From an uncultured Desulfospira sp. (lineage in GTDB: Bacteria > Desulfobacterota > Desulfobacteria > Desulfobacterales > Desulfobacteraceae), in the NCBI GenBank assembly GCA_963663165.1, contig OY760175.1, positions 2,880,001 to 2,944,000 on the forward strand: DNA of 64,000 nt, given 5' to 3'. Made by a program: the position numbers and the translations under genes. Below are positions 1 through 64,000 of this stretch, piece after piece; positions within the stretch are counted from its first letter, which is position 1; each line of letters starts with the position of its first letter. A model generated the notes under the pieces. The model ran no database searches, had not been told where the DNA came from, and saw only the letters and a list, made by a program, of their open reading frames with translations.

Positions 1-24
1 ACTGATAATTCAAGACCTGACCCT
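1..24. repeat. 3' arm of a REP-like hairpin (ACTGATAATTCAAGACCTGACCC), cut by the window edge
   Basis: Reverse complement of GGGTCAGGTCTTGAATTATCAGT at ~1610-1632. Confidence 0.7.
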
Positions 25-154
25 GATATGCATTAACTTTGGAAACAGCCATGGGCTGCACTGGATGACGAAAATTCAGAAGACAGCCCTGTGCGTATTA
101 AGAAAATTACACTGCCGATTAAAATTCACGCGGTAGAAACAGGGAGGGTTTAAA

Positions 155-886
155 ATGAAAAAATTGATTTTAGCAGCAATGATGGGAGTAATTTTTTTAT
201 TGGGGCTTACTGGAATTGCCCCGGCCACAACGTACCATACCAGCACTGAAGTTGATCTGGTTAATGATTTCTCAATTTTAACGACGTCATCAGCCAATGT
301 CAAATATTTCAGAAGCAGCAATAATTTCATTCTTGATACCCCATTTTGGGCTGGCAAAGGCGACAAAATTATTGTGGATGTTACCTTTGCGAATAACAAG
401 GCATTGAAAATTTATAATAGCGAGGTAGCTGGAGAATCCTCTGCGGCAAGTATATACTCAACAGCCCAAGGCAGTCATTCGACTACTTCATCAGGATATA
501 CCGACTTACTGGGAACAAACGGATCTTTATTGGAAAATCATATCTCTTCAATACTGTATACTGACTATAACTACGCTGCTCATTCCGCCTTTGTTTTTAC
601 TGATAGAGGTGGGAATAAAAATTTAACAGATTCATGGTTTTCGTTTACAGGTATGCGATTGGAAATTGATATACATTCTTTGTTAAATGGTGACTTCACG
701 CAATCTGTCGAAGCAGAATCATTTTTTGACAGGGCATGGTTTCAATTCGGAGGAGGAGATTTTGAGGTTATCACTGCTTCTTCCACACCTGCCCCGGGTG
801 CAATTACGCTTTTGGGTGCAGGCCTTCTGGGCCTCACAGGACTTAGAAGAAAAAACGAACAAGCCGTTTCAGGTTATTGGATGTAA
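155..886 (+). CDS. PEP-CTERM/VPLPA-CTERM-type sorting-domain surface protein
   Basis: Signal peptide MKKLILAAMMGVIFLLG; C-terminal PAPGAITLLGAGLLGLTGLRRK (Pro motif, TM helix, basic tail); GGAGGG RBS. Confidence 0.85.
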   Translation: MKKLILAAMMGVIFLLGLTGIAPATTYHTSTEVDLVNDFSILTTSSANVKYFRSSNNFILDTPFWAGKGDKIIVDVTFANNKALKIYNSEVAGESSAASIYSTAQGSHSTTSSGYTDLLGTNGSLLENHISSILYTDYNYAAHSAFVFTDRGGNKNLTDSWFSFTGMRLEIDIHSLLNGDFTQSVEAESFFDRAWFQFGGGDFEVITASSTPAPGAITLLGAGLLGLTGLRRKNEQAVSGYWM

Positions 887-920
887 CACTTGCCGTTCAT
901 TTCAATTGGGAGAGATCAAT

Positions 921-1601
921 ATGTACAAAAATACGATTTTTTTAATTGCAGGGATTGCACTTCTATGCATGTCCGGCATTGCCCAGGGAGCCATGGTCAA
1001 AACCACTATATCAGGCAATATCGATCAGATAACTGCGCAACCTGTGGACGGCACCTTTTTCTTAGCCATAGGGGATGCCATCGAGGTTACTTTTATCTAT
1101 GATAATGAAGCAAAACAGGCAGACCGTTACGACAGGGATACCGGTGAGTGGGTAAGCCAGAGAACCATCCCGAACAATGATCTGGGCTCTTTCTTGAGCA
1201 ATGCCAAGGTAACGGTTTCCAGCAACATCACCAGCCAGATTGAACAGTTGCAGCCATACGCCGCCCCCAGGGACCTGCCATGGGTGACGCTTACCCCTGG
1301 CCAGGCAAAACATGTTCTCTATCCCCATTACAGTTCATTTCAAGGGCTGGAGTTGTCCTGCGATTTCAATAACTGGGCATGCCTGTCGCTCACGGTGCCG
1401 GGAGCGTCGGATGCATGGGAAGCGCGCCTGGTCATCCATTTTCTCACTAGCAACAGCGCAGAAAATCACGGGTTGAACTACACGGAAATCAGGTTGTCAG
1501 ACAGCCTTTTGTACCGGACCGCAGCTATTCCGGTACCCGGGACAATTTTCTTGTTGGGCTCGGGCCTGCTCAGCCTTGCCGGCCTCCGAAGGAAGCTGTA
1601 G
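921..1601 (+). CDS. PEP-CTERM/VPLPA-CTERM-type sorting-domain surface protein
   Basis: Start reset to ATG 921 (MYKNTIFLIAGIALLCMSGIAQGA signal peptide); C-terminal IPVPGTIFLLGSGLLSLAGLRRKL. Confidence 0.85.
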   Translation: MYKNTIFLIAGIALLCMSGIAQGAMVKTTISGNIDQITAQPVDGTFFLAIGDAIEVTFIYDNEAKQADRYDRDTGEWVSQRTIPNNDLGSFLSNAKVTVSSNITSQIEQLQPYAAPRDLPWVTLTPGQAKHVLYPHYSSFQGLELSCDFNNWACLSLTVPGASDAWEARLVIHFLTSNSAENHGLNYTEIRLSDSLLYRTAAIPVPGTIFLLGSGLLSLAGLRRKL

Positions 1602-1608
1602 CGAATTT

Positions 1609-1662
1609 GGGGTCAGGTCTTGAATTATCAGTTTTTTGTTCGAAAACTTATAATTCAGCCCC
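1609..1662. repeat. REP-like imperfect hairpin
   Basis: GGGGTCAGGTCTTGAATTATCAGTTTT-loop-AAAACTTATAATTCA-GCCCC; right arm lacks the AGACCTGA segment present in the copy at 1-24. Confidence 0.7.
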
Positions 1663-2261
1663 ACGCCAAGCACGGCAATCAGGGTGAACAGGAGACCCGC
1701 TCCCATATCAAGGCTATCAAAGACATTGTTGTAGCCTTTGCGGATAAACAGGATCACGCAAGTGAAGACCAGTCCGACAAACCGCATGACAAAAAGTCCG
1801 CCGCCTAACCAATATAATGCTCTGCCCGTTCTCGGGTTAAACAAAAACAGCGTGTTGCACATGATAAAAACAAAGGGTGCAACAGACACCACCAATATCA
1901 CGGACCGCATGGGCAGGCTGTCGTCAACATAATAAAAATACAGATTCATCACCACAGAAAACAAGATGGACAGGTAAGAGTACAGGGGCAGTTTTTTATC
2001 TTTTATGAACCGCAGGATGCCGTCTGTATAAAGTGCGGATGTCAATGGCATAAAAAAAGCAAACGCCCCGATGCACAGCCCCTTGCTCGCCACCAGGCGT
2101 AACAGTGCTGATCCGAATATGCACGAATATCAGATTGTTGCCAAGGTCCAGCAACCAAAGCCCGGATGTGTTTTCCTGCAGGCCCAGAATGAAAGGTATA
2201 CCACAGAATAAAACAGGGATACATGCAGTATACAGATAAACAGCGTCTTTAAATCAATCAA
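1655..2261 (-). pseudogene. Disrupted multi-TM membrane sensor (N-terminus of the type found on GGDEF/histidine-kinase proteins)
   Basis: TTG at 2261 gives MIDLKTLF...RKTHPGFGCWTLATI, in-frame TGA at 2132-2130, then continues in frame into ORF 1497-2093; hydrophobic sequence stops abruptly at the REP hairpin with no catalytic domain. Confidence 0.6.
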
Positions 2262-2306
2262 TTAATACGTCCCAACATGACGGTAAATAAACATATAGTA
2301 AACAGA

Positions 2307-2354
2307 GTTACGGACCCTGGTTTTGCTTAGTTTTCAGCATTAGCTGAATAGTTA
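2307..2354 (-). repeat. Partial copy (first ~48 bp) of the 150-bp MITE-like family A
   Basis: Reverse complement matches the start of 4550-4701 and 58488-58639. Confidence 0.8.
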
Positions 2355-2454
2355 AAATAAAAGTATGGTAAACAGGGTTTCGAGAAAAATCAAAACGCTT
2401 TTTTTAGCTGTTTTTGATTAATTGAAATTGGCTCCTGTGTAAACCATTCCACAG

Positions 2455-3039
2455 TCAGGCAGACGGGCCGTACTCAAGGACATACCCCAGCCAGGGCTCG
2501 CCGGTCTCCATGGCCGACAGGGTGTTTTGAAAATCCTTGATTTCCAGTCCGCGCGTTTCAAACACTGCTGCCAGGTCCGTGTGCTGCCAGAGGGTAAATT
2601 GGCGGCCGTCTTCAGAACTGCGGGTGCCCTGCCCCTGTTTCAGGGAAAAGAACAGGTACCCTCCGGGAACCAGAGCCCTGAGGACGTTTTTTAATACCCC
2701 TGCCAGGTCCTTTTGTTCGACATGGACAAAGGCCCCGGAACAGACCAGGGCGTCAACCTCAAAGGATGAGAAATCATGGCTCTTGAAATCCCCCCGGACC
2801 ACGGGGCAGCCCGAGTGTTTTTCGGCAAGTTCTGCCAGTCCCGAAGAGCGTTCAAACCCAATAGGCGAGAACCCCTTGTTTTTCAGCCAGAGCAGATCCC
2901 GACCCGATCCGCACCCCACATCCAGGACCCTGGCCCCGGGCGTAAGATACCGGACAAAGGCGGATAAAAATCCCGAAGGGTCAATGTCCGCTGTCCGGTC
3001 ATAGTAGGATTGATACCGGGTATGGTAATAATCGGCCAC
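2455..3039 (-). CDS. Class I SAM-dependent methyltransferase (TehB-like)
   Basis: Motif I VLDVGCGSGRD; ALVPGGYLFFS. Confidence 0.85.
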   Translation of the reverse strand: MADYYHTRYQSYYDRTADIDPSGFLSAFVRYLTPGARVLDVGCGSGRDLLWLKNKGFSPIGFERSSGLAELAEKHSGCPVVRGDFKSHDFSSFEVDALVCSGAFVHVEQKDLAGVLKNVLRALVPGGYLFFSLKQGQGTRSSEDGRQFTLWQHTDLAAVFETRGLEIKDFQNTLSAMETGEPWLGYVLEYGPSA

Positions 3040-3048
3040 GGGTGTTGA

Positions 3049-3615
3049 TCACGCCCGGGACATAAATTTTCGGGTTTCCGTGTTCACCTTGACCATTTCC
3101 CCGTTCTCCAGATATTCAGGCACCTGGATTTCGACCCCGTTGGACAAGGTGGCGGGCTTGGTCCGGGCCGTAGCGCTGGCCCCTTTGACGGCTGGGGCGG
3201 TCTGGGTAATTTCAAACACCAGGGAAGAGGGAATTTCAATGGCCACCATGTTTTCACCAATGATCATGCCGGTGATATCCTCCATGCCGTCGGTCAGCCA
3301 GACCGCCTCATCTTCAATGGCCTGGACTGAAATCATATACTGGGCGTATTCGATACTGTCCATGAACACATGAAAATCCCCGTCCGGATAGAGATACTGG
3401 ACCGGTTTTCGCTGCAGATCCACCTCTTCAAGGTTGTCGTTCCCCTTATAACTTTCTTCATATTTCTGCCCGGTCTTAATGTTGCTGAACCGGACCTTGT
3501 AAAGGGTCACCGCTCCCCTGGCAGACGGGGTTCTAACGTCAATATGCTTGACCATGTAAGCATCGCCGTTGATGTCCACCACATGGCCTTTTTTTAAATC
3601 ACATGCCTTTGGCAT
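3049..3615 (-). CDS. yeiP: Elongation factor P-like protein EfpL/YeiP
   Basis: EF-P signatures (KPATLSNG, QVPEYLENGE, KVNTET) with PSARG loop in place of PGKG. Confidence 0.9.
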   Translation of the reverse strand: MPKACDLKKGHVVDINGDAYMVKHIDVRTPSARGAVTLYKVRFSNIKTGQKYEESYKGNDNLEEVDLQRKPVQYLYPDGDFHVFMDSIEYAQYMISVQAIEDEAVWLTDGMEDITGMIIGENMVAIEIPSSLVFEITQTAPAVKGASATARTKPATLSNGVEIQVPEYLENGEMVKVNTETRKFMSRA

Positions 3616-3671
3616 AGCTGTATCTCCCTAATTTCAAATTATTTTGGTTTGGCGGCCATGGGCCGAATTCC

Positions 3672-4310
3672 TTACAACCGGTCACTGACGGCAAGCTCAA
3701 TGCCCAGCCCGATAAACAGGGCCCCAAGTCCCCGGTCCATCCACCGGGACACCCGGATATTCTGAGAAAGATAGTGGGTAAGTTTTCCGCCGGCAAGAAT
3801 CAGGGGCGGCTCCACAAAGGCGGCCACGGCAATGATCAGGCAGCCGTGCAAAAACAGCTGGGCACTGACAGGCCCGGCCCCGGGTTCCACAAACTGGGGC
3901 AGGAAGGCCAGAAAAAACAGGGCCACCTTGGGATTCAAGATGGCCACCAGGACCCCTTGCCTGAATATTTTCAACCCTTGTTTTTCAGGCCCTGTTTCAT
4001 GGCCGGCCATGTGAAACCCCTTTGACCGAAGGGCCTGGATGCCAAGCCAGACAAGGTATATGGCCCCCAGCCATTTCACGGTTGAAAAGGCCACAGCAGA
4101 GGTGGCCAGCACGGCGGACAGCCCCAGGGCTGCCGCAAGGACATGGCCAAAGGCCCCGGTCCAGATCCCGAACATGGCCGAAAACCCGGCCCGGACCCCG
4201 CCTTTTGCGGTCTGGCCCAGAATAAAGGCCATATCCGGCCCCGGGGACAGATTCAATAAAACAGCGGCAGTTAAAAAGGCCGCCCAATGGGCAATGGTAT
4301 AATCAAACAT
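3672..4310 (-). CDS. LysE/RhtB family amino-acid exporter
   Basis: LSPGPDMA and ILNPKVALFFLAFLPQF motifs; start at ATG 4310 after AAGGAG. Confidence 0.9.
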   Translation of the reverse strand: MFDYTIAHWAAFLTAAVLLNLSPGPDMAFILGQTAKGGVRAGFSAMFGIWTGAFGHVLAAALGLSAVLATSAVAFSTVKWLGAIYLVWLGIQALRSKGFHMAGHETGPEKQGLKIFRQGVLVAILNPKVALFFLAFLPQFVEPGAGPVSAQLFLHGCLIIAVAAFVEPPLILAGGKLTHYLSQNIRVSRWMDRGLGALFIGLGIELAVSDRL

Positions 4311-4483
4311 GTTTTCTCCTTTAACCGGATGCCAACAGCCCCCATCCGTATTCCACACCACATACCCGCCACCGGGTACGTCAATATGATGCATTTTAGA
4401 TCCCCCCGCTCTTTTGTCAAGGGCGAAACAAGCCCGGCCCGGGGTGAACCGCATTCAGAACCCGGTTTGCCCAGGAGATTAAA

Positions 4484-4533
4484 CAGGGCAATCGCATGTA
4501 AAAAAGCCATCCATCCCGGAATGAAAAATGAGG
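4484..4533 (+). repeat. ~50-bp dispersed repeat family B, copy 1
   Basis: CAGGGCAATCGCATGTAAAAAAGCCATCCATCCCGGAATG also at 18393 and 48214. Confidence 0.8.
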
Positions 4534-4549
4534 ATAATCTTCAATAAAT

Positions 4550-4701
4550 GTCACTATTCAGCTAATGCTGAAAATTAAGCAAAAACAGGGGCCATAACTG
4601 TTCATCAGTGCTTCATATTTGTTTAGTCAGGACTTCGTAGCATACTTTTGCTATGTGAGAAGGCCTGAATGAGCGAAGATGGGGCACTGCTGAACAGTTA
4701 C
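4550..4701 (+). mobile_element. 150-bp MITE-like element family A
   Basis: Near-identical to 58488-58639; terminal inverted repeats GT(C/A)ACTATTCAGC...GCTGAACAGTTAC; no ORF. Confidence 0.8.
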
Positions 4702-4790
4702 CAATAAATTACAATACCATCTGAGACGGTCTTTGGGAAAGGCCGGGCGAACAGGATCTTGACCGTTAGGGACGATGCGCCGGAATATCT

Positions 4791-5675
4791 TCAGGCCGGG
4801 TCAGGCTGTCTGACCACGTCCACGGCCACCTTAAGCCGGTGGTTTCCCCCGCCCAGGACCGTGCCCTTTACCGGGGTGACATCGCCGTAATCCCGGCCCC
4901 AGGCCAGGGTGATGTGCTGGTCTGTGGGCAACACATCATTGGTGGGGTCCATATCCACCCATCCGGTTCCGGAAATATAGAGGGAGAGCCAGGCATGGGA
5001 GGCGTCCGCCCCCACCAGTTTGGGCTTTCCCGGCGGGGCCTGGGTATTCAGGTAGCCGGACACATACCGGGCCGCAAGGCCTAAGGACCTGAGGGCGGCA
5101 ATGGCCACATGGGCAAAATCCTGGCACACGCCCCGCTTCATGGCAAAGGACTGGGACAGGGGGGTGGCCGCACTGGTGGCTGAAGGATCATATTTAAATT
5201 CGGTAAAGATCCGGTGAACCAGGTCCCTGCCGGCCAAAAGAACCGGGGTTCCCGGGGAAAATATCTGCCTTGCCCACTGCTCGATGTTTTTGTCCGGTCC
5301 GATCATGGGCGATGGAAAGACAAATTCACTGGCGTGAAGGTCCGCCATACTCTCCCGGCGGAATATGGCATCCCGGGCCTGTTCCCACGGCGGGGTCAGT
5401 TCGGCGGCGATGGGCGCCGGGGCCTCAAGGGAAACTTCCGAATTCGCCAGGATATCAAGCTTGGCATGGGGGGTTTCAAGACAGATGGTGATCACGGTAT
5501 TGCCGAAATAATCCTGGCGCATGGACCGGATGGAGGGTTCCGGCCTTAAATGGACACGGCTGTGGGTACAGGTCTGAAAATCCGTATTTCTGGGCACCAG
5601 GACCAGCTCACTGTGGGACAGTGAGGCCTGGGACTCATACTCATAAACGGTCCGGTGGCTGATGTTATATTTCAC
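4791..5675 (-). CDS. Transglutaminase-like protein (Bact_transglu_N + transglutaminase core)
   Basis: GVCQDFAH, ARYVSGY, ASHAW, DPTN catalytic Cys-His-Asp motifs. Confidence 0.92.
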   Translation of the reverse strand: MKYNISHRTVYEYESQASLSHSELVLVPRNTDFQTCTHSRVHLRPEPSIRSMRQDYFGNTVITICLETPHAKLDILANSEVSLEAPAPIAAELTPPWEQARDAIFRRESMADLHASEFVFPSPMIGPDKNIEQWARQIFSPGTPVLLAGRDLVHRIFTEFKYDPSATSAATPLSQSFAMKRGVCQDFAHVAIAALRSLGLAARYVSGYLNTQAPPGKPKLVGADASHAWLSLYISGTGWVDMDPTNDVLPTDQHITLAWGRDYGDVTPVKGTVLGGGNHRLKVAVDVVRQPDPA

Positions 5676-8370
5676 TGTTCATCGTCCCGTCCGGGGCCGC
5701 CGCCCCCACGCCTGTCCGGCCTGCAGCGCTTTGGCCCTGGGCCTGTATGGCCGGTCCCGCCTGACCCTTGAGCTGTTTTTCGGTCTCAATGCGGCTCAAA
5801 TAATGCTGGGTGATACTGTCGGCCAGGTCCTGGAGCCCTTTGTTGAGCCTTTCCAGAAAGGCCTCTAAGTTGGGCAGCACCTGTTTTTCCCCCAGGATCA
5901 TCAGTTCCCTTGTATCGGCCAGGCGCATCCGGGTGGTCAGGTCCAGAACGATCTTCTCCTCCTTTGTCCTGAAGGGGCGGGGTTCGGGCCGGGGAAGGGT
6001 TTCCATATGGGAATGAAGTGCCGCCAGCTGGAATCCCACAGACCGGGGATTGATTTCGTCCAGTAGCAGCAGGTCCACCAGGGGCTCAAGGTGAAGGGTG
6101 GTCCGGTACCTTGTATGATAGGTAATCCGGGAGTCGGCCACCTCCAGCACCGCCTCAAGGTCATGGGAGTCCGGTACCGTACGCTGCCGGATCAGGCTGG
6201 AGAGCACAACGGTCATGTGAAGTGCCCGTTCAATGCGCCGGCCCATGTCCATGAAGCGCCATCCCATCCCCCGGGTCATGCTCTCCAGGGCAAGGCCGGC
6301 AAAGGCGGACATATTCAGGATAATATTATTGAGCATCTCCAGGATTTCAGGGGTCTGGTTGTCCGGATTGATCTGGACCAGTCCTTTTTCAATGCGGCCA
6401 AGGATCTGCCAGGAATCGTCCGACAGCCTGTCCCTGACCCGGTCCGCCACCTGGAGGGCGCTGTTCAGGCAGTTTAAAATACTTCGTTGCACCTGGACCC
6501 CGTAAATGGACCGGTATAACTCCTCTTCAATGGCCCTGACGGAAAACTGGGTATCGGACTCCACCAGGTCGGCAGACACAATCTCAAGATTGGCCATGGT
6601 CCTCAGGAAAAAAGGCATTTCAGGGGCCTTGTCCAGCTGGATTTCGCTGTTCACCCGCATCAGCACACTCCGGATGACCCTGAGCATGCCTTCGGTGCGC
6701 TCCATATACCGTCCGAGCCAGAGCATATTGTCAGCCACCCGGCTGGGCAAGTCGCTGCCCCTGTGGATTTCATAGGGGGTGGTAAACCGGTGGAGCATGC
6801 TTTTGAATTCAGCCGGCCGTTCAGACAGGCACCAGGTATCTTTGGCACCCTGGCCCATCCCCCGTGATCCGGACATCAAAAGGGTTTCAGGATCATCGGA
6901 CACCCGTGTCAGCCCGCCGGGCATGACCGCGTTCTCCACCTGGTCAGCCGCATGGACCACCGGGGCACCGGAATTCTCCGTGATGGCTGTGGAAAACATC
7001 CGGACAGCCGTGTACCGGTTTTTCACGGTCTGCTCAGACCAGACCGGCACCGTAGAGGGGGTAACCCCATACCGGCCGGCCCAGGTGTAAGGGGCCTGTT
7101 TGACAGCGGCCAGCAGTTCAAGTTTTTCAGGGGCCGTCATCTCCTTGGTATGCACGGCACTGGTATGGGCCGGACCGAATGCGCTGAAAAGGGTCATGTC
7201 CCGGGTATTGTTTTTGATCTCATCTTCCACCCGGGCCAGGGTATCCGGACTGCCGAGCCAGAAGCTTTCCGTATTGTCAAGGATCAGGGGCTCTCCCAGA
7301 AGGGTTTGGCACAGCTGGGGCAGCAGGGCAAAGATCCCCGGTGATTCCAGGATACCCGATCCTAACGCATTGCTCACGGCCACGTTTCCCGCCCTTACGG
7401 CCTGGACCAGACCGGGAATGCCGGGAAAATCCAGGGAACCGCCCAGCATGGGGTCGCACCAGCTGTCCGGAATCTGGCGGACGATCACGTCCACCCGCTG
7501 AAGTCCGCCCAGGGTTTTAAGGAAAACCCAATCCCCCCGGGTGGTCAGGTCATTGGCCTCCACCAGGATAATCCCCAGATACCTTGCCAGGAACACCTGC
7601 TCAAAATAGTGGGGAGAGGCCGGCCCCTGGGACAGCATCACAATGCTGGGCTCCTGCTGTTTCTGACCGGATATCTCCATCAAAGACAGGGTCAGATATT
7701 TGAAATACGGGGCCAGGCGCTGGACCTTTCCCCATTGAAACATCCGGGGCAGAATCCGGGTTAAGATGATCCGGTTTTCAAGGGCATACCCCATACCGGC
7801 AGGCATCTGGGTCCCATGGGCCGCCACCTGCCACCGGCCGTCGGGCAGGCGAACCAGGTCTGAAGAAAAAAGGTGGTGGTCCGGAACCGTCCTGCAGGGA
7901 TCAAACCGGCACTGGCGCAGGAACCCGGGGTTGCCGAAAACCAGTTCTGCCGGAATCGCCTTGTTTTTGATCAGGTCCTGGGCACCGTAGATATCTTTGA
8001 AAATCAGCGACAGCAGCTTCGTCCGCTGCTGGATGCCCTGTTCAAGGATTTGCCAGGTACGGCTTGAAATGGGCAAGGGGATGGGATCCAGGGCCCAGGG
8101 CCGTTCCGTTGCCGCTTCCAGGTTGAAGATGTTGTAGGCGGTCCCGTGTTCATGGATCATCTGCCGGGCTTTCTCCCACCGGGAGGAGAGCTCCCGGGTC
8201 CCCAGGCTGTTCAGGTAACCGGTGAGCCGTTCCCAGTGGGGCGGCATGGCGCCGCTGCCCAGGTTTATGGCCGTACTCTGGTTTAACACATCACGGGTAA
8301 AAACCGGGGAAGTCTGAAGTTCCCCGGCCAGTCCCTGATTATCCCCGGGGGGGTCGCTGGGCCGGATCAT
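5665..8370 (-). CDS. Circularly permuted type 2 ATP-grasp fused to alpha-E domain
   Basis: GMGYALENR, NALGSG, MPGGLTRV, GAKDTW, then LPSRVADNMLWLGRYMERTE and MGRRIER alpha-E repeats. Confidence 0.9.
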   Translation of the reverse strand: MIRPSDPPGDNQGLAGELQTSPVFTRDVLNQSTAINLGSGAMPPHWERLTGYLNSLGTRELSSRWEKARQMIHEHGTAYNIFNLEAATERPWALDPIPLPISSRTWQILEQGIQQRTKLLSLIFKDIYGAQDLIKNKAIPAELVFGNPGFLRQCRFDPCRTVPDHHLFSSDLVRLPDGRWQVAAHGTQMPAGMGYALENRIILTRILPRMFQWGKVQRLAPYFKYLTLSLMEISGQKQQEPSIVMLSQGPASPHYFEQVFLARYLGIILVEANDLTTRGDWVFLKTLGGLQRVDVIVRQIPDSWCDPMLGGSLDFPGIPGLVQAVRAGNVAVSNALGSGILESPGIFALLPQLCQTLLGEPLILDNTESFWLGSPDTLARVEDEIKNNTRDMTLFSAFGPAHTSAVHTKEMTAPEKLELLAAVKQAPYTWAGRYGVTPSTVPVWSEQTVKNRYTAVRMFSTAITENSGAPVVHAADQVENAVMPGGLTRVSDDPETLLMSGSRGMGQGAKDTWCLSERPAEFKSMLHRFTTPYEIHRGSDLPSRVADNMLWLGRYMERTEGMLRVIRSVLMRVNSEIQLDKAPEMPFFLRTMANLEIVSADLVESDTQFSVRAIEEELYRSIYGVQVQRSILNCLNSALQVADRVRDRLSDDSWQILGRIEKGLVQINPDNQTPEILEMLNNIILNMSAFAGLALESMTRGMGWRFMDMGRRIERALHMTVVLSSLIRQRTVPDSHDLEAVLEVADSRITYHTRYRTTLHLEPLVDLLLLDEINPRSVGFQLAALHSHMETLPRPEPRPFRTKEEKIVLDLTTRMRLADTRELMILGEKQVLPNLEAFLERLNKGLQDLADSITQHYLSRIETEKQLKGQAGPAIQAQGQSAAGRTGVGAAAPDGTMNSEI

Positions 8371-8617
8371 TCAATTGCCCTGAATTTTATGGTTGTCAAC
8401 ACGATGGGGAAATCTTTCTACCTCTTGGAATGGCGTCTAAACTGTATTGCAGGCCGATCCTTTATCCGCCATTCAGGAGACCCGCCGTTATTTTCTTTTA
8501 TACCCTTGAAAAAACCGGTCATCAGCACCGTTTTTTTAAGGCTTTTCACTATAATGGATTCCCTTGAAAGGCGCAAGATCAAAAGGATGGCTCCAGGGCA
8601 ACAGCTTTTTGATCCGG

Positions 8618-8645
8618 CATGACATTTGAATCATGACATTTGAAT
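8618..8645. repeat. Perfect tandem duplication of CATGACATTTGAAT
   Basis: Two adjacent identical 14-mers. Confidence 0.8.
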
Positions 8646-9013
8646 ATTGTTCGTAAATTTTATAAACCAATGAATAAAACTTAATCTTGCCGGGAAAGAT
8701 TTAGCCCAATATATTGTGATTTCAAAATCCCGGTTTCAAACGACAGATTATAAGTGTCGCTCATCTCCCAAATCAAAAACCATGAAAAAAAGTAACATAG
8801 GGGTGTTGAATATTAATAATAGTCCGGGGCTTTAAACCCATTATTTGAGGGATTTCGGTTTTGCCATAGTCTGCAGTTTGCAATCTGAGCTGAGTCCCTC
8901 ACAATGCTTCAGTTATTGAGTGCTGCTTTCAGATTGGACTGGGCGAGCTTAAATAACAAAAATGCTCGCTTTTTGGGCGGTTCAAACAGAGGCTGGAGAA
9001 TAACATATTCAAT

Positions 9014-9966
9014 TTATTTTTTAGACTTGGGCCGCACCACAAGATGTTGAGATAAATTTAAAATCGATTTGAGCTTTTCAGTCGCAGCTATTCGCTTTTT
9101 GGGTTCCATCCTTGATATATTTTTTATCTTCCACTTTATCGCCGGCAGGTTTTCAAGACCTGAAATTGAAAGCAAGCTGAAATCAGGAATTCCCATTTTA
9201 ACAGACAATAGAAATTCCCGCTCATTTCTTGAAAGTTTGGATAATATTTGAGATGGTAACCCGTTACGTATTTTTTAAGTTCTTCATAACTAACATTTAT
9301 TGAAGACATACCTTTGAATTCAGATTCATATGCCTGTCTGAAATTTTGAAAATTTGGCGAAAGCAACTCAGACATGGGGCGATTATGACTTGCAAGGTAT
9401 ACAACAAACGCTTGACTGATTTCTGGATTTAGACCTTTTGTCTCAGAAAGGAGCTTAATATCAAACAAATCCCGTGGATGCTGACGATCCAAAGCCGCAC
9501 ATATCTTCCCGCCATATAGATCCGCTAAAGAAAGTACCGGGATCTCCATTTTCATTTTAAAAATATCAACGGCATTTTTACATACCGGTTTTAAAATCGG
9601 AGGATAACAACTTCCCCGGAATATCAAATTCGGCTCTATTTTAACCATACTGCTTCGGCTTCTAATGATCAGCTTGTATGTATAGTCCGTGCCTTTTATC
9701 TTTAATTCTTGGATCTGACAGTGCGGAACCAACCGGCTAACCTTATCTGAGATCCTGAATAGTGACTTTCCAATATCCTTTAAAGTTTCATCCCGTGGTT
9801 TAATTGGAAGAAAGGTTAAATCAATATCAACCGATACCCGTGGCATATTCAAATAAAAAAAATTCAAAGCTGTCCCGCCTTTTAAAGCAAAATCTTTTTC
9901 CTGCCCAACAATTGGAAGGACGGACAGCATCCATTTGGCCTGATCAAAATATTTATTCATTTTCAT
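9014..9966 (-). pseudogene. Type IV TA toxin AbiEii/AbiGii nucleotidyltransferase, frameshifted near the C-terminus
   Basis: FALKGGTALN, RVSVDIDL, GGKICAALDRQHPRDLFD; conserved-looking tail FLLSVKMGIPDF...LPAIKWKIKNI lies in another frame (ORF 9014-9208) after the T6 run at 9271-9276. Confidence 0.8.
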
Positions 9967-10757
9967 GGGATATCCGCCAAGTTGATTCCCGCGATCTCAT
10001 TGGGGACCGTTATTTGATATTTTTTATTTAAAATTCCATTAATCGCAACACGGCGCTTGCCTTTCCCCAGGTCAATCTTATTTATCTTCAATTTCTTGAA
10101 CCAGGGCATGTCATATGTGTCCGCAAAATAAAGAAATAATCGTTTTGCTTTAATAGAACTGCAAAATTCAAGGAGGGCTTGCACCACGTCATATCGTAGG
10201 GATAGAAGGCTCTCCATAAAATGCCCCGCCTCTTCAAACGAATGATAATTTGGAACCAGGCTGCACAGTTCCAGCATGGCCCGCTCGGGAGCAGACCCTC
10301 TTATTTCAAAACTGCCTGTATCAAAATGCATTAATCCAAAATCTGGTTGCGATGGGAAAATATTTAATCTTTTAAAACACAGCTCATCCTTCCATGGGTG
10401 TTTCATAAACCAGGCCGGCAATTGGATCTTTTTTGATGCAAAAAGATATACTTTTGCTGTTTGCCCCAATTGGAGATTATGTCCGAATCCAGATAATTCC
10501 AAAGCGGTTTTCCCGCCGGCATGCACACAAAGATTTAGTTGGCTCTGAACCGCATGCAATCCCCCGCGCCAGTCAACAGAATCCCCATATTGTATATAGG
10601 CGCCACTTCCTATTTTAGTTACCCAGGGCGCTTTCTGGTAATAATCTATCAGCTGCTGATATCCACCATAATCGCGAAACCATGCCAATGTCCCCACAGT
10701 TCCTTTGGGCCAGTTTCGTAGGATTCGGTTTAATATATTTCTATTTTCACCAGGCAT
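9963..10757 (-). CDS. Type IV TA antitoxin AbiEi
   Basis: HAGGKTALELSG, SAPERAMLE, CSSIKAKRLFLYFA, IDLGKGKR; 4-bp overlap with toxin gene. Confidence 0.88.
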   Translation of the reverse strand: MPGENRNILNRILRNWPKGTVGTLAWFRDYGGYQQLIDYYQKAPWVTKIGSGAYIQYGDSVDWRGGLHAVQSQLNLCVHAGGKTALELSGFGHNLQLGQTAKVYLFASKKIQLPAWFMKHPWKDELCFKRLNIFPSQPDFGLMHFDTGSFEIRGSAPERAMLELCSLVPNYHSFEEAGHFMESLLSLRYDVVQALLEFCSSIKAKRLFLYFADTYDMPWFKKLKINKIDLGKGKRRVAINGILNKKYQITVPNEIAGINLADIP

Positions 10758-11172
10758 TTTTGTGATTATAAAACAATATCAAACCAAATTCAAGCGGGCA
10801 GTTTAATATTATTTTGATTTAACAAGTTATATTTGTGATTTGTTATCCAATTTATCGGCTATAAATATGAAATTAACGAAACCGATATCAATTTCCGCAT
10901 ATAGGACCACCCCAATATATTGTGGTCGATAAATGACATTAAAGAACTCGCTACATAATGGTATAATTGGACTCTTTTCAAGAAATTATCCGGCCACCAC
11001 ATATTGTGCCCGCCTTGAAACGCTGGAAATAAATTTTATCGAAGATTAACATATTTCTCAGCCCATGAATTTAGATATGAAAATTGGTTCTCAATTGGGT
11101 CTATTTGGTTTAAACTTCCCAATTGGTATGAGTTGTTCGCCCACACCGCCTTTCCAAAAGGAGATTGACTCA

Positions 11173-12342
11173 GTGATCAAAAAAATTGTGGTGCTGATTT
11201 TGCTGCTGTGCGCAGGCGTTATCATATGGAAATGGGCACCGTCATTTTCGCAAAAATTATCTTCCGGCCCTTCCGGAACATCTTCCTCGCCGGTTGCCGT
11301 GGAAGCGGAAAAGGTCCGGACCGGCCCCATTGCCTTAAAACGGGTCTTCAGCGGGGAACTGGAAGCCAACGAAAAATTTGTGGTGGCCCCCAAGGTCAGC
11401 GGCCGGGTGGAGTTTCTGGCCGTGGACATCGGGGACAAGATCCGGCAGGGGCATCTGGTGGCCCGCCTGGATCATGAGGAATTCACCCTTGCCGTCACCC
11501 AGGCCCAGGCCGACCTTGCCGTGGCCCGGGCCGATGAAGCCCGGGCCCAAAGCAGTCTGGAGATTGCCGGCCGGGACATGAAGCGCATCGAAACCTTAAA
11601 AATAAGGGAGGTCTCTTCGGAAGCCCAGCTGGATGAGGCAAGGTCCAGGCAGATGGTGGCCAAAGCCGGGCTGGAAATTGCCAGGGCCAATGTGACCCGG
11701 GCCAGCGCGGCCCTGGAAACGGCCCGGGTCCGGCTGGGGTACACCGAGGTTAAGGCTGACTGGAGCGGAACCGATGATGCCCGGGTGGTGGCCCGGACTT
11801 TCGTGGCCCAGGGAGACATGGTTTCGGCCAACTCCCCCATGGTTTCGGTGGTGGATTTAGATCCCATTATCGGGGTGATCTGGGTGACGGAAAAAGATTA
11901 CGGCCGGCTTGAAACCGGCCTTCAGGCCGAACTGACCACAGACGCTTTTCCCGGCCGGATTTTTTGGGGCAAAGTGGCCAGAATTGCGCCGGTCTTCCGG
12001 GAGGACACCCGCCAGGCCCGGGTGGAGCTGACCGTGGACAACGGCGGCCATGACCTGAAACCGGGCATGTTCATCCGGGCCGGCCTGGTTCTGGATGAGG
12101 TGCCCGACGCCGTGATTGTGCCCGAAAGCGCCCTGACCCGGCGGGACGGCGAAACCGGGGTCTTTCTCATTGAAGAAAAGGATGCTGCCGTGGTGTGGCA
12201 GCCGGTCACCCCGGGCATCCGGGACGGGGACCAGGTTCAGGTGTCCGGAATTTCATCCGGCGGCCGGGTGGTCACCCTGGGCCAGCAGATGCTGGACAAC
12301 GGGTCTAACATTGTGGTCCCTGGAAAGGACCAGCCCCAATGA
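11173..12342 (+). CDS. RND efflux periplasmic adaptor (MFP)
   Basis: N-terminal TM, VAPKVSGRV lipoyl-like motif, coiled coil, LKPGMF; GTG start after AAGGAG. Confidence 0.9.
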   Translation: MIKKIVVLILLLCAGVIIWKWAPSFSQKLSSGPSGTSSSPVAVEAEKVRTGPIALKRVFSGELEANEKFVVAPKVSGRVEFLAVDIGDKIRQGHLVARLDHEEFTLAVTQAQADLAVARADEARAQSSLEIAGRDMKRIETLKIREVSSEAQLDEARSRQMVAKAGLEIARANVTRASAALETARVRLGYTEVKADWSGTDDARVVARTFVAQGDMVSANSPMVSVVDLDPIIGVIWVTEKDYGRLETGLQAELTTDAFPGRIFWGKVARIAPVFREDTRQARVELTVDNGGHDLKPGMFIRAGLVLDEVPDAVIVPESALTRRDGETGVFLIEEKDAAVVWQPVTPGIRDGDQVQVSGISSGGRVVTLGQQMLDNGSNIVVPGKDQPQ

Positions 12343-14732
12343 ACCTGCCCGGATTCAGTGTCAGGCGTCCGGTATTCACCACCATGGTGACCCTGATCAT
12401 CCTGGTGGTCGGGTCCGTGGCCTTAAGCCGCCTCCAGATTGATATGCTGCCGGATGTGGAAATGCCCACCCTGATGATCCGGACCGATTACGAAGGGGCC
12501 GGCCCTGAAATCATGGAGCGCCTGGTGACCCGGATTATCGAGGAAATCGTATCCACGGTATCCGGGGTGGCGGATATGACCTCCACCTCCTCAGAGGGCA
12601 GAAGCAATATCAGTTTAAGTTTTGTCTGGGGCACGGATATCAATATGGCCGCCCTGGATGTCCGGGCCGTGATAGAAGATGAAATCAACGAACTGCCCGA
12701 TGACGTGGTCCGCCCCCGGATCAGGAAATTTGATGTCAATTCCTTTCCGGTGGTGATTCTGGGGATCACCGGCCGGCTGGACCCGGTGGAGCTGACCCAG
12801 CTCATTGAGGACCAGGTCCGTTACCGGTTTGCCCGGATTCCCGGGGTGGCCCAGGTGGACCTGTGGGGCGGGTTTACCCGGGAGGTGCGCGTTGAACTTT
12901 TCCCGGACCGGATCAAGGCCCTGGGGCTGCCCCTGGACCACATCATTCAGGCCCTGCGCGATGCCAACCTGGACGAACCCACCGGCCGCCTGGACCAGGG
13001 GCGGTACTCTGTGGTGCTCCGGGCGCCGGCCGAGTACACCGATCTGGACCAGATCCGGGACACCATTGTGTTTCAGCAGCCGGGCGGCGCGGTCCGGTTA
13101 GGGCAGATCGCCGAGGTTAAAGAGACCTATGAAAAGCGGACCCGCATCATCCGGGTCAACGGGGAGCAGGGCATCCGGGTGGCCATCCGCAAGGAGTCCA
13201 ACGCCAACACCGTGGAGGTTTCCAAACTGATCCTGGCCCAGATCGACGAAATCAATGCCGCCCTTCCCCAGATCCATGTGGTGCCGGTGACCAACCAGGG
13301 CAACTTTATTGAACGTTCCATCCGGAATGTGGCCAAGTCCGTCATGGTCGGCTCGGGCCTGGCGGTTCTGGTGCTGCTCTTTTTTCTAAGGACCGTGAGA
13401 AGCACCCTGGTCATCTCCTTGTCCATTCCCATCTCCATGGTGGCCACCTTTGCCCTGATGTTTTTCGGAAAATTCACCCTTAACCTCATGACCCTCGGGG
13501 GGCTGGCCTTAGGGGCCGGCATGATGGTGGACAGTTCCATTGTGGTGCTGGAAAACATCTTTCGCCGGAAATCGGAAAACAACGAAACCCCGGAGCAGGC
13601 TTCTGTGGCAGGGGCAACAGAGATGGGACCGGCCATTCTGGCCGGCACCGCCACCACCCTGGTGATTTTTCTGCCCCTGATTTTTGTCCGGGGGGTCTCC
13701 GGGATTTTGTTCACTGAAATGGCCTATGTCATTATTTTTTCTCTGATCTGCGCCCTGCTGGTCTCCTTGTCCCTGGTGCCCATGCTGACCTCAAAGCTGC
13801 TGGCCTTTAAACCGGCCTACGGAAGGGCGCCGTCTTCAGAGCTGGACCGGCTTTTTAACCTGTCCGGAGTTCTTTTTGACCGGCTGGTGTCCGGGTATAC
13901 CAGGATTCTGGCCCAGGTTTTGAACCACCCCAAAACAACGGTAGTCCTCTCTTTTGCCCTGCTGGCGGCAAGCCTTGTGCTGGTGCCCGAAATCGGCACG
14001 GAACTGCTGCCCCCCAGTGACGAAGGCGAAGTCCAGATTTCCGGGAAGATGGAGCAGGGCACCCGGCTGGAACTGGTGGACCGGCAGGCCCGGCTCATGG
14101 AGGCCCTGGTCTATCCGGCCGTGCCCGAGGCGGTCTCTTCTGTGATCAGTCTCGGGGCGTCAGGCCGGAACCCCGGTGAAACGGCCAGGGCACAGATCAG
14201 CATCTCCCTTGTGCCCTCCTCTTTCAGGGAGCGGTCCAATGAAGAGATTGCAGCGGATTTAAGAGGCCGCCTTGCCGGAAAAATTCCGGGCATGGAGATC
14301 CGGACCCGGGCCCCCCAGGGCCAGTTTCTGCTGGACCGGATTTTGGGGAGCGATGAGGGGATCACAGTGGATGTCCGGGGCAGGGACCTGTCCGTCCTTG
14401 ACAGCCTTTCCCGGAAGGTGGCCGAGGTGGTCCGAAACGTTCCGGGGATCACGGATGTTGAGATCAGCCGGGAAGACGGGATTCCCCAGCAGGAGATCAT
14501 GGTTGACCGGGACAAGGCCGCAGACTTGGGATTTTCAGTCAAAGACATCACCGGCATGCTCTCCACGGCGGTTGTGGGGACCAAGGCCGGAGAGTACCGC
14601 ACCGGGGGCGATTCCTGCCGGATCCTGGTCCAGCTCAAAGATGCGGAAAAACGGCCCATGTCGGAACTTCTGGACCTGATCCCTGCGGTCTATTCCCTGT
14701 TTCATCCTGAAAAACAGGAGCCTGCCCCATGA
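12339..14732 (+). CDS. RND efflux permease (AcrB family), internally deleted (797 aa)
   Basis: MNLPGFSVRRPV, SIPISMVATF, GMMVDSSIVVLENI; most second-half TM helices missing although the terminal LIPAVYSLF motif is retained. Confidence 0.85.
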   Translation: MNLPGFSVRRPVFTTMVTLIILVVGSVALSRLQIDMLPDVEMPTLMIRTDYEGAGPEIMERLVTRIIEEIVSTVSGVADMTSTSSEGRSNISLSFVWGTDINMAALDVRAVIEDEINELPDDVVRPRIRKFDVNSFPVVILGITGRLDPVELTQLIEDQVRYRFARIPGVAQVDLWGGFTREVRVELFPDRIKALGLPLDHIIQALRDANLDEPTGRLDQGRYSVVLRAPAEYTDLDQIRDTIVFQQPGGAVRLGQIAEVKETYEKRTRIIRVNGEQGIRVAIRKESNANTVEVSKLILAQIDEINAALPQIHVVPVTNQGNFIERSIRNVAKSVMVGSGLAVLVLLFFLRTVRSTLVISLSIPISMVATFALMFFGKFTLNLMTLGGLALGAGMMVDSSIVVLENIFRRKSENNETPEQASVAGATEMGPAILAGTATTLVIFLPLIFVRGVSGILFTEMAYVIIFSLICALLVSLSLVPMLTSKLLAFKPAYGRAPSSELDRLFNLSGVLFDRLVSGYTRILAQVLNHPKTTVVLSFALLAASLVLVPEIGTELLPPSDEGEVQISGKMEQGTRLELVDRQARLMEALVYPAVPEAVSSVISLGASGRNPGETARAQISISLVPSSFRERSNEEIAADLRGRLAGKIPGMEIRTRAPQGQFLLDRILGSDEGITVDVRGRDLSVLDSLSRKVAEVVRNVPGITDVEISREDGIPQQEIMVDRDKAADLGFSVKDITGMLSTAVVGTKAGEYRTGGDSCRILVQLKDAEKRPMSELLDLIPAVYSLFHPEKQEPAP

Positions 14733-16252
14733 CACGGAAACGGAACTTTATCCGGGCATTGGTTTTCCTAGCTGTTTTTGTTCCGGCAGGGCTTGGGGAG
14801 GCCGCCACTGAAGCCCGGGACCGGGCTATGGCCTCCCATGCTCCGGTGTTTAAACAAGTGCCGCCCCCGGTGCCGGAAGGGCCGGGACAGCCCCTTTCCA
14901 TCAGCCTTGAACAGGCGGTTTTCCTGGCCTTGAAAAACAACCGGGATCTTCACATTCAGCAGCTGGCCCCGGTGGTGGCCGGGACCTATGAGCAGATTGA
15001 ACTGGGGGTGTTTGATCCGGCGCTTTTTGCAGATCTGTCCTGGGGCCGGGAGATGGACGATGCCCAAAGCCAGGACCGGCTGATGGCGGCCCGGGCCGGG
15101 GTTACCCGGAAACTGGCTGCCGGGACAACCCTTGCGGCGGGTCTTTCCTATGAGAAGGACTCCTCTGAAGACAGCGGCTCCCGCCACAACACCCGGCTGG
15201 GGGTTTCCGTAACCCAGGCATTACTTAAAGGGCGGGGCGCTGCGGTGAACCTGATCGGCGTAAAACAGCGGGAAATGGATACCCTGGCCAGTGTCTATCA
15301 GCTTGAGGGGTTTACCCAGGCCCTGGTGGCCCGGACGGAAACGGCCTATTGGAACCATGTCCTGGCCGTCAAAGAGATTGAAATTTTTCAGCGGTCCCTT
15401 GAGGTGGCGGCCCAGCAGCGGGACGAGGTGGAACAGCAGATCGGGGTGGGCCTCCTTCCCCGGAACGAGGCGGCCGCCGCCCTGGCCGAAGAGGCCATAC
15501 GGGAACAGGCCCTGATCAATGCCCAAAGCCTGGTGGAAGAACGCCGCCTTTCCCTGCTTCAAATCATCAACGCCCAAAACCCGGATACGGCCGTTGAAAC
15601 CGTCAGCGTCCCGGCCGTTCACGGGCAGGACCTGGGGGAGAATCAACAGCGGGTTGACCTGGCCCTGGCATCCCGCCCGGACCTTAAGGAGGCTAAATTA
15701 AAACTGGACCGGAACGAACTGGACCTTACGGTCACGAAAAACGGCCTTTTGCCCCGGCTGGATTTTTTCATGGATCTGGGGATCATGGGATACGGAAACA
15801 GCCCCGGGGAGAGCATGGAAAACATCTCCACAGACACCTATGATATTGGCGCCGGGATCCATCTGAGCCGGAGTGCGGGAAACCGTGAGGCCAAGGCCCG
15901 GTTCAGGGCGGCTGCCGCAACAAGGGCCCAGGCCGAGATCGCCCTGGACAACCTGCGCCACCGGATCCGGTTCCAGGTCAGCCTGGCCGTCAACGAAGTG
16001 AACCGGACCCGGCAGCAGATTTTTGCCTCCCGTAAAACCCGTGAATACGAGGAAAAGACCGTGGTCTCAGAACAGGAACGGTTCAAGGTCGGGTCCGGGA
16101 CCTCCCTTCTGGTGGCCCAGGCCCAGCGGGACCTGCTCTCCAGCCGGATCGCCGAAGTCCGGGCCGTAATCAACTATCGCATCGCCCTGGTCAACCTTTT
16201 TCTGGCTGAAGGCTCTTTGCTGGAGCGCCGGGGGATTGTTCTTGAGAAGTGA
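14729..16252 (+). CDS. TolC family outer membrane efflux protein
   Basis: ISLEQAVFLALKNNRDL, RPDLKEA, ERFKVG...LLVAQAQRDL; coupled to the RND genes. Confidence 0.88.
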   Translation: MTRKRNFIRALVFLAVFVPAGLGEAATEARDRAMASHAPVFKQVPPPVPEGPGQPLSISLEQAVFLALKNNRDLHIQQLAPVVAGTYEQIELGVFDPALFADLSWGREMDDAQSQDRLMAARAGVTRKLAAGTTLAAGLSYEKDSSEDSGSRHNTRLGVSVTQALLKGRGAAVNLIGVKQREMDTLASVYQLEGFTQALVARTETAYWNHVLAVKEIEIFQRSLEVAAQQRDEVEQQIGVGLLPRNEAAAALAEEAIREQALINAQSLVEERRLSLLQIINAQNPDTAVETVSVPAVHGQDLGENQQRVDLALASRPDLKEAKLKLDRNELDLTVTKNGLLPRLDFFMDLGIMGYGNSPGESMENISTDTYDIGAGIHLSRSAGNREAKARFRAAAATRAQAEIALDNLRHRIRFQVSLAVNEVNRTRQQIFASRKTREYEEKTVVSEQERFKVGSGTSLLVAQAQRDLLSSRIAEVRAVINYRIALVNLFLAEGSLLERRGIVLEK

Positions 16253-16275
16253 CCATTAAAAGAAAGGAGGGAACA

Positions 16276-16752
16276 TTGGGAACCCATCTGCGGGAAGCAG
16301 CGGTAAAAGGGCTGGCCTTAGGGGATACCTTTACCATCACCCGGACCTTTTCCCACAAGGAAACCCAAGCGTTCGGGGACCTGACAAAGGATTACAACCC
16401 CGTCCATTACGATGAGCGGTGGACCGATGCCAAAGGGTTTGACGGCCTGATCTGCCATGGTTTGCTGGTGGGGGGAATGATCTGCGAATTCGGCGGCCAG
16501 GTGGGGTGGCTGGCCTCGGGCATGGCGTTTAAATTCATTAAGCCGGTCTATTTCAACGACACCATTGAGTGCCGGATCAAATTAACCGCCCTGGATGAAA
16601 CGGGCCGGGCCGAGGCCGAAGGAAGGTTTTTCAACCAGCATAAGGACCAGGTCGCCTGGGTAAGGCTCAAGGGACGGCTGCCCCTGGACACTGAAAAAAA
16701 GATCCTGGCCGGGATGATGGCCGAAGGGGACCCGACCAACCCCCTGGCCTGA
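16276..16752 (+). CDS. MaoC-family (R)-hydratase/dehydratase
   Basis: FGDLTKDYNPVHYD, ICHGLL, FIKPVYFND; TTG start after AAGGAGG (16249 is an alternative start). Confidence 0.85.
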   Translation: MGTHLREAAVKGLALGDTFTITRTFSHKETQAFGDLTKDYNPVHYDERWTDAKGFDGLICHGLLVGGMICEFGGQVGWLASGMAFKFIKPVYFNDTIECRIKLTALDETGRAEAEGRFFNQHKDQVAWVRLKGRLPLDTEKKILAGMMAEGDPTNPLA

Positions 16753-16841
16753 TCTCCAAAAAATCCGGTCCGGCCTTTTACACACAACAGGCGCATAAAA
16801 TTATAACAGGGTAACATACCCCAAGCCCGGGAGTTTTTCAC

Positions 16842-17750
16842 ATGTCACACGGTTCAGATTCATTAAAAAGTATTTTTTTTGCCTTGGGAGCCAATCTTTC
16901 CATTGCCGTTTCAAAATTTGCGGCGGCCATGGTCACCGATTCCGGCTCCATGATGGCGGAATCCATCCATTCCCTGGCGGATTCGGGAAATCAGTTATTG
17001 CTTCTTCTCGGCCTTAAACGCTCCAAACGGCCTCCGTCACCCGAATACCCCTTAGGCCACGGAAAGGCGATCTATTTCTGGTCCTTTGTGGTTGCCCTGA
17101 TTCTGTTTTCCGTTGGCGGCATGTATTCCATCTATGAGGGATTTCACAAAATAGCACACCCCGAACCCTTAAGTTATCCCATTGTGGCTGTGGGCGTTTT
17201 ATTGTTCTCCATTGCCGCCGAAGGCGTCTCCATGTGGGGATGCCTCAGAGAGATCAATAAGGGACGCAAAGGCCGGTCATTGATTAAATGGTTTAAGGAA
17301 ACCCGCCAAAGCGAACTTATCGTTGTTTTCGGTGAGGACTTGGCAGCCCTTCTCGGCCTTTGCTTTGCCATTATCGCGGTGGTCTGTTCCATTATCACGG
17401 GCAACCCCTTTTATGACGCCCTAGGAAGCATTGTGATCGGATTTTTACTGGTGCTGGTGGCCTTTTTTATCGGCATGGAAGTCAAGGGTCTGCTCATCGG
17501 CCAGGGGGTGGAACCTGATTTAAAACGGGAGATGGTTCAGTTTTTTGAAAACAGGACCGAAATCCGGCAGGTATTTAACCTGGTCACCCTTCAGCTGGGC
17601 AATGACGTGATGGTTGCCGTGAAAGCAAGAATGGAAAATTTTGACTGCGCCCGGGAAATGGTCAAGGCCGTCAATCTGTGCGAAGCCGCTTTCAAGTCCC
17701 AATATCCCCAGGTGTTATGGCTGTTCTTTGAGCCGGATATCGAAGACTGA
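16842..17750 (+). CDS. Cation diffusion facilitator family transporter
   Basis: AESIHSLADSGNQ, YPLGHGK, EDLAALLG, FFEPD. Confidence 0.9.
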   Translation: MSHGSDSLKSIFFALGANLSIAVSKFAAAMVTDSGSMMAESIHSLADSGNQLLLLLGLKRSKRPPSPEYPLGHGKAIYFWSFVVALILFSVGGMYSIYEGFHKIAHPEPLSYPIVAVGVLLFSIAAEGVSMWGCLREINKGRKGRSLIKWFKETRQSELIVVFGEDLAALLGLCFAIIAVVCSIITGNPFYDALGSIVIGFLLVLVAFFIGMEVKGLLIGQGVEPDLKREMVQFFENRTEIRQVFNLVTLQLGNDVMVAVKARMENFDCAREMVKAVNLCEAAFKSQYPQVLWLFFEPDIED

Positions 17751-17752
17751 AA

Positions 17753-18307
17753 GTGCGAACCCATATCCATGATGCCGGAAAATACAAATCAATGAGTATC
17801 CTTATGATGACTAAAGACAGTCCCGCCTGCCCCTGCGGCAGCACCAATGAGTATCAGGCCTGCTGTTTTCCCTGTATCAGCGGCAGCCGGCCGGCAGCGA
17901 CCCCTGAAAGCCTGATGCGTTCAAGGTTCACGGCTTTCAGTCTTAAAGACCCGGGCTACCTTGTCAAAACCCTTGACCCGGAACAGCTGGCGGCTTTCGG
18001 CGGGGAAATTCCCCTGCTGGCCCAGTTAACGCAGACCATGGCCGTGACGGACTGGCTCGGGCTAAAAGTGCTGGGCAGCGGCCAGGAAGGGCCGGACCGG
18101 GGCTGGGTGGAATTTGCGGCCTTCTTTTCCCGGGACGGCAAACTGGGCCAGCTCCATGAGAAATCCGCCTTTATTAAAAAGCAGGGGCTCTGGTATTACA
18201 AAGACGGCGACATCCTGCCGAATATCTCCTTAGGCAGAAACCAGCCCTGTTTCTGCGGTTCCGGCAAAAAATTCAAGCACTGCCACGGCCCGGGGGAGTG
18301 GCTATAA
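17753..18307 (+). CDS. ychJ: YchJ family protein with SEC-C motifs
   Basis: CPCGS...CC, PESLMRSRFTAF, HEKSAF...WYYKDG, GRNQPCFCGSGKKFKHCH; true start may be a downstream ATG. Confidence 0.85.
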   Translation: MRTHIHDAGKYKSMSILMMTKDSPACPCGSTNEYQACCFPCISGSRPAATPESLMRSRFTAFSLKDPGYLVKTLDPEQLAAFGGEIPLLAQLTQTMAVTDWLGLKVLGSGQEGPDRGWVEFAAFFSRDGKLGQLHEKSAFIKKQGLWYYKDGDILPNISLGRNQPCFCGSGKKFKHCHGPGEWL

Positions 18308-18392
18308 AAGCTGCTTTGGACGATTTATAAATTCTCATCCGCGATATTCCGGCCAAAGGAATTCAGAATGTTAAGCCTGACCTCTCTGAAAG

Positions 18393-18443
18393 CAGGGCAA
18401 TCGCGTGTAAAAAAGCAGTCCATCCCGGAATGAAGTGAATGGA
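18393..18443 (+). repeat. ~50-bp dispersed repeat family B, copy 2
   Basis: CAGGGCAATCGCGTGTAAAAAAGCAGTCCATCCCGGAATG. Confidence 0.75.
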
Positions 18444-18485
18444 ACGGCCGGACTGCCTGATTTGTTTCAGGCCGGCCGCGGCTGT

Positions 18486-21400
18486 TTACGGCCGGGTGCG
18501 CAGATCAAGGGTGTGGGGGAACCGGGGGTTTAAGGGTTCTTCGGCCACCCGGGCCATGGGGCCGGGGGTATGGCCGATGTCCCTGAACCGGGAGATTCTG
18601 CGTCCTTCGGCCTCCAGGGAGTTGACTGGGAAGACATCATAGCTCCGGCCCCCGGGGTGGGATACACAATAGGTACACCCGCCCACAGACCGTAAATTCC
18701 AGGTATCCACCAGGTCAAATATCAGGGGGGCATGAACGCCGATGGTCGGGTGCAGGCAGGAGGGCGGCTGCCAGGCCCGGTACCGGACAGCGGCCACATA
18801 CTGGTTGTTGACGCCCGTGGGATGCAGCGGCAGGGGCCGGCCGTGGCAAAGGACCTGATACCGGTTTTCGGGCATGCCCGTCACCTTGACTTCCAGGCGC
18901 TCCAGGGATGAATCCACATACCGTGCCGTGCCGCCCCCGCCGGGTTCTTCTCCCAGCACATGCCAGGGCTCAATGGCGGTCCTCAGCTCCATGTCCACCC
19001 CCTCATGGGAGACCCTTCCGATGAGGGGGAACCGGAACTCAAAATGGGGATGGAAACAGTCCGGGGTCAGGTCGTACCCGTCCTTTCGCAGTATATCCAA
19101 TACTGAACAAAAATCCTGCCACACGTAAAAGGGCATCATGAACTGGTCGTGGAGGGCCGTGCCCCACCGGACCAGTTTCTCCTCATAGGGCTGTTTCCAG
19201 AATTTAACCATGAAGATCCTTAACAGCAGCTGCTGGGCAAGACTCATCCTGGCATGGGGCGGCATTTCAAAGGAGCGGAACTCCAAAAGCCCCAATCTTC
19301 CCGAAGCCGAATCAGGAGAGTAAAGTTTGTCGATGCAAAATTCCGCTCTATGGGTGTTGCCGGTAAGGTCCGTGAGCAGATGACGGAAGAGCCGGTCCGT
19401 CAGCCAGGGCGGCACCGGCAGCCCGGTATCAGAACCGATATCGGAGCCGGGAATGGGAATGGACTGAAATGCGGCCATCTGGTTGGAAAGCTCGGCAAAG
19501 GCAATGTCCAGCTCGTCCAGAGTGTCGTGGCGGGCCTCGTCGATTCGCGGGGACTGGCTGGTGGGCCCCATGAACAGGCCGGAGAACAAGAAGGATAAGG
19601 AGGGGTGGTTGTTCCAGAAGGTCAAGAAGCTGCGCAGCAGGTCCGGCCGTTTCAGCCAGGGGCTGAGCCCCGGGCTTTGGGCCCCCATGACAATATGGTT
19701 GCCGCCGCCGGTGCCGCTGTGGCGGCCGTCCAGCATGAATTTTTCCGTGCCAAGGCCGGACAGACGGGCCTCTTCATACAAGTCGGTGGTGACGGCCACC
19801 ATCTGTTCCCAGGAGTCGGCCGGGTGGATGTTCACCTCAATCACCCCCGGGTCCGGGGTGACGTTCAGGCAGTTGATCCGGTGGTCAAAGGGCGGGGTAT
19901 ACCCCTCAATGACAACCGGGAATCCTGTGCCCGACGCGGCCTGTTCCACTGCCGAAATCAGCTCAAAATAGTCGGCGGCACTGGCCATGGGCGGCATGAA
20001 GACGTAAAGCCGTCCGTCCCTGGGCTGGATACAAAGGGCGGTGCGGATCACGGGTTCAAGGCTGCCGCCCTGGTTAGGAGCGGATAAGCCGGGTTTTAAG
20101 CGCTGGGAGACAATATCGTCCCGGTCCTGGGTTTCTGGAACTCCTGTAAGGTGAAACTGGCCGTCTTTTTCTTTTTCGGATCGGCTGAGCCGTTCTTTGT
20201 CTTCACTGGAGGTTAACGGGTCCGGGAAAGGGCCGTCAATGCCCATGGGATCTTCTTCAATCACCTGGGGAATATCTTTGGGCGCAGCCCAGGGCAGGCT
20301 GTCCAAAGGCAGGCGCAGCCCCATGGGGGAATCGCCGGGCACCAGAAACAGGTTGTCACTGCGCAACTGCCAGACACAGCTTTTCCAGGAGCCTCTTTTC
20401 AAGGGCAGGACATAGCCCGTGACCGCGCCCACGCCGGTCTCAAACACCCGGGCCATGCGGGCCCGTTCCTCGGGGTCTTTGAGGCGCGGGTCTTCAGGGG
20501 TGACGTTTACCGGCAGGCGCTGCTCCTTTAAGAGCCAGTGAAACACATCTTCATAGGCCGGAATGATGAATTTGGGGTTAACGCCCAGGACAGTGGTGAC
20601 GGCCTGCATCAATGCCTTTGCCTGATCCGGGCCGAATCCGTAGTCCCGGTCGTCATCGGCCAGCAGGGTGGGGTCTTTCCAGAGGGGGCGGCCGTCTTTG
20701 CGCCAATAACAGCCAAGGGCCCACCGGGGCAGCGATTCCCCGGGGTACCACTTGCCCTGGCCCATGTGAAGCAGACTGCCCGGGGCCCATTTTCGGCGAA
20801 GGCGATGGAGAAGCTCAAGGGCCTTGAGCTTCTTGGTGGGGCCCACCGCCGCGGTATTCCACTCATCGGCGTCCATGTCCGTATTAGAGACAAAGGTGGG
20901 CTCCCCGCCCATGGTCAGGTGGATGCTGCTCTCCTGAATTTCCCGGTCCACCTGGAACCCCAGGTCATGGATCTTAGTCCAGACATCCTCGGGATAGGGC
21001 CTTGTGGACCTTGGGTCTTCGTGGATCCGGGTGACCCGCATGGTGTGGACGAAATCCACCTGGCACATTTCAAGGGCCCCGGTCACCGGGGCCGCACTTT
21101 TGGGGTAAGGGGTACAGGCAAGGGGAATATGGCCTTCCCCGGCCAGAAGCCCGGATGTGGGGTCCAGCCCCACCCAGCCGGCGCCCGGCAAAAACACCTC
21201 CACCCAGGCGTGAAGGTCTGTAAAATCCTCGGAAGGACCTGCCGGGCCCTCCAGGGGCTTGACATCGGCGGTAAGCTGGATCAGGTAGCCCGAGACAAAC
21301 CGGGCCGCAAGGCCTAAGTGGCGCAGGATGTTGACCAGGAGCCATGCCGAATCCCGGCAGGAGCCCGACCTCTTGGTCAGGGTCTGTTCACAGGTCTGGA

Positions 21401-21896
21401 CATTGGGCTCCATGCGAATATTATACCGGATGGCCTGCTCAAGGTCCTGGTTGACCTTTACCAGAAAATCGATGGTCCCGGTTTTTTTCCGGTCAATGGT
21501 ATTCAGGTAGGCTCTGAACATTTTACCGGAACGGGTCTTTTTCAAAAACGGTCCCAGGTCCTTTTTCACTTCCGGGGCATACTTAAACGGATAATCCCGG
21601 GCACTTTCCTCCAGGAAAAAATCAAAGGGATTGATGGTCACCATCTCGGCGACCAGGTCCACCACAATGGAAAAGTGATCGGTCTTTTCAGGGAAATTGA
21701 GCCGGGAAAGGTAGTTGGAAAAGGGGTCCTGCTGCCAGTTGATAAAATGATTTTCCGGTAAAACGGTCTGGTTGTAACTTAAAATCGGGGTCCGGCAGTG
21801 GGGGGCCGGCCGCAGCCTTACCACCTGAGGGCCTAACTGGATCTTGCGGTCATAGGTATAATCGGTTTTATGGTACAGGGCCACATGAATTGCCAT
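18486..21896 (-). CDS. Transglutaminase domain + DUF2126 (putative amidoligase) protein
   Basis: GSCRDSAWLL, DFTDLHAW, LTMGGEPTFVS, VTPDPGVIEVN, GNTHRAEFCIDK, GLLEFRSFEMPPH; start set at MAIHVAL after AAGGAG. Confidence 0.9.
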   Translation of the reverse strand: MAIHVALYHKTDYTYDRKIQLGPQVVRLRPAPHCRTPILSYNQTVLPENHFINWQQDPFSNYLSRLNFPEKTDHFSIVVDLVAEMVTINPFDFFLEESARDYPFKYAPEVKKDLGPFLKKTRSGKMFRAYLNTIDRKKTGTIDFLVKVNQDLEQAIRYNIRMEPNVQTCEQTLTKRSGSCRDSAWLLVNILRHLGLAARFVSGYLIQLTADVKPLEGPAGPSEDFTDLHAWVEVFLPGAGWVGLDPTSGLLAGEGHIPLACTPYPKSAAPVTGALEMCQVDFVHTMRVTRIHEDPRSTRPYPEDVWTKIHDLGFQVDREIQESSIHLTMGGEPTFVSNTDMDADEWNTAAVGPTKKLKALELLHRLRRKWAPGSLLHMGQGKWYPGESLPRWALGCYWRKDGRPLWKDPTLLADDDRDYGFGPDQAKALMQAVTTVLGVNPKFIIPAYEDVFHWLLKEQRLPVNVTPEDPRLKDPEERARMARVFETGVGAVTGYVLPLKRGSWKSCVWQLRSDNLFLVPGDSPMGLRLPLDSLPWAAPKDIPQVIEEDPMGIDGPFPDPLTSSEDKERLSRSEKEKDGQFHLTGVPETQDRDDIVSQRLKPGLSAPNQGGSLEPVIRTALCIQPRDGRLYVFMPPMASAADYFELISAVEQAASGTGFPVVIEGYTPPFDHRINCLNVTPDPGVIEVNIHPADSWEQMVAVTTDLYEEARLSGLGTEKFMLDGRHSGTGGGNHIVMGAQSPGLSPWLKRPDLLRSFLTFWNNHPSLSFLFSGLFMGPTSQSPRIDEARHDTLDELDIAFAELSNQMAAFQSIPIPGSDIGSDTGLPVPPWLTDRLFRHLLTDLTGNTHRAEFCIDKLYSPDSASGRLGLLEFRSFEMPPHARMSLAQQLLLRIFMVKFWKQPYEEKLVRWGTALHDQFMMPFYVWQDFCSVLDILRKDGYDLTPDCFHPHFEFRFPLIGRVSHEGVDMELRTAIEPWHVLGEEPGGGGTARYVDSSLERLEVKVTGMPENRYQVLCHGRPLPLHPTGVNNQYVAAVRYRAWQPPSCLHPTIGVHAPLIFDLVDTWNLRSVGGCTYCVSHPGGRSYDVFPVNSLEAEGRRISRFRDIGHTPGPMARVAEEPLNPRFPHTLDLRTRP

Positions 21897-22010
21897 GGAT
21901 GGTTGCTCCTTGAACAGTGTCTGGGATAAAGACAAACCAAAGGGGTTGGAAATTTTAATCCCTTATTGTTGCAGGATTTTTGCATTTATAAAAGATAAAT
22001 TAAGGGTGCC

Positions 22011-22994
22011 TTACTGAGATTGTTCCTGCTCCTGCTCCATTGCATTGAAGGGGATTTTAAAAAAAGTATCGTGGATATTCTTCCCCACCAGGTTGACCTT
22101 GGTTTGAAAGGCATCAAGATACTCGTGCATGCCCATGTCAATTACATCTTCAATATCTGAATAATCTAAATCCGCACACAGCCGCCCCAGCCGTTTTTCC
22201 GCTGAATTGGAGACGCTGCCTTTGGGGGTGCCGGTGATTTTGTGCAAGGCGCTTTGGGCGTCTTTGAGGCAAAAATGAATGGCCCTGGGAAAGTTGGTAT
22301 CAAAAATAAGAAAATTGCAGACCTGTTTGGGGGCAATCCGGTGACACTGTTTTCGATAGGTTTCAAGGCCCGAGGTGGACTGGAGGACCGCCCCCCACTG
22401 GATCACATCGTAGGGGGAGTTGACATTTTCAGGCTGGGGCAGGAGCATGAAATATTTCACGTCCAGAATCCTTGAGGTCTTGTCCGAGCGTTCAAGAAGC
22501 TGGCCTAAAAGGGCAAACTGAAAGGCTTCTCCCCGGGACATGGTGGTGTACAAAAGCCCTGTAAACAGATGGCCGAGCATGGTGATGCTTTTAAAAAACC
22601 GGTGGGGGTCCAGGTTGGCCACCCGGCTTTTTTCCGTATCCTTGAGCAGCAGGTAGGAGCGGTTGATCTGTTCCCACATGACCGAAGAAATAATCTCTCT
22701 GACGCTTCTGGCGTTTTCCCGGGCCGCGGCCACACAGGACAAGATGGAATTGGGATATTCCCTGTCCAGGGCCAGAAACCGGATCACGTTATTCTGGGAA
22801 TAATCCTGGCCATACCGTTTTTCAAACAGCTCATGGTCCCCGGTGGTCATGACCAGGGGCTGCCAGCTGGCCCCCTGGCCGGTGCTGGTATCCAAAGACA
22901 GGTTCAGGTTAACATTTATAAACCGTGCTATATTTTCTGCTCTTTCAATGTATCGGGTCATCCAGTAAACGGAATCTGCAACGCGGCTGAGCAT
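22011..22994 (-). CDS. Alpha-E domain protein
   Basis: MLSRVADSVYWMTRYIERAENIAR, ARENARSVRE, LERSDKTSRILDVKY. Confidence 0.92.
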   Translation of the reverse strand: MLSRVADSVYWMTRYIERAENIARFINVNLNLSLDTSTGQGASWQPLVMTTGDHELFEKRYGQDYSQNNVIRFLALDREYPNSILSCVAAARENARSVREIISSVMWEQINRSYLLLKDTEKSRVANLDPHRFFKSITMLGHLFTGLLYTTMSRGEAFQFALLGQLLERSDKTSRILDVKYFMLLPQPENVNSPYDVIQWGAVLQSTSGLETYRKQCHRIAPKQVCNFLIFDTNFPRAIHFCLKDAQSALHKITGTPKGSVSNSAEKRLGRLCADLDYSDIEDVIDMGMHEYLDAFQTKVNLVGKNIHDTFFKIPFNAMEQEQEQSQ

Positions 22995-23017
22995 GACGCC
23001 TCCTGTTTTTTTGTAAA

Positions 23018-23122
23018 AGCTGTTAGCTGTTAGCCTTTAGCTGTTAGCTGTTAGCTGTTAGCTGTTAGCCTTTAGCTGTTAGCAGGCGTACCAAAAGCTA
23101 ATGGCTAACTGCTAATGGCTAA
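23018..23122. repeat. Heptamer tandem repeat (GCTGTTA)n followed by an inverted arm (GCTAATG/GCTAACT)
   Basis: About nine TTAGCTG/TTAGCCT units, then about four complementary units. Confidence 0.85.
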
Positions 23123-23125
23123 AAT

Positions 23126-24571
23126 TTAATTTTCCCCCTGGCCGTCGAGAACCCAGGTGTCCTTTGTGCCCCCGCCCTGGGAGGAGTTGACCACTAAAGA
23201 TCCCCTTCTTAAAGCCACCCGGGTCAAGCCGCCGGGCAGAACGTAAATATCTTCACCGTAAAGAATATAGGGCCGCAGATCCACATGCCGCCCCTCAAAA
23301 TGGTCTTCCACAATGGTGGGGACCTGAGAGAGGCTGATGGTGGGCTGGGCAATATAGGTCCGGGGATGGGCCTTGATCCGCCGGGCAAATTCCGCCCGTT
23401 CGACCTTGTCAGCGTGGGGGCCGATCATCATGCCGTAGCCGCCACTTTCATTGGCGGCTTTGACCACCAGTTTATCCAGGTTGTCCAGCACATATTTCCT
23501 GTCCTTTTCATCCCAGCACACATAGGTGGGCACATTGGGCAAAATGGGGTCTTCGCCAAGGTAATAAGAGATAATCTTGGGCACATAAGCATATACCGCC
23601 TTGTCATCGGCCACCCCGGTCCCCGGGGCATTGGCCATGGCCACCCGGCCCTTAAAATAGGCCGACATAATCCCGGGCACCCCGAGCAGGGAATCCTTCC
23701 GGAATACCTTTGGGTCAATAAAATCATCGTCAATGCGGCGGTACAGCACGTCAATGGGGGAAAGTCCCTTGGTGGTCCGCATATACAGCCGGTCATCAGA
23801 CACCACCAGATCCTGGCCCTCCACAAGCTCAATGCCCATCTGCTGGGCTAAAAAAGAATGCTCAAAATAGGCTGAATTATACCGCCCCGGGGTCAGGACC
23901 CCGATTTTCGGGGCTGCGGCTGAGTTGGGCAGCAGGTGTTCAAGAATGGCCAGAAGCTTGTGGGGGTATTCATCCACGGCCTTGACCTGGGAACTGGCAA
24001 ACACCTCGGGAAAGGTCCGCTTGAGCACCTGGCGATTTTCAAGCACATAGGACACCCCTGAAGGACAGCGAAGGTTGTCTTCAAGCACATAGAACTCACC
24101 GTCAGTGTCCCGGATCAGGTCCGTTCCCGTGACATGGCACCAGATGCCTCTGGGCGGGGTAAAGCCTTCCATCTGCTTGCGGTATGCGGCACAGGACATG
24201 ACCAGATCTTCAGGGATTACCTTGTCCTTGATGATTTTTTTATCATGGTAAATATCTTCAAGGAACTGGTTTAAGGCACGGATCCGCTGCTGAAGTCCCT
24301 TTTCAATGCGATGCCATTCCCGGTTTTCAATGATCCTCGGGATAATGTCAAAGGGCAGGATTTTTTCGGTTCCCTCTTCACTGCCGTAGACATTAAAGGT
24401 GTTGCCAAGCTGCAGCAGCGAAGTTTCAGCCGACTTCTGCTTTCGGATCAAGGCATTTTCCGGCAAAGACTCGATCTTGTCGATCAGCACCCGGGCACCG
24501 TCCCTGACCGTGCCGTCTTTATGGAAAAGCTCATCGTAAAACGTCCGGGGATTATAATTTGAAAATTTCAT
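23126..24571 (-). CDS. Circularly permuted type 2 ATP-grasp protein
   Basis: VLEDNLRCPSGVSY, SAYFEHSFLA, YRRIDDDF, NAPGTGVADDK, GGLTRVAL, NSSQGGGTKDTW; start set at MKFSNY. Confidence 0.93.
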   Translation of the reverse strand: MKFSNYNPRTFYDELFHKDGTVRDGARVLIDKIESLPENALIRKQKSAETSLLQLGNTFNVYGSEEGTEKILPFDIIPRIIENREWHRIEKGLQQRIRALNQFLEDIYHDKKIIKDKVIPEDLVMSCAAYRKQMEGFTPPRGIWCHVTGTDLIRDTDGEFYVLEDNLRCPSGVSYVLENRQVLKRTFPEVFASSQVKAVDEYPHKLLAILEHLLPNSAAAPKIGVLTPGRYNSAYFEHSFLAQQMGIELVEGQDLVVSDDRLYMRTTKGLSPIDVLYRRIDDDFIDPKVFRKDSLLGVPGIMSAYFKGRVAMANAPGTGVADDKAVYAYVPKIISYYLGEDPILPNVPTYVCWDEKDRKYVLDNLDKLVVKAANESGGYGMMIGPHADKVERAEFARRIKAHPRTYIAQPTISLSQVPTIVEDHFEGRHVDLRPYILYGEDIYVLPGGLTRVALRRGSLVVNSSQGGGTKDTWVLDGQGEN

Positions 24572-24671
24572 AAGGTTTGCCCTCAACACATCTGCCAGCT
24601 GGTTTAAATTTCCTGCATCCTGACTCATCACTCAGGCGCAGACCTTACTTAATATACCAATTAATTAATTT

Positions 24672-24689
24672 AAGCATAAACCGTGCCCT
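24672..24689 (-). promoter_or_regulatory. Putative sigma54 (-24/-12) promoter of the ATP-grasp/alpha-E operon
   Basis: Minus strand AGGGCACGGTTTATGCTT = GG-N10-GC with GGCACG core. Confidence 0.65.
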
Positions 24690-24951
24690 GATAAAATTTG
24701 TTTTTACCTTACACCATGGCTTATAAAAACATCTGGAATAACAATAAGTTAGATATATATGGGCCAGCAGGGTGCCGGAATCACACCACCCCGGAATAAA
24801 TCACAGTTTTGTTGATTCACGTTAAAAATGGAACTAAAACGTAATTATTTTTTCCGGAAGCAGGATCTATACATAAAACACCACAGCAGCTACAGTGCCG
24901 CAAGCACAGGGTGGGTTTCTTTGAATTCATGATAATAATGTATATTGTTGA

Positions 24952-25031
24952 GACTTGGGATATGGGATATGGGACTTGGGGAGGCCGTGGATGCCGCAAT
25001 CCCCAGGTCCCATATCCCAAGTCCCAAGTCC
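24952..25031. repeat. Heptamer-based hairpin (TGGGATA/TGGGACT)n ... (GTCCCAA/ATCCCAA)n
   Basis: Four heptamers, ~17-nt loop, four complementary heptamers. Confidence 0.8.
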
Positions 25032-25226
25032 AATTTTTTGGAGTTATGTTGCGAGCGGTCCTGAAGCCTTGATTGACGGTGGTTTGGGCGCCGTAATGCC
25101 GTAAGTCAAAATCGTTCAAATAAACAGTGGGTTATCAAGGGTATGACAAATTTGCAACAAATCACTAAACATAATAAACAGCTACAGTTTGCCCTGAGGA
25201 GTGCTGGTGATGAAGTCTGTAAGGAT

Positions 25227-26246
25227 CTATAGACTATCCAGCCACTCAAGAACGTTTTGCTTGTTTTCCCACTGGATCAACTCCTCAATCTTCGGATCAG
25301 ATTTCAGGTGCTGTTTGGTGAACTGGATGAAGTTCTCTTGTAAATGTCGCTTCTGGCCTAGATCAAGCTTTAAGTAAACCATTGTGGATTTGACATTAGA
25401 ATGCCCCAAGCGATTCTTAATTTCAGATAAAGGCCGATCCTCTGAGAGCATTCGAACGGCACACGAATGACGGAAGCTATGGACGGGGTGCATGGTCGCT
25501 GTCCGCTTTGCCGGTAAAGCCTGTTCAAGGTAGTTTTTACAGATCCGGTTGATACCGTGGCGGGTCAAGCTTGTTCCTCTTTGGTTGATGAACAGCCTTT
25601 TTTTAAACGGATGGATTGGCGTATTGCGATGTTCTTCAATATACTGATGCATAAGCTCTACTGTTTTCCCAAGCAACTGAACTTGTCGATATCGGTTACC
25701 CTTCCCAAGAATCGCCAGAGTTTGATTTTCATAATCAAAATAATCCATCTCAAGGGTAGCGATTTCCGTTGCCCTGGCACCGGTATCATATAATAGATAC
25801 AGAAGGGTATAATCTCGGAACCCGTCCTTTCTTTTAAGTTGGACCGCATTAAGGATTTGATTGATCTCCTGGGGATACAAAAATCCGATCAACTTGTGTT
25901 GGCTTCGTTTCCGGGGAATATCAAGGATCGCATTGGTCAGTTTTTGTTGCTCGGGATAAATAAAACGGATCATTTTGGCAAAAGACTTTAAAACGGCCAG
26001 GCGCTGGTTCCGGGTTTTAGCCGTGTTGGACCGTTTGGATTCAAGCTCATTGAGAAACTGCAAAATTAATTCTACCGTGATATGTTCCAGATTGAGCGAA
26101 CTGACCTTTACGCTGTGGTACTCGGCAGCAAACGGTAAAAAAAAGCGCATGGTATCCCGGTAACTTTTGATCGTATTGGGGCGGCACCCTTTGACATAAG
26201 GCAGGTATTGGTCAAAAAATTGAACAACGCAACGGGTCAGGTTCAT
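25227..26246 (-). CDS. Tyrosine recombinase, RitC-like
   Basis: PNTIKSYRDT, TRNQRLA, YDTGARATE, GKGNR, HSFRH, LGHSNVKSTMVY. Confidence 0.92.
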   Translation of the reverse strand: MNLTRCVVQFFDQYLPYVKGCRPNTIKSYRDTMRFFLPFAAEYHSVKVSSLNLEHITVELILQFLNELESKRSNTAKTRNQRLAVLKSFAKMIRFIYPEQQKLTNAILDIPRKRSQHKLIGFLYPQEINQILNAVQLKRKDGFRDYTLLYLLYDTGARATEIATLEMDYFDYENQTLAILGKGNRYRQVQLLGKTVELMHQYIEEHRNTPIHPFKKRLFINQRGTSLTRHGINRICKNYLEQALPAKRTATMHPVHSFRHSCAVRMLSEDRPLSEIKNRLGHSNVKSTMVYLKLDLGQKRHLQENFIQFTKQHLKSDPKIEELIQWENKQNVLEWLDSL

Positions 26247-27217
26247 GATTCATCCCTTCTGCCGGTGGTAAATTTGAACAGGCTGTCGCGGCTTTCAGCA
26301 TCAACTGCTTTCAAATATTCCATGGTGTATTTATACTCAACATGACCCATATAGCCGGCAAGCACCGGCAGCACATTCCGGGGTGATTGTTTCCGGGCAA
26401 TGGCTGCCTTCAAGGTGTTAATGGCAAAAGAGTGCCGTAAACAGTGCGGAGTGGGCTTCCCAAAGGTCGTGTCGCCGATAATTTTCCTTGGGCGGCGGAT
26501 CCCGATTTGACGCACAGCATCGTGAAAAACAGAGCGAATACGGTTATCGTTCAAGCCGTTTTCCCCTATCCCCATGAACAGGTAGGGATTCATATCGTTT
26601 TCAATTAAAGCGGCCCTGGTTAAAAGATAGTTGTCAATCTGCATGGCAGTTGATTTTGGAATAGGGATAAGACGGTCCTTTTTGAACTTGGTTTTCTCTA
26701 TGTAAATCGTCTTTTCATCCGGCCGGTAATTTTTCAATCTCAGGCGCAAGGGTTCATTCATCCTCAGCCCACAGCGGGCAAGCAGAAGGATCACCAGATA
26801 TTCACTGTAATCTTTAAGGAACCGCATAGGGGTTTGCCGGATCCGTCCGCATACCACCCCCAGTAACATTTCTACCTGCTCCGGTGAGAATATAAAGGGG
26901 ATGAAGGTGCGTCGGGCCGGAGCGGTCACATCTTTCAAAGGGTTATCAAGATTTATCCGCTGCCGTTTCAGATAATCAAAAAAGCCTCGAACTACATTTA
27001 GAATGCTGGCTACGCCGGAGGGCTCAAGGCCAATCTCATTTTTAAAGGTGATATAAAAATGGGGCATCCAAATGTCTGAGAGATCCGGCTGCCTCATTAA
27101 AAAATCGTCAAAGGTAAGCAAGGCCCACCGGAGCATATGGCAACTGTATCCCAGTCCTTGCCGGTAAACAATAAAGTTTTCCATCTCTGTGGCCAAAAAG
27201 CTTTTAAACGGTTTCAT
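26243..27217 (-). CDS. Tyrosine recombinase, RitB-like
   Basis: PFIFSPEQV, CGLRMNE, TKFKKDRLIP, HCLRHSFA, LPVLAGYMGH...TMEY. Confidence 0.92.
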   Translation of the reverse strand: MKPFKSFLATEMENFIVYRQGLGYSCHMLRWALLTFDDFLMRQPDLSDIWMPHFYITFKNEIGLEPSGVASILNVVRGFFDYLKRQRINLDNPLKDVTAPARRTFIPFIFSPEQVEMLLGVVCGRIRQTPMRFLKDYSEYLVILLLARCGLRMNEPLRLRLKNYRPDEKTIYIEKTKFKKDRLIPIPKSTAMQIDNYLLTRAALIENDMNPYLFMGIGENGLNDNRIRSVFHDAVRQIGIRRPRKIIGDTTFGKPTPHCLRHSFAINTLKAAIARKQSPRNVLPVLAGYMGHVEYKYTMEYLKAVDAESRDSLFKFTTGRRDES

Positions 27218-28121
27218 CGAACAACACCCGGCGCATCAATTCCTTGTGGATACTTAGATATACTTTTGTGGAATCAATGATGGAATGCCCCATCATTTCT
27301 TTGATTTCAAAAATGCCGGCACCTGCTTCCAGCATGTTTTGTGCAAAGGTGTGGCGCAGCCAATATCCTGTACCGGGAAGACCGGCAGCCCGCAACGCCT
27401 TTGTTAAATCGTGCCTGGTGAGCCAGGCACTTACAGCTCTGTAAGGTGGGCAATGGCTGGTTAAAAAAAGAGAGCGAGACTGACTTTTAGGCCTGCCTCC
27501 AACGATATAAGCGGTGATTGCTTTGATAACTTCATCGGGAATGGGCAATTGAAGGGGCTTTGCATTTTTTGTGTTTTCCAGGTTTAGCAGTCCTTTGGCA
27601 AAACAGATATCGTCCAGAGTAAGGCGGCTGATTTCAATGGGGCGCAATCCAAGATAATAAGCCAGGTGAACCTGTGCATAGACACGAAGCTCTTTGGATG
27701 TTGCACAGGGCAAATGATCAAATAACTGACGGACTTCACCGGGTCTTAAAAATTTAGGAGGCTTGACTTGAGCAAACATTGGCGGACCGGTCACAAGCGG
27801 GGCTAAATTCTGTTGGATCAAATGCCGTTCATTATACAGGTAGTGCAAAAAGCCTCGAAAACAGGAACGGTATACCCCCTGGGTACTCTTTGCATATGGG
27901 GCATTGAACCTTGCCAGAAAATCATCAACATGCCCTATGTTTATATTGACCAGTGAGACTCCCGATGTTTGCAGATAACTGTCAAACGCTTTGATAATTT
28001 TGGTCCTGCAACAGGTTTGAGAAGGAGAGCTTTCCTTGATTTTAAGCATATGGTCCAGATAATCCCGGCGGATCTGATCCAGATCATAACCGGGCGGACT
28101 TTTGGGTGTCTGCTCAACCAT
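27204..28121 (-). CDS. Tyrosine recombinase, RitA-like (short, 305 aa)
   Basis: PPKFL, LGLRPIEI, YWLRHTFA (HxxR His replaced by Tyr), MGHSIIDSTKVY. Confidence 0.88.
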   Translation of the reverse strand: MVEQTPKSPPGYDLDQIRRDYLDHMLKIKESSPSQTCCRTKIIKAFDSYLQTSGVSLVNINIGHVDDFLARFNAPYAKSTQGVYRSCFRGFLHYLYNERHLIQQNLAPLVTGPPMFAQVKPPKFLRPGEVRQLFDHLPCATSKELRVYAQVHLAYYLGLRPIEISRLTLDDICFAKGLLNLENTKNAKPLQLPIPDEVIKAITAYIVGGRPKSQSRSLFLTSHCPPYRAVSAWLTRHDLTKALRAAGLPGTGYWLRHTFAQNMLEAGAGIFEIKEMMGHSIIDSTKVYLSIHKELMRRVLFDETV

Positions 28122-28554
28122 GATCGGCCTCCATAACCAGTTTGCTCAAAATTTTTCCAACTGATTCAGGTTGACGGCTGTTCAGGGAAGATTTTTTTTG
28201 TACAGCAGATTGTATAAGGTTGGCCGGTAAGGAAAGCACCTGGTAAATGGTGCCGTCAAAGGCAATCAGATCATTTTCCATCAATCCATCCCGAGCTTCA
28301 ATGTACTGGTCCAGTTGCATTTTTAGCAGGGTGCATATTTTATCATAACTGTAAAAACTTAATCCGTTGCGGTCACCGGCCAGAACCAGGAAAAAATACA
28401 ATAACAACTCGTCCCGGCTTAATGCTCGCAAAAATCCACCCGTAAGAAACCGATGGGGGATAAAACTAAATCCTCCTTTGATACAACGCACCCTTGAAGG
28501 GTTCAGGATTTCTTTTTTTACCATGCCGCGCCTCCAGTTTTTACGTTTATCCAT
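28114..28554 (-). CDS. Winged helix-turn-helix-like protein of the mobile element
   Basis: GFSFIPHRF...LLLYFFLVLAGDRNGLSFYSYDKICTLL...ARDGLMENDLI pattern; overlaps both neighbours by 8 bp. Confidence 0.7.
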   Translation of the reverse strand: MDKRKNWRRGMVKKEILNPSRVRCIKGGFSFIPHRFLTGGFLRALSRDELLLYFFLVLAGDRNGLSFYSYDKICTLLKMQLDQYIEARDGLMENDLIAFDGTIYQVLSLPANLIQSAVQKKSSLNSRQPESVGKILSKLVMEADHG

Positions 28555-28933
28555 ATCCCCGCCGGGGAAATTGTGTGACGACTTGACCTGAAGAGCCGCA
28601 GAACTGACAATATGGTTTGATTGGAAGGCCCTGAATCTGAAACAAAATCCACAATATTATTGTCCTACACCAAGCAGGCAGCACTGTGGAAGCTGTATCA
28701 TCCATGTTTTTTGTCTCTTGAATTTTTTTTCGATGCCGACGCCGGTTCTCGGCTTCCCGATGCCGTCTTTTCCCCTTCTCGGTCTGGCGGTATCGTCGCT
28801 GTGCTTCTCTTTTGTTTCTGAGGATTCCGGCCTTACGGCAGTCCCTGCAACAATAGGCCTGCCCTCTCCAGCAGAACCTGCAAACAAAAAATACGAAATG
28901 GCACCATCGGCATGTATTTGGAATTAAAAGCAT
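28547..28933 (-). CDS. Cys-rich (putative zinc-binding) basic hypothetical protein
   Basis: CxxC-x6-CxxC-x6-CCxxC, Arg/Lys-rich helix, C-terminal CQFC. Confidence 0.7.
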   Translation of the reverse strand: MLLIPNTCRWCHFVFFVCRFCWRGQAYCCRDCRKAGILRNKREAQRRYRQTEKGKRRHREAENRRRHRKKIQETKNMDDTASTVLPAWCRTIILWILFQIQGLPIKPYCQFCGSSGQVVTQFPRRGYG

Positions 28934-28983
28934 TTTAGATTTTTCCGGTATTGCAGATAACCGGAAAATGATATAGAAATATA

Positions 28984-29060
28984 ACTGTGTGTGTGGGCTT
29001 CTCCGGCTATCGACGGGAGTTCACAATCAAAGCCCGGAGGGGCTACTCCGGGCTTTTTCT
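28984..29060 (+). ncRNA. Candidate small counter-transcribed RNA of the RIT-like element
   Basis: TTGCAG and TGnTATAGA upstream; G-U-rich stem 28992-29025 that pairs well only on the + strand; terminator hairpin with U-tract. Confidence 0.5.
29029..29060 (+). terminator. Intrinsic terminator
   Basis: AAAGCCCGGAG-GGGCTA-CTCCGGGCTTT-TTCT, perfect 11-bp stem. Confidence 0.75.
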
Positions 29061-29455
29061 ATGCATATGATTTGGAATTATACGAATAAAATGAAAGATT
29101 TGAAAAATCTTTTTGAATAAAAATGAATAAAACTCACAACATAATCAAACACGCTACATAATTGGAGAATAACTTTAATTCCCATTTTAGAGGTGTTGAC
29201 ATTTTTTCTAATTAGTTACGAAAAAGGGTCAAATCTACTATTGGCCCTTAGCTGTTTTTTGTGCATTTGTTGGTAAATTTTATATATAAAAAACGGAACC
29301 CGGAAGAAAGGAGACCGGATCGCGCATCCTGAGGGGCTTTGCATTCCGGTCTCCCGTATCCGGTTTCCCGCCTCCTTTTTAATATGAGTTGATCTCACTT
29401 AAAATCCGGTCTATTAAAACAGATGCACGACTTTAACAGCAACTCAAGGAGAACC

Positions 29456-30838
29456 ATGGTTTACGATGTAATCATAGTGGGCGGAGGGCCGGCCGGCCTT
29501 TTTGCCGCCTGTTATCTGCTGGAACATTCAAACTTGAAAGTCCTTCTCATCGAAAAGGGAAGAGACTCTCTGAAACGAAAATGTCCCAACCACAACCTGC
29601 AAAAGTGTACCCAGTGCAAGCCGTGCAATATTCTTTCGGGAATCGGCGGGGCAGGCCTGTATTCAGACGGAAAGCTCAACTTTATCCCCCGGCTCGGCAA
29701 AACAGATCTGACCCAGTTTATGTCCCTGAATGCCGCCCAGAAACTCATTGATGAAACCGAAGCCCTGTTTACCCGGTTCAAGATGGACGGCCCTGTCTTT
29801 CCCACCGACATGGACCAGGCCAGACAGATCAGAAAAGAGGCCAAGCGGTTCGGCATTGACCTGCTGCTGATCCGGCAAAAACACCTGGGATCGGACAATC
29901 TGCCCGGCTACATTGCCGGCATGGCCGATTACCTCAAAGACAAAGGTCTTGAGATTAAATTAAAGGAAGAGGTGATCGACATCCTTGAGTCGGATAAACA
30001 GATCAACGGGGTAATCACAAAAGAAGGGGAGTACCGGGCCCGCAACGTGATCCTGGCTCCAGGCAGGATCGGTGCCAACTGGATGGCCACCGTGGCCCAG
30101 CGCCACGGCATCGGCTTAAGCCAGCGGGGCATTGAAGTCGGCGTCCGGGTGGAGGTCCACAACGATATCATGGATGACCTTTGCAACGTGATTTACGACC
30201 CCACCTTTTTTATCCAGACCCCGACCTATGACGACCAGACCAGAACCTTCTGCACCAACCAGGGCGGGTTTATCTCCCTTGAAAACTACAGTGACTTTGT
30301 CTGTGTCAACGGCCATGCCTATACCGGAAAAAAATCAGACAATACCAATTTTGCCTTTTTGTCCAAAGTGGTGCTGACCGAGCCGGTCACGGACAACCAG
30401 GCCTATGGGGAATCCATTGGCCGGCTGGCCTCCATCATCGGCGGGGGCAAGCCCATTCTCCAGCGGTTCGGGGACCTGAAACGGGGACGACGGTCTACCT
30501 GGAACCGGATTTCCAAAGGGTATATTGAACCGACCATGACCAATGTGGTCTGCGGGGACATTGCCATGGCCCTGCCCGAAAGAATTCTGTCCAACCTGAT
30601 TGAGGGGCTGGAAGGCCTGAACTGTGTGGTGCCCGGGGTGGCCAATGATGAAACCCTGCTCTATGCACCGGAAATCAAGTTTTTTGCCACCCAGGTGGAA
30701 ACCTCCAACCACCTGGAAACACAAATCAAGGGCATGTATGTGGCCGGGGACGGCCCGGGGGTGGCCGGCAATATCGTATCTGCGGCAGCTACGGGGTTGA
30801 TACCGGCCAAGCGGATTATTGAGACAGCCAGTGTTTGA
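29456..30838 (+). CDS. FAD-dependent oxidoreductase (uncharacterised FAD-dependent dehydrogenase family)
   Basis: YDVIIVGGGPAG, GIGGAGLYSDGK, GVRVE, RTFCTNQGG, VAGDGPG; start after AAGGAG. Confidence 0.88.
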   Translation: MVYDVIIVGGGPAGLFAACYLLEHSNLKVLLIEKGRDSLKRKCPNHNLQKCTQCKPCNILSGIGGAGLYSDGKLNFIPRLGKTDLTQFMSLNAAQKLIDETEALFTRFKMDGPVFPTDMDQARQIRKEAKRFGIDLLLIRQKHLGSDNLPGYIAGMADYLKDKGLEIKLKEEVIDILESDKQINGVITKEGEYRARNVILAPGRIGANWMATVAQRHGIGLSQRGIEVGVRVEVHNDIMDDLCNVIYDPTFFIQTPTYDDQTRTFCTNQGGFISLENYSDFVCVNGHAYTGKKSDNTNFAFLSKVVLTEPVTDNQAYGESIGRLASIIGGGKPILQRFGDLKRGRRSTWNRISKGYIEPTMTNVVCGDIAMALPERILSNLIEGLEGLNCVVPGVANDETLLYAPEIKFFATQVETSNHLETQIKGMYVAGDGPGVAGNIVSAAATGLIPAKRIIETASV

Positions 30839-30893
30839 ACGATAAATCACCCATTTTCTGCGCCTTGCATATGGGCAATTTCTCGTCCAAACA
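30831..30893. repeat. Internally deleted copy of MITE family C
   Basis: GTGTTTGAACGA...CTGCGCCTTGCATATGGGCAATTTCTCGTCCAAACA matches both ends of 51289-51414. Confidence 0.75.
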
Positions 30894-30923
30894 AGAGTTT
30901 ATTTCAAAAGACAGGTTTTCGTA

Positions 30924-31319
30924 CTATTCAGGGTAATAGATGGCGCAGGCATCATCAGACTCCCAGGCCATGACCCGGGAGACGGTGACTTTTTCGGCAA
31001 TTTTTTCGTTTTCTCCCTGATCCAGCAGGGCCTGGACCTGTTGGGCAATATAGACGGCTATCCGCTCGGAAGTGGGCTGTTTTCCTTCAAACACATCCAG
31101 TTCATTTAAGAACTTATGGTCCAGCTGATCATCCACCACCCGGCGGACCGCTTTTTTGATGTCTCCAAAATCTGCCAGCACACCGGCCGAATTGAGTTCT
31201 TTTCCCTTTACACAGACTTCCACGTGCCAGTTGTGTCCGTGAAGGTTCTCACATTTCTGCCCCACCATGGTCAGTTGATGGGCACCTGCAAACCGGGTTT
31301 TCACCTTGAGTTCAAACAT
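30924..31319 (-). CDS. queD: 6-carboxy-5,6,7,8-tetrahydropterin synthase
   Basis: FAGAHQL, KCENLHGHNW, LDHKFLNE, PTSERIA, WES. Confidence 0.92.
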   Translation of the reverse strand: MFELKVKTRFAGAHQLTMVGQKCENLHGHNWHVEVCVKGKELNSAGVLADFGDIKKAVRRVVDDQLDHKFLNELDVFEGKQPTSERIAVYIAQQVQALLDQGENEKIAEKVTVSRVMAWESDDACAIYYPE

Positions 31320-31349
31320 GTATATCCGCCTATAACCCTGAGACCGGGT

Positions 31350-32453
31350 TTAAAGATTCTTAAACAGGTTCTTTAACTTATTGGAAATTTTATTGGAGTC
31401 CAGCTTGTCAAACTCCGTCAGCAGGTCTTTTTGCTTCTGGCTGAGCTTGGTCGGGGTTTTAAGGATCACTTTGATCACCTGATCCCCCCGCCGGCCGCTT
31501 CGCAGGGAGGCTATCCCCTGCTCTTTTAACCGGAAACTGTCCCCATACTGGGTACCGGCCGGGATCTGGAATTTTTCTTCTCCCACCAGGGTGGGAATGG
31601 TGATCTCATCGCCTAAGGCCGCCTGGACAAAGGAAATATCAATGGCGCAGATCACATCCGTGCCGTCCCTTTGGAAGAATTTGTGGGGTTTGACATTAAT
31701 AACCACATACAGGTCGCCGGGCTGGCCCTGGGGGGTCGGCGGGCCTTCGCCTTCACCGGTCAGCCGGAGTTTGGAGCCCACATCCACCCCGGCTGGAATC
31801 TTGACCTGAACCTTGCGGGTGACTTCCATTCGTCCCCTGCCCCGGCATTTGGGACAGGGATTGGCAATGATGGTGCCCTGGCCTTTGCAGTAGGGGCAGG
31901 TGGTTTTGACCTTAAAGAACCCCTGGCTCTGGATGAACTGTCCGGTACCGTGGCAATGGGAACAGGTTTCCGGGGTGCTGCCTTCCCGGGCCCCGGAACC
32001 GCCGCATTCGTCACAGGTATCAAGTTTGGGAATGGAAATGGTTTTTTCGGTTCCAAAGGCCGCTTCCATGAAGTCAATGGTCATGTTGTACCGCAGGTCC
32101 GACCCTCTCTGGACACGGCCGCCCCTGCCCCCCCGGGAACCGCCGAATCCAAAAAAGTCTTCAAAAATATCCCCAAAGCTTGAAAAAATATCCTCAAATC
32201 CTGAAGGCCCTGAATGGCCGGCCCCTTCAAGTCCCTGGTGGCCGAACTGGTCATAGATCTGCCGTTTGTTATCGTCAGACAGGACCTCGTAGGCTTCGGA
32301 AGCCTCTTTAAATTTTTCCTCTGCCTCTTTGTTGTCGGGATTTTTATCCGGATGATATTTGATGGCCAGTTTCCGGTAGGCTTTTTTTAATTCAGGTTTT
32401 CCAACATCCCGGGAAACCCCTAGAATTTCATAGTAGTCACGTTTTTCTGTCAT
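31350..32453 (-). CDS. dnaJ: Chaperone DnaJ
   Basis: J domain with HPD, G/F region, four CxxCxGxG repeats. Confidence 0.97.
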
Positions 32454-32772
32454 ATCCTGCCCAATTGCCGTTCTAACCGGTTTGAATTCCTCTTTGCCGC
32501 CCGCTTTGGTTCTTTTTGCCGTTCATTGTGGCAGCAGCACTGTCTTTACCGGTTTTTAACCAGTGCCATGGTTTGTGAATCCAAGTGTTATGGTTTGTGT
32601 TCTTGCTTCCTATATGCTATTTTGCCAACCTGCCGTCATCAAAGGCAAAGGAAACCGTGGCATCCTTTTTGCCCGAGAAGGTTAAGGCCCCGGCCCGGAA
32701 ACCATATTGAAAGTCCGCAGCCGGTAAATTTAAAATTAACTTAAATTAATCCTAAAATTCAGGTTGTCAACG

Positions 32773-33468
32773 ATGAACAAAGAACTTGGTTTTGTCAAGG
32801 ATATGTTTGACAAGATTGCCCCCCAATATGATTTTCTCAACCGGCTTCTCAGTCTCCGGCAGGATGTGGTCTGGCGGACCCAGATGGTTAAAGCCGCCCG
32901 GGTAAAACCTGGCGGGCAGGTTCTTGACGTGGCCTGCGGCACCTGTGATGTGGCCATTGAGGTTTTAAAACAGCTCAAGGGGCGGATAAATGTTACAGGG
33001 GTCGATTTTTCTGTGGGCATGCTGAAACGGGGACAAAAAAAAACTATCCGGCACCCGCAAATCGGCCTGGTGAACGGGGACGCGCTGTGCCTTCCCTTTG
33101 GTTCCGGCACCGTTGACACGGTGATGATTGCCTTTGGCATCCGGAACATCATGAACCGGCAAGGCGCTTTGGAAGAGTTTGCCAGGGTTTTAAAGGATGG
33201 GGGGCGGCTGGCGGTCCTGGAACTAACCACCCCTGAAAAAGGGCTTTTAAGGGGTCTTTACCTGACTTATTTCCGGAAAATCCTGCCCCTGATCGGTTCA
33301 TTTTTTTCAAAGGACGCCCATGCCTATTCTTATCTTCCCGCGTCAGTTATCAAATTTCCGTCTGCCTTAAAATTTGCCGGAATAATGGCCGGTTCAGGGT
33401 ATACCGATATCCGGTTCAAGCCCATGACCATGGGAATTGTGACCCTGTTTGTGGGGACAAAGGAATAG
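32773..33468 (+). CDS. ubiE: Ubiquinone/menaquinone biosynthesis C-methyltransferase UbiE/MenG
   Basis: MFDKIAPQYDFLNRLLS, VLDVACGT, AFGIRN, AYSYLPASV. Confidence 0.9.
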   Translation: MNKELGFVKDMFDKIAPQYDFLNRLLSLRQDVVWRTQMVKAARVKPGGQVLDVACGTCDVAIEVLKQLKGRINVTGVDFSVGMLKRGQKKTIRHPQIGLVNGDALCLPFGSGTVDTVMIAFGIRNIMNRQGALEEFARVLKDGGRLAVLELTTPEKGLLRGLYLTYFRKILPLIGSFFSKDAHAYSYLPASVIKFPSALKFAGIMAGSGYTDIRFKPMTMGIVTLFVGTKE

Positions 33469-33547
33469 TGTTTCTTGACAAGTTGAAGGGCCTGCCTTAT
33501 AACGGCTTGAATTATTACCTGTTTAACTTAAATATACCGGACAAAGT

Positions 33548-34219
33548 GTGAAATCGAATTTATGGTCCACCATTGAGGGAAAAATTCTGCTCCTTGGAAT
33601 TTTACTTAGCGGGATCCTACTGGGATACATCGGCTTTTATGTGGCGGTCGATCCAGGGACGGCAAAGGTTCTGGCCTTAGCCTTTATTGCCCATACCATC
33701 GGGGGCCGGGCTGCCGGCATAGGTCTTTGTATTTTAAACGAATTCGGGCCGGTGCTGACCATTGGGTATAATTTTTATTTAGAAATCCTGATTGTCTGTT
33801 TTACCTATTCCGGATTTATTTTAAGTACCACCAATTATCTTAAAATTGAATGGGTTTCCCGGTTTATGGGCCGGCTGGCGTTCAAAGCCATGGAACAAAA
33901 AGAAAAGGTCGCCTCCTATGGCTGGATCGGCATATTTTTATTTGTCATGGCCCCCCTGCCGGTTACCGGGCCTGTGGTGGGCTCCATCATCGGCTACATG
34001 ATCCGGCTGGGGGTGGTGAGAAACTTTTCAGCGACTTTTTTGGGAACCTTTACCGCCATTGGCATCTGGTATCTGTGCTTTGACTTTTTAGAGCAGCGGT
34101 TCCACATGATCCAGTACATCTTTGCCGCCATTGTACTGATGATTCTTATTCCCTACTTAAGAAGAATCAAACGGTTTATTGCCTACCTGATCAAAAAAGA
34201 ACCGGATGATTTAGGCTGA
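33548..34219 (+). CDS. Membrane protein, putative small multidrug export family
   Basis: Several TM helices; GIFLFVMAPLPVTGP motif. Confidence 0.7.
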   Translation: MKSNLWSTIEGKILLLGILLSGILLGYIGFYVAVDPGTAKVLALAFIAHTIGGRAAGIGLCILNEFGPVLTIGYNFYLEILIVCFTYSGFILSTTNYLKIEWVSRFMGRLAFKAMEQKEKVASYGWIGIFLFVMAPLPVTGPVVGSIIGYMIRLGVVRNFSATFLGTFTAIGIWYLCFDFLEQRFHMIQYIFAAIVLMILIPYLRRIKRFIAYLIKKEPDDLG

Positions 34220-34240
34220 AGATTTTTAGACTGAAGGGGT

Positions 34241-34897
34241 TTAGCCGATATTAATTGAATTTTCTTCGCACCACTGAATAATTGCAGCTTGTTCTTTTTG
34301 TTTTTCGAAGTCATACCATTTCTGCAACAGGCCTTTGGAATCAAGCAGATCCTTATATCTTGAATAGGCCCCCCTTCTCCCAAATATATTGTAGACCCGT
34401 TCATAACTATCAGGGAGATATTTTTCTACAAATTTGAAAACAAGCTCCTTTCCCAAATCCAAATCATTTTTATGTGGGATTTCTATATGAATATCAGGAT
34501 TGTATTCATCTTCATCAAATTTTTCGGATTCTTCAAAATCTTCAAAATCTGATTGATAATATATCTTCCCGGTTGTCTTATCCAAAATAGCAGAATATTC
34601 ACCATATCCTGTATAACTTACAAACATTATTGCATTTTCTATATCACGAAAAAGCGGAGTGTCTATATGCTGTGCAGCTTCTTTTTCCTCAAAATCAGCC
34701 GGATTTAAGCTACACCCGTCCATATCATACTCATCAAAAACATCTTCAACTATGGAATAAGGCGGCCCATTATAATTGCGGGAATCCTGCTGATTAAGAT
34801 GAATCGCTACAATGACACGTGTTCCAATATCGGTACAACGCCATTTACCTGTCGCTGTATAGAATTCTTCCCCTATTTCAAAATCCTCTTTTTTCAT
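34241..34897 (-). CDS. UPF0158-like protein with an extra acidic N-terminal domain
   Basis: LDKTTGKIY, IPHKNDLDLG, FGRRGAYSRYKDLL, WYDFE...WCEEN; AT-rich. Confidence 0.7.
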   Translation of the reverse strand: MKKEDFEIGEEFYTATGKWRCTDIGTRVIVAIHLNQQDSRNYNGPPYSIVEDVFDEYDMDGCSLNPADFEEKEAAQHIDTPLFRDIENAIMFVSYTGYGEYSAILDKTTGKIYYQSDFEDFEESEKFDEDEYNPDIHIEIPHKNDLDLGKELVFKFVEKYLPDSYERVYNIFGRRGAYSRYKDLLDSKGLLQKWYDFEKQKEQAAIIQWCEENSINIG

Positions 34898-34952
34898 ATT
34901 TTCATTAATTCAAACAGGTCCGGTCATTGTTTGTGGCTAATAGCTAACAGCT

Positions 34953-35567
34953 CTATAGCAGCGAGCTTCTTTTCTTCTTGCGCGTACTCAACCCGATAAA
35001 AAGCCCCACAATAAACACCCCTGCCCCGCTGAGAAACCAGAGTTTCTCCTCGTTGTTCAGGTTCTTTTCCAGGGCCGCGATTTGATTTTTCTGTTCTTCG
35101 GATAAGTTGAGGACGGCTTTGTATTCAGCGTCCAGTTTTAAAAATTCGGCGGATTCAAGTTTAAGCTTGTTGTATTTTTCTTCGATATCCTTCAGGATAT
35201 TGTTTTGCCTGACCAGATCTTGATTTTTTTCTTCTAAAGTTGCCAGGGACGCCTCAATCTGCTCATTTTCCGCTTTTAATTTTTCCACGGTCCGGGTCAA
35301 GGGAACATCTTCGGTGAGAAACCGGGTCAACACCCATCCGATTTTGCCGTCTTCCGCCTTTACCCGGCACCAGTCCGGTTTATGTTCGATCACTTCAAGC
35401 TTGCTTCCAGACATGAGCATGGCAACAATTTTATGGTCCACGCCCGGTCCTGTCCGCATGGTTATCTTTGCAATCCCCTTGACATAGATATCCTGGGCCG
35501 CCACGGCAAAACCCGGCATTAAAAAAGTGAATCCCATAATCAAAAAGCAGATAACGAATTTTCTCAT
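34953..35567 (-). CDS. SH3 domain protein (TIGR04211 type)
   Basis: Signal peptide, ITMRTGPG...GWVLTRFL, coiled coil, C-terminal WFLSGAGV TM and basic tail. Confidence 0.88.
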   Translation of the reverse strand: MRKFVICFLIMGFTFLMPGFAVAAQDIYVKGIAKITMRTGPGVDHKIVAMLMSGSKLEVIEHKPDWCRVKAEDGKIGWVLTRFLTEDVPLTRTVEKLKAENEQIEASLATLEEKNQDLVRQNNILKDIEEKYNKLKLESAEFLKLDAEYKAVLNLSEEQKNQIAALEKNLNNEEKLWFLSGAGVFIVGLFIGLSTRKKKRSSLL

Positions 35568-35652
35568 TTAGTCTCCTTAAAAACTTTCTTTATGGATTCA
35601 TCCTTTATCATTGCTCACGGGGTTTAATCAAGGCGGGAGTGAAGAAAATAAC

Positions 35653-35760
35653 AGACCGGAAGGCCGAAAGACGGAAACTGAAAGACCGGATCTGCTATGC
35701 CCCAAGGGCTGCATCTCCGGTCTTTCAGTCTTGCCGTTTCCGGTCTTCCGGTTTCCTTTT
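35653..35760. repeat. Heptamer-based hairpin between/after hsp20 and SH3 genes
   Basis: (AGACCGG/AGACGGA)n arm, loop, (CCGGTCT/CCGTTTC)n arm; similar at 29293-29372 and 45672-45757. Confidence 0.6.
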
Positions 35761-35767
35761 TTGGCTG

Positions 35768-36154
35768 TCAGGCCGCTTTAATCTCAATCATCCGGGGTTT
35801 GGCAGCTTCAGATTTGGGCAGATGGAGTTTCAGGACCCCGTTTTTAAGTTCTGCTTCCACTTTGGCCACATCAATGGTCTGGGGTACGGAAAACTTTCTG
35901 ACATATTCCACATCAGAGAACTCGGCCCAGGATGACACCCCTTTGGGTTCAAACCGTCTCACACCGGCCAGGGAAAGGGTGCCGTTGTCAATGTTTATAG
36001 ACACATTCTCTTTGACCACGCCGGGCATATCCACAAGCAACAGGATCTCGTCCTCATTTTCATAAATATCCACCCAGGGGATGGCGGTTTTTAACGCGCT
36101 TGTTTTTTCTACGGTGCTGCCTTGTTTTTCGGCTATATCTTTTCTGTCACTCAT
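35768..36154 (-). CDS. Hsp20/alpha-crystallin family protein
   Basis: VDIYENEDE...DMPGV, AELKNGVLKLHLPK. Confidence 0.93.
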   Translation of the reverse strand: MSDRKDIAEKQGSTVEKTSALKTAIPWVDIYENEDEILLLVDMPGVVKENVSINIDNGTLSLAGVRRFEPKGVSSWAEFSDVEYVRKFSVPQTIDVAKVEAELKNGVLKLHLPKSEAAKPRMIEIKAA

Positions 36155-36335
36155 GAGAACCTCCTTTATCTGCCGCAGCCGGTTGAACTTTGGGTATTTA
36201 TGGCGGCGGCCGGTTTTATATTCACTTACACCTTCTAATTCAGGTGGTTAGACTGAAGGCTGAAGGCCAAAAGGATGCGATTGATAAACGTCGCCTTCGG
36301 CATAAACCCCTTCAGCCTAACCCACCTGTGTTATA

Positions 36336-36782
36336 TTAATGAACCGTAATCTGCCGGGGTTTGGCAGCTTCCGACTTGGGCAGGGACAGGTAGAGGATCC
36401 CGTCTTTCAGGGTGGCCTCAACCTTTTCAGCATCCACATCATCGGGCAGGGTAAAGCTTCTGGAAAAGGTGGCAGCGCTCCGCTCATTTTTATGGGCCTT
36501 GTACCCTTCGGGCGGGGTTACGCTCCGGTTGCCGCTGATCTCCAGGTAATTTCCCTGGATCTTGATATTCAGGTCGTCTTTTTCAACCCCGGGAACCTCT
36601 GCCTGGACTTCAAACCGGTCGCCGTTTTCAAAAATATTGGTTCTTGGAGAGTTGTAGGCCGTGGTAAGGGCCGGTCCATAAAGATACGCTTTTTCAGGGT
36701 CGCTGAAGATCCGGTCCATTTTATTGCGGAGCAGATCCATGGCCCCAAACATTCTGTCGATGTCGCTGATTCTTGTAAACAT
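36336..36782 (-). CDS. Hsp20/alpha-crystallin family protein
   Basis: AEVPGV, FSRSFTLP, ATLKDGILYLSLPK. Confidence 0.93.
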   Translation of the reverse strand: MFTRISDIDRMFGAMDLLRNKMDRIFSDPEKAYLYGPALTTAYNSPRTNIFENGDRFEVQAEVPGVEKDDLNIKIQGNYLEISGNRSVTPPEGYKAHKNERSAATFSRSFTLPDDVDAEKVEATLKDGILYLSLPKSEAAKPRQITVH

Positions 36783-36810
36783 AGTTCCGTCTCCTTTGTC
36801 TCATCCTTGT

Positions 36811-36906
36811 TTTATATGAAAGTCTCACTAACATCTTGAGAAGACTTTCATTATTTGTTGTGGGCGGTTCTTGGTTGGATAACCAAGGCGGCCCGTGGCC
36901 GTTATA
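36811..36906 (+). repeat. Dispersed repeat family D, short form
   Basis: Reverse complement of 48420-48515; last ~60 bp shared with 40711-40858. Confidence 0.85.
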
Positions 36907-36948
36907 TGGGAGGCTTTTGTTGTTTTGCCTCCGGTCTGAGTTGAACAT

Positions 36949-36977
36949 AAAATAGGCATAAATAATATTGTGTCAAT
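36949..36977 (-). promoter_or_regulatory. Possible heat-shock (sigma32-like) promoter of the hsp20 pair
   Basis: Minus strand TTGACA-N14-CCTATTTT upstream of two Hsp20 genes. Confidence 0.4.
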
Positions 36978-37143
36978 AATATTTTTATTACTTTTATATT
37001 TTTTTTAAAAAAGTAATACACATTCGAATAAAAGCGTCGATCTCATAAAATTAACATATTTCTTATCTGGATCACGTGCTATAACAACAGATCATATGGC
37101 CGATAGACGGCCCCACACCTTTCTTTAAAAAAAGGGGCTACAT

Positions 37144-38103
37144 ATGAAATGGAATTTATCTCGACACATTGGAATGCCTGCGCTTTGCTGCATCCTGATC
37201 ATCAGTGTGTCAATCTCAACAGGCTTTGCCGGTGAAGGGGCAAAATCTGTTTACCTGATGGGGAAAGCCGGTCCTACTGCCGGCCTGATGCCCGGCCCCG
37301 GTTTATACATAAAAGATGATGTTTATTTTTATTCGGGCAGCACCGACGAACTGATCCCGTCATCGGGCCGGCTGGTGCAGGAACTTGACGCCACGGCACT
37401 GATCAACCTGACCACCATCACATGGGTTCCCGGCACCAAAATCGGCGGCGGAACATTGGGGCTTGGCCTTCTTATCCCTTACGGGTACCAGAATATTGAA
37501 GCGGATTTTGAACTGACAGGACCACAGGGCAACGTATTTTCCCGGGACCTTGGCGACAGTGTTACCAGTTTTGGCGATCCCATAGTCAATGCGGCACTGG
37601 GATGGCATGATGGATGCAGCCATTGGAATATCTACACGGCGGTATGGATCCCGGCAGGCGACTACAAAAAAGGGCGGCTGACCAACATGGGAACCAACCA
37701 CTGGGCCGGAGAACTTGGTGCCGGATATACCTGGCTGAACCCGAAGAGCGGCCTGGAAATTTCCGGAACCGCCGGCATCACCTTCAATGGGGAGAACCCG
37801 GATACCGATTACCAGACCGGCAGGGAGATCCACTTTGAGGGTGCCCTGATCCAGCATCTGCCCAACAAGATAGCTTTCGGCCTTGCCGGATATCTCTATC
37901 AGCAGCTGACCGGCGACAGCGGAGACGGGGCCGTTCTGGGCAGCTTTAAAGGCAGAACCATGGGTATCGGCCCCACATTGGCCTACACCTTTAAAAACAA
38001 TATGGCCCTTAATGTTCGCTGGTACCATGAATTTTCCGTTGAAAACCGGGTTAAAGGAGATGCGTTTTTTGCAACGCTGACCATCCCCTTTGCCCAGAAA
38101 TAA
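37144..38103 (+). CDS. SphA / phenol-MetA-degradation family outer-membrane beta-barrel
   Basis: Signal peptide, FGDP...LGWH, PAGDY...NMGTNHW, ENPDTDYQTG, GYLYQQLTGDSG. Confidence 0.85.
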   Translation: MKWNLSRHIGMPALCCILIISVSISTGFAGEGAKSVYLMGKAGPTAGLMPGPGLYIKDDVYFYSGSTDELIPSSGRLVQELDATALINLTTITWVPGTKIGGGTLGLGLLIPYGYQNIEADFELTGPQGNVFSRDLGDSVTSFGDPIVNAALGWHDGCSHWNIYTAVWIPAGDYKKGRLTNMGTNHWAGELGAGYTWLNPKSGLEISGTAGITFNGENPDTDYQTGREIHFEGALIQHLPNKIAFGLAGYLYQQLTGDSGDGAVLGSFKGRTMGIGPTLAYTFKNNMALNVRWYHEFSVENRVKGDAFFATLTIPFAQK

Positions 38104-38157
38104 CCCGAAGCTTAATATATTTCGCACACTAACAAATCAAAAAAAGGAGATCCCCAA

Positions 38158-39558
38158 ATGATAAAAAAAATATGGCCTTCCTTTCTGGTGATGGTATGCC
38201 TGGCCATGCCGATCCTTGGCAGCCCGGCATCCGCCGCTTTAAACCAGGATGAGGAAATCGGGGCCCAGGCCTACATCTACGCTTTTCCAATGGTATTGAT
38301 GGAAATCACCCGGCGGTCCACCACCAATGTGGCTGAAGTCGGAGCAGGCGCATCCGGGCTCAATGCCCCCATGAACCAATTTTCCCATGTCCGGGACTTT
38401 CCGGATCACACCTTCACCGATGTGGTCCGGCCCAATGCGGACACCCTGTATTCCTGCCTCTGGTTTGATGTCACCAAAGAGCCCCTTGTCCTGTCCGTTG
38501 CCGATACAAAGGGGCGGTACTTTCTGCTCCCCATCCTTGATATGTGGACCGACGTCATTGCCTGCCCCGGCAGCCGGACCACGGGAACCGGAAACCAGAC
38601 CTACGCCATTGTGGGGCCGAACTTTGAAGGCCGCCTGCCCCAGGGGATCGAACCCATCCGCTGTCCCACGGGCATTGGCTGGATTATCGGCCGGACCCAG
38701 ACCAATGGCAAGGCCGACTATGATTATGTCCATCAGATTCAAGCCGGATACACGGTCGCTCCTTTAAGCCATTGGGGCAAGAATACCGCACCGGCCAAGG
38801 GCAGTGTCAATCCGGACTGGGACACCAAAACCCCGCCGCTCAAGCAGGTGCTGAACATGGAAACCACGGCATTTTTCCAGCTTTTTGCCGAACTGCTCAA
38901 GGACAATCCCCCCCATGAGATGGACTGGAATATGGTGGCCCAGCTCAAACAGATCGGCATGGTTCCGGGGCACTCCTTTGACGGCTCAGCCCTCACCGCC
39001 GAACAGAAAAAGGCCCTTGACCAGGCGGCACAAGAGGCCAAAAAACTAATTTCAAAAGGAAGCATGGGTGAAGCCGTAAACGGCTGGACGGTTTCCCGCG
39101 ACTTTATGGGAACTTACGCCACCTCCTATCTTCATCGCGCAGTGATTGCCATGATGGGGCTTGGGGCCAACCTGGCTGAGGATGCGGTGTATCCCTTAAC
39201 CCAGGTAGACCATGAAGGGAATGCTTACAACGGGGCCAACACCTATGTCATCCATTTTGACAAAGGCACCCTGCCGCCGGTAAAGGGATTCTGGTCCCTG
39301 ACCATGTACAATGAAAAAATGCTCTTTGTTGAGAACCCCATCGGGCGGTATGCCATCGGTGACCGGGACAAGCTTGAACTCAACCCGGACGGTTCCCTGG
39401 ACATCATCGTTCAGCATGCCTCGCCGGGAAAGGACAAAGAAGCCAACTGGCTGCCGGCCCCGGAAGGTAAATTTGACATGCTCATGCGCCTGTATTGGCC
39501 GGGTATGGATGTGCTTACCGGGGTGTGGATACCCCCGGCGGTCCAAAAGACAAATTAG
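38158..39558 (+). CDS. DUF1254/DUF1214 domain protein
   Basis: AYIYAFP, VVRPNADTLYS, PPVKGFWSLTMY, NWLPAP, MRLYWP. Confidence 0.9.
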   Translation: MIKKIWPSFLVMVCLAMPILGSPASAALNQDEEIGAQAYIYAFPMVLMEITRRSTTNVAEVGAGASGLNAPMNQFSHVRDFPDHTFTDVVRPNADTLYSCLWFDVTKEPLVLSVADTKGRYFLLPILDMWTDVIACPGSRTTGTGNQTYAIVGPNFEGRLPQGIEPIRCPTGIGWIIGRTQTNGKADYDYVHQIQAGYTVAPLSHWGKNTAPAKGSVNPDWDTKTPPLKQVLNMETTAFFQLFAELLKDNPPHEMDWNMVAQLKQIGMVPGHSFDGSALTAEQKKALDQAAQEAKKLISKGSMGEAVNGWTVSRDFMGTYATSYLHRAVIAMMGLGANLAEDAVYPLTQVDHEGNAYNGANTYVIHFDKGTLPPVKGFWSLTMYNEKMLFVENPIGRYAIGDRDKLELNPDGSLDIIVQHASPGKDKEANWLPAPEGKFDMLMRLYWPGMDVLTGVWIPPAVQKTN

Positions 39559-39585
39559 TGTTTGAACGAACAGTCACCCATCTGC
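39558..39585. repeat. End fragment of MITE family C
   Basis: GTGTTTGAACGAACAGTCACCCATCTGC resembles the termini of 51289-51414. Confidence 0.55.
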
Positions 39586-40608
39586 AGGGGCGTTGGCCTC
39601 CTGGGGCGGGGCCTTTTGTTTTTTAAGGGAGACCTGGGCCGACATGCCCAGCTTTCTGAGTTCTTCGGTAAATGCAGCAAAAAAACCGGTATAGTAAAGG
39701 GGGACGGGGGGCTGGTCCCCTATGGCCATCTGAGTGGCCAGAAAAATATTATATTCCAGCCGGTATCCCCAGACCGTTATGGGCAGTTTAAATTCGTCCG
39801 GGGCACTGGCCTGGGCCGCAACCTGATCTTCTAGTTGTGAAAACCGGCCATCTTTGGGAATCATCTTTTCAAAGGCAAGCCCCTGGAGCAGGTCATGGGT
39901 ATGGCAGCCCTTAGGAATACCCGATGCGCCGATCAGCGCCCGTTTCATACCCGACAGCCATTGACGGTTGGCCCCGGGTCCCGGCATCAGGGCATTGATT
40001 TCCGATTTACTGTTTTGCAAAAACAGTTGATTTTTAATATTGTGGGACGCCTTTTCCGGAGAAGTGCCGCCCTGTGAGCGGCCTTTTTCCACAATGATGC
40101 CAAATCCAAGGCCGGCATAGTTTCTGGCATCGGAAAATTTAATCCCGGACAACAGGTACTCTATGCGGATCTTTTCCGGCGCTTTTTTAAACTGCTGGGC
40201 TTTCCAGGGTCCTTCCTCCCGGGTGCCGCTGATAATGGGTTCGGTACATGGCAGGCTGTTTTTATCCAGTTCCATATAAGTATCAAACAACGCAGACAGG
40301 TTATCTCTTCTTTTCAAATCCATCTGGTTCCAGAGGATAATGTCTTTTTCTTTTTGTGCGATTTTGCCTTTATAAATACGAAAACAGGCCAGGGTCGGGA
40401 TCGCAGTGACAACCAGGAAATACTGGAACAGGGACATGTAAAGGGAGCCGGGAAACAGACTCAGGCGATAAAAGAAAAACGGATAGGCCACCAAAATTGG
40501 CAGTGTATAGAGCAACGCCGTTCTTATCAAATAATTTCGGTTGTCACGCTGCCGTTCAAGGGCATATTGACTCATACTTTGCGGGTTTGACTCTTTTGAT
40601 GTTGCCAT
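39574..40608 (-). CDS. Hypothetical membrane protein (two N-terminal TM helices)
   Basis: 344-aa ORF, no recognisable motif. Confidence 0.65.
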   Translation of the reverse strand: MATSKESNPQSMSQYALERQRDNRNYLIRTALLYTLPILVAYPFFFYRLSLFPGSLYMSLFQYFLVVTAIPTLACFRIYKGKIAQKEKDIILWNQMDLKRRDNLSALFDTYMELDKNSLPCTEPIISGTREEGPWKAQQFKKAPEKIRIEYLLSGIKFSDARNYAGLGFGIIVEKGRSQGGTSPEKASHNIKNQLFLQNSKSEINALMPGPGANRQWLSGMKRALIGASGIPKGCHTHDLLQGLAFEKMIPKDGRFSQLEDQVAAQASAPDEFKLPITVWGYRLEYNIFLATQMAIGDQPPVPLYYTGFFAAFTEELRKLGMSAQVSLKKQKAPPQEANAPADG

Positions 40609-40710
40609 AAAGAAATAAGCCTATTGAAATTTCGTTCAGGCACCAATTAGGGCGGTTCGGTTTTGAGATGATGCTAAGTTATTGTCTTTTTACTGATCTT
40701 ATTGACGTTT

Positions 40711-40858
40711 TATAAGAAACTGGAGACAAGAAACAAGAGACAAGAGGGCGAAGCACCTGCGGGGCCCAATTTATAGTCTACCGTTGCTGGTATCTTCAGT
40801 TTCATTATTCGTTGTGGGCGGTTCTTGGCTGGATAACCAAGGCGGCCCGTGGCCGTTA
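40711..40858 (+). repeat. Dispersed repeat family D, long form (~148 bp)
   Basis: Near-identical in reverse orientation to 48274-48423 and 63783-63930. Confidence 0.9.
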
Positions 40859-40978
40859 GTAAAGTTTAACCATCCCCTGCCGGAAAAATCAACACCCAAT
40901 TTACATAAATTTCCATTAATGATATGGCATCATCTTAACGGAACACCCTTAACCAGACGTTTATTTAGAGGTTTGCCC

Positions 40979-41203
40979 ATGGCTGTTTTTGGAAAAACCG
41001 GTTTTGTCCGGAAGCAGGAAATTCTTTTTGCGAAAAAACTTCTGGCATGGAAGTATGAAAATTCAGGCATGGAACTGCCCGATGATGCCGCCCTTTATGC
41101 CCATGCCGAAAAGGTTGTCGAGCAGGCCCACGTGATCGCCAGGAAAAGCGGTAAAAACGTACTGGAAATTTTAAACGAGCTTAAAGGGCAGGTAAGAAGG
41201 TGA
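40979..41203 (+). CDS. Small hypothetical protein (74 aa)
   Basis: ATG after GAGG; the longer ORF call starts inside repeat D. Confidence 0.6.
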   Translation: MAVFGKTGFVRKQEILFAKKLLAWKYENSGMELPDDAALYAHAEKVVEQAHVIARKSGKNVLEILNELKGQVRR

Positions 41204-41219
41204 GCCTGCCCCATCCGGA

Positions 41220-42326
41220 TCAGGATTCCACCCGGACAAACCCTGCCATGATCACCGCGCCGATAAAAAAGAATATTACGGCCATGCCGGCCTGGACCGG
41301 TGTCTCAGGAAGGACATTGATATTGGTATAAACCGGGACATTTTCAAGAAGCGCAATTCCCCCGGCCTGTTTGACATACTGCTCGGCCAGGACCATGACC
41401 TTCTTAAAGGGCCACAGGGCGTACAAAGAGCCTGCCATCAGGCCCGTCAGAAAGGCCATGGTGGCATCGTAATACCGGTTTAAAACATAGTTGACCAGCT
41501 TGGCAAACAGCAGACCGCCCACCACAATCCCTAAGCCGAAAGCCCCTAAAAATAAGAACGTATCGGCCTGGAAATGCCTTAAGGCCGAAATAGCGGAAAT
41601 CACCTCAAAATAGGCCCCCATGAGAATCAGGACAAGGGAACCGCTGATACCGGGCAGGACCATGGCGGAAATGGAAACCGCCCCGCACAACGCCGCATAG
41701 GCATATTCTTTGCCGGTATACTTCCCTGAAGATTCCACCGGCCCGGCCCCGGCTGTCCCGGCCGGGTCTGAGGCCTTGGCATACTGCTGTTTATAATGGT
41801 CTGATTTTATTTTGGCTTTGTCATAGGGATTGACCATGCCCGATACCATGATGGTCAGGCCGGCCCCCAGAATGGCCCAGAAAATCAGAACCGCTTTCAA
41901 CGATTTAAGCATCTTTACCGGGATCACTACAGAGACCAGAATCAATCCGAAAAACAAGGCATATGTCATGGAAAAATGGTAGAGCAGCAGGTACTTCATC
42001 AGGCTGGAAAGGGCCAGAATAGCCGCTACGGCCCCCAGCATGAGTTTAAACAAAAACAGAAAATCCGTGTCCTTTAGAAACCGGATCAATTGGGCCATAC
42101 TTTCCCGTGACCCCATTTTAACGGCCAGGTTTTTAACCAGCTTTAAACCAGTGAACAGATTGGCCCCGTTGATCCGGTTCAAAATGGCAAAAACCCGTTC
42201 ATAAATTTTAAACACCAGCAGAAAGGTGCCGCCGGAAACACCGGGAATGATATTGGCGGTTCCCAGACAGGCCCCTATGAGCAGTTCTTTGACAAGAGAA
42301 GATTGTTTATTCATTCGTGTAGACAT
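41220..42326 (-). CDS. DUF368 family membrane protein (putative undecaprenyl-phosphate translocase)
   Basis: ANIIPGVSGGT and AMVLPGISGS repeats; GLMAGSLYALWPF. Confidence 0.9.
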   Translation of the reverse strand: MSTRMNKQSSLVKELLIGACLGTANIIPGVSGGTFLLVFKIYERVFAILNRINGANLFTGLKLVKNLAVKMGSRESMAQLIRFLKDTDFLFLFKLMLGAVAAILALSSLMKYLLLYHFSMTYALFFGLILVSVVIPVKMLKSLKAVLIFWAILGAGLTIMVSGMVNPYDKAKIKSDHYKQQYAKASDPAGTAGAGPVESSGKYTGKEYAYAALCGAVSISAMVLPGISGSLVLILMGAYFEVISAISALRHFQADTFLFLGAFGLGIVVGGLLFAKLVNYVLNRYYDATMAFLTGLMAGSLYALWPFKKVMVLAEQYVKQAGGIALLENVPVYTNINVLPETPVQAGMAVIFFFIGAVIMAGFVRVES

Positions 42327-42382
42327 TAGGGGTTTAGACTAAAGGCATTCAGGCCAAAGGAATTCAGCCCTCCCACCGGCTC

Positions 42383-42489
42383 ACTCTCTAACTTACTCAC
42401 TTACTCACTTTCCCACTCTCCCACTCTCCCACTTTCTCACTTTCTCACTTTCTCACTTTCTCACTTTCCCACTTTCCCACTTTCCCACC
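42383..42489. repeat. Octamer tandem repeat (ACTTTCTC/ACTTTCCC)n
   Basis: About 13 degenerate 8-mers between pcm and the DUF368 gene. Confidence 0.85.
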
Positions 42490-42496
42490 GGCCCAA

Positions 42497-43153
42497 CTAC
42501 GACTCCCACCCATGCTGCCCGATAAGCTTAACAAAGCGGCACCCGCCAAGGCTTTGGGTTTCCACCCCGTTCCGGGTCTTTCTCAGCTTGATCAGATCCT
42601 GGGTGAGCTGCCCGCCCACCGGCATGACAAGGCAGCCGCCCTCAGCCAGCTGATCCACTAACGGCGGGGGGATCTGGTTGCCGCCGGCGGTTACGATGAT
42701 GGCGTCAAAGGGGGCTTCCTGTTTCCACCCCTGGGTCCCATCGGAATACCGGGTAACAATGTTATGGTATTTCAGCCGGTCAAACAATTTGCGCGTCTGG
42801 AGAAAAAGGGCGTTATTCCGTTCAACGGTATACACCTTATAGACGATTTTTGAAAGCACGGCCGCCTGATAGCCGGACCCGGTGCCGATCTCAAGGACCC
42901 GTTCCCCGCCTTTTAATTCCAAATTCTGGGTCATCTCGGCAATGATATACGGCTGGGAAATGGTCTGGCCCTCACCAATGGGCAGGGGAAAATCCTCATA
43001 AGCGCTGTCCACTAAGGCTTCGCTCACGAACAAATGGCGGGGAACCTGGTCCATGGCCTTGATCACCAGAGGATCGGTCACCCCCCGGGCCATGATCTGT
43101 CTTTCAATCATATCCCTGCGCCGGCTGGTAAATTTTTTGGGCTCCGTATTCAT
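42497..43153 (-). CDS. pcm: Protein-L-isoaspartate O-methyltransferase
   Basis: VPRHLFV, LPIGEGQTISQP, VLEIGTGSGYQAA, APFDAIIVTA. Confidence 0.95.
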   Translation of the reverse strand: MNTEPKKFTSRRRDMIERQIMARGVTDPLVIKAMDQVPRHLFVSEALVDSAYEDFPLPIGEGQTISQPYIIAEMTQNLELKGGERVLEIGTGSGYQAAVLSKIVYKVYTVERNNALFLQTRKLFDRLKYHNIVTRYSDGTQGWKQEAPFDAIIVTAGGNQIPPPLVDQLAEGGCLVMPVGGQLTQDLIKLRKTRNGVETQSLGGCRFVKLIGQHGWES

Positions 43154-43331
43154 GAATGTCTTAATACCAGTAAGCTTGGGGAAGGTCAAGAAACATGAGA
43201 CCGGCAGCAACAAGTATTTTTCTTTTATGTCCAGCCCCCGTTTCCCGCCTCAGGTCTCCTGTCTCCGACTTTTGGCTCCCCGCTTCTTTGTCTTGCTTTT
43301 TCCTCAAAAGATCCGTATTACTGTTTTAGAT

Positions 43332-44342
43332 ATGAAACCCCTTTTAAAAATAGAAATCGCGGTGTTTGCGGCGGTCTGTATCTTTGGAATCGGCATTGGC
43401 GGATACATGCTTTTAGAGGGGTGGAATTTTCTTGACTCAGCCTATATGACGGCCATCACATTGAGTACCGTCGGCTTTATGGAAGTCCACGAAACCCATC
43501 ATCTGGGAAGAATTTTCACCATTTTGCTGATATTTACCGGGGGCGGCTACTATCTTTACATTGTCAGTGTGATCAGCAAATCCATCATTGAAGGTGAGAT
43601 AAAATCATTGCTAGGGAGGCAGCGATTGGACAAGCGGATACAAAAAATGCAGGGCCACTACATTGTATGCGGCTATGGCCGGATCGGAAAGGTCTTGTGT
43701 GACCTGATCAGTGAAAAAACCCGTGACCTGGTCGTCATTGAACAAAATGAGGCCATGCAGGCAAAGCTGGACAAAGACAAAATCCATTACCTGATCGGAG
43801 ACGCCTCCAGTGAAGACCTCCTGATCAAAGCAGGCATTGAACGGGCCAGCTTCCTGGTGGCCTGCCTGGCCACGGACACGGCCAATGTGTTTCTGGTTCT
43901 CACGGCCCGGCAGCTGAATCCGGATATTTATATCATGGCCCGGGCCAGCGGCCCCGAGGTCAGCAAGAAACTGATCGTGGCCGGGGCCAACAAGGTCGAG
44001 TCCCCTTATGACACCGGTGCCGTATCCATGGGGCTCAAACTGCTAAGGCCCAGTGTCAGAAGCTTTCTGGACACGGCCCTGTCCAGAAAAAAAGAGGACA
44101 TCCAGATCGAAGAACTCTATGTTCCGGCCTTATCCAAATACGCCAATGTGATGCTCAAGGACTCGGGCATCCGCCAGCAGTTTAACCTGATCATTATTTC
44201 CATTAAGAAAGAATCCGGACAGATGCTGTTCAACCCGCATTTTGAGACCTTGATTGAACCCATGGACACGGTCATCGTCATTGGGAAAACCCCTGACCTG
44301 GAAAAATTCCAAGAAGCCTTAAACCAGGAAAAAGAAGGATAG
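43332..44342 (+). CDS. Potassium channel protein with TrkA-N/TrkA-C (RCK) domains
   Basis: TLSTVGF selectivity filter, HYIVCGYGRIG, GDAS; start reset to ATG 43332. Confidence 0.9.
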   Translation: MKPLLKIEIAVFAAVCIFGIGIGGYMLLEGWNFLDSAYMTAITLSTVGFMEVHETHHLGRIFTILLIFTGGGYYLYIVSVISKSIIEGEIKSLLGRQRLDKRIQKMQGHYIVCGYGRIGKVLCDLISEKTRDLVVIEQNEAMQAKLDKDKIHYLIGDASSEDLLIKAGIERASFLVACLATDTANVFLVLTARQLNPDIYIMARASGPEVSKKLIVAGANKVESPYDTGAVSMGLKLLRPSVRSFLDTALSRKKEDIQIEELYVPALSKYANVMLKDSGIRQQFNLIIISIKKESGQMLFNPHFETLIEPMDTVIVIGKTPDLEKFQEALNQEKEG

Positions 44343-44344
44343 GG

Positions 44345-45487
44345 CTACTCCCCTTTTAGCTGGGCCAGCTTCTTTTTTTTGGCCGCAAGGTCTTGTTCGT
44401 GGCTATAGATATATGTTGACTCTTTTTTAGAAGACCAGAAATCGTAAAACGCTTCTGCCCGGCCACTTTCAATATCATCTTCCAATTTCCGGATCTGATA
44501 TTCAAGCCTTGCGATTTCCGATGCAGTGGAGTCTGTTTCCGCGGTCCGGGCTGTCTGGGACCAGGTCTCACCGGATAGGACATTGTCTTCATCCAGGCGG
44601 CCTGCGGATGATGAACCGTCTGAATCATTTGAGTCCGAATCCGTTGAATCTGAGCCGGATGAATCGCTGGAATTAGAAGACACCAGGCCGGAATCTGAAC
44701 TATCCGTACTATCATCTGACGAACTTGCGGCCCGGGTCTGTGTCGAAGACTTTTTATCACCTGTTTTCAGTGCGGAACCAGTTCCTGTGGAATCTGTGCC
44801 GGAATGGGCACGGCTTTTCCCGGTAAGATACCGGGAAGATCTGCCGGGCGAATCCTGGGCCAGATGGCCTGATTCACGGGTATCATTGGAATTTGGATTT
44901 TTGTCAGCCGCCCAAGGGACTGGCCGGCCCCCATTGGCCTGATCAGTGGGGGGTGGCCCCATCCCGGGAGGGACAGGCGAGCCAAAGCGCTGGCGACTTT
45001 TTCCGGATTTTGACCGGCCCTTTTGATCGGGCGGGCCCGCGGCACTGCCGGGGGCCTGCCCCTTTTTGCTGACCTTTTCAGGGGGAAGCCAATTATTTTT
45101 TATGCTTTTGCCGGCCGGGCCGGTACCAACGGGGCTGAACGCATCGGCATCCGTGTAGGCGAAGCATCTGGCTGATTCAAAGTAATCATGGCTGTAAACC
45201 ACAGCATAATTATACCCTTTGAGCAATTTTTCCAGGACAGCTTCGAGGGGGACCCGGTCAAATGACAGGTCCTTTGAATAGTCGATAAAGGTTTCGGTAA
45301 TATAAATTTCAACATTGGCCTGATCGGCCAGGTCTATCAGAACCGATGCAACAGAGGCCTGGTTCTGATGGATACTCACAAGTCCCTGGTCACAGCTTAT
45401 ATTCAAAGGCCGGGCCAAAACCGGAACATCCGCCGCCCAGACAAGCAGGACAGCGGCAAACCATAGAATTTTAAACCCATCCTTCAT
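44345..45487 (-). CDS. Secreted hypothetical protein: secretin-N/STN-like domain + Pro-rich and Ser/Asp-rich linker + coiled coil
   Basis: Signal peptide; ASVASVLIDLADQANVEI...VPLEAVLEKLLKGYNY; SSDDSTDSSDS tract. Confidence 0.6.
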   Translation of the reverse strand: MKDGFKILWFAAVLLVWAADVPVLARPLNISCDQGLVSIHQNQASVASVLIDLADQANVEIYITETFIDYSKDLSFDRVPLEAVLEKLLKGYNYAVVYSHDYFESARCFAYTDADAFSPVGTGPAGKSIKNNWLPPEKVSKKGQAPGSAAGPPDQKGRSKSGKSRQRFGSPVPPGMGPPPTDQANGGRPVPWAADKNPNSNDTRESGHLAQDSPGRSSRYLTGKSRAHSGTDSTGTGSALKTGDKKSSTQTRAASSSDDSTDSSDSGLVSSNSSDSSGSDSTDSDSNDSDGSSSAGRLDEDNVLSGETWSQTARTAETDSTASEIARLEYQIRKLEDDIESGRAEAFYDFWSSKKESTYIYSHEQDLAAKKKKLAQLKGE

Positions 45488-45764
45488 TGCGTCATCGTTT
45501 GTTTCTCAGGAGTTGCCCTTAAAACCGCCTCAACGGCTTAACAACAGCGGCCTTACGGTCTATTCATCCTACATGAAGAACCCTTCGGGGACAATACTCT
45601 TTTTGGGCAGGGCCGCCGGCTATGGAGAAGGACGGCCGGAAAATTATGATTCCTTTGGACTGCTCGGTTGGTAACCGGAAACCAGATGTTGCCTACGCCC
45701 GGATTTGGTCTCCGGTCTCTTTTCTTCCGGTCTCCAGTCTCCGGTTTTCCGTCTCCGTTACTCT

Positions 45765-46691
45765 TTATAGAACAAAATCCTCCTTCTCCGCCAGGCCATC
45801 TCCTTGAAGAAGCTGTTCGGCCCCTGAAGGCACGGGCAGATGTTTAATCTTTTTGGGGACCCTGAACCGGGTCGGCGAAACCGGGGGCTTTTTCAGCAGG
45901 GTCCGCCAGCCGTTTTCCCGGTTGGCCCGGGCAATGTTTCCACTTCCAATGGGATCGAAATCAAGGGCCAGGGCCTGTTCAGGGGCTTGCAGCAGGTCAA
46001 TGACCAGACCATAGGAATAATTGAGTTGTGCGCCCAGATACTCCCGGTGATATGCGGGAACGATCTTTCTTGAAAATTCCAGAGACCGGACGAAAGACTG
46101 ATATTCCAGAAGTTCAATGGTGCCGTGGAACAGCTTTTTTTTAAATAAAAACCCGGGCTTTCCGGCTTTCATTTGTTTGCAAAGGGACCTGTCAGCCTCC
46201 CGGTTGGCCTGGCAGAAAAGTGCTGCGGCCTGGTTTGCCGGCCGGTTGACCCGGCTGTCGGCCAGCATTTCAATGTAGACGTGGCCCAGGCGCCCTGCCC
46301 TCAAACATCGGCCCATCAGATTGGGAACATAATAGTTATGGGCGGTAATATCGGCGGCCAGATGGGACAGATAGCCCAGGGCGTAAGTTTTGAGATAAGG
46401 GTTGTCTGCGGCGTCGTGCAAAAGGGCCAGACCGGTTTTCCAGTTATGGCTGTGCAACGGCTTGGCCCGGCTTCCCTTGCCGATGAAGATGTCCGCACTC
46501 AGGCATCCGTATAAAAAGACGGCCGGATCGGATAGAAGAAGCCGGGCGACCGCCAAAGGCAAAAGCTCAAGATTGTTCAGCACGGCATTGCCGATGGCCA
46601 TATGAACCCCCGGGCCCCATGCCAGGCAGACCGGGGCAACACCCAAAACGGCGATGAGGGTGTAAACCAATATCAGTGTCACTTTTTTCAT
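45765..46691 (-). CDS. Zinc-dependent phospholipase C family protein
   Basis: Signal peptide then WGPGVH; GYLSHLAADITAHNYYVP; HVYIE. Confidence 0.85.
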   Translation of the reverse strand: MKKVTLILVYTLIAVLGVAPVCLAWGPGVHMAIGNAVLNNLELLPLAVARLLLSDPAVFLYGCLSADIFIGKGSRAKPLHSHNWKTGLALLHDAADNPYLKTYALGYLSHLAADITAHNYYVPNLMGRCLRAGRLGHVYIEMLADSRVNRPANQAAALFCQANREADRSLCKQMKAGKPGFLFKKKLFHGTIELLEYQSFVRSLEFSRKIVPAYHREYLGAQLNYSYGLVIDLLQAPEQALALDFDPIGSGNIARANRENGWRTLLKKPPVSPTRFRVPKKIKHLPVPSGAEQLLQGDGLAEKEDFVL

Positions 46692-46734
46692 GGTTTGTAT
46701 AGATCCTTCCCGGGCAGCGGCAGGAAGCTTTGTT

Positions 46735-48126
46735 TCAAAGCAGCGGCGCAACCAGGCGGGCAATCCCTTCCACCGTGTCCCGGGCGATTCCCACGGGCCG
46801 GGTACCTTCATCGCTTTGGGCCATAAGGCCCTGCACCCAGTTGCTCACCGCGATCACATCCGGTCCGGAGTAAGCGAGCATCACGATTTCGTAGTTCAGG
46901 AAAAGGCTGCGCATGTCCATGTTGGCCGATCCCACAACGGCCAGCCTCTCATCGGAAACAATCACCTTGGCATGGACCATGTGCGGATATTTCATAATCC
47001 TGCCGCCGCACTGTTCCAGCTCGCGCAGGTGGGTGCCCCGGGCCAGGTCGGCCAGCAGATGGTTGGACCGCAACGGCACCACCACCCGCACGTCAACCCC
47101 GCGCAGGGCCGCAAGGCGCAGGGCCTGGGCCAGCGCTTCGTCCGGGACATAGTAAGGGGTGACAATCCAGAATCTGTTGTTTGAAGTAAAGGCTGCGGTC
47201 AGCAGGGCATCATAAATGGGATCTCCTGGAACATCCGGCCCTGAAGGGACCACCTGCATGATCCCCGGGCCGCTTTGGGCCGGATAATCAAGGCCTTTGG
47301 GGATAATGTCGACTTTTTCGCCACAGGCAAAGCGCCAGTCCGACTGGAACACCTCAAGATAATGGTGGACCGCAGGTCCGGTCAAGACAAAGGAAAGGTC
47401 CGTCCAGCGCTCCTTGCAGGGATGGGGCCCGATATATTCCCTGGCAATGTTGGTTCCGCCGGCCAGCACCACTTTCTGGTCGGCAATGGCGATTTTGCGG
47501 TGGTTCCTGAGGTTGGCCTTTCCGTGAAAAGGCGCCCGGAACAGCGGCATGAAATAGCCCACCTGTCCACCGTTGTTCAGCAGGGGGGAAAGAAACCGGC
47601 GGGTGGTGAACATGGAACCGACATCATCCAGAAGCAGACAGACACTGACACCGGCCGCGGCCTTGCGGGAAAGCCGTTCCACGATGTCCTGGCCCACCTC
47701 GTCGCGGGAAAGGATAAACGTGGTGATCAGGATCTGGTGTTCGGCGGTTTCAATCAACCGGACCAGTTCATTGTACACCTCCACTCCGGTGGGGCAAAGG
47801 CAAACCCGGTTGCCGCCGGTGGCCCCGGGGATACCGTAGCCGCGCAGCAATGTGTCAATGGGATCAGCCTGCCCGGCCGGCACGGTTTCCTGGATCTTTA
47901 AATGAATGGCTTTTTTGGTGCCCGCGTCCCGTTTGAGTTTGCGGCCGCCCAAAAAAAGATACAGGGGCACCCCAAGATAAGGCGCAAATACAATGGCCAT
48001 GAGCCAGGCAAACGCCGCCGAAGACGTCCGCTGCCTTCGCAGCACGGACAGCGCCAGGGCCGCAGCCAGAATAAACCCTGCGACAACGGCCAGATGACCA
48101 ATTAAAAGGTGCCATTTCAAAAGCAT
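46735..48126 (-). CDS. cls: Cardiolipin synthase (phospholipase D family)
   Basis: PLDc_N TM pair; NLRNHRKIAIAD and HAKVIVSD HKD motifs; GSANMDMRSLFLNYE. Confidence 0.9.
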   Translation of the reverse strand: MLLKWHLLIGHLAVVAGFILAAALALSVLRRQRTSSAAFAWLMAIVFAPYLGVPLYLFLGGRKLKRDAGTKKAIHLKIQETVPAGQADPIDTLLRGYGIPGATGGNRVCLCPTGVEVYNELVRLIETAEHQILITTFILSRDEVGQDIVERLSRKAAAGVSVCLLLDDVGSMFTTRRFLSPLLNNGGQVGYFMPLFRAPFHGKANLRNHRKIAIADQKVVLAGGTNIAREYIGPHPCKERWTDLSFVLTGPAVHHYLEVFQSDWRFACGEKVDIIPKGLDYPAQSGPGIMQVVPSGPDVPGDPIYDALLTAAFTSNNRFWIVTPYYVPDEALAQALRLAALRGVDVRVVVPLRSNHLLADLARGTHLRELEQCGGRIMKYPHMVHAKVIVSDERLAVVGSANMDMRSLFLNYEIVMLAYSGPDVIAVSNWVQGLMAQSDEGTRPVGIARDTVEGIARLVAPLL

Positions 48127-48213
48127 TCCAACTCCCCGGTATTTCCAGCAACAAAAACTTTGCAGAATATATCCCAACAGCAAAATAAATACCAGACTCA
48201 ACGCCGGCAGGCA

Positions 48214-48263
48214 CAGGGCAATCCCATGTAAAAAAGCCATCCATTCCGGAATGGGAAATAAGG
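48214..48263 (+). repeat. ~50-bp dispersed repeat family B, copy 3
   Basis: CAGGGCAATCCCATGTAAAAAAGCCATCCATTCCGGAATG. Confidence 0.8.
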
Positions 48264-48273
48264 AGAACTCCAA

Positions 48274-48515
48274 TATAACGGCCACGGGCCGCCCTGGTTA
48301 TCCAACCAAGCACCGCCCACAACAAATAATGAAACGGAAGATACCAGCAACGGTAGACTATAAATTGGGCACCGCAGGTGCTTCGCCCTCTTGTCTCTTG
48401 TTTCTTGTCTCCAGTTTCTTATAACGGCCACGGGCCGCCTTGGTTATCCAACCAAGTATCGCCCACAACGAATAATGAAAGTCTTATCACGCTGTTAGTG
48501 AGACTTTCATATAAA
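48274..48515 (-). repeat. Tandem of family D long form (48274-48423) and short form (48420-48515)
   Basis: Both begin TATAACGGCCACGGGCCGCC and share a TATA junction. Confidence 0.9.
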
Positions 48516-48542
48516 AATGTAGGGGGATTAGGCTGAAGGGAT

Positions 48543-50822
48543 TCAGCCTTCAGCCCCATCCCATTGGGCATACCGGTATCCGGGAGCGTAAAAAGACAGG
48601 GTTACCTCCCCGGGTCGGATGCCGGCGATTTGCCGCCCCATGTCATCAAAGGATATGTCATGGCTTAACCGGTCCGGGGAAAATGAATGGAAATGAAACA
48701 CATCAGCGGCTGACGGATCTTTGTAACTAAGGGTAATCACGCTGTCTTCGGGCAGGGCTGACAGCGTGACGGTAAACCCGGTCTGTTTCTGGATAACGTC
48801 CATCTCGACGGATTTGGGACAGGCCTTCCAGATTTCCAGGGAGGGGTCCCCCAGAACATGGTATATGGCAAAATGGCGTTTTATATTGATGCCGTCCCCC
48901 CAGTACCAGACCGGCAGGTATGCCTTGGCATAATTGAGGATATCGCCGATCCGGCTGTACCGGCCGGCGATAGGGGACACCGGGGGGGCGTTCTGTTCCG
49001 CATAAACCGGCAATATCCCGGGCCACAGGGCATCGAACAGGGCTTTCATCATCACGTCGCTGTACCAGGCACCGGCTTTGCGGGTGGCGGCGATCAGGGC
49101 CGGCACCCGGCCGGCCCTGATCAGGGCCTCGCTAAAGGCCCCCCGGGGGTTGGCGCTGTCAAAACATCCGGAAAGGCAGTTCAGGCTGAAAACAATTGAC
49201 GGTTCCTTGATGGTCCGGGTTCCCCGGTCCCTGGTTTCCTGGTCCATACCTAGGATATCCTGGTTGGTGAATCTGGGAATCTCCCATCCGTTGATATTGC
49301 CGTGTCCCCGGTGGGCCATGATCAGGCGGCCTTGCTTAAACGCGTTGAGGACGCTTGTTCTGGCCTGGTCCTCTGCCTGGAATTCAACGGTGCGGCGGTT
49401 GGTGCGCTCTATCTGGGCAATGGGCTGGCCGTTACAAAAACAGGTTGTCCGGTCATCCTCTTTAACAAAAATCTCCTCTGGTCTTAAATTAAATTGTTCC
49501 AAATGGTCATCAATGGATATCAGGGTTTTGACATAGTTGGTCACCGACCGTTCGGGATCCACCGCCTCAACCCCTTTTTCCAGTTCTCCGGCACAGGTGA
49601 TATTCTGATAATAGCCTGGATCCAGAGGCGGGTGCTGCTCATATTCAATGATTTGACGGATGACGGCCATGCCGGCACCATGGCCGTCATTGTCTGCTTC
49701 CAAAGGGATTCTGCCCACACTTACCCACGGAAACGAAAGCCCGGTTGCGGTTTCGTCTTCCCGGGTGGAATAATAATAATCCGTGAGTATGGTTTCGCCG
49801 GAAAGCCGGTCATAGGCGGGATCCGGGAAAATTTTCGGCTGAATATACCCCGTGTCCCCCATCAGCAGCAGATACCGAAGCCTTGCCCCGGGTGTGTCCC
49901 GGCATGTTTTGATATACGCCCTGAGGCGGTCCGGATCATCGGCCATGTTGCCGGCTGCCTTGACGGCCGTGGCCAGACCTTTCTGATTTTTCCACTTTGC
50001 CAGGGTAAGGGCCTCTTGTTCAAATGCCTCATGGTAAATGATCAGCAGTTCTGCCGCCGTGACATCCGCAGGTTCTTTGGGCGTTAACGTGAACCGGGGG
50101 CCGGGGCCTGAGCCCCGGGTCAAAGCCCCGGGCGGGTCTATCGGCGGTAATTTGGGGTTGATCAGCATGTTGTTGTAAAGGCCGTCAAGGGGCGGCAACG
50201 GGGCGGCCCTATCCAAAGGGACCATTGTCAACGGCATTTCAGCCTCAAGTTCGGCACAAAAGGTTAATTTGTCTTTCTGGGGGGTATACTGAAAGGGGGT
50301 GACATGAATGAGGATCACATGCTGCCCCTGGATTTCAAAAGAGCCTTCGGCCATGACCCGGTGTTTGGGAAAATGGTCATCATCGCCAAACCCGTCATAT
50401 CCCTGATCGTAATCATGGGCCTGGCCGGCATCCACTGTCCAGTTATCCTGGGAGGTCATTACCCAGGCATCTGCCGGCAGGCCTTTTTCCATGATCGCCA
50501 CATCAACGATGGGGGTCTCAGTAATGTCTTCAGGCAGGGGCACCCGGCAAGGTCCCGGCACACGGACATACCGGCCAAAGGACGGGATCAGCGGCTGTTT
50601 GTTCTTGCTGATATAACCGCATCCGGGAATACCGAGCTGAATCACATCTTTGGCTCTCTGGTTCTTAAACTGGACAGAGACATGGGAGGTCTGGTACCCC
50701 GAAAAAGCCACCGTAAACTTCAGGATCACGCCTTGGGCATGGCTGTCCACTATGTTGACTTGCCTGACAACAGGCCTTAAATCGTTTCCATTTCCCCCGA
50801 AAGCGACGGTTCTCACACTCAT
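48543..50822 (-). CDS. C25 (gingipain-clan) cysteine peptidase with propeptide-like N-terminus
   Basis: LAKWKNQKG, YLLLMGD, TDYYY, VGRIP, HRGHG (His), SLNCLSG (Cys), FSEAL, YHVLGDP; no evident signal peptide. Confidence 0.85.
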   Translation of the reverse strand: MSVRTVAFGGNGNDLRPVVRQVNIVDSHAQGVILKFTVAFSGYQTSHVSVQFKNQRAKDVIQLGIPGCGYISKNKQPLIPSFGRYVRVPGPCRVPLPEDITETPIVDVAIMEKGLPADAWVMTSQDNWTVDAGQAHDYDQGYDGFGDDDHFPKHRVMAEGSFEIQGQHVILIHVTPFQYTPQKDKLTFCAELEAEMPLTMVPLDRAAPLPPLDGLYNNMLINPKLPPIDPPGALTRGSGPGPRFTLTPKEPADVTAAELLIIYHEAFEQEALTLAKWKNQKGLATAVKAAGNMADDPDRLRAYIKTCRDTPGARLRYLLLMGDTGYIQPKIFPDPAYDRLSGETILTDYYYSTREDETATGLSFPWVSVGRIPLEADNDGHGAGMAVIRQIIEYEQHPPLDPGYYQNITCAGELEKGVEAVDPERSVTNYVKTLISIDDHLEQFNLRPEEIFVKEDDRTTCFCNGQPIAQIERTNRRTVEFQAEDQARTSVLNAFKQGRLIMAHRGHGNINGWEIPRFTNQDILGMDQETRDRGTRTIKEPSIVFSLNCLSGCFDSANPRGAFSEALIRAGRVPALIAATRKAGAWYSDVMMKALFDALWPGILPVYAEQNAPPVSPIAGRYSRIGDILNYAKAYLPVWYWGDGINIKRHFAIYHVLGDPSLEIWKACPKSVEMDVIQKQTGFTVTLSALPEDSVITLSYKDPSAADVFHFHSFSPDRLSHDISFDDMGRQIAGIRPGEVTLSFYAPGYRYAQWDGAEG

Positions 50823-50869
50823 TTTATCCCCCTGCTGCCATTAAACCGGCATGTTCCGGAAACCTTCGA

Positions 50870-51262
50870 TTACCACTTCACACAGACCCTTCTGCCGCCG
50901 ATTCGAAAGCAGAAATTGTCCAGGGGAATAGCCAGAGGCAAAATTTCACCGACTTCGCATTCTACATTTGGAACAGCGTCACCGTTGGTGTCCTTAACCT
51001 CCACTGTCCAGCCGTCCTGAATTGAAAAATGAATTTTCCTTTTTGAGTTAACGGGGCTGAGCGCCTTGCCGTTGACCGTCACCAGGGGGAAATAATAGTC
51101 GTCGCCCTGGGCCAGATCATTGCACTCAAACTGCTTTGAAATCCACGACGTGACCATCTCGAAATCAATTTCAACGCCGTTTTTGTCTTTGATGGCAATG
51201 TCATAATCCTGGTTGGGATCAATCCCAATGCTGACCACGCGGCCGATGTAATCCATAGACAT
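50870..51262 (-). CDS. Small hypothetical protein with C-terminal C-x8-C motif
   Basis: Strong AAGGAG RBS; co-oriented between receptor and protease; ends NFCFRIGGRRVCVKW. Confidence 0.75.
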   Translation of the reverse strand: MSMDYIGRVVSIGIDPNQDYDIAIKDKNGVEIDFEMVTSWISKQFECNDLAQGDDYYFPLVTVNGKALSPVNSKRKIHFSIQDGWTVEVKDTNGDAVPNVECEVGEILPLAIPLDNFCFRIGGRRVCVKW

Positions 51263-51288
51263 AATGTTTCTCCTTTATTTAATGGTTT

Positions 51289-51414
51289 GTGTTTGGACGA
51301 AAAGTCACCTGCCTGCTGCGTTGCAGGAAAATTTGCAATCCTCACAACCCTAATGGTTGCTCCGGTTGCAAATTTTCCTGCGCCTTGCATCTGGGCAACT
51401 TTTCGTCCAAACAC
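51289..51414. mobile_element. 126-bp MITE-like element family C
   Basis: Perfect 17-bp TIR GTGTTTGGACGAAAAGT / ACTTTTCGTCCAAACAC; internal arms GCAGGAAAATTTGCAA / TTGCAAATTTTCCTGC. Confidence 0.85.
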
Positions 51415-51500
51415 GGACAGATCTTCGTTCAGACATTATATAACTCACTGAAGGGCCGGACCATGCCGCCCTAAAAGCCTTCAGCCTGAACCCCTTCAGC

Positions 51501-54500
51501 CTAAAAGTGCCATGAGATGTTGACAAACACCTGACGTTCCGGATTGATCCTGGGGTTAAAGGGATCTGTGTCCTGAAATTCAAATGTGTTGTCAAAAATA
51601 TTGGTCCCGACAATGGAGACACTGCCCCCGGACTCCTGAAACCGCCACCCGATCTGGGCATCCACCACCCAGAACTGATCCGATATCCCGTTACCGGTTG
51701 CCCCCCGGTAATCCTGATGAAAGTATGAGGCCTTTAACCGGGCCAGAAACCCTGAGGGATGGAAAAACCCAAACCCCAGGGGGATGCGGTGGGTTTTGAT
51801 ATTGAGATAGGCTTCAGGGTCCGGGACATCGTCATCGGATTTTTGCCGTTCAAAAAAATACTCGGCACTCACCGCGACGGTCTTGCCAATGGGTCGGAAA
51901 ACATAGCACCGATATACGGTTTCTTCCCATTGATACCGGATCACATCGCCAAAGTTGAATTCATCAAACCACAGGTATAGCGGGGTGTCGTTTTCCCGGT
52001 GTAAAATTTCCATGCCGGCATACAGGCGGCCTGAAAACCGATGGTCCACCGCCATGCCGTACAGATTAGACACGGTGCCGGTATTGTCACTGTAAAATTG
52101 GTTAAACCCGGCCACCTGGGTGGGCTCTATGGTCTGGCCCGAGACAAGGGAGCGGACAACGGTTCTCGCCATGGCCCCGCGCACGGTGGTCTGTTCATTG
52201 AGGGTCCAGGTCAGGCCGATTTTAGGGTTGAGTTTATCCTCATCCGCTTCACGGCTGTCTATTGAATCCAGGCTCAGCCCCAGGCGCCAGACCATATTTT
52301 CAGGATACCGGCAGGACAGATACCCATACCCGTTGATATGCTCCGTCTTTGAATCCGATGTTTCCAGGTCACTTGAACGCAAAAGTTCACCCAAAATCTC
52401 ATGGGTGACCCGGGTATCCACACGGCTTTTCTCATCTGAATCCAGATGATAATAACCGACCCCGGAAATAAGGCTTATCCCGTTCTTTTGGAACCGGTGC
52501 TGGACTTCGGCCAGAACGCTGTCCTGGTCCAATGAAGCCTTGCTGTCCATCTCGGATTCAATGCCAAAACCAAACCCGTCCAGCTGGGTCTGGGCCGCAC
52601 TGAAGGTGGTGGTATAATCGGCCCGGTTAAAGACAGCCGACCCTAAAATCCGGGATTCCCGGCTCAGTGTGTGGGATACCCCGAGCCGGATTTTGCGGGT
52701 TGTCTCCTTCTGCCTTAAGGTGTCATGAATCGGGGAGGTTTCAAGCAGCTGCTCCAGAAACCCAAAAGTCCGGTCATCATACCGGCCCTCTAGTTGAAAG
52801 CTTGTTTCCGGGGTCAGGGCCATGTGGAAAAATGCATTGGCCATGTCTTTTTCAAGATCGTTATTTTCCCCGAAACCGTCGGTGCCATAATGATACTGGC
52901 CCAGGCTGTAAGCAATATTGTCCCGCAATCCATAATGAACGATCTCCTCTCCCCGGGTGTTGTTGCTGCCGGCCACACCGTTGACCTGGAAATCCAGCCG
53001 GTTTCGTTCAAACAAAGCGGTGTATTCATTCAAAGAGGCCTTGCTGGGCCATGTCCCGCCAAGGATGCCGGCAGATGTCGCATCTTCCAGCTGGGGCTGG
53101 ACAGGATTGGCCGTCACCGGCGATAGCAGCTGGGCCTGAAGCAGCTCGCTGACCCGGGCAATTTCATGGCGGGGCAGGACATCATAGGAATCGGCCAGAA
53201 ACCGATGGGCCGAATAATTATCCGGATCACTGGCAAGGGATTTATACCCCTCCAGCAGGGCCAGCTGCCCGAATCCCAGTACATCATAGATCCTTGCAAG
53301 GCCGGCACTGCGGGAGGCCAGGTCCTGATCCAGCAGGAACCTGGACCGGTAAACGGCCCGGTTGTCGTTGAGTTCAATGGATTTCTGGAGATCTTCCAAT
53401 GCCGCCACCGGCCGGTTGTCTGCCTGTTTTTGAAGGGCACTGTACAACCAGGGGGTGGGGTCATTGGGATCCAGGCTTTTGGCGGCATTGAATTGTTTTT
53501 CGGCCAGCCCGCCCTGATTTTCTTCATCAAAGGCCTTTCCCAGATAACTGCGAACCAAAGCATTGTCGGGATCAAGGCCCATAGCGGTTTCCATCTGCTG
53601 CCGGCCTTTGGCCAACTGGCCCCGCCGGATCAAGGCAAGCCCGAGCCCCAAACGGGGCAAGGGGTCGGTCTGGTCCAGGCGGATGGCCGTTTCAAAAGCG
53701 GCCATGGCCTGTTGGATCCTGGCGCCGGTAAGGCGGGTATACCCGAGAACCGTCTGGGTCCGGCTGATGTCAGGATTTAAGGCCACGGCTTTCTGGGCTG
53801 AGCTCCCGGCCGGTTCAATGTCGCCAAACGCCAGTTGAAGCTGGGCTAAACGGGCCCATAAAAGGGCGTTTTCCGGGTCCAGGGCCACGGCTTTTTTCTG
53901 GGATTCCAGGGCCCCTTTCAGGTCAAACACCGCCTGACGGGCACAGGCCTGCGCCGACCAGGCAACGGCCAGGTCCGGATCATGGGAAACCGCGTTTTCT
54001 GAAAGATTCACGGCGGCTTCTTTCCGGTTTTGTGCCGTGGCGATAATGGACAGCAGGGACAAGGCCAGGGCCGGGGCACTTGGCCTCAGGCGTTCAATAT
54101 CCGCTTTGGCCTTTTCCACACGGCCGGCAAACAGGAACAGTTCGGCCCGGTAGGCATAAAAGAGCGCTGAGCGCTGATGCATGGAAATCCGTTCAAGGAC
54201 CTCAACGGCCTCCACCAGCCGTCCGACCCGGCGAAAGGCCATGGACTGCTGAATAATTTCCCGGGCAGGCAAGGAAAATTCGCCAAGGCGAAAATCGGAC
54301 AGCGAAGGATAGTAAAGCGCCCATTGGACCGCATCCTTGGGTCTGACCATGATCAGCCTTGCCGGGGCCTTTCCTTCCAGGGCCCGGGCGGATTGGCCCG
54401 GTTCAAGGGCCAGCCGCCCCTGGGCATTGGCCACATGGACCCGCCCTGAATAAACCGTGACCCGGGACTGGCCGGGCAGAACCGTGACCAGAAATTGTGT

Positions 54501-54908
54501 GCCGTCAACGGCGGCGGTGGCAAAGGGGGTGTCAATCTTCAAATCCATGGCCTTTTGGCTGAAAAACAGGGCAGCTCCCTGCAAAAGCCTTGTCAGAAAA
54601 GGCCGGTCTTCCTCAATCCCTGGCAGGGAAAGCAGGGCATTCTGGTCCAGTTTAACCGTGGCCCCGTTGTTTAATTTGATGGTGACAGAGCCCAAGGCCC
54701 CGGTCCGGACCATATGGCCGGGACAAAGCATGGTATCCGGCCGGGCAGGATACCATGGGCCATCCGCGTTATCCTTTGTCTCCACCATCCCCTTTATGGC
54801 CAGCACCTGGGAGGGATGGTCACAAGGATACCCTGCCGTTATGCCTGTACATAAGACAACAACAGATATAAACAGGCCAAGCCTGGCTGATCTTTTTTTA
54901 GAAGCCAT
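51501..54908 (-). CDS. Outer-membrane receptor: FecR domain + TPR repeats + TonB-dependent-receptor-like beta-barrel
   Basis: Signal peptide; IDTPFATAAVDGTQF...VYSGRV (FecR); DAVQWALYYP; multiple A..LDP TPRs; amphipathic strands ending in Phe. Confidence 0.85.
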   Translation of the reverse strand: MASKKRSARLGLFISVVVLCTGITAGYPCDHPSQVLAIKGMVETKDNADGPWYPARPDTMLCPGHMVRTGALGSVTIKLNNGATVKLDQNALLSLPGIEEDRPFLTRLLQGAALFFSQKAMDLKIDTPFATAAVDGTQFLVTVLPGQSRVTVYSGRVHVANAQGRLALEPGQSARALEGKAPARLIMVRPKDAVQWALYYPSLSDFRLGEFSLPAREIIQQSMAFRRVGRLVEAVEVLERISMHQRSALFYAYRAELFLFAGRVEKAKADIERLRPSAPALALSLLSIIATAQNRKEAAVNLSENAVSHDPDLAVAWSAQACARQAVFDLKGALESQKKAVALDPENALLWARLAQLQLAFGDIEPAGSSAQKAVALNPDISRTQTVLGYTRLTGARIQQAMAAFETAIRLDQTDPLPRLGLGLALIRRGQLAKGRQQMETAMGLDPDNALVRSYLGKAFDEENQGGLAEKQFNAAKSLDPNDPTPWLYSALQKQADNRPVAALEDLQKSIELNDNRAVYRSRFLLDQDLASRSAGLARIYDVLGFGQLALLEGYKSLASDPDNYSAHRFLADSYDVLPRHEIARVSELLQAQLLSPVTANPVQPQLEDATSAGILGGTWPSKASLNEYTALFERNRLDFQVNGVAGSNNTRGEEIVHYGLRDNIAYSLGQYHYGTDGFGENNDLEKDMANAFFHMALTPETSFQLEGRYDDRTFGFLEQLLETSPIHDTLRQKETTRKIRLGVSHTLSRESRILGSAVFNRADYTTTFSAAQTQLDGFGFGIESEMDSKASLDQDSVLAEVQHRFQKNGISLISGVGYYHLDSDEKSRVDTRVTHEILGELLRSSDLETSDSKTEHINGYGYLSCRYPENMVWRLGLSLDSIDSREADEDKLNPKIGLTWTLNEQTTVRGAMARTVVRSLVSGQTIEPTQVAGFNQFYSDNTGTVSNLYGMAVDHRFSGRLYAGMEILHRENDTPLYLWFDEFNFGDVIRYQWEETVYRCYVFRPIGKTVAVSAEYFFERQKSDDDVPDPEAYLNIKTHRIPLGFGFFHPSGFLARLKASYFHQDYRGATGNGISDQFWVVDAQIGWRFQESGGSVSIVGTNIFDNTFEFQDTDPFNPRINPERQVFVNISWHF

Positions 54909-55048
54909 ACTGTCCCTTCTTTTTTAAAATGTCAGAATGATGTCAGAGATGGTTGCCAGTCAGAATGATACCGGGCTGTTTTCAGATTGTTGCGTTCAAG
55001 GATAGGGGTCATTGTATGAGAAATGACACGGTCTTGCAACCTAAAATA

Positions 55049-55078
55049 CGTAGGGGCGATTCATGAATCGCCCCTACG
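55049..55078. repeat. GTAG-type REP palindrome
   Basis: Perfect 30-bp palindrome CGTAGGGGCGATTCATGAATCGCCCCTACG. Confidence 0.85.
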
Positions 55079-55122
55079 CCCCTGCAAACCCGGTCTCGCT
55101 TCTTCCCGTCTCCGGTTGCCGC

Positions 55123-57354
55123 TCATTTTCCCACCGCAATCCGCCCGTCCCATTCCCTGTCCGGCGCTGTTTTTTTATAGGCCTCACACAGCCCGAGATA
55201 GAACAGGGACGGGCCGTCATTCTCCCGGCAGGCCATGCATTCCGTGAACCCGTGTGCGGCCTTGTCAAAGTCGCCTTGTTTGAAAAGATCAAGGGCCTTT
55301 TCGAACATACCGCAAAGGGTTTCGTCCTGTGGGGTTGACTCGCCGGTACGGCCAATTAACTCGTAGACGGGAAGGGGCGCGGATTTTCCGGCCAGAACAA
55401 AATCCCCCAGTTTACGGCTTAAGATCCCGTCCACCCCGGACAGGACGTCCCCTGAAACCAGAACCCAGGTCCCCAGTTTCTTGTTCAGGCTTTCCAGGCG
55501 GGAGGCCGTGTTAACGGCATCTCCCATGGGGGTATAATCATAATGGTCGATGCTGCCGATATTTCCGTAAAAGAACTGGCCGGAATGAATCCCGATGCGC
55601 GTGGGCAGAACCGGGGCATTGGGCTGCAAATGGTGCTGTTCAACCGCACTGATAATGTCCAGGGCCGCAAGGCAGGCCTTTTTGCACAGGTTTTGATCAG
55701 GGGACAGGCCGACCCACAGCACCAGCATCCCGTCACCGACAATTTTGGACAAAATACCGCCGTGCCGGGCAATGGGTTTGGAAATTTCACCATAGTATTG
55801 GTTCATCAGCCGTCCCAGCTCCATGGGAGATACGGTTTCCGAAAGGGCTGTAAAGTGCTTTGCATCGGTGAACATGCAAGCCCCATGGACCATCTGGCTG
55901 CTATTCCGGATATCGGATACATTTTCCACCAGTTGATCCACCAGATGATCCGGGACATAATAGCCAAACACCTGGCGGATTCTGGCCCGCTCTTTTTTAA
56001 TCTGCCGGTTCTTCCATAAAACCGATAGAAAGAATGCTGCAGGCGCCTGTATGATAATGGGAATCACCAATGGATACCAGGCCCCTGAACGGCTGAATGC
56101 AAAAAAGGAGACGGTCAGCCAGGCGCCGCTTAAACCGGATACGGCCAAGGCTGAGACACGGGAGGAAGGAAACCAGCAGATCAGGCCCAGCAAGATCCCC
56201 CAGGCCAGAACAAACCACTGGTGATGCCCCATGGACAGACGTTGGATCTGGCAGTCCTCCCAAAAATTTGAAAAGGCCGTGGCCAGTATTTCAACCCCGT
56301 TTAAATCAACCCCGTCAGACCGGGAAAACACCGTGGGAAAACTGTCTTTCTGCTTGGCGGAAATAAGCTCGGAAAGGCCGACAAACACCACCGTTCCCGG
56401 CGGTATGTCCCTATCCATTGCCTCAACGCAGGACAGGGTGGCAAATGAGCCCGACGGTCCGTAAAAATTCAGGTACCGGGTGTTGCCCTGATATAATTTA
56501 ACAAGGGTTTTAAGGACCTTTCTTTTTCGGGGGTCCGCCTTGTCCGGCGGCTGCTTTTCCAGGTCCTCCAAAAGGAGTTGAAATTGATCCGGATGGGTGT
56601 CAAATAAATTTTTTACCCCGCGTATCCGGGTTTCGATCCGGTCAGAGGGCATATGGCCGGCATGGGTGTGAAGCAGCTTTTCTACGGCATCCGGGTCAAT
56701 TTTTCCCAACAGGCGATAAAAATCGCCATGATCCTGCCGGGATAAAAAATGAACCAGGATTACCGGCAGGGTGGGCCTGCCGTCAAGATCGGGTTTAAAG
56801 GTCCAGTACCGGCTGACCTGGCGCGGTGTCTTGGGCAGGGCAAACGGAGCACATGCCGCGGCATTTTGCCTGAGAACGGGAATCACGGGAAAAAACTTCC
56901 GGGCGGACAGCCCGGTTATCCGGCCGGACTGGTCCCTGAGACGAATCATTTCAAAGTCTTCATGCAGCAGAACGTTTCCGGCCTTTTGAATGGATTGGGC
57001 CAGGATGAGATCTTCTTGTTTTCGGCCCTCATGCTTAAAACTGACATCAAAGCATATGGCCGCTGCCCCATTACCGGACAAATGGTCAATCAGTCCGGCC
57101 AGAAAGGCCCTGGGCCATTCCGGGGTTTCAGACAAAGAATCCCCGCCCATGCGCTTGTCAAGGCTTACAATCAGGACGTTGGAAGGCGGCGGAACCGGCC
57201 CCCTTAGTTTGAACAGGAGGCCAAGGCCGTATCTTTCCTCTAATCCAAGCCCTCCTAAAGGGCCGGCGAAGAGCCCTAAAACGGCGGTAAACGCGCCCAG
57301 CAAGACGATGCGGGTAAGGTGCCGGCCCATGGAATTTCCCAAGATGCTCCCCAC
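55123..57354 (-). CDS. CHASE2-domain class III adenylate cyclase
   Basis: LFKLRGP, WPRA, AICFDV, GVEILATA (CHASE2); three TMs; FTDAKHFTALSE, KIVGDG, RIGIHSG, YTPMGDAVNTASRLE. Confidence 0.92.
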   Translation of the reverse strand: MGSILGNSMGRHLTRIVLLGAFTAVLGLFAGPLGGLGLEERYGLGLLFKLRGPVPPPSNVLIVSLDKRMGGDSLSETPEWPRAFLAGLIDHLSGNGAAAICFDVSFKHEGRKQEDLILAQSIQKAGNVLLHEDFEMIRLRDQSGRITGLSARKFFPVIPVLRQNAAACAPFALPKTPRQVSRYWTFKPDLDGRPTLPVILVHFLSRQDHGDFYRLLGKIDPDAVEKLLHTHAGHMPSDRIETRIRGVKNLFDTHPDQFQLLLEDLEKQPPDKADPRKRKVLKTLVKLYQGNTRYLNFYGPSGSFATLSCVEAMDRDIPPGTVVFVGLSELISAKQKDSFPTVFSRSDGVDLNGVEILATAFSNFWEDCQIQRLSMGHHQWFVLAWGILLGLICWFPSSRVSALAVSGLSGAWLTVSFFAFSRSGAWYPLVIPIIIQAPAAFFLSVLWKNRQIKKERARIRQVFGYYVPDHLVDQLVENVSDIRNSSQMVHGACMFTDAKHFTALSETVSPMELGRLMNQYYGEISKPIARHGGILSKIVGDGMLVLWVGLSPDQNLCKKACLAALDIISAVEQHHLQPNAPVLPTRIGIHSGQFFYGNIGSIDHYDYTPMGDAVNTASRLESLNKKLGTWVLVSGDVLSGVDGILSRKLGDFVLAGKSAPLPVYELIGRTGESTPQDETLCGMFEKALDLFKQGDFDKAAHGFTECMACRENDGPSLFYLGLCEAYKKTAPDREWDGRIAVGK

Positions 57355-57378
57355 TTGTTTTTAACGGTTGAACAACGG

Positions 57379-58416
57379 TTATTGGCCCAGGTAGGTTTTG
57401 GGGTTCTCGTTGGCTATTTTCCAGAATAAATCTTCGCCCAGGGCATACCGCAGATCTATGGACAGCCGTTTCTCCGAGTATTGTTCACACTCAGCCATAT
57501 AAAAATCAGACCCGAACAAAACCTTATCCAGCACATCGTTATTCTGGAGCAGCATTTTTAATAATGGAACATTCTCAGTCAGGTTAAACACTGTATAGGA
57601 GATATCTGTATACAAATTCGGATATGCGCGGCTTTTGATCATTTCCAGTATTTTCTGAAGCCAGGTTGATGCCGCCTGGTTCCGGGGAAAATCCAGATGC
57701 TTTTGCCATTCGCCGCTGCCGCCGAAATGGGCCAGGCAGATTCGAAGTTCAGGGTATGCCTTCATCACGGTTTGGTACCGGTCCGGATCTGCCAGGGCAT
57801 GGGCCGCCTGGGGGCTCAGCGCTTTGGAGGTCGCTGTCCCGGGAGAGCAGTGGGATAAAAGGGGGATATCCTTTTCTGCCATATAGGGGTATATCCGGTT
57901 CATCAAGACCTCATGGTCCGGGCTGTAGCCAAGGGGCGGGTAGATTTTAACCCCTTTGAACCCGTGATCCTCGACCAGGGTGCGCAGCCGGTCAAGGGCA
58001 TTGTTCCGTCTGGGTTCGATATGGGCAAAGGGAATCAGGATATCCTTGTAATCTTCCTTCTTTGAAAGCCTTGCCAGTTCGGCATGCTGCCCGTCAATGT
58101 CCTCAACAACGCTGCCCGCCCCCATAAAGGCCATATCCATGGGAAGGATAACAAATCTGGTTCCTGTAGGATAATATCCCATTAACTGCTTTAAATTCCC
58201 TTCCTGGGTTTCCCTGTATGCGGATTTCAAGAATGCCGCGTACCGGTTGATTTTATCGTTTTTTGTCCAGGGGACGATCCCTTTCATGATGCCGCTTAGA
58301 CCGGCCCGCAAATATTGATTTCGTATGGCGGCAACCAGACGGAACGGAAAGTAGCCGTCCGGAAGGTTTTCATGGGTAAAAATATGCGCATGGCAATTGT
58401 AAATCACACGATCCAT
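57379..58416 (-). CDS. Amidohydrolase_2 family metal-dependent hydrolase
   Basis: NCHAHIF, GVKIYPPLGY, SHCS, LAHFGG, YTDISY, LFGSDF. Confidence 0.88.
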   Translation of the reverse strand: MDRVIYNCHAHIFTHENLPDGYFPFRLVAAIRNQYLRAGLSGIMKGIVPWTKNDKINRYAAFLKSAYRETQEGNLKQLMGYYPTGTRFVILPMDMAFMGAGSVVEDIDGQHAELARLSKKEDYKDILIPFAHIEPRRNNALDRLRTLVEDHGFKGVKIYPPLGYSPDHEVLMNRIYPYMAEKDIPLLSHCSPGTATSKALSPQAAHALADPDRYQTVMKAYPELRICLAHFGGSGEWQKHLDFPRNQAASTWLQKILEMIKSRAYPNLYTDISYTVFNLTENVPLLKMLLQNNDVLDKVLFGSDFYMAECEQYSEKRLSIDLRYALGEDLFWKIANENPKTYLGQ

Positions 58417-58487
58417 TAAAGCCTCCTTTAGCGGGTTTGCGGCGTGAATATTTTTTTGGCGTTTTACCGTGGCCGTCTAATTTTTTT

Positions 58488-58639
58488 GTAACTATTCAGC
58501 TAATGCTGAAAACTAAACAAAACCAGGGGCCGTAACTGCTCATCAGTGCTTCATATTTGTTTAGTCAGGACTTCGTAGCATACTTTTGCTATGTGAGAAG
58601 GCCTGAATGAGCGAAGATGGGGCACTGCTGAACAGTTAC
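58488..58639 (+). mobile_element. 150-bp MITE-like element family A
   Basis: TIR GTAACTATTCAGC...GCTGAACAGTTAC; near-identical to 4550-4701; flanked by T-runs. Confidence 0.85.
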
Positions 58640-58752
58640 ATTTTTTTTAAGAACGGGGAACCCAGCCGGCCGGGATATGTAAGGCAATCAGAGGTTGCAA
58701 TAATTTTTGTTTAACACACCTGCCATGTTAGGGACAAGCGGAATTTCCGCCT

Positions 58753-58868
58753 CCGGTCTCCGGTTTCCAGTTTCCGACCTCCTGTTTCCTGTTTCTTGCT
58801 TCCTGCTTCCTGTTTCTTGTTTCTTGTTCCCTGTTTCTTGTTTCCTGTTTCTTGTTTCTTGTTTCTTG
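58753..58868. repeat. Heptamer tandem repeat (GTTTCTT/GTTTCCT)n
   Basis: About 16 degenerate 7-mers ending just before the ribB promoter. Confidence 0.9.
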
Positions 58869-58875
58869 CCACTTG

Positions 58876-58904
58876 TTGACATTCCCCCAAGCTTTGGCTA
58901 TGGT
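58876..58904 (+). promoter_or_regulatory. Sigma70-type promoter for the FMN riboswitch-ribB leader
   Basis: TTGACA-N17-TATGGT. Confidence 0.65.
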
Positions 58905-58940
58905 ACCCCGGGCCTGAAAATGTCAGGTCAAATTTGTTTT

Positions 58941-59089
58941 TGTTCTCAGGGCGGGGTGAAATTCCCCACCGGCGGTATCCCGGAGCAATTCTTCCGGGGA
59001 GCCCGCGAGCGCTTTGCAGCCATCTGCGAAGGCCAGCAGACCCGGTGAGACGCCGGGGCCGACGGTTACAGTCCGGATGAAAGAGAATA
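58941..59089 (+). ncRNA. FMN riboswitch (RFN element)
   Basis: AGGGCGGGGTGAAATTCCCCACCGGCGGT, AGCCCGCGAGCG, AGCAGACCCGGTGAGACGCCGGGGCCGACGGTTACAGTCCGGATGAAAGA; upstream of ribB. Confidence 0.97.
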
Positions 59090-59210
59090 ATTACGGTACG
59101 CATTCTAACCAAAGCCGTCGGCCGTTAACAGCCGGTGTACGGTTTTGGGTTTTCCGTTTTTTATTCCCCCTGATTCATGACGGTTATGATTACTTTTAAG
59201 GAGATGTATC

Positions 59211-59867
59211 ATGAATCAGAGTCTGTTAACTCGATTTGGAAATTCTGAACAACGGGTGGAAAACGCGCTCAAATCCCTCCGGCAGGGCAATGGCGTCCTG
59301 GTGACTGATGATGAAGACCGGGAAAATGAAGGGGACCTTATCTTTAGTGCCCAGTCCCTTACCGCCGGCCAGATGGCCATGATGATCAGAGAATGCAGCG
59401 GCATTGTCTGCCTGTGCCTGACCCCCGGAAAAGTTGAATCCCTCAAGCTCCCCATGATGGTGGAAAACAACCAGAGCCGGTACCAGACCGCTTTTACCGT
59501 TTCCATAGAAGCGGCCCAGGGGGTAACCACGGGGGTATCGGCCAAAGACCGGGTCCGGACCGTTCAGGCTGCGGCAGCCGCCGATGCCAAACCCGAAGAT
59601 CTCAACAGTCCGGGCCATGTATTCCCCTTGCGGGCCAGACCCGGCGGGGTTCTTGAACGGGGCGGCCATACCGAGGCCACGGTGGATCTCATGCAGCTGG
59701 CAGGGCTTGACCCTGTCGGGGTCCTGTGCGAACTGACCAACCCCGACGGCACCATGGCACGGCTTGCACAAGTTGTGGCCTTTGCCGAAAAAAACGACTT
59801 CCCTGTGCTGACCATTGAAGACCTGGTCCTTTACCGGAAAAAAATGGACTTTCAAAAAGCCGGATAA
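59211..59867 (+). CDS. ribB: 3,4-dihydroxy-2-butanone-4-phosphate synthase
   Basis: [42 protein letters not shown]. Confidence 0.97.
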
Positions 59868-59902
59868 ACCGTAAAACCGTTAAAACGAAGAAGGAAGACA
59901 CC

Positions 59903-60358
59903 ATGACGGATTTAATTGAAAAGTTCAACCTGACCCCCCATCCTGAAGGCGGCTATTACCGGGAAATTCACCGGTCCGGCCTGATGGTGGCATCCGGCCC
60001 GGCAAATGCCCGTCGAAACGCCCTGACCCATATTTACTTTCTGCTCACCCAGGACGATATCAGCCGGTTCCACAAGGTCATCCACGATGAGGTCTGGAAC
60101 TTTTACCAGGGAGATCCCGTCAACCTCCTTCTTTATACCCAGGGCCGGATAACGGAAACTCTGCTGGGGCCGGACTGTCCGGCCCTGGTGGTCCCGGCCG
60201 GCACCTGGCAGGCAGCCGCCCCCACCGGAGCATACGGGCTGGTGGGCTGTTCCGTGGCCCCGGGGTTTGATTTTGCCGATTTTTCCTTTCTGTCGGATAC
60301 CCCCAAAGACCTGGCAGAATTCACCGCTGCCAGCGAAAAATATAAAAAATACCTTTAA
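59903..60358 (+). CDS. Cupin_5 (DUF985) family protein
   Basis: LTPHPEGGYYRE, IYFLL, EVWNFYQGDP, CSVAPGFDFADF. Confidence 0.9.
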   Translation: MTDLIEKFNLTPHPEGGYYREIHRSGLMVASGPANARRNALTHIYFLLTQDDISRFHKVIHDEVWNFYQGDPVNLLLYTQGRITETLLGPDCPALVVPAGTWQAAAPTGAYGLVGCSVAPGFDFADFSFLSDTPKDLAEFTAASEKYKKYL

Positions 60359-60520
60359 AACCGCTCCAAAATCCTTATTATTTTTCTTTAACGGCCAAAG
60401 GCCGGGCTTAGATATTTATCCAGGCCCGCGCAGAACCAAACATAAAAATCGATGAAGACTGCTGAACGGGCCATTTTCATCCTTCAGCCTTCATCCTTTC
60501 AAAAGGGGGGGGAGATAATA

Positions 60521-60871
60521 ATGAAAGCAGTAAACTATAAGGATATCCCGGCCACGGTGATTGAAAATAAAGGCGTGAAAAATGTCTCCGGAAGGGTGTT
60601 GATCGGCAAGGCCGATGGCGCCCCCAATTTTTGCATGAGAATGTTTGAAGTGGGGAAAGACGGCTTTGCCCCCCGGCACAGCCATGAGTGGGAACATGAG
60701 ATCTTTGTCCTTGAGGGTGACGGTGAAGTCCTGATCGGCGATACCTGGCATCCCCTTTCCCAGGGGTCGGTGGTATTTGTCCCGGGGAATCTGGAACACC
60801 AGCTCAAAAACACGGGGGATGGCACCTTCAGATTCATCTGCCTGGTACCGCCCCAGGCCCCGGAAATGTAA
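60521..60871 (+). CDS. Cupin domain protein
   Basis: GAPNFCMRMFE, PRHSHEWEHEIFVLEG, VFVPGNLEHQ. Confidence 0.9.
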   Translation: MKAVNYKDIPATVIENKGVKNVSGRVLIGKADGAPNFCMRMFEVGKDGFAPRHSHEWEHEIFVLEGDGEVLIGDTWHPLSQGSVVFVPGNLEHQLKNTGDGTFRFICLVPPQAPEM

Positions 60872-60955
60872 AGACAGGGGCTTAGGCTGAAACATCCCGT
60901 TCCTTATTGCCCTTCAGCCTTCAGCCTATCCACCTAATTTAAAAAAGGAACACTC

Positions 60956-62614
60956 ATGAATCTGCGCACCTGTGTCCATCCTGAAGGCCGGTTCATTGTC
61001 GGCCGCCACTCACCGGGTTTTAAAGTTAAAAACTTAAGGGAAAACGATTACCTGGAAGCTTTAGGATCCCTGGAAGACCGGACAGCTGTGGACAACCGGG
61101 CTAATTTCCCCATGGGCGACGTCCATGAACCCGGGGCAGACCTGATTTATGAGATCGCCAATCCGTTTCCCTTCAGGGGGGCCACCTTTATCAACTCGGC
61201 CTGGGCTGATCCCAAGGCCGGCAGGCCGGACACCATCGGGCTTGCCAAACCGGCCCGTTGCTCCCTGTTCAAGGCTCTGGAACAGTGGGACCCTGAACTG
61301 CCCCGGCCGGAAAAAATCAAATTTTTAGAGGCCCTGCCCCGGCCCTTGCGCCTGGCCCTGGCCCAGGCGTCTACGGATCCCGATGAACTGGCCGCCATGG
61401 CCGGCCTTTGCTGCGCCATCCAGTTTGATCCGGAGTCTAACGCACCGGTGGGATTAGGTTATAAAAAACACCCCACCGGACATGAAGTTCCCGATATCCG
61501 GGACCATGAGGTGTTTGAAGTCCTGGTCAATAACCCTCATCTGCCGGATCCTTATAAAAATGCCATGGTCCTCAAACCGGGGATCCAGGGCAAAAGCGAG
61601 ATCATTGGGGAGTATCTGTCGGAAGATAAGTCCACCCACGTGTTTGAGTACCTGAGAAGGAACTCATACATTCCCTGGGGCCACTTTGCCGCCAACATGG
61701 CCAACGACGCCATCCGGTACCGGGCAGCCGACTTAAGCCCTCAGGACATGACCGGGCTGCGCCATCTGTATTACCAGCGAATTTACGTCAGGGTTGCCCA
61801 AGAACTTTGCCTGCCGCTGCCTGGAAATCGCGGATGTCTGTCCCCCCAGGCCCTGGAAGTTCTGCGGACCGCCCTGGTTGCGGCCATCCAGAAAAACCCC
61901 GGCACCCCTCTGGGGTTTAATGCATCCCTGTGGGGATGGAATTACGGATTTGGAGCGGCCCAGTCCGGCCACAGGCTTCATGCCTCCCACCAGATGATCC
62001 ACCAGCAGAACGCCATGATCCCGGCCCGGATTCCCGATACCACAGGACAAACAGATTCCCCCTGTTTTGCCGCCGGAGACCTGGTCGCTGATTTTATCAC
62101 AGCATATGAGAAAGCCCACGGGGTTAATTTCTTTGACGCCTATATCAAGGCGATTCAGACCAATGAGCGGACCGACCAGCGGCCAACCGGCAGCGCTTCC
62201 CTGGTTGTCCACGAAGATGAGAATGTGATTCTGTTTGCCCCCAAGGCCCAGGTCAGCGAATGGGAGCTTCAGCTCATGGCCAAAACGCCCTGCGCCCACA
62301 TTCTGGAAGCGGACACGGCCATGCGGCAATCCCTTGATACGGGGATTTACATGGCCATACAGGCCTTGGAAGGGCTTGGGGCCACCATGGTCACGTCCAT
62401 AGAGCTGTCCGGCCGGCTGGACCGCTTTAATTCAGGCCAGCACCTGGTTTACGCCTTTATCCCAAGGCTTCCCTATGCGCCGGGCACCTTTTCCGAAGCC
62501 CAACTCAGGTTTATCAGCGGCTGTTTTCCCGAAGACTTTGCCCACGGTTGCCGGAAAAAACTCACCACTATTTTCAGGGCGGGTTCAGTACCTGCCCAAA
62601 GCGAGGGACCATGA
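60956..62614 (+). CDS. Hypothetical protein with HIT/GalT-like C-terminal region
   Basis: 552-aa ORF with AAGGA RBS; WNYG...LHASHQMIHQQ and LVVHEDENVILFAPKA...WELQL. Confidence 0.65.
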   Translation: MNLRTCVHPEGRFIVGRHSPGFKVKNLRENDYLEALGSLEDRTAVDNRANFPMGDVHEPGADLIYEIANPFPFRGATFINSAWADPKAGRPDTIGLAKPARCSLFKALEQWDPELPRPEKIKFLEALPRPLRLALAQASTDPDELAAMAGLCCAIQFDPESNAPVGLGYKKHPTGHEVPDIRDHEVFEVLVNNPHLPDPYKNAMVLKPGIQGKSEIIGEYLSEDKSTHVFEYLRRNSYIPWGHFAANMANDAIRYRAADLSPQDMTGLRHLYYQRIYVRVAQELCLPLPGNRGCLSPQALEVLRTALVAAIQKNPGTPLGFNASLWGWNYGFGAAQSGHRLHASHQMIHQQNAMIPARIPDTTGQTDSPCFAAGDLVADFITAYEKAHGVNFFDAYIKAIQTNERTDQRPTGSASLVVHEDENVILFAPKAQVSEWELQLMAKTPCAHILEADTAMRQSLDTGIYMAIQALEGLGATMVTSIELSGRLDRFNSGQHLVYAFIPRLPYAPGTFSEAQLRFISGCFPEDFAHGCRKKLTTIFRAGSVPAQSEGP

Positions 62615-63036
62615 TTCTCCACGATATCACCTATGAATGGGACGGAAAAACCCACACCGGCAAAAAACCCATTACCTGGTGGCCCGGGGCCTACCGGGTC
62701 AGAATCGTCCGGCTGGGAACCGACACGGGGAACGTCAGCTTTCTGACCCCGTTTGCCGTCATCTGCAAGGGCATCCCCAAAAAAGAGGTCCTGAATACGT
62801 CCTTAAGAAACTGTATTGAAAACTTCGCCAAAGCCATATCAAAAGAGTATCAGCTTGATATTGCCAAGGCCCTGTGGGTGGAATTAGGAGATCCGGTTAA
62901 AGTGGCCCTGTTCAAGAAAGGAGGGAATCTAACCGACGAAACCTTCTATACGGTCACCTGGCGCCCGGCCCGGCCCCCTGAACTGGCCATGATCGAACCC
63001 TATATTTCCGATATGAATCCGGCGGGACCACACTAA
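62611..63036 (+). CDS. Hypothetical protein
   Basis: ATGA overlap with the upstream gene; GAGG RBS. Confidence 0.65.
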   Translation: MILHDITYEWDGKTHTGKKPITWWPGAYRVRIVRLGTDTGNVSFLTPFAVICKGIPKKEVLNTSLRNCIENFAKAISKEYQLDIAKALWVELGDPVKVALFKKGGNLTDETFYTVTWRPARPPELAMIEPYISDMNPAGPH

Positions 63037-63200
63037 AAGCGATTGCCGTCTTTTTATCCCACCGCTATGCAATAGTAAGTAAAGTGGCCAGCCAGGAAAG
63101 ACCATTCAAGACATAGATCCCTTTGCACTCAAAGGATCAATAGCGACCCTTTTTCTAGGGAATTTTTTACATACCACTGTCGATTTCAAAAAACGACCAC

Positions 63201-63265
63201 ACTTGTACGAAATAGTGGACAAGTTTAAAATTAATCATTATACTTGTGCTATAAAAAGAACAAGT
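63201..63265. promoter_or_regulatory. Two palindromic operators upstream of yefM-yoeB
   Basis: ACTTGT-N12-ACAAGT at 63201-63224 and 63242-63265. Confidence 0.75.
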
Positions 63266-63277
63266 TTGGAGAGCATT

Positions 63278-63532
63278 ATGAGAATTGTCAATTTTAGCGA
63301 AGCACGAAACAATTTAAAGACTGTTTTAAATCAAGTGGCAGACGATGCTGATTATACAATCATTACACGTCGTGATTCAGAGGACGCTGTAGTAATGTCA
63401 CTGGAAACTTTCAATAGTTTCATGGAGACTTTTTACCTTCTCAGGTCTCCTGCTAATGCGGCACATTTAACGAAATCTATCGAACAATTTAAAAATGGGA
63501 AGGTCCAGGAAAGAGACATAATAGATGGATAG
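63278..63532 (+). CDS. yefM: Phd/YefM family antitoxin
   Basis: VNFSEARNNLK, IITRR...AVVMS, ETFYLLRSPANAAHL. Confidence 0.93.
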   Translation: MRIVNFSEARNNLKTVLNQVADDADYTIITRRDSEDAVVMSLETFNSFMETFYLLRSPANAAHLTKSIEQFKNGKVQERDIIDG

Positions 63533-63785
63533 AAAATTAGCCTGGACCGAAGAAGCATGGAAGGACTATATCTACTGGCAAACACAAGACAAAAAGACAC
63601 TGAAAAGAATTAACAAACTCATTAATGACACAATGAGGCAGCCATTTGAGGGCATAGGGAAACCAGAACCACTGAGAGAAAATCTGTCTGGGTTTTGGTC
63701 CCGAAGAATTGATGATACAAATCGTTTGGTTTACGCTGCCGATGATGAATATCTCACAATCATTTCATGCAGATATCAGTACTAA
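63525..63785 (+). CDS. yoeB: Txe/YoeB family mRNA interferase toxin
   Basis: AWKDYIYWQTQDKK, PFEGIGKPEPL, WSRRIDDTNRLVY, ISCRYQY. Confidence 0.95.
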   Translation: MDRKLAWTEEAWKDYIYWQTQDKKTLKRINKLINDTMRQPFEGIGKPEPLRENLSGFWSRRIDDTNRLVYAADDEYLTIISCRYQY

Positions 63786-63930
63786 CGGCCACGGGCCGTC
63801 TTGGTTATCCAACCGAGAACCGCCCACAACGAATAATGAAACTGAAGATACCAGCAACGGTAGACTATAAATTGGGCACCGCAGGTGCTTCGCCCTCTTG
63901 CCTCTTGTTTCTTGTCTCCAGTTTCTTATA
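63783..63930 (-). repeat. Dispersed repeat family D, long form
   Basis: Near-identical to 48276-48423; begins at the yoeB TAA stop. Confidence 0.9.
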
Positions 63931-64000
63931 AAACCATGGAATCGAACAAAACGGTGCAGGCACACCCGGGCAGGTGTTTCTTTGCGAGAGAGTCTGGAGA

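Follow-up and report, generated by a model that had tools for sequence, protein, structure and literature searches.

What purpose is served by a short, repeat-rich leader at the head of a recombinase operon, and which of its strands carries the function, is the question raised by the region described here, part of a window of 64,000 nucleotides (the whole stretch of DNA that was analysed) from an uncultured Desulfospira sp. Our comparison of homologous leaders makes it very probable that an RNA is made from the + strand, and suggests that this cis-antisense RNA of about 73 nt likely represses translation of the first operon gene (ZnF) by way of a fold switch predicted in the mRNA leader. The initial annotation of this DNA had proposed a counter-transcribed RNA of about 75 nt, by analogy with the antisense RNAs of plasmids, and that proposal is well supported comparatively, by conserved promoter bases, covariation and wobble asymmetry. 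The palindrome, the −35-like TTGCAG, the stem and the perfect terminator on which it was built are all found where they had been drawn.

The operon lies on the − strand and consists of five genes, with successive overlaps of 8, 8, 14 and 4 bp. The first (28547..28933) encodes the ZnF protein, which is 128 aa long, Cys-rich and Arg-rich, and its transcript is the predicted target of the RNA. It is followed by a gene for an HTH-like protein of 146 aa (28114..28554), which overlaps its neighbors by 8 bp and has a weak Pfam match to HTH_36 (E 0.007, below the cut-off), and by genes for three tyrosine recombinases of 305 aa (27204..28121), 324 aa (26243..27217) and 339 aa (25227..26246), with Pfam Phage_integrase matches at 1.4e-23, 5.3e-17 and 7.5e-30 (the last with catalytic motifs). 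We call these putative RitA, RitB and RitC, names that reflect gene position only. In an alignment of 31 homologues, eight cysteines of the ZnF protein are invariant, and a predicted model (mean pLDDT 81) contains long Arg-rich helices. With 2669 clusters at E<=0.001 the family is large, and the protein matched no family above the cut-off in Pfam or NCBIfam, nor did its model have a Foldseek match at E<=0.001; a search of viral contigs returned only two matches, both weak and partial. A promoter scan revealed a candidate promoter for the operon mRNA, TTCAAA-N16-TATAAT (29077..29104, − strand), upstream of the whole antisense target; its TATAAT is kept in 10/71 leaders, which form a close clade, and is not recognizable in most others.

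These genes are carried by a mobile element of 4118 bp (25044..29161, to which no strand is assigned) with inverted ends of the form TTATGT(T/A)GCG. The genome holds eight copies with the same ends and 99.5-99.9% identity, and the leader upstream of the ZnF gene is identical in all of them; the stretch 25038-29167 was also recovered as a single 4130-bp unitig from two runs of one sample. As in RIT elements, three adjacent tyrosine recombinases with catalytic motifs are present. Given the gene starts that we called, the overlaps between these three genes amount to 4 bp and 14 bp, versus the 4-8 bp of the RIT definition, and the element measures 4118 bp with short ends (matching at 9 of the first 10 bases and at 13/30 overall) rather than about 3.5 kb with a 28-29-bp inverted repeat. 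Because of the mismatch in size and terminal repeats, we classify the element as RIT-like. A 6-bp core, TTGGAG, stands on the + strand at its left (25038..25043) and right (29162..29167) junctions, and is found on both sides in six of the eight copies. The left core is at the same time the end of a palindromic repeat of 113 bp (24931-25043), which has 37 near-full copies in the genome, and six of the eight copies of the element are inserted exactly at the end of this repeat. In two copies (ZnF starts 6121845 and 5568769 of G000:C1) the left/right cores are TTGAAG/TTGGAG and TTGGAG/CCCTAC; such unequal cores fit better with core exchange by a tyrosine recombinase than with target duplication. 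No joint corresponding to a circular junction of the element was present in the contigs of four runs, contigs being prone to drop rare forms. Another dispersed family of palindromic repeats is represented just to the right of the element (29267-29380), and a 7-bp tandem repeat lies at 23018-23083.

The comparative evidence comes from homologues of the ZnF gene, found with the 31-sequence alignment. We used the best 80 of 229 genome loci and the best 80 of 513 metagenome loci, plus further loci from 201 genomes of the order; since the best-scoring loci were taken, the set leans toward close relatives. Of the 192 loci, 173 matched ZnF close to its start and offered at least 150 nt upstream, and these gave 139 distinct leaders. 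A terminator-like hairpin facing in the antisense direction was found in 134/139, and in 132/139 it lies 106-138 nt upstream of the ZnF start; the same finder reported 4/600 among control genes of this genome. Among the leaders that it missed, L069 and L072 were later matched by the covariance model (74 bits) or share its layout, and L173, L176 and L177 do neither. Clustering at 88% left 73 rows, and removal of two with hairpins out of place (L169 and L182) gave the 71-row alignment A2; a 44-row subset, A3, was aligned on the antisense strand. Both alignments were drawn from leaders chosen for having a terminator, and related sequences in them are not independent. Because a G-U pair on one strand corresponds to A-C on the other, the strand of a structured RNA can be read from its wobbles, and we counted such events on two ZnF trees.

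The predicted RNA (28986..29058, + strand, its 5′ end placed from the promoter) would consist of a short 5′ tail, a stem-loop with a variable loop (stem-loop 1, 28992..29025), a linker and an intrinsic terminator (29029..29058), the last being a perfect 11-bp hairpin with a 6-nt loop and T5. Its putative −35 element, TTGCAG (28951..28956), sits in the loop of the palindrome and retains TTG in 71/71 leaders. The TGnTATAGA that had been noted after it (TGATATAGA, 28969-28977) does not hold up as the −10 element: TATAGA would leave a 15-bp spacer, and T (68/71) and A (58/71) are conserved after a 17-bp spacer, so that the −10 here is TAGAAA (28974..28979); conservation of a final T is poor (24/71). 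A simple promoter/terminator scan listed neither the antisense promoter nor a terminator on the + strand. Stem 1 folds at −15.6 kcal/mol (z −2.4) on the + strand versus −8.0 (z −0.8) on the − strand, and the antisense strand folds better in 68/71 leaders, which bears out the earlier suggestion that the stem is + strand specific. The 73-nt candidate as a whole folds into two hairpins (z −3.9), and 0/200 shuffles fold as well.

The covariation among homologous leaders on which the initial annotation had staked its RNA is present. In A3, 90.8% of cells in the RNA structure are paired, with two-sided changes in 10/20 pairs, and slid registers reach at most 60%; for the terminator the corresponding figures are 98% of cells and 6/11 pairs. 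The T-run is longer on the antisense side of the terminator (5.8 versus 3.2 of 8), and its pair breaks go 13-14 times to antisense-compatible wobbles versus once to mRNA wobbles, in addition to 11 double changes. Lower stem 1 behaves likewise (17-22 antisense-compatible wobbles versus 2 mRNA-compatible). The top three pairs of the stem lean to mRNA wobbles (12-13 versus 5), as if a target hairpin were also kept on the mRNA. The loops of stem-loop 1 are diverse, with 48 distinct forms among 71 leaders. The motif YUNR, to which the available text of one study assigns a U-turn role (PMC4152353), occurs in the RNA loop in 56/71 leaders versus 7/71 for the target loop (raw counts, without correction for base composition), and is lacking from the RNA loop of the present copy. 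A search of Rfam with the window region and 13 homologous loci gave no match at gathering level, only sub-threshold ones. Taken as a whole, the leaders point to a real and conserved antisense RNA family that is apparently undescribed. The earlier statement that no open reading frame fits the unit also stands: distances from start to terminator vary by single bases, so the region is not codon-constrained, and we rejected a coding role for the leader.

The palindrome comprises TTTTCCGGT (28941-28949), a 10-nt spacer and ACCGGAAAA (28960-28968), and on the mRNA strand it would form a hairpin whose 3′ arm is the Shine-Dalgarno (SD) site. We refer to this arm as box 3 (28941..28949, − strand; its SD sequence is GGA in this copy and GGAGG in most homologues, and it lies 10 nt ahead of the ATG) and to the anti-SD arm as box 2 (28960..28968, − strand), which can pair with box 3 (off) or with box 1 (on) and doubles as the spacer of the antisense promoter. 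Boxes 2 and 3 are paired in 86% of cells, above shuffles and slid registers. Outside the SD site, breaks in this pairing go 24-25 times to mRNA wobbles (G-U) versus 3 times to the opposite kind (A-C), and the wobble bias is reversed 100 nt away, which rules out a general strand bias in mutation. The palindrome, described at first as an operator at the head of the operon, is present as such, and the events favor reading it as an mRNA hairpin that hides the SD site more than as a DNA operator. In most homologues (A2 columns 163-200) an ATG stands 1-2 nt past the GGAGG, and a TTG-like codon stands about 10 nt past it, at the aligned start; the true ZnF start in most homologues is likely this weak TTG-like codon.

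Box 1 (28999..29007, − strand), the putative pre-emptor, is an mRNA segment whose sequence complements that of box 2 and which lies within the stretch that the antisense RNA would cover. We propose that in the nascent mRNA box 1 would pair with box 2 before box 3 is made, leaving the SD site open; binding of the antisense RNA to its target would cover box 1, box 2 would then pair with box 3, and the ribosome site would be hidden. On the combined weight of sequence comparison, modeling and analogy, we hold it to be reasonably probable that the leader works as a switch like that of pSK41 RNAI, in which the antisense RNA removes the box 1 pre-emptor and thereby blocks translation of the first operon gene. 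Since each of the five genes overlaps the next, a fall in ZnF expression would presumably extend to the recombinase genes, and given that the RNA would act on every identical copy, repression would be expected to rise with copy number, as the precedents of IS10 and of plasmids suggest.

The layout has the components of such a switch. A promoter and a terminator that face counter to the operon bound a short two-hairpin RNA inside the mRNA leader, and an mRNA-strand hairpin covers the ribosome-binding site; the pre-emptor, which lies within the antisense target and competes for the 5′ arm, is indicated by covariation and folding, with mixed support at equilibrium. Boxes 1 and 2 are paired in 78% of cells, above shuffles and the best slid register (50%), with two-sided changes in 7/10 pairs. 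In 7/7 columns, conservation is higher in box 1 than in the arm opposite it in the RNA stem, and the box 1 A at column 98, though mostly mismatched in that stem, persists in 68/69. When the nascent mRNA is folded up to just before box 3, box 1:box 2 pairing exceeds a probability of 0.5 in 64/71 leaders and is 0.83 here. The SD hairpin becomes more probable when the target region is shuffled, at 0.78 rather than 0.47 (native lower in 39 leaders, higher in 4), and it climbs from 0.42 to 0.76 when the target is barred from pairing, as a mimic of bound RNA. At equilibrium, only 32/71 complete leaders favor the on state when free of the RNA, the SD site opens by more than 0.05 in only 35/71, and the present copy favors the off hairpin (0.60 versus 0.23); as equilibrium folds favor the off state in many leaders, the switch model needs co-transcriptional folding. 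The wobble asymmetry of box 1:box 2 is modest (27-28 versus 16-17 events, with 7 doubles), and the duplex is stronger on the mRNA strand in only 26/71. The model also calls for an mRNA that starts upstream of the antisense target; a promoter-like site in that position is present here and is recognizable in only 10/71 leaders.

One alternative, which we regard as unlikely, is that the RNA is made and acts apart from any switch, the SD hairpin being a constitutive brake and the RNA working through duplex-triggered decay, standby-site block or transcriptional interference. The SD hairpin is indeed dominant without the RNA in 39/71 leaders by equilibrium folding, and in the available account of IS200 the antisense RNA art200 and the mRNA structure act independently (PMC4513863). 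However, the kept complementarity of boxes 1 and 2, the extra conservation of box 1 and the nascent folds would all be left unexplained. It is quite improbable, in our estimation, that the RNA or its mRNA hairpins are chiefly a ligand of the basic ZnF protein, in feedback or antitermination, with antisense pairing secondary. The constant association of RNA and ZnF gene, the Arg-rich helices and the conservation of the terminator stem sequence across unrelated elements would suit a ligand, but the linkage is equally expected of a cis-antisense regulator, 11 independent double changes are tolerated in the terminator stem, and distant Burkholderiaceae homologues of ZnF have a different hairpin. 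That boxes 1 to 3 are CCGGAAG-like half-sites on the DNA, making up an operator through which the ZnF or HTH protein controls both promoters, strikes us as very unlikely. Three related boxes at fixed spacing, two of which (boxes 2 and 3) flank the antisense −35, could be so read; against this, column 162 changes from C to T 12 times and the mirror change, G to A at column 145, never occurs, whereas symmetric half-sites should tolerate both, and the bias toward mRNA wobbles and the identity of box 3 with the SD site point the same way. Some protein binding in addition to the RNA control may occur. An SD-sequestering leader with a cis-antisense RNA is also the layout of type I toxin-antitoxin systems, and could here signify a ZnF toxin whose RNA antitoxin stabilizes the element. 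This is extremely improbable, as a 128-aa Cys-rich basic protein at the head of overlapping transposition genes is no free-standing hydrophobic peptide, and no match to a toxin family was found.

Hardly credible, finally, is a bridge-RNA style of action, in which the RNA would guide the recombinases to their targets. The initial annotation had offered a role as cofactor of the recombinases and suggested asking whether the loop varies with, or matches, the target sites. The loop is identical in eight copies at different sites, and among 30 RIT-like elements, which have 14 different 6-mer cores beside the element end, the core does not track the element's own RNA (mean best match 4.27 versus 4.29 shuffled, p=0.72); we therefore rejected the RNA as a recombinase guide. 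A perfect core match in the element's own RNA does occur in 2/30 elements (L042 and L045) versus 0.27 expected, but elements sharing the same core lack the match, and L042 and L045 are closely related judging from their printed rows, so that the two matches are likely one event. The RNA also follows the ZnF gene across unrelated recombinases, the same family preceding IS21-type and other DDE transposases, and both ZnF and RNA are missing from two other RIT families of this genome. Related RIT-like elements (L005, L008, L042, L052, L018, L039 and others) have different 6-bp cores, and the presence of 14 kinds in 30 related elements implies that target preference diverges quickly. Cores of the type TGCAAG/GGCAAG resemble the −35 loop of the leader.

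To return to the proposed switch, the unit formed by the RNA and the ZnF gene recurs, with the RNA facing in reverse, at the front of three unrelated kinds of element, mostly in sulfate-reducing bacteria. Typed by downstream genes, the 139 leaders comprise 89 RIT-like, 24 IS21-like and 5 DDE/AAA loci and 21 unlabeled ones. The present genome has 11 further ZnF homologues, five in an IS21-like element (gene order ZnF, HTH, ParB-like, IstA, IstB) and six in a DDE/AAA-type element, with family names taken from Pfam hits on relatives in other loci. The DDE/AAA-type element is 4278 bp long (e.g., G000:C1 1874151-1878429), with TG...CA ends, duplications of 5-6 bp and genes for ZnF, a CHC2 zinc finger, a protein of no assigned function, an rve-like protein and an AAA ATPase; its relatives matched no named IS family above the cut-off. 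A covariance model built from ZnF leaders, a check that the initial annotation had called for, found all 19 ZnF leaders of the genome on the antisense strand (E<1e-11) and otherwise only the opposite strand at the same places. It matched 15 of 151 genomes of the order. The strong extra matches that we checked lie before intact or broken ZnF genes or are truncated remnants, and most of the matches at E 1e-5 to 1e-3 that do not lie near a ZnF gene are generic terminators. At L200 (G074:C2:216028-216145) a truncated copy of the two-hairpin RNA, without promoter or ZnF gene, lies near a tRNA-like sequence. The two further RIT families of this genome (four copies each; G000:C1, e.g., 6731796-6736498 and 7842-11918) lack a ZnF homologue and any match to the RNA model, and have other Cys-rich genes upstream; RIT trios in this genome take varied upstream modules.

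A ZnF tree of 68 rows, with many forks unresolved, shows 7 changes of element type (minimum 2), and its well-supported branches force at least 2 changes per element type, which suggests that the cassette has been exchanged between element types. Each of the three RNAs of this genome pairs with its own target at −66 to −82 kcal/mol versus −16 to −39 with the targets of the others, and these computed energies are consistent with separate specificities. One possibility, on which we are somewhat short of evenly divided, is that RNA, leader switch and ZnF form a portable copy-sensing cassette swapped among RIT, IS21-like and the second, DDE/AAA elements. Element-specific loops would then act like plasmid incompatibility groups, which would allow three families (8, 6 and 5 copies) to coexist in one genome, each braking only itself. 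Distant ZnF homologues precede IS21 istA on Burkholderiaceae plasmids, where a different hairpin faces in the antisense direction, and on three such plasmids the covariance model gave no match upstream of distant homologues of ZnF or HTH. On plasmids of Burkholderia thailandensis and Cupriavidus taiwanensis (L231:4790-4845 and L232:4840-4890), unannotated ZnF homologues are accompanied by a long hairpin with a T-rich tail, whose loop contains UUGGCG, the motif named in the title of a paper on the Inc RNA of ColIb-P9. This hairpin may represent a second antisense family.

The comparison defines an RNA family that Rfam does not contain, and a plasmid-type fold switch appears to extend to transposons, likely as a copy brake on the element's first gene. 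The element under this putative control has recently spread to eight copies. How RIT elements are expressed and limited is left open in the available RIT literature, and the leader offers a precise, mutable control site; removal of the predicted brake in a laboratory strain would offer a direct means of increasing RIT activity and studying its mechanism. The same regulatory cassette sits on unrelated recombination chemistries, and the natural RNA-leader pairs that it supplies, dozens in number, may be mutually orthogonal.

With regard to known systems, the element resembles RIT elements in its three overlapping tyrosine recombinase genes and multiple identical copies, and differs from those so far described in its 4.1-kb length, two extra upstream genes, structured leader and short terminal repeats (PMC3414803, PMC5737581, PMC8138268). 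The available text of these papers calls the movement mechanism unresolved and does not describe regulation by RNA, and our literature search, which covered neither subscription papers nor supplements, returned no earlier description of such an RNA in these elements. The phage P22 sar RNA (Rfam RF00262) gave a weak shape match (28993-29060, + strand, 23.3 bits, E 0.32), and membership in that family was rejected on the gathering score of 43 and its absence from the 13 homologous loci. IS10 RNA-OUT and IS200 art200 provide precedents, in that each controls transposition genes as a cis-antisense RNA and acts in trans on every copy, and IS200 also has an SD-sequestering hairpin; as described in the part of the source available, both RNAs extend over the initiation region itself and obstruct ribosomes directly, the IS200 RNA and hairpin being independent (PMC4513863). 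In contrast, the present RNA, which is shared by three element classes, would start about 50 nt upstream of the start codon and target an accessory ZnF gene.

The closest likeness is to plasmid leaders. The RNAI of pSK41, a counter-transcribed RNA of about 83 nt directed at a plasmid replication initiator of staphylococci, is described in the accessible account as having a similar size, two stem-loops, a short spacer and a 5′ tail; as we propose here, its binding site lies upstream of the initiation region, and pairing there triggers a hairpin that masks the ribosome site (PMC5703833). No Rfam match or sequence relationship to it was found, and membership among plasmid copy-control RNAs was rejected on the ground that the target operon belongs to chromosomal multicopy elements and carries genes for ZnF, HTH-like and recombinase or transposase proteins rather than for a replication initiator. 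In pT181 RNAI and the repABC antisense RNA too, an upstream sequence prevents a downstream hairpin when the RNA is absent, according to the available text (PMC5703833, PMC3155836); there the induced hairpin terminates transcription, whereas here it would cover the SD site, and no U-run follows box 2:box 3 in this copy. Unlike pSK41 RNAI, which serves a replication initiator, the present RNA heads transposition operons and its own promoter overlaps the SD hairpin. The logic of the fold switch is already known from plasmids, and its predicted use in transposons is an extension of it.

Follow-up and report, generated by a model that had tools for sequence, protein, structure and literature searches.

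A conserved cyclase–receptor–small gene unit with a candidate self-encoded ligand in an uncultured Desulfospira species

The S. meliloti system is reported to consist of NsrA, CyaK (CyaD1/D2) and Clr (PMC7529298, PMC13001267, PMC5498481); the cytoplasmic protein uL2 present in cell extracts elicits a response from NsrA and CyaK (PMC7529298). A horizontally spread cluster of the Campylobacterota contains a CHASE2 adenylate cyclase with FecR outer-membrane and TPR proteins; in the available text of its description FecR and TPR are separate proteins, a phosphodiesterase is included, and neither a small partner nor a protease is mentioned (PMC9239204). The Burkholderia BiofilmReg operon likewise pairs a FecR-domain protein with a CHASE2 sensor, but its output is a histidine kinase and its LysM-FecR protein carries no barrel (PMC5192318). 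Few signals are known for CHASE2 domains or for receptors of the NsrA type, the single studied case being a moonlighting ribosomal protein.

The locus considered here occupies positions 48543..58416 of the window, that is, the whole 64,000-nt stretch of contig OY760175.1 that was analysed (uncultured Desulfospira sp., GCA_963663165.1). A preliminary description had proposed that five co-oriented genes, separated by short or repeat-filled gaps, form a trans-envelope signalling system. The layout was borne out, and the five minus-strand ORFs lie exactly where they had been placed:

57379..58416, minus strand: amidohydrolase (Amidohydro_2), 345 aa, 24 nt before the cyclase gene; lineage-specific neighbour
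55123..57354, minus strand: CHASE2 class III nucleotide cyclase of 743 aa, read from a GTG start (alternative ATG start at 57330); core part
55048..55079, minus strand: terminator-like 14-bp palindromic hairpin with a T-rich tail; genome-wide repeat
55011..55039, minus strand: sigma-70-like promoter match (9/12) before the receptor gene
51501..54908, minus strand: NsrA-like outer-membrane receptor, 1135 aa; core part
51289..51414, no strand assigned: palindromic MITE-like repeat between the receptor gene and the small gene, z −9.8
50870..51262, minus strand: small protein with a C118-x8-C127 beta-hairpin end, 130 aa; in the small-partner position, atypical member
48543..50822, minus strand: cysteine protease of family C25 (clan CD), 759 aa, with a propeptide, separated from the small gene by 47 nt; lineage-specific neighbour

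The gaps between successive genes, from amidohydrolase through cyclase, receptor and small gene to protease, are 24, 214, 238 and 47 nt, and the two longer ones contain genome-wide repeats (40 and 160 BLAST matches, respectively). Each gene is present in a single copy in the genome, dN/dS against the sister genome is 0.13–0.26 across the five, and by this comparison all are under purifying selection. A single transcript for the whole block is doubtful, because the cyclase–receptor gap carries a terminator-like element, a 14-bp hairpin and T-run with z −6.1, and behind it a promoter-like site. The sequence of this hairpin differs in the sister genome, where both hexamers of the promoter-like match are retained, sigma-70-like matches in the region being at chance level (11 observed vs 8.8 expected). 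The MITE-like repeat is absent from the sister genome.

The cyclase matches the Pfam families CHASE2 (3e-21) and Guanylate_cyc (2e-16). As the preliminary description had claimed, it keeps the residues D497, K537, D541, T608, N615, R619 and K657 (aligned to CyaB), which we take, from their textbook roles, to be the catalytic and ATP-specifying ones; by these residues the enzyme is predicted to be of the ATP (adenylyl) type. The receptor gives Pfam matches to FecR (5e-14) and TPRs and none to a plug. It is built of a signal peptide, a FecR domain (about 33–186), a TPR rod (190–608) and a 22-strand barrel (637–1134) ending in a C-terminal Phe (AlphaFold2 model, mean pLDDT 88.8). No TonB-type plug domain was found, residues 609–636, which link the last helix to the first strand of the barrel, being coil in the model.

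The proposed kinship of the cyclase–receptor pair with NsrA/CyaK was upheld. The receptor aligns with an S. meliloti pSymB protein with an hhalign probability of 99.9% over 1014 columns at 20% identity; we infer that this protein, at locus L047 of our set, is NsrA, since size, replicon and neighbour agree. Judged from the alignment, the Desulfospira receptor is an NsrA homologue over its full length, comprising FecR, TPR and barrel. In both organisms a FecR-TPR-barrel protein adjoins a CHASE2 cyclase, but the cyclase precedes the receptor here and the order is reversed in S. meliloti; downstream of the present receptor comes a small gene for a Cys-hairpin protein, and none lies between or after the two genes at L047. 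The signal known for S. meliloti is a foreign ribosomal protein. With the Campylobacterota cluster the locus shares the association of a CHASE2 cyclase with FecR outer-membrane and TPR functions. The best structural matches of the barrel are TonB-dependent receptors, namely FpvA and FecA of cell-surface signalling, which share with it the 22 strands and the C-terminal Phe; in contrast to these, the present receptor has no plug, it carries the TPR rod and the FecR head on the same chain as the barrel, and its output is a cyclase and not an ECF sigma factor.

Receptor loci from other genomes were gathered by genome searches and a metagenome scan (a contig scan with the bare receptor gave 2 loci). 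At 82/117 loci a cyclase gene is found no more than 3 kb from the receptor gene, and at only 6 is it absent despite sufficient room. Directly 3′ of the receptor, a small ORF in the same orientation, preceded by a Shine-Dalgarno site, is present at 75/90 loci, against 302/1395 control ORFs, and no small gene was detectable at the other 15/90. The Cys-hairpin tail pattern occurs in 59/75 of these partner genes vs 37/302 controls, the tail patterns having been drawn up after the candidates had been viewed and the controls coming from one genome with spurious ORFs included. The inclusion of the small Cys-tailed gene in the system, originally a guess from one genome, thus gained a broad basis: the gene is a conserved third part. 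The conserved core consists of three genes, encoding the CHASE2 cyclase, the NsrA-like receptor and the small downstream protein; it recurs in many bacteria and does not include the protease and amidohydrolase of the window.

An S/N-P motif stands ahead of the hairpin in 39/75 partner members, and 45/59 held-out members scored on the family HMM above the best control (6.4 bits). Of the typical partner proteins, 12 compared with Pfam and 8 compared with NCBIfam matched no family above cut-off, and the Atlas placed a typical member in unnamed clusters only, under 0.9. Since the N-terminus is hydrophobic in 32/75 members (8 with a lipobox) and not hydrophobic in 43/75, the family has, as far as its sequences indicate, no single export route. 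Partners are far more variable than receptors (mean column identity 9%, against about 68% for the receptor TPR region), and their similarity climbs mainly where receptor identity exceeds 70%. This pattern is the one expected of cognate pairs, and shared descent would give the same one; covariation between receptor regions and partners is weak throughout (Spearman 0.08–0.17) and locates no binding site. Many loci carry a second Shine-Dalgarno site upstream in the receptor–partner gap; a short ORF behind this extra site was considered and rejected, none being conserved. In the openly readable literature that was searched, no description of the small partner or of a link to a C25 protease came up.

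The gene for the 130-aa protein of the present locus is the first small one downstream of the receptor in the same orientation, and it has a strong Shine-Dalgarno site. The protein's C118-x8-C127 tail has the form strand, Gly turn, strand between the two Cys; in the low-confidence model (pLDDT 53) the hairpin strands are 117–121 and 124–128, and the best fold-search Z of 4.5 comes from this same poor model. Its dN/dS against the sister genome is 0.13, with an invariant tail. With a tail matrix trained without the query, 0 and 5 of 301 controls scored at or above this tail, and in cross-validation folds 0–15 of the 301 equalled or exceeded it. On the family HMM it received 1.4 bits, below its own shuffles (up to 8.4), and the S/N-P motif is absent. 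No Pfam family was found above cut-off and no usable match in the Atlas, homologue searches returned the sister copy only and nothing among longer proteins, and the family HMM detected no second partner copy in the genome (best E 0.16). The protein is thus a positional and tail-level counterpart of the partner family, an atypical one, its membership being unproven by HMM or motif.

Co-folding of the peptide with the barrel, a check suggested in the preliminary description, was carried out with receptor residues 270–1135 and the small protein. The score was 0.32 and that of the best control 0.01, the runs sharing at least 46% of contacts with partner pLDDT of at least 47. The mark applied is reached by 116/157 solved vs 2/215 mismatched pairs, and at scores of 0.60 or below by 18/157 solved pairs and both mismatches; the support that the result lends to binding is weak.

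Taken together, the three-gene unit is conserved, and for the small protein being the receptor's own ligand, switching on cAMP synthesis, we see about an even chance. Under this reading the small protein would bind the receptor as a self-made ligand and so elicit cAMP synthesis across both membranes. The hairpin, disulfide-closed once outside the cytoplasm, would dock on or inside the barrel; by way of the TPR rod and the FecR head the change would reach the periplasmic CHASE2 domain, and cAMP would act on a Crp-type regulator. Lacking a signal peptide, the small protein would most probably reach the outside through lysis or some non-classical route, and could therefore serve as a kin-damage or density signal.

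The same small gene may be read in other ways. It could encode an accessory subunit (plug, assembly factor or antagonist) that lodges in or beneath the plug-less barrel and keeps it quiet, the true ligand being environmental. The strict position after the receptor, the missing plug and the lipoprotein-like members (8/75) all suit such a role, and the weak co-folding result fits it equally well; however, the 43/75 members without a hydrophobic N-terminus for reaching the periplasm, this one among them, and the hypervariability of the partner beside a conserved TPR region make it rather unlikely. The barrel could instead export the small protein as cargo, in a Slam/type XI-like scheme in which the cyclase would monitor the process. 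The TPR and barrel anatomy without a plug would allow this, as would the location of the small gene directly 3′ of the receptor gene and the second upstream Shine-Dalgarno site at many loci, which suggests high expression. Yet the Slam barrel has 14 strands and the present one has 22 and resembles TonB-dependent receptors, a Sec signal is missing in many partner members, and the studied homologue works in perception, so that we consider export highly improbable. That the 130-aa ORF does not belong with the partner family at all, its tail a chance likeness and the cyclase–receptor pair set amid unrelated genes, would agree with the failed family HMM, the single homologue and the control ORFs (37/302) that also meet the loose tail pattern; it is hardly credible against the exact position, the strong Shine-Dalgarno site, the dN/dS of 0.13 with an invariant tail and the tail-matrix rank.

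The protease and amidohydrolase had also been proposed as parts of the circuit, and this portion of the original interpretation found no support, whereas the cyclase–receptor pair and the small gene did. Among 120 receptor loci from other genera, none carries either gene, the flanks having at least 1.5 kb downstream in 80/117 loci and at least 3.2 kb upstream in 71/117, with many contigs short; next to the core the two were seen in this genome and that of a single sister species only. On the genomic side, the refuting outcome named in the preliminary description, a lack of co-occurrence in other genomes, was thus observed for these two genes. The amidohydrolase (Amidohydro_2, 4e-20) has close relatives elsewhere than at receptor loci, no solved relative, no plasmid match and no match at 1e-40 in 300 other genomes of the phylum. 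The protease matches Peptidase_C25 (4e-39) and Propeptide_C25 (1e-5), and the His/Cys dyad described for it is indeed kept (of 67 aligned sequences, 65 share H507, 65 share G508 and 66 share C549). It resembles gingipains and PorU in having a propeptide and a catalytic domain with His-Gly and Cys, but neither it nor any of 66 homologues has a signal peptide, and its score is far below the PorU cut-off (50.7 vs 420 bits). Its named relatives are archaeal, its four closest relatives are P0011, P0052, P0069 and P0074, and the nearest C25 relatives whose neighbourhoods were examined sit elsewhere than at receptor loci. Both genes are best read, from these comparisons, as neighbours acquired in the lineage. 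A link confined to the receptor's own sub-lineage is possible, because the receptor lies on a long branch with the sister species as its sole close relative.

Such a lineage-restricted circuit would have the cytoplasmic C25 protease cut the 130-aa precursor immediately ahead of the hairpin, giving a cyclic peptide sensed by the receptor. The 47-nt gap is preserved in the sister genome, the protease is probably co-transcribed with the small gene, and local recruitment as a putative maturase is possible because neither protein has a signal peptide. Moreover, the small protein without the S/N-P motif could need a different processing route, and 4/6 of the nearest C25 relatives in the class are housed in apparent peptide-modification clusters. 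Against this stand the 0/120 other receptor loci; the 300 neighbour proteins, which gave one co-oriented protease (papain-type, L067) and one opposite-strand subtilase (L011); the 10 other C25-positive genomes of the class, only one of which has the receptor, on a different contig; and the tree, in which the protease forms its own clade apart from the cluster-associated C25s. The co-presence is not specific, because a cardiolipin synthase has the same presence pattern within the genus, and across lineages the protease gene does not co-occur with precursor and receptor. We therefore regard this circuit as improbable, and equally so the broader version in which a self-encoded ligand system has recruited a cytoplasmic gingipain-family protease to free the hairpin.

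Returning to the self-made ligand, a self-encoded partner at a fixed position means that each locus supplies its own candidate ligand. We hold somewhat more tentatively, at a little below even, the general view that NsrA-type receptors with dedicated hypervariable disulfide-hairpin ligands constitute a Gram-negative peptide signalling system, used for kin recognition or as a lysis alarm and coupled through both membranes to cAMP; if true, this would add a peptide-communication channel to Gram-negative anaerobes. As for the output, S. meliloti differs in that no Crp gene adjoins the present block, the best Crp homologue of the genome being 30% identical to a locus-linked Crp. Among 127 receptor loci, 15 carry Crp genes and 14 carry genes for GAF-sigma54 activators.

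The five minus-strand open reading frames of the window, together with their domains and catalytic residues, were described correctly in the preliminary description, which had suggested that they form a peptide-sensing cAMP circuit with a possible ligand precursor (the small protein) and maturation protease (the C25 protease). The three-gene core of that reading (cyclase, receptor and small gene) stood, and the protease and amidohydrolase as conserved parts did not.

57379-58416, minus strand, amidohydrolase
55123-57354, minus strand, CHASE2 cyclase
51501-54908, minus strand, receptor (NsrA-like FecR-TPR-barrel outer-membrane protein)
50870-51262, minus strand, small protein (130 aa) with C-terminal Cys hairpin
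48543-50822, minus strand, C25 protease
44345-48285, minus strand, cardiolipin synthase, Zn-dependent phospholipase C-like gene and STN-like low-complexity protein (with a paralogue elsewhere)
48286-48542, 51289-51414 and 58480-58650, three distinct dispersed repeat families
about 58735-58880, heptamer tandem tract 5' of the FMN riboswitch
58938-59867, plus strand, FMN riboswitch followed by a DHBP synthase (ribB) gene
63203-63785, plus strand, YefM/YoeB toxin-antitoxin pair

Receptor loci were sampled from class genomes (40, taken strongest first from the genome-search matches) and from metagenomes (the best 80 of 513 loci). Among the 117 loci whose receptor match was strong, 82 had a cyclase within 3 kb of the receptor, 29 were on contigs too short, and 6 had room yet no cyclase. 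For the small gene, 121 loci (120 plus that of the sister genome, from the same genus) were considered, and 31 with a distant or truncated receptor or less than 700 nt of room downstream were left out. A co-oriented ORF of 55-200 aa with a Shine-Dalgarno site followed within 330 nt of the receptor in 75 of the remaining 90, against an equivalent small ORF for 302 of 1395 long control ORFs taken from the own genome. Endings with a Cys pair or S/N-P hairpin, patterns drawn up after the sequences had been seen, occurred in 59 of the 75 candidates versus 37 of the 302 controls; the sister locus and one duplicate pair are part of both the small-gene and the tail counts. After removal by hand of 16 candidates (the sister, the duplicate and 14 spurious-looking or different), 45 of 59 members scored above the best control in five-fold cross-validation, and with a tail matrix built from 73 unfiltered candidates, 35-36 of the 73, when held out, scored higher than the 99th control percentile. 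Judged by tail enrichment, cross-validation and held-out matrix scores, the partner family is real. The analysis shows that cyclase, receptor and small gene form a conserved core.

In 30 of 69 loci, among them the comparison loci L009, L050, L078 and L087, the receptor-to-small-gene gap holds a second, orphan strong Shine-Dalgarno site 45-130 nt ahead of the small gene; the corresponding figure for other genes in these loci was 5 of 231, and the site is absent from the window locus. No conserved ORF was found behind it in these gaps, and it is reminiscent of the STAB-SD mRNA stabiliser. At L023, L024, L025, L029, L075, L105 and L144, the gene behind the receptor represents a second partner type: its product is secreted, Cys-rich and larger (185-470 aa) and lacks the hairpin tail, and convergent cyclase and MMPL genes often accompany it. 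At L011:9029-9718, two tandem paralogous small genes lie 3' of the receptor without an adjoining cyclase.

The protease and amidohydrolase had been proposed as parts of the circuit, and neither recurred: the C25 profile gave no match in 120 receptor loci outside the genus, and the amidohydrolase none in 120 receptor loci. In a Pfam scan of neighbour proteins (150 of 175 from class loci and 150 of 175 from metagenome loci, first 420-450 residues of each), the proteases were one subtilase on the opposite strand (at L011) and one papain-type, co-oriented, besides unrelated hydrolases. The latter, the sole other co-oriented protease among the scanned loci, ends the series receptor, small gene, lipoprotein-like gene and protease at L067:4649-7079. 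C25 matches occurred in 12 of 301 class genomes, 10 of them outside the genus, and only one of these 10 carried the receptor, on a separate contig. The source genomes of two close amidohydrolase relatives (69% and 50%) are not among the receptor-bearing ones listed, and neither relative has a receptor or CHASE2 cyclase within ~10 kb; one has a cyclase-TPR gene 2 kb away, a single case. The protease and amidohydrolase are features peculiar to the window, outside the conserved parts.

Each of the five genes is single-copy in the 6.74-Mb genome, and their order is kept in one sister genome, with dN/dS at 0.13 for both the amidohydrolase and the small gene, 0.22 for the protease, 0.23 for the cyclase and 0.26 for the receptor. 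Because of this synteny and its dN/dS, the small gene is a real gene. In a third genome from this genus, which is 100% complete with 6% contamination, the receptor, amidohydrolase, protease and neighbouring cardiolipin synthase had no match; it lacks an entire ~14 kb stretch, beyond the five-gene block alone, and the genes at 44345-48285 are likewise absent.

The cyclase-receptor gap contains a strong hairpin and T-run followed by a promoter-like site, promoter matches in this region being at chance level; in the sister genome the hairpin differs and the promoter hexamers are retained. These features suggest two transcription units, amidohydrolase-cyclase and receptor-small gene-protease. The repeats at 48286-48542, 51289-51414 and 58480-58650 have about 620, 160 and 277 BLAST matches in the genome, respectively, and the second folds into a long palindrome.

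The receptor is NsrA-like and the cyclase adenylyl-type. Predicted from an alignment of 61 homologues, the receptor model was confident (pLDDT 88.8, pTM 0.87) and comprised, in order, a FecR head, a TPR rod, a short coil and a 22-strand barrel with TonB-dependent receptors as top structural matches. The receptor profile aligns across 1014 columns with a 1202-aa FecR protein of Sinorhizobium meliloti pSymB; we infer that this protein, encoded directly before a CHASE2 cyclase gene, is NsrA. With TPR-only matches included, the family counts 2085 representatives (E up to 1e-30), and it is present in 45 of 301 class genomes and, at a stricter cut-off, 6 of 301 phylum genomes; the branch of the window receptor is long (0.87) and common to the sister copy only. 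Receptor genes with stops or frameshifts (L017, L030, L036, L039, L147) suggest frequent decay of the module. In the S. meliloti strain locus L047, the NsrA-like gene and a DUF5706 gene (6142-6687) point away from each other; the CHASE2 cyclase (10426-12374) is divided between two frames.

The cyclase-receptor pairing is already known, as earlier papers report (PMC7529298, PMC13001267, PMC5498481, PMC9239204), and the window locus is a variant with protease and amidohydrolase neighbours; no account of the small partner or the C25 link was found in literature outside subscription papers. In the proposed mechanism, the Cys hairpin of the small protein would bind the receptor barrel, the TPR and FecR parts would pass the signal to CHASE2 of the cyclase, and cAMP would act via Crp. 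The main rival makes the small protein a plug or antagonist of the receptor, whose model has no plug domain. Binding of the small protein to the receptor received weak support from co-folding with receptor residues 270-1135, where the score was 0.32 versus 0.01 for the best control, contact agreement between runs at least 46% and partner pLDDT at least 47; of 157 solved pairs, 116 attain the co-folding mark, as do 2 of 215 mismatched ones, but at 0.60 or under the numbers are just 18 solved and both mismatched pairs. The small protein has no signal peptide; a hydrophobic N-terminus was present in 32 of the family's 75 candidates. NsrA is reported to respond to uL2 in cell extracts (PMC7529298), which a lysis-released cytoplasmic ligand here would parallel.

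The window's small protein has the conserved position and a Shine-Dalgarno site, and its C118-x8-C127 hairpin is unchanged in the sister genome. By tail matrix it stands at or near the top of 301 controls. Its family HMM score is 1.4 bits, lower than its own shuffles, and the S/N-P motif is absent; it is treated as a putative, atypical counterpart, which matches the divergence of its receptor.

Crp genes were near 15 of 127 loci and GAF-sigma54 genes near 14; the window locus has neither adjacent. A sigma-54 activator, in most cases with a GAF domain, lies convergent and directly 3' of the small gene at L008, L010, L013, L020, L066, L078, L110 and L113, and is a candidate second output route.

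Since none of 66 C25 homologues has a hydrophobic N-terminus, the window protease is assigned by sequence to a cytoplasmic subfamily, whose named homologues are archaeal. In a midpoint-rooted FastTree phylogeny it groups with five other proteins, one being the sister copy, in a clade of its own (support 0.998). Four of its six nearest relatives in the class sit within apparent peptide-modification clusters, showing that the subfamily can apparently occur beside peptide precursors; these cluster-associated proteins fall outside its clade, and the window's genome has nothing matching the precursor or the DDxxD protein of the cluster. No report of the cluster was found in a literature search. The clusters (L149:7082-17033, L150:6934-16883, L151:7001-16945, L153:7232-16709) occur in two families and have cytoplasmic C25 proteases. 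They comprise a 1200-aa zinc-ribbon/cyclase/AAA/TPR protein, a radical SAM enzyme, a prenyltransferase-like DDxxD protein of 329-338 aa, and a 74-75 aa precursor-like ORF with an Asp-Tyr ending, the latter two without Pfam or NCBIfam match. The cluster genes converge on the C25 gene, with more radical SAM genes upstream.
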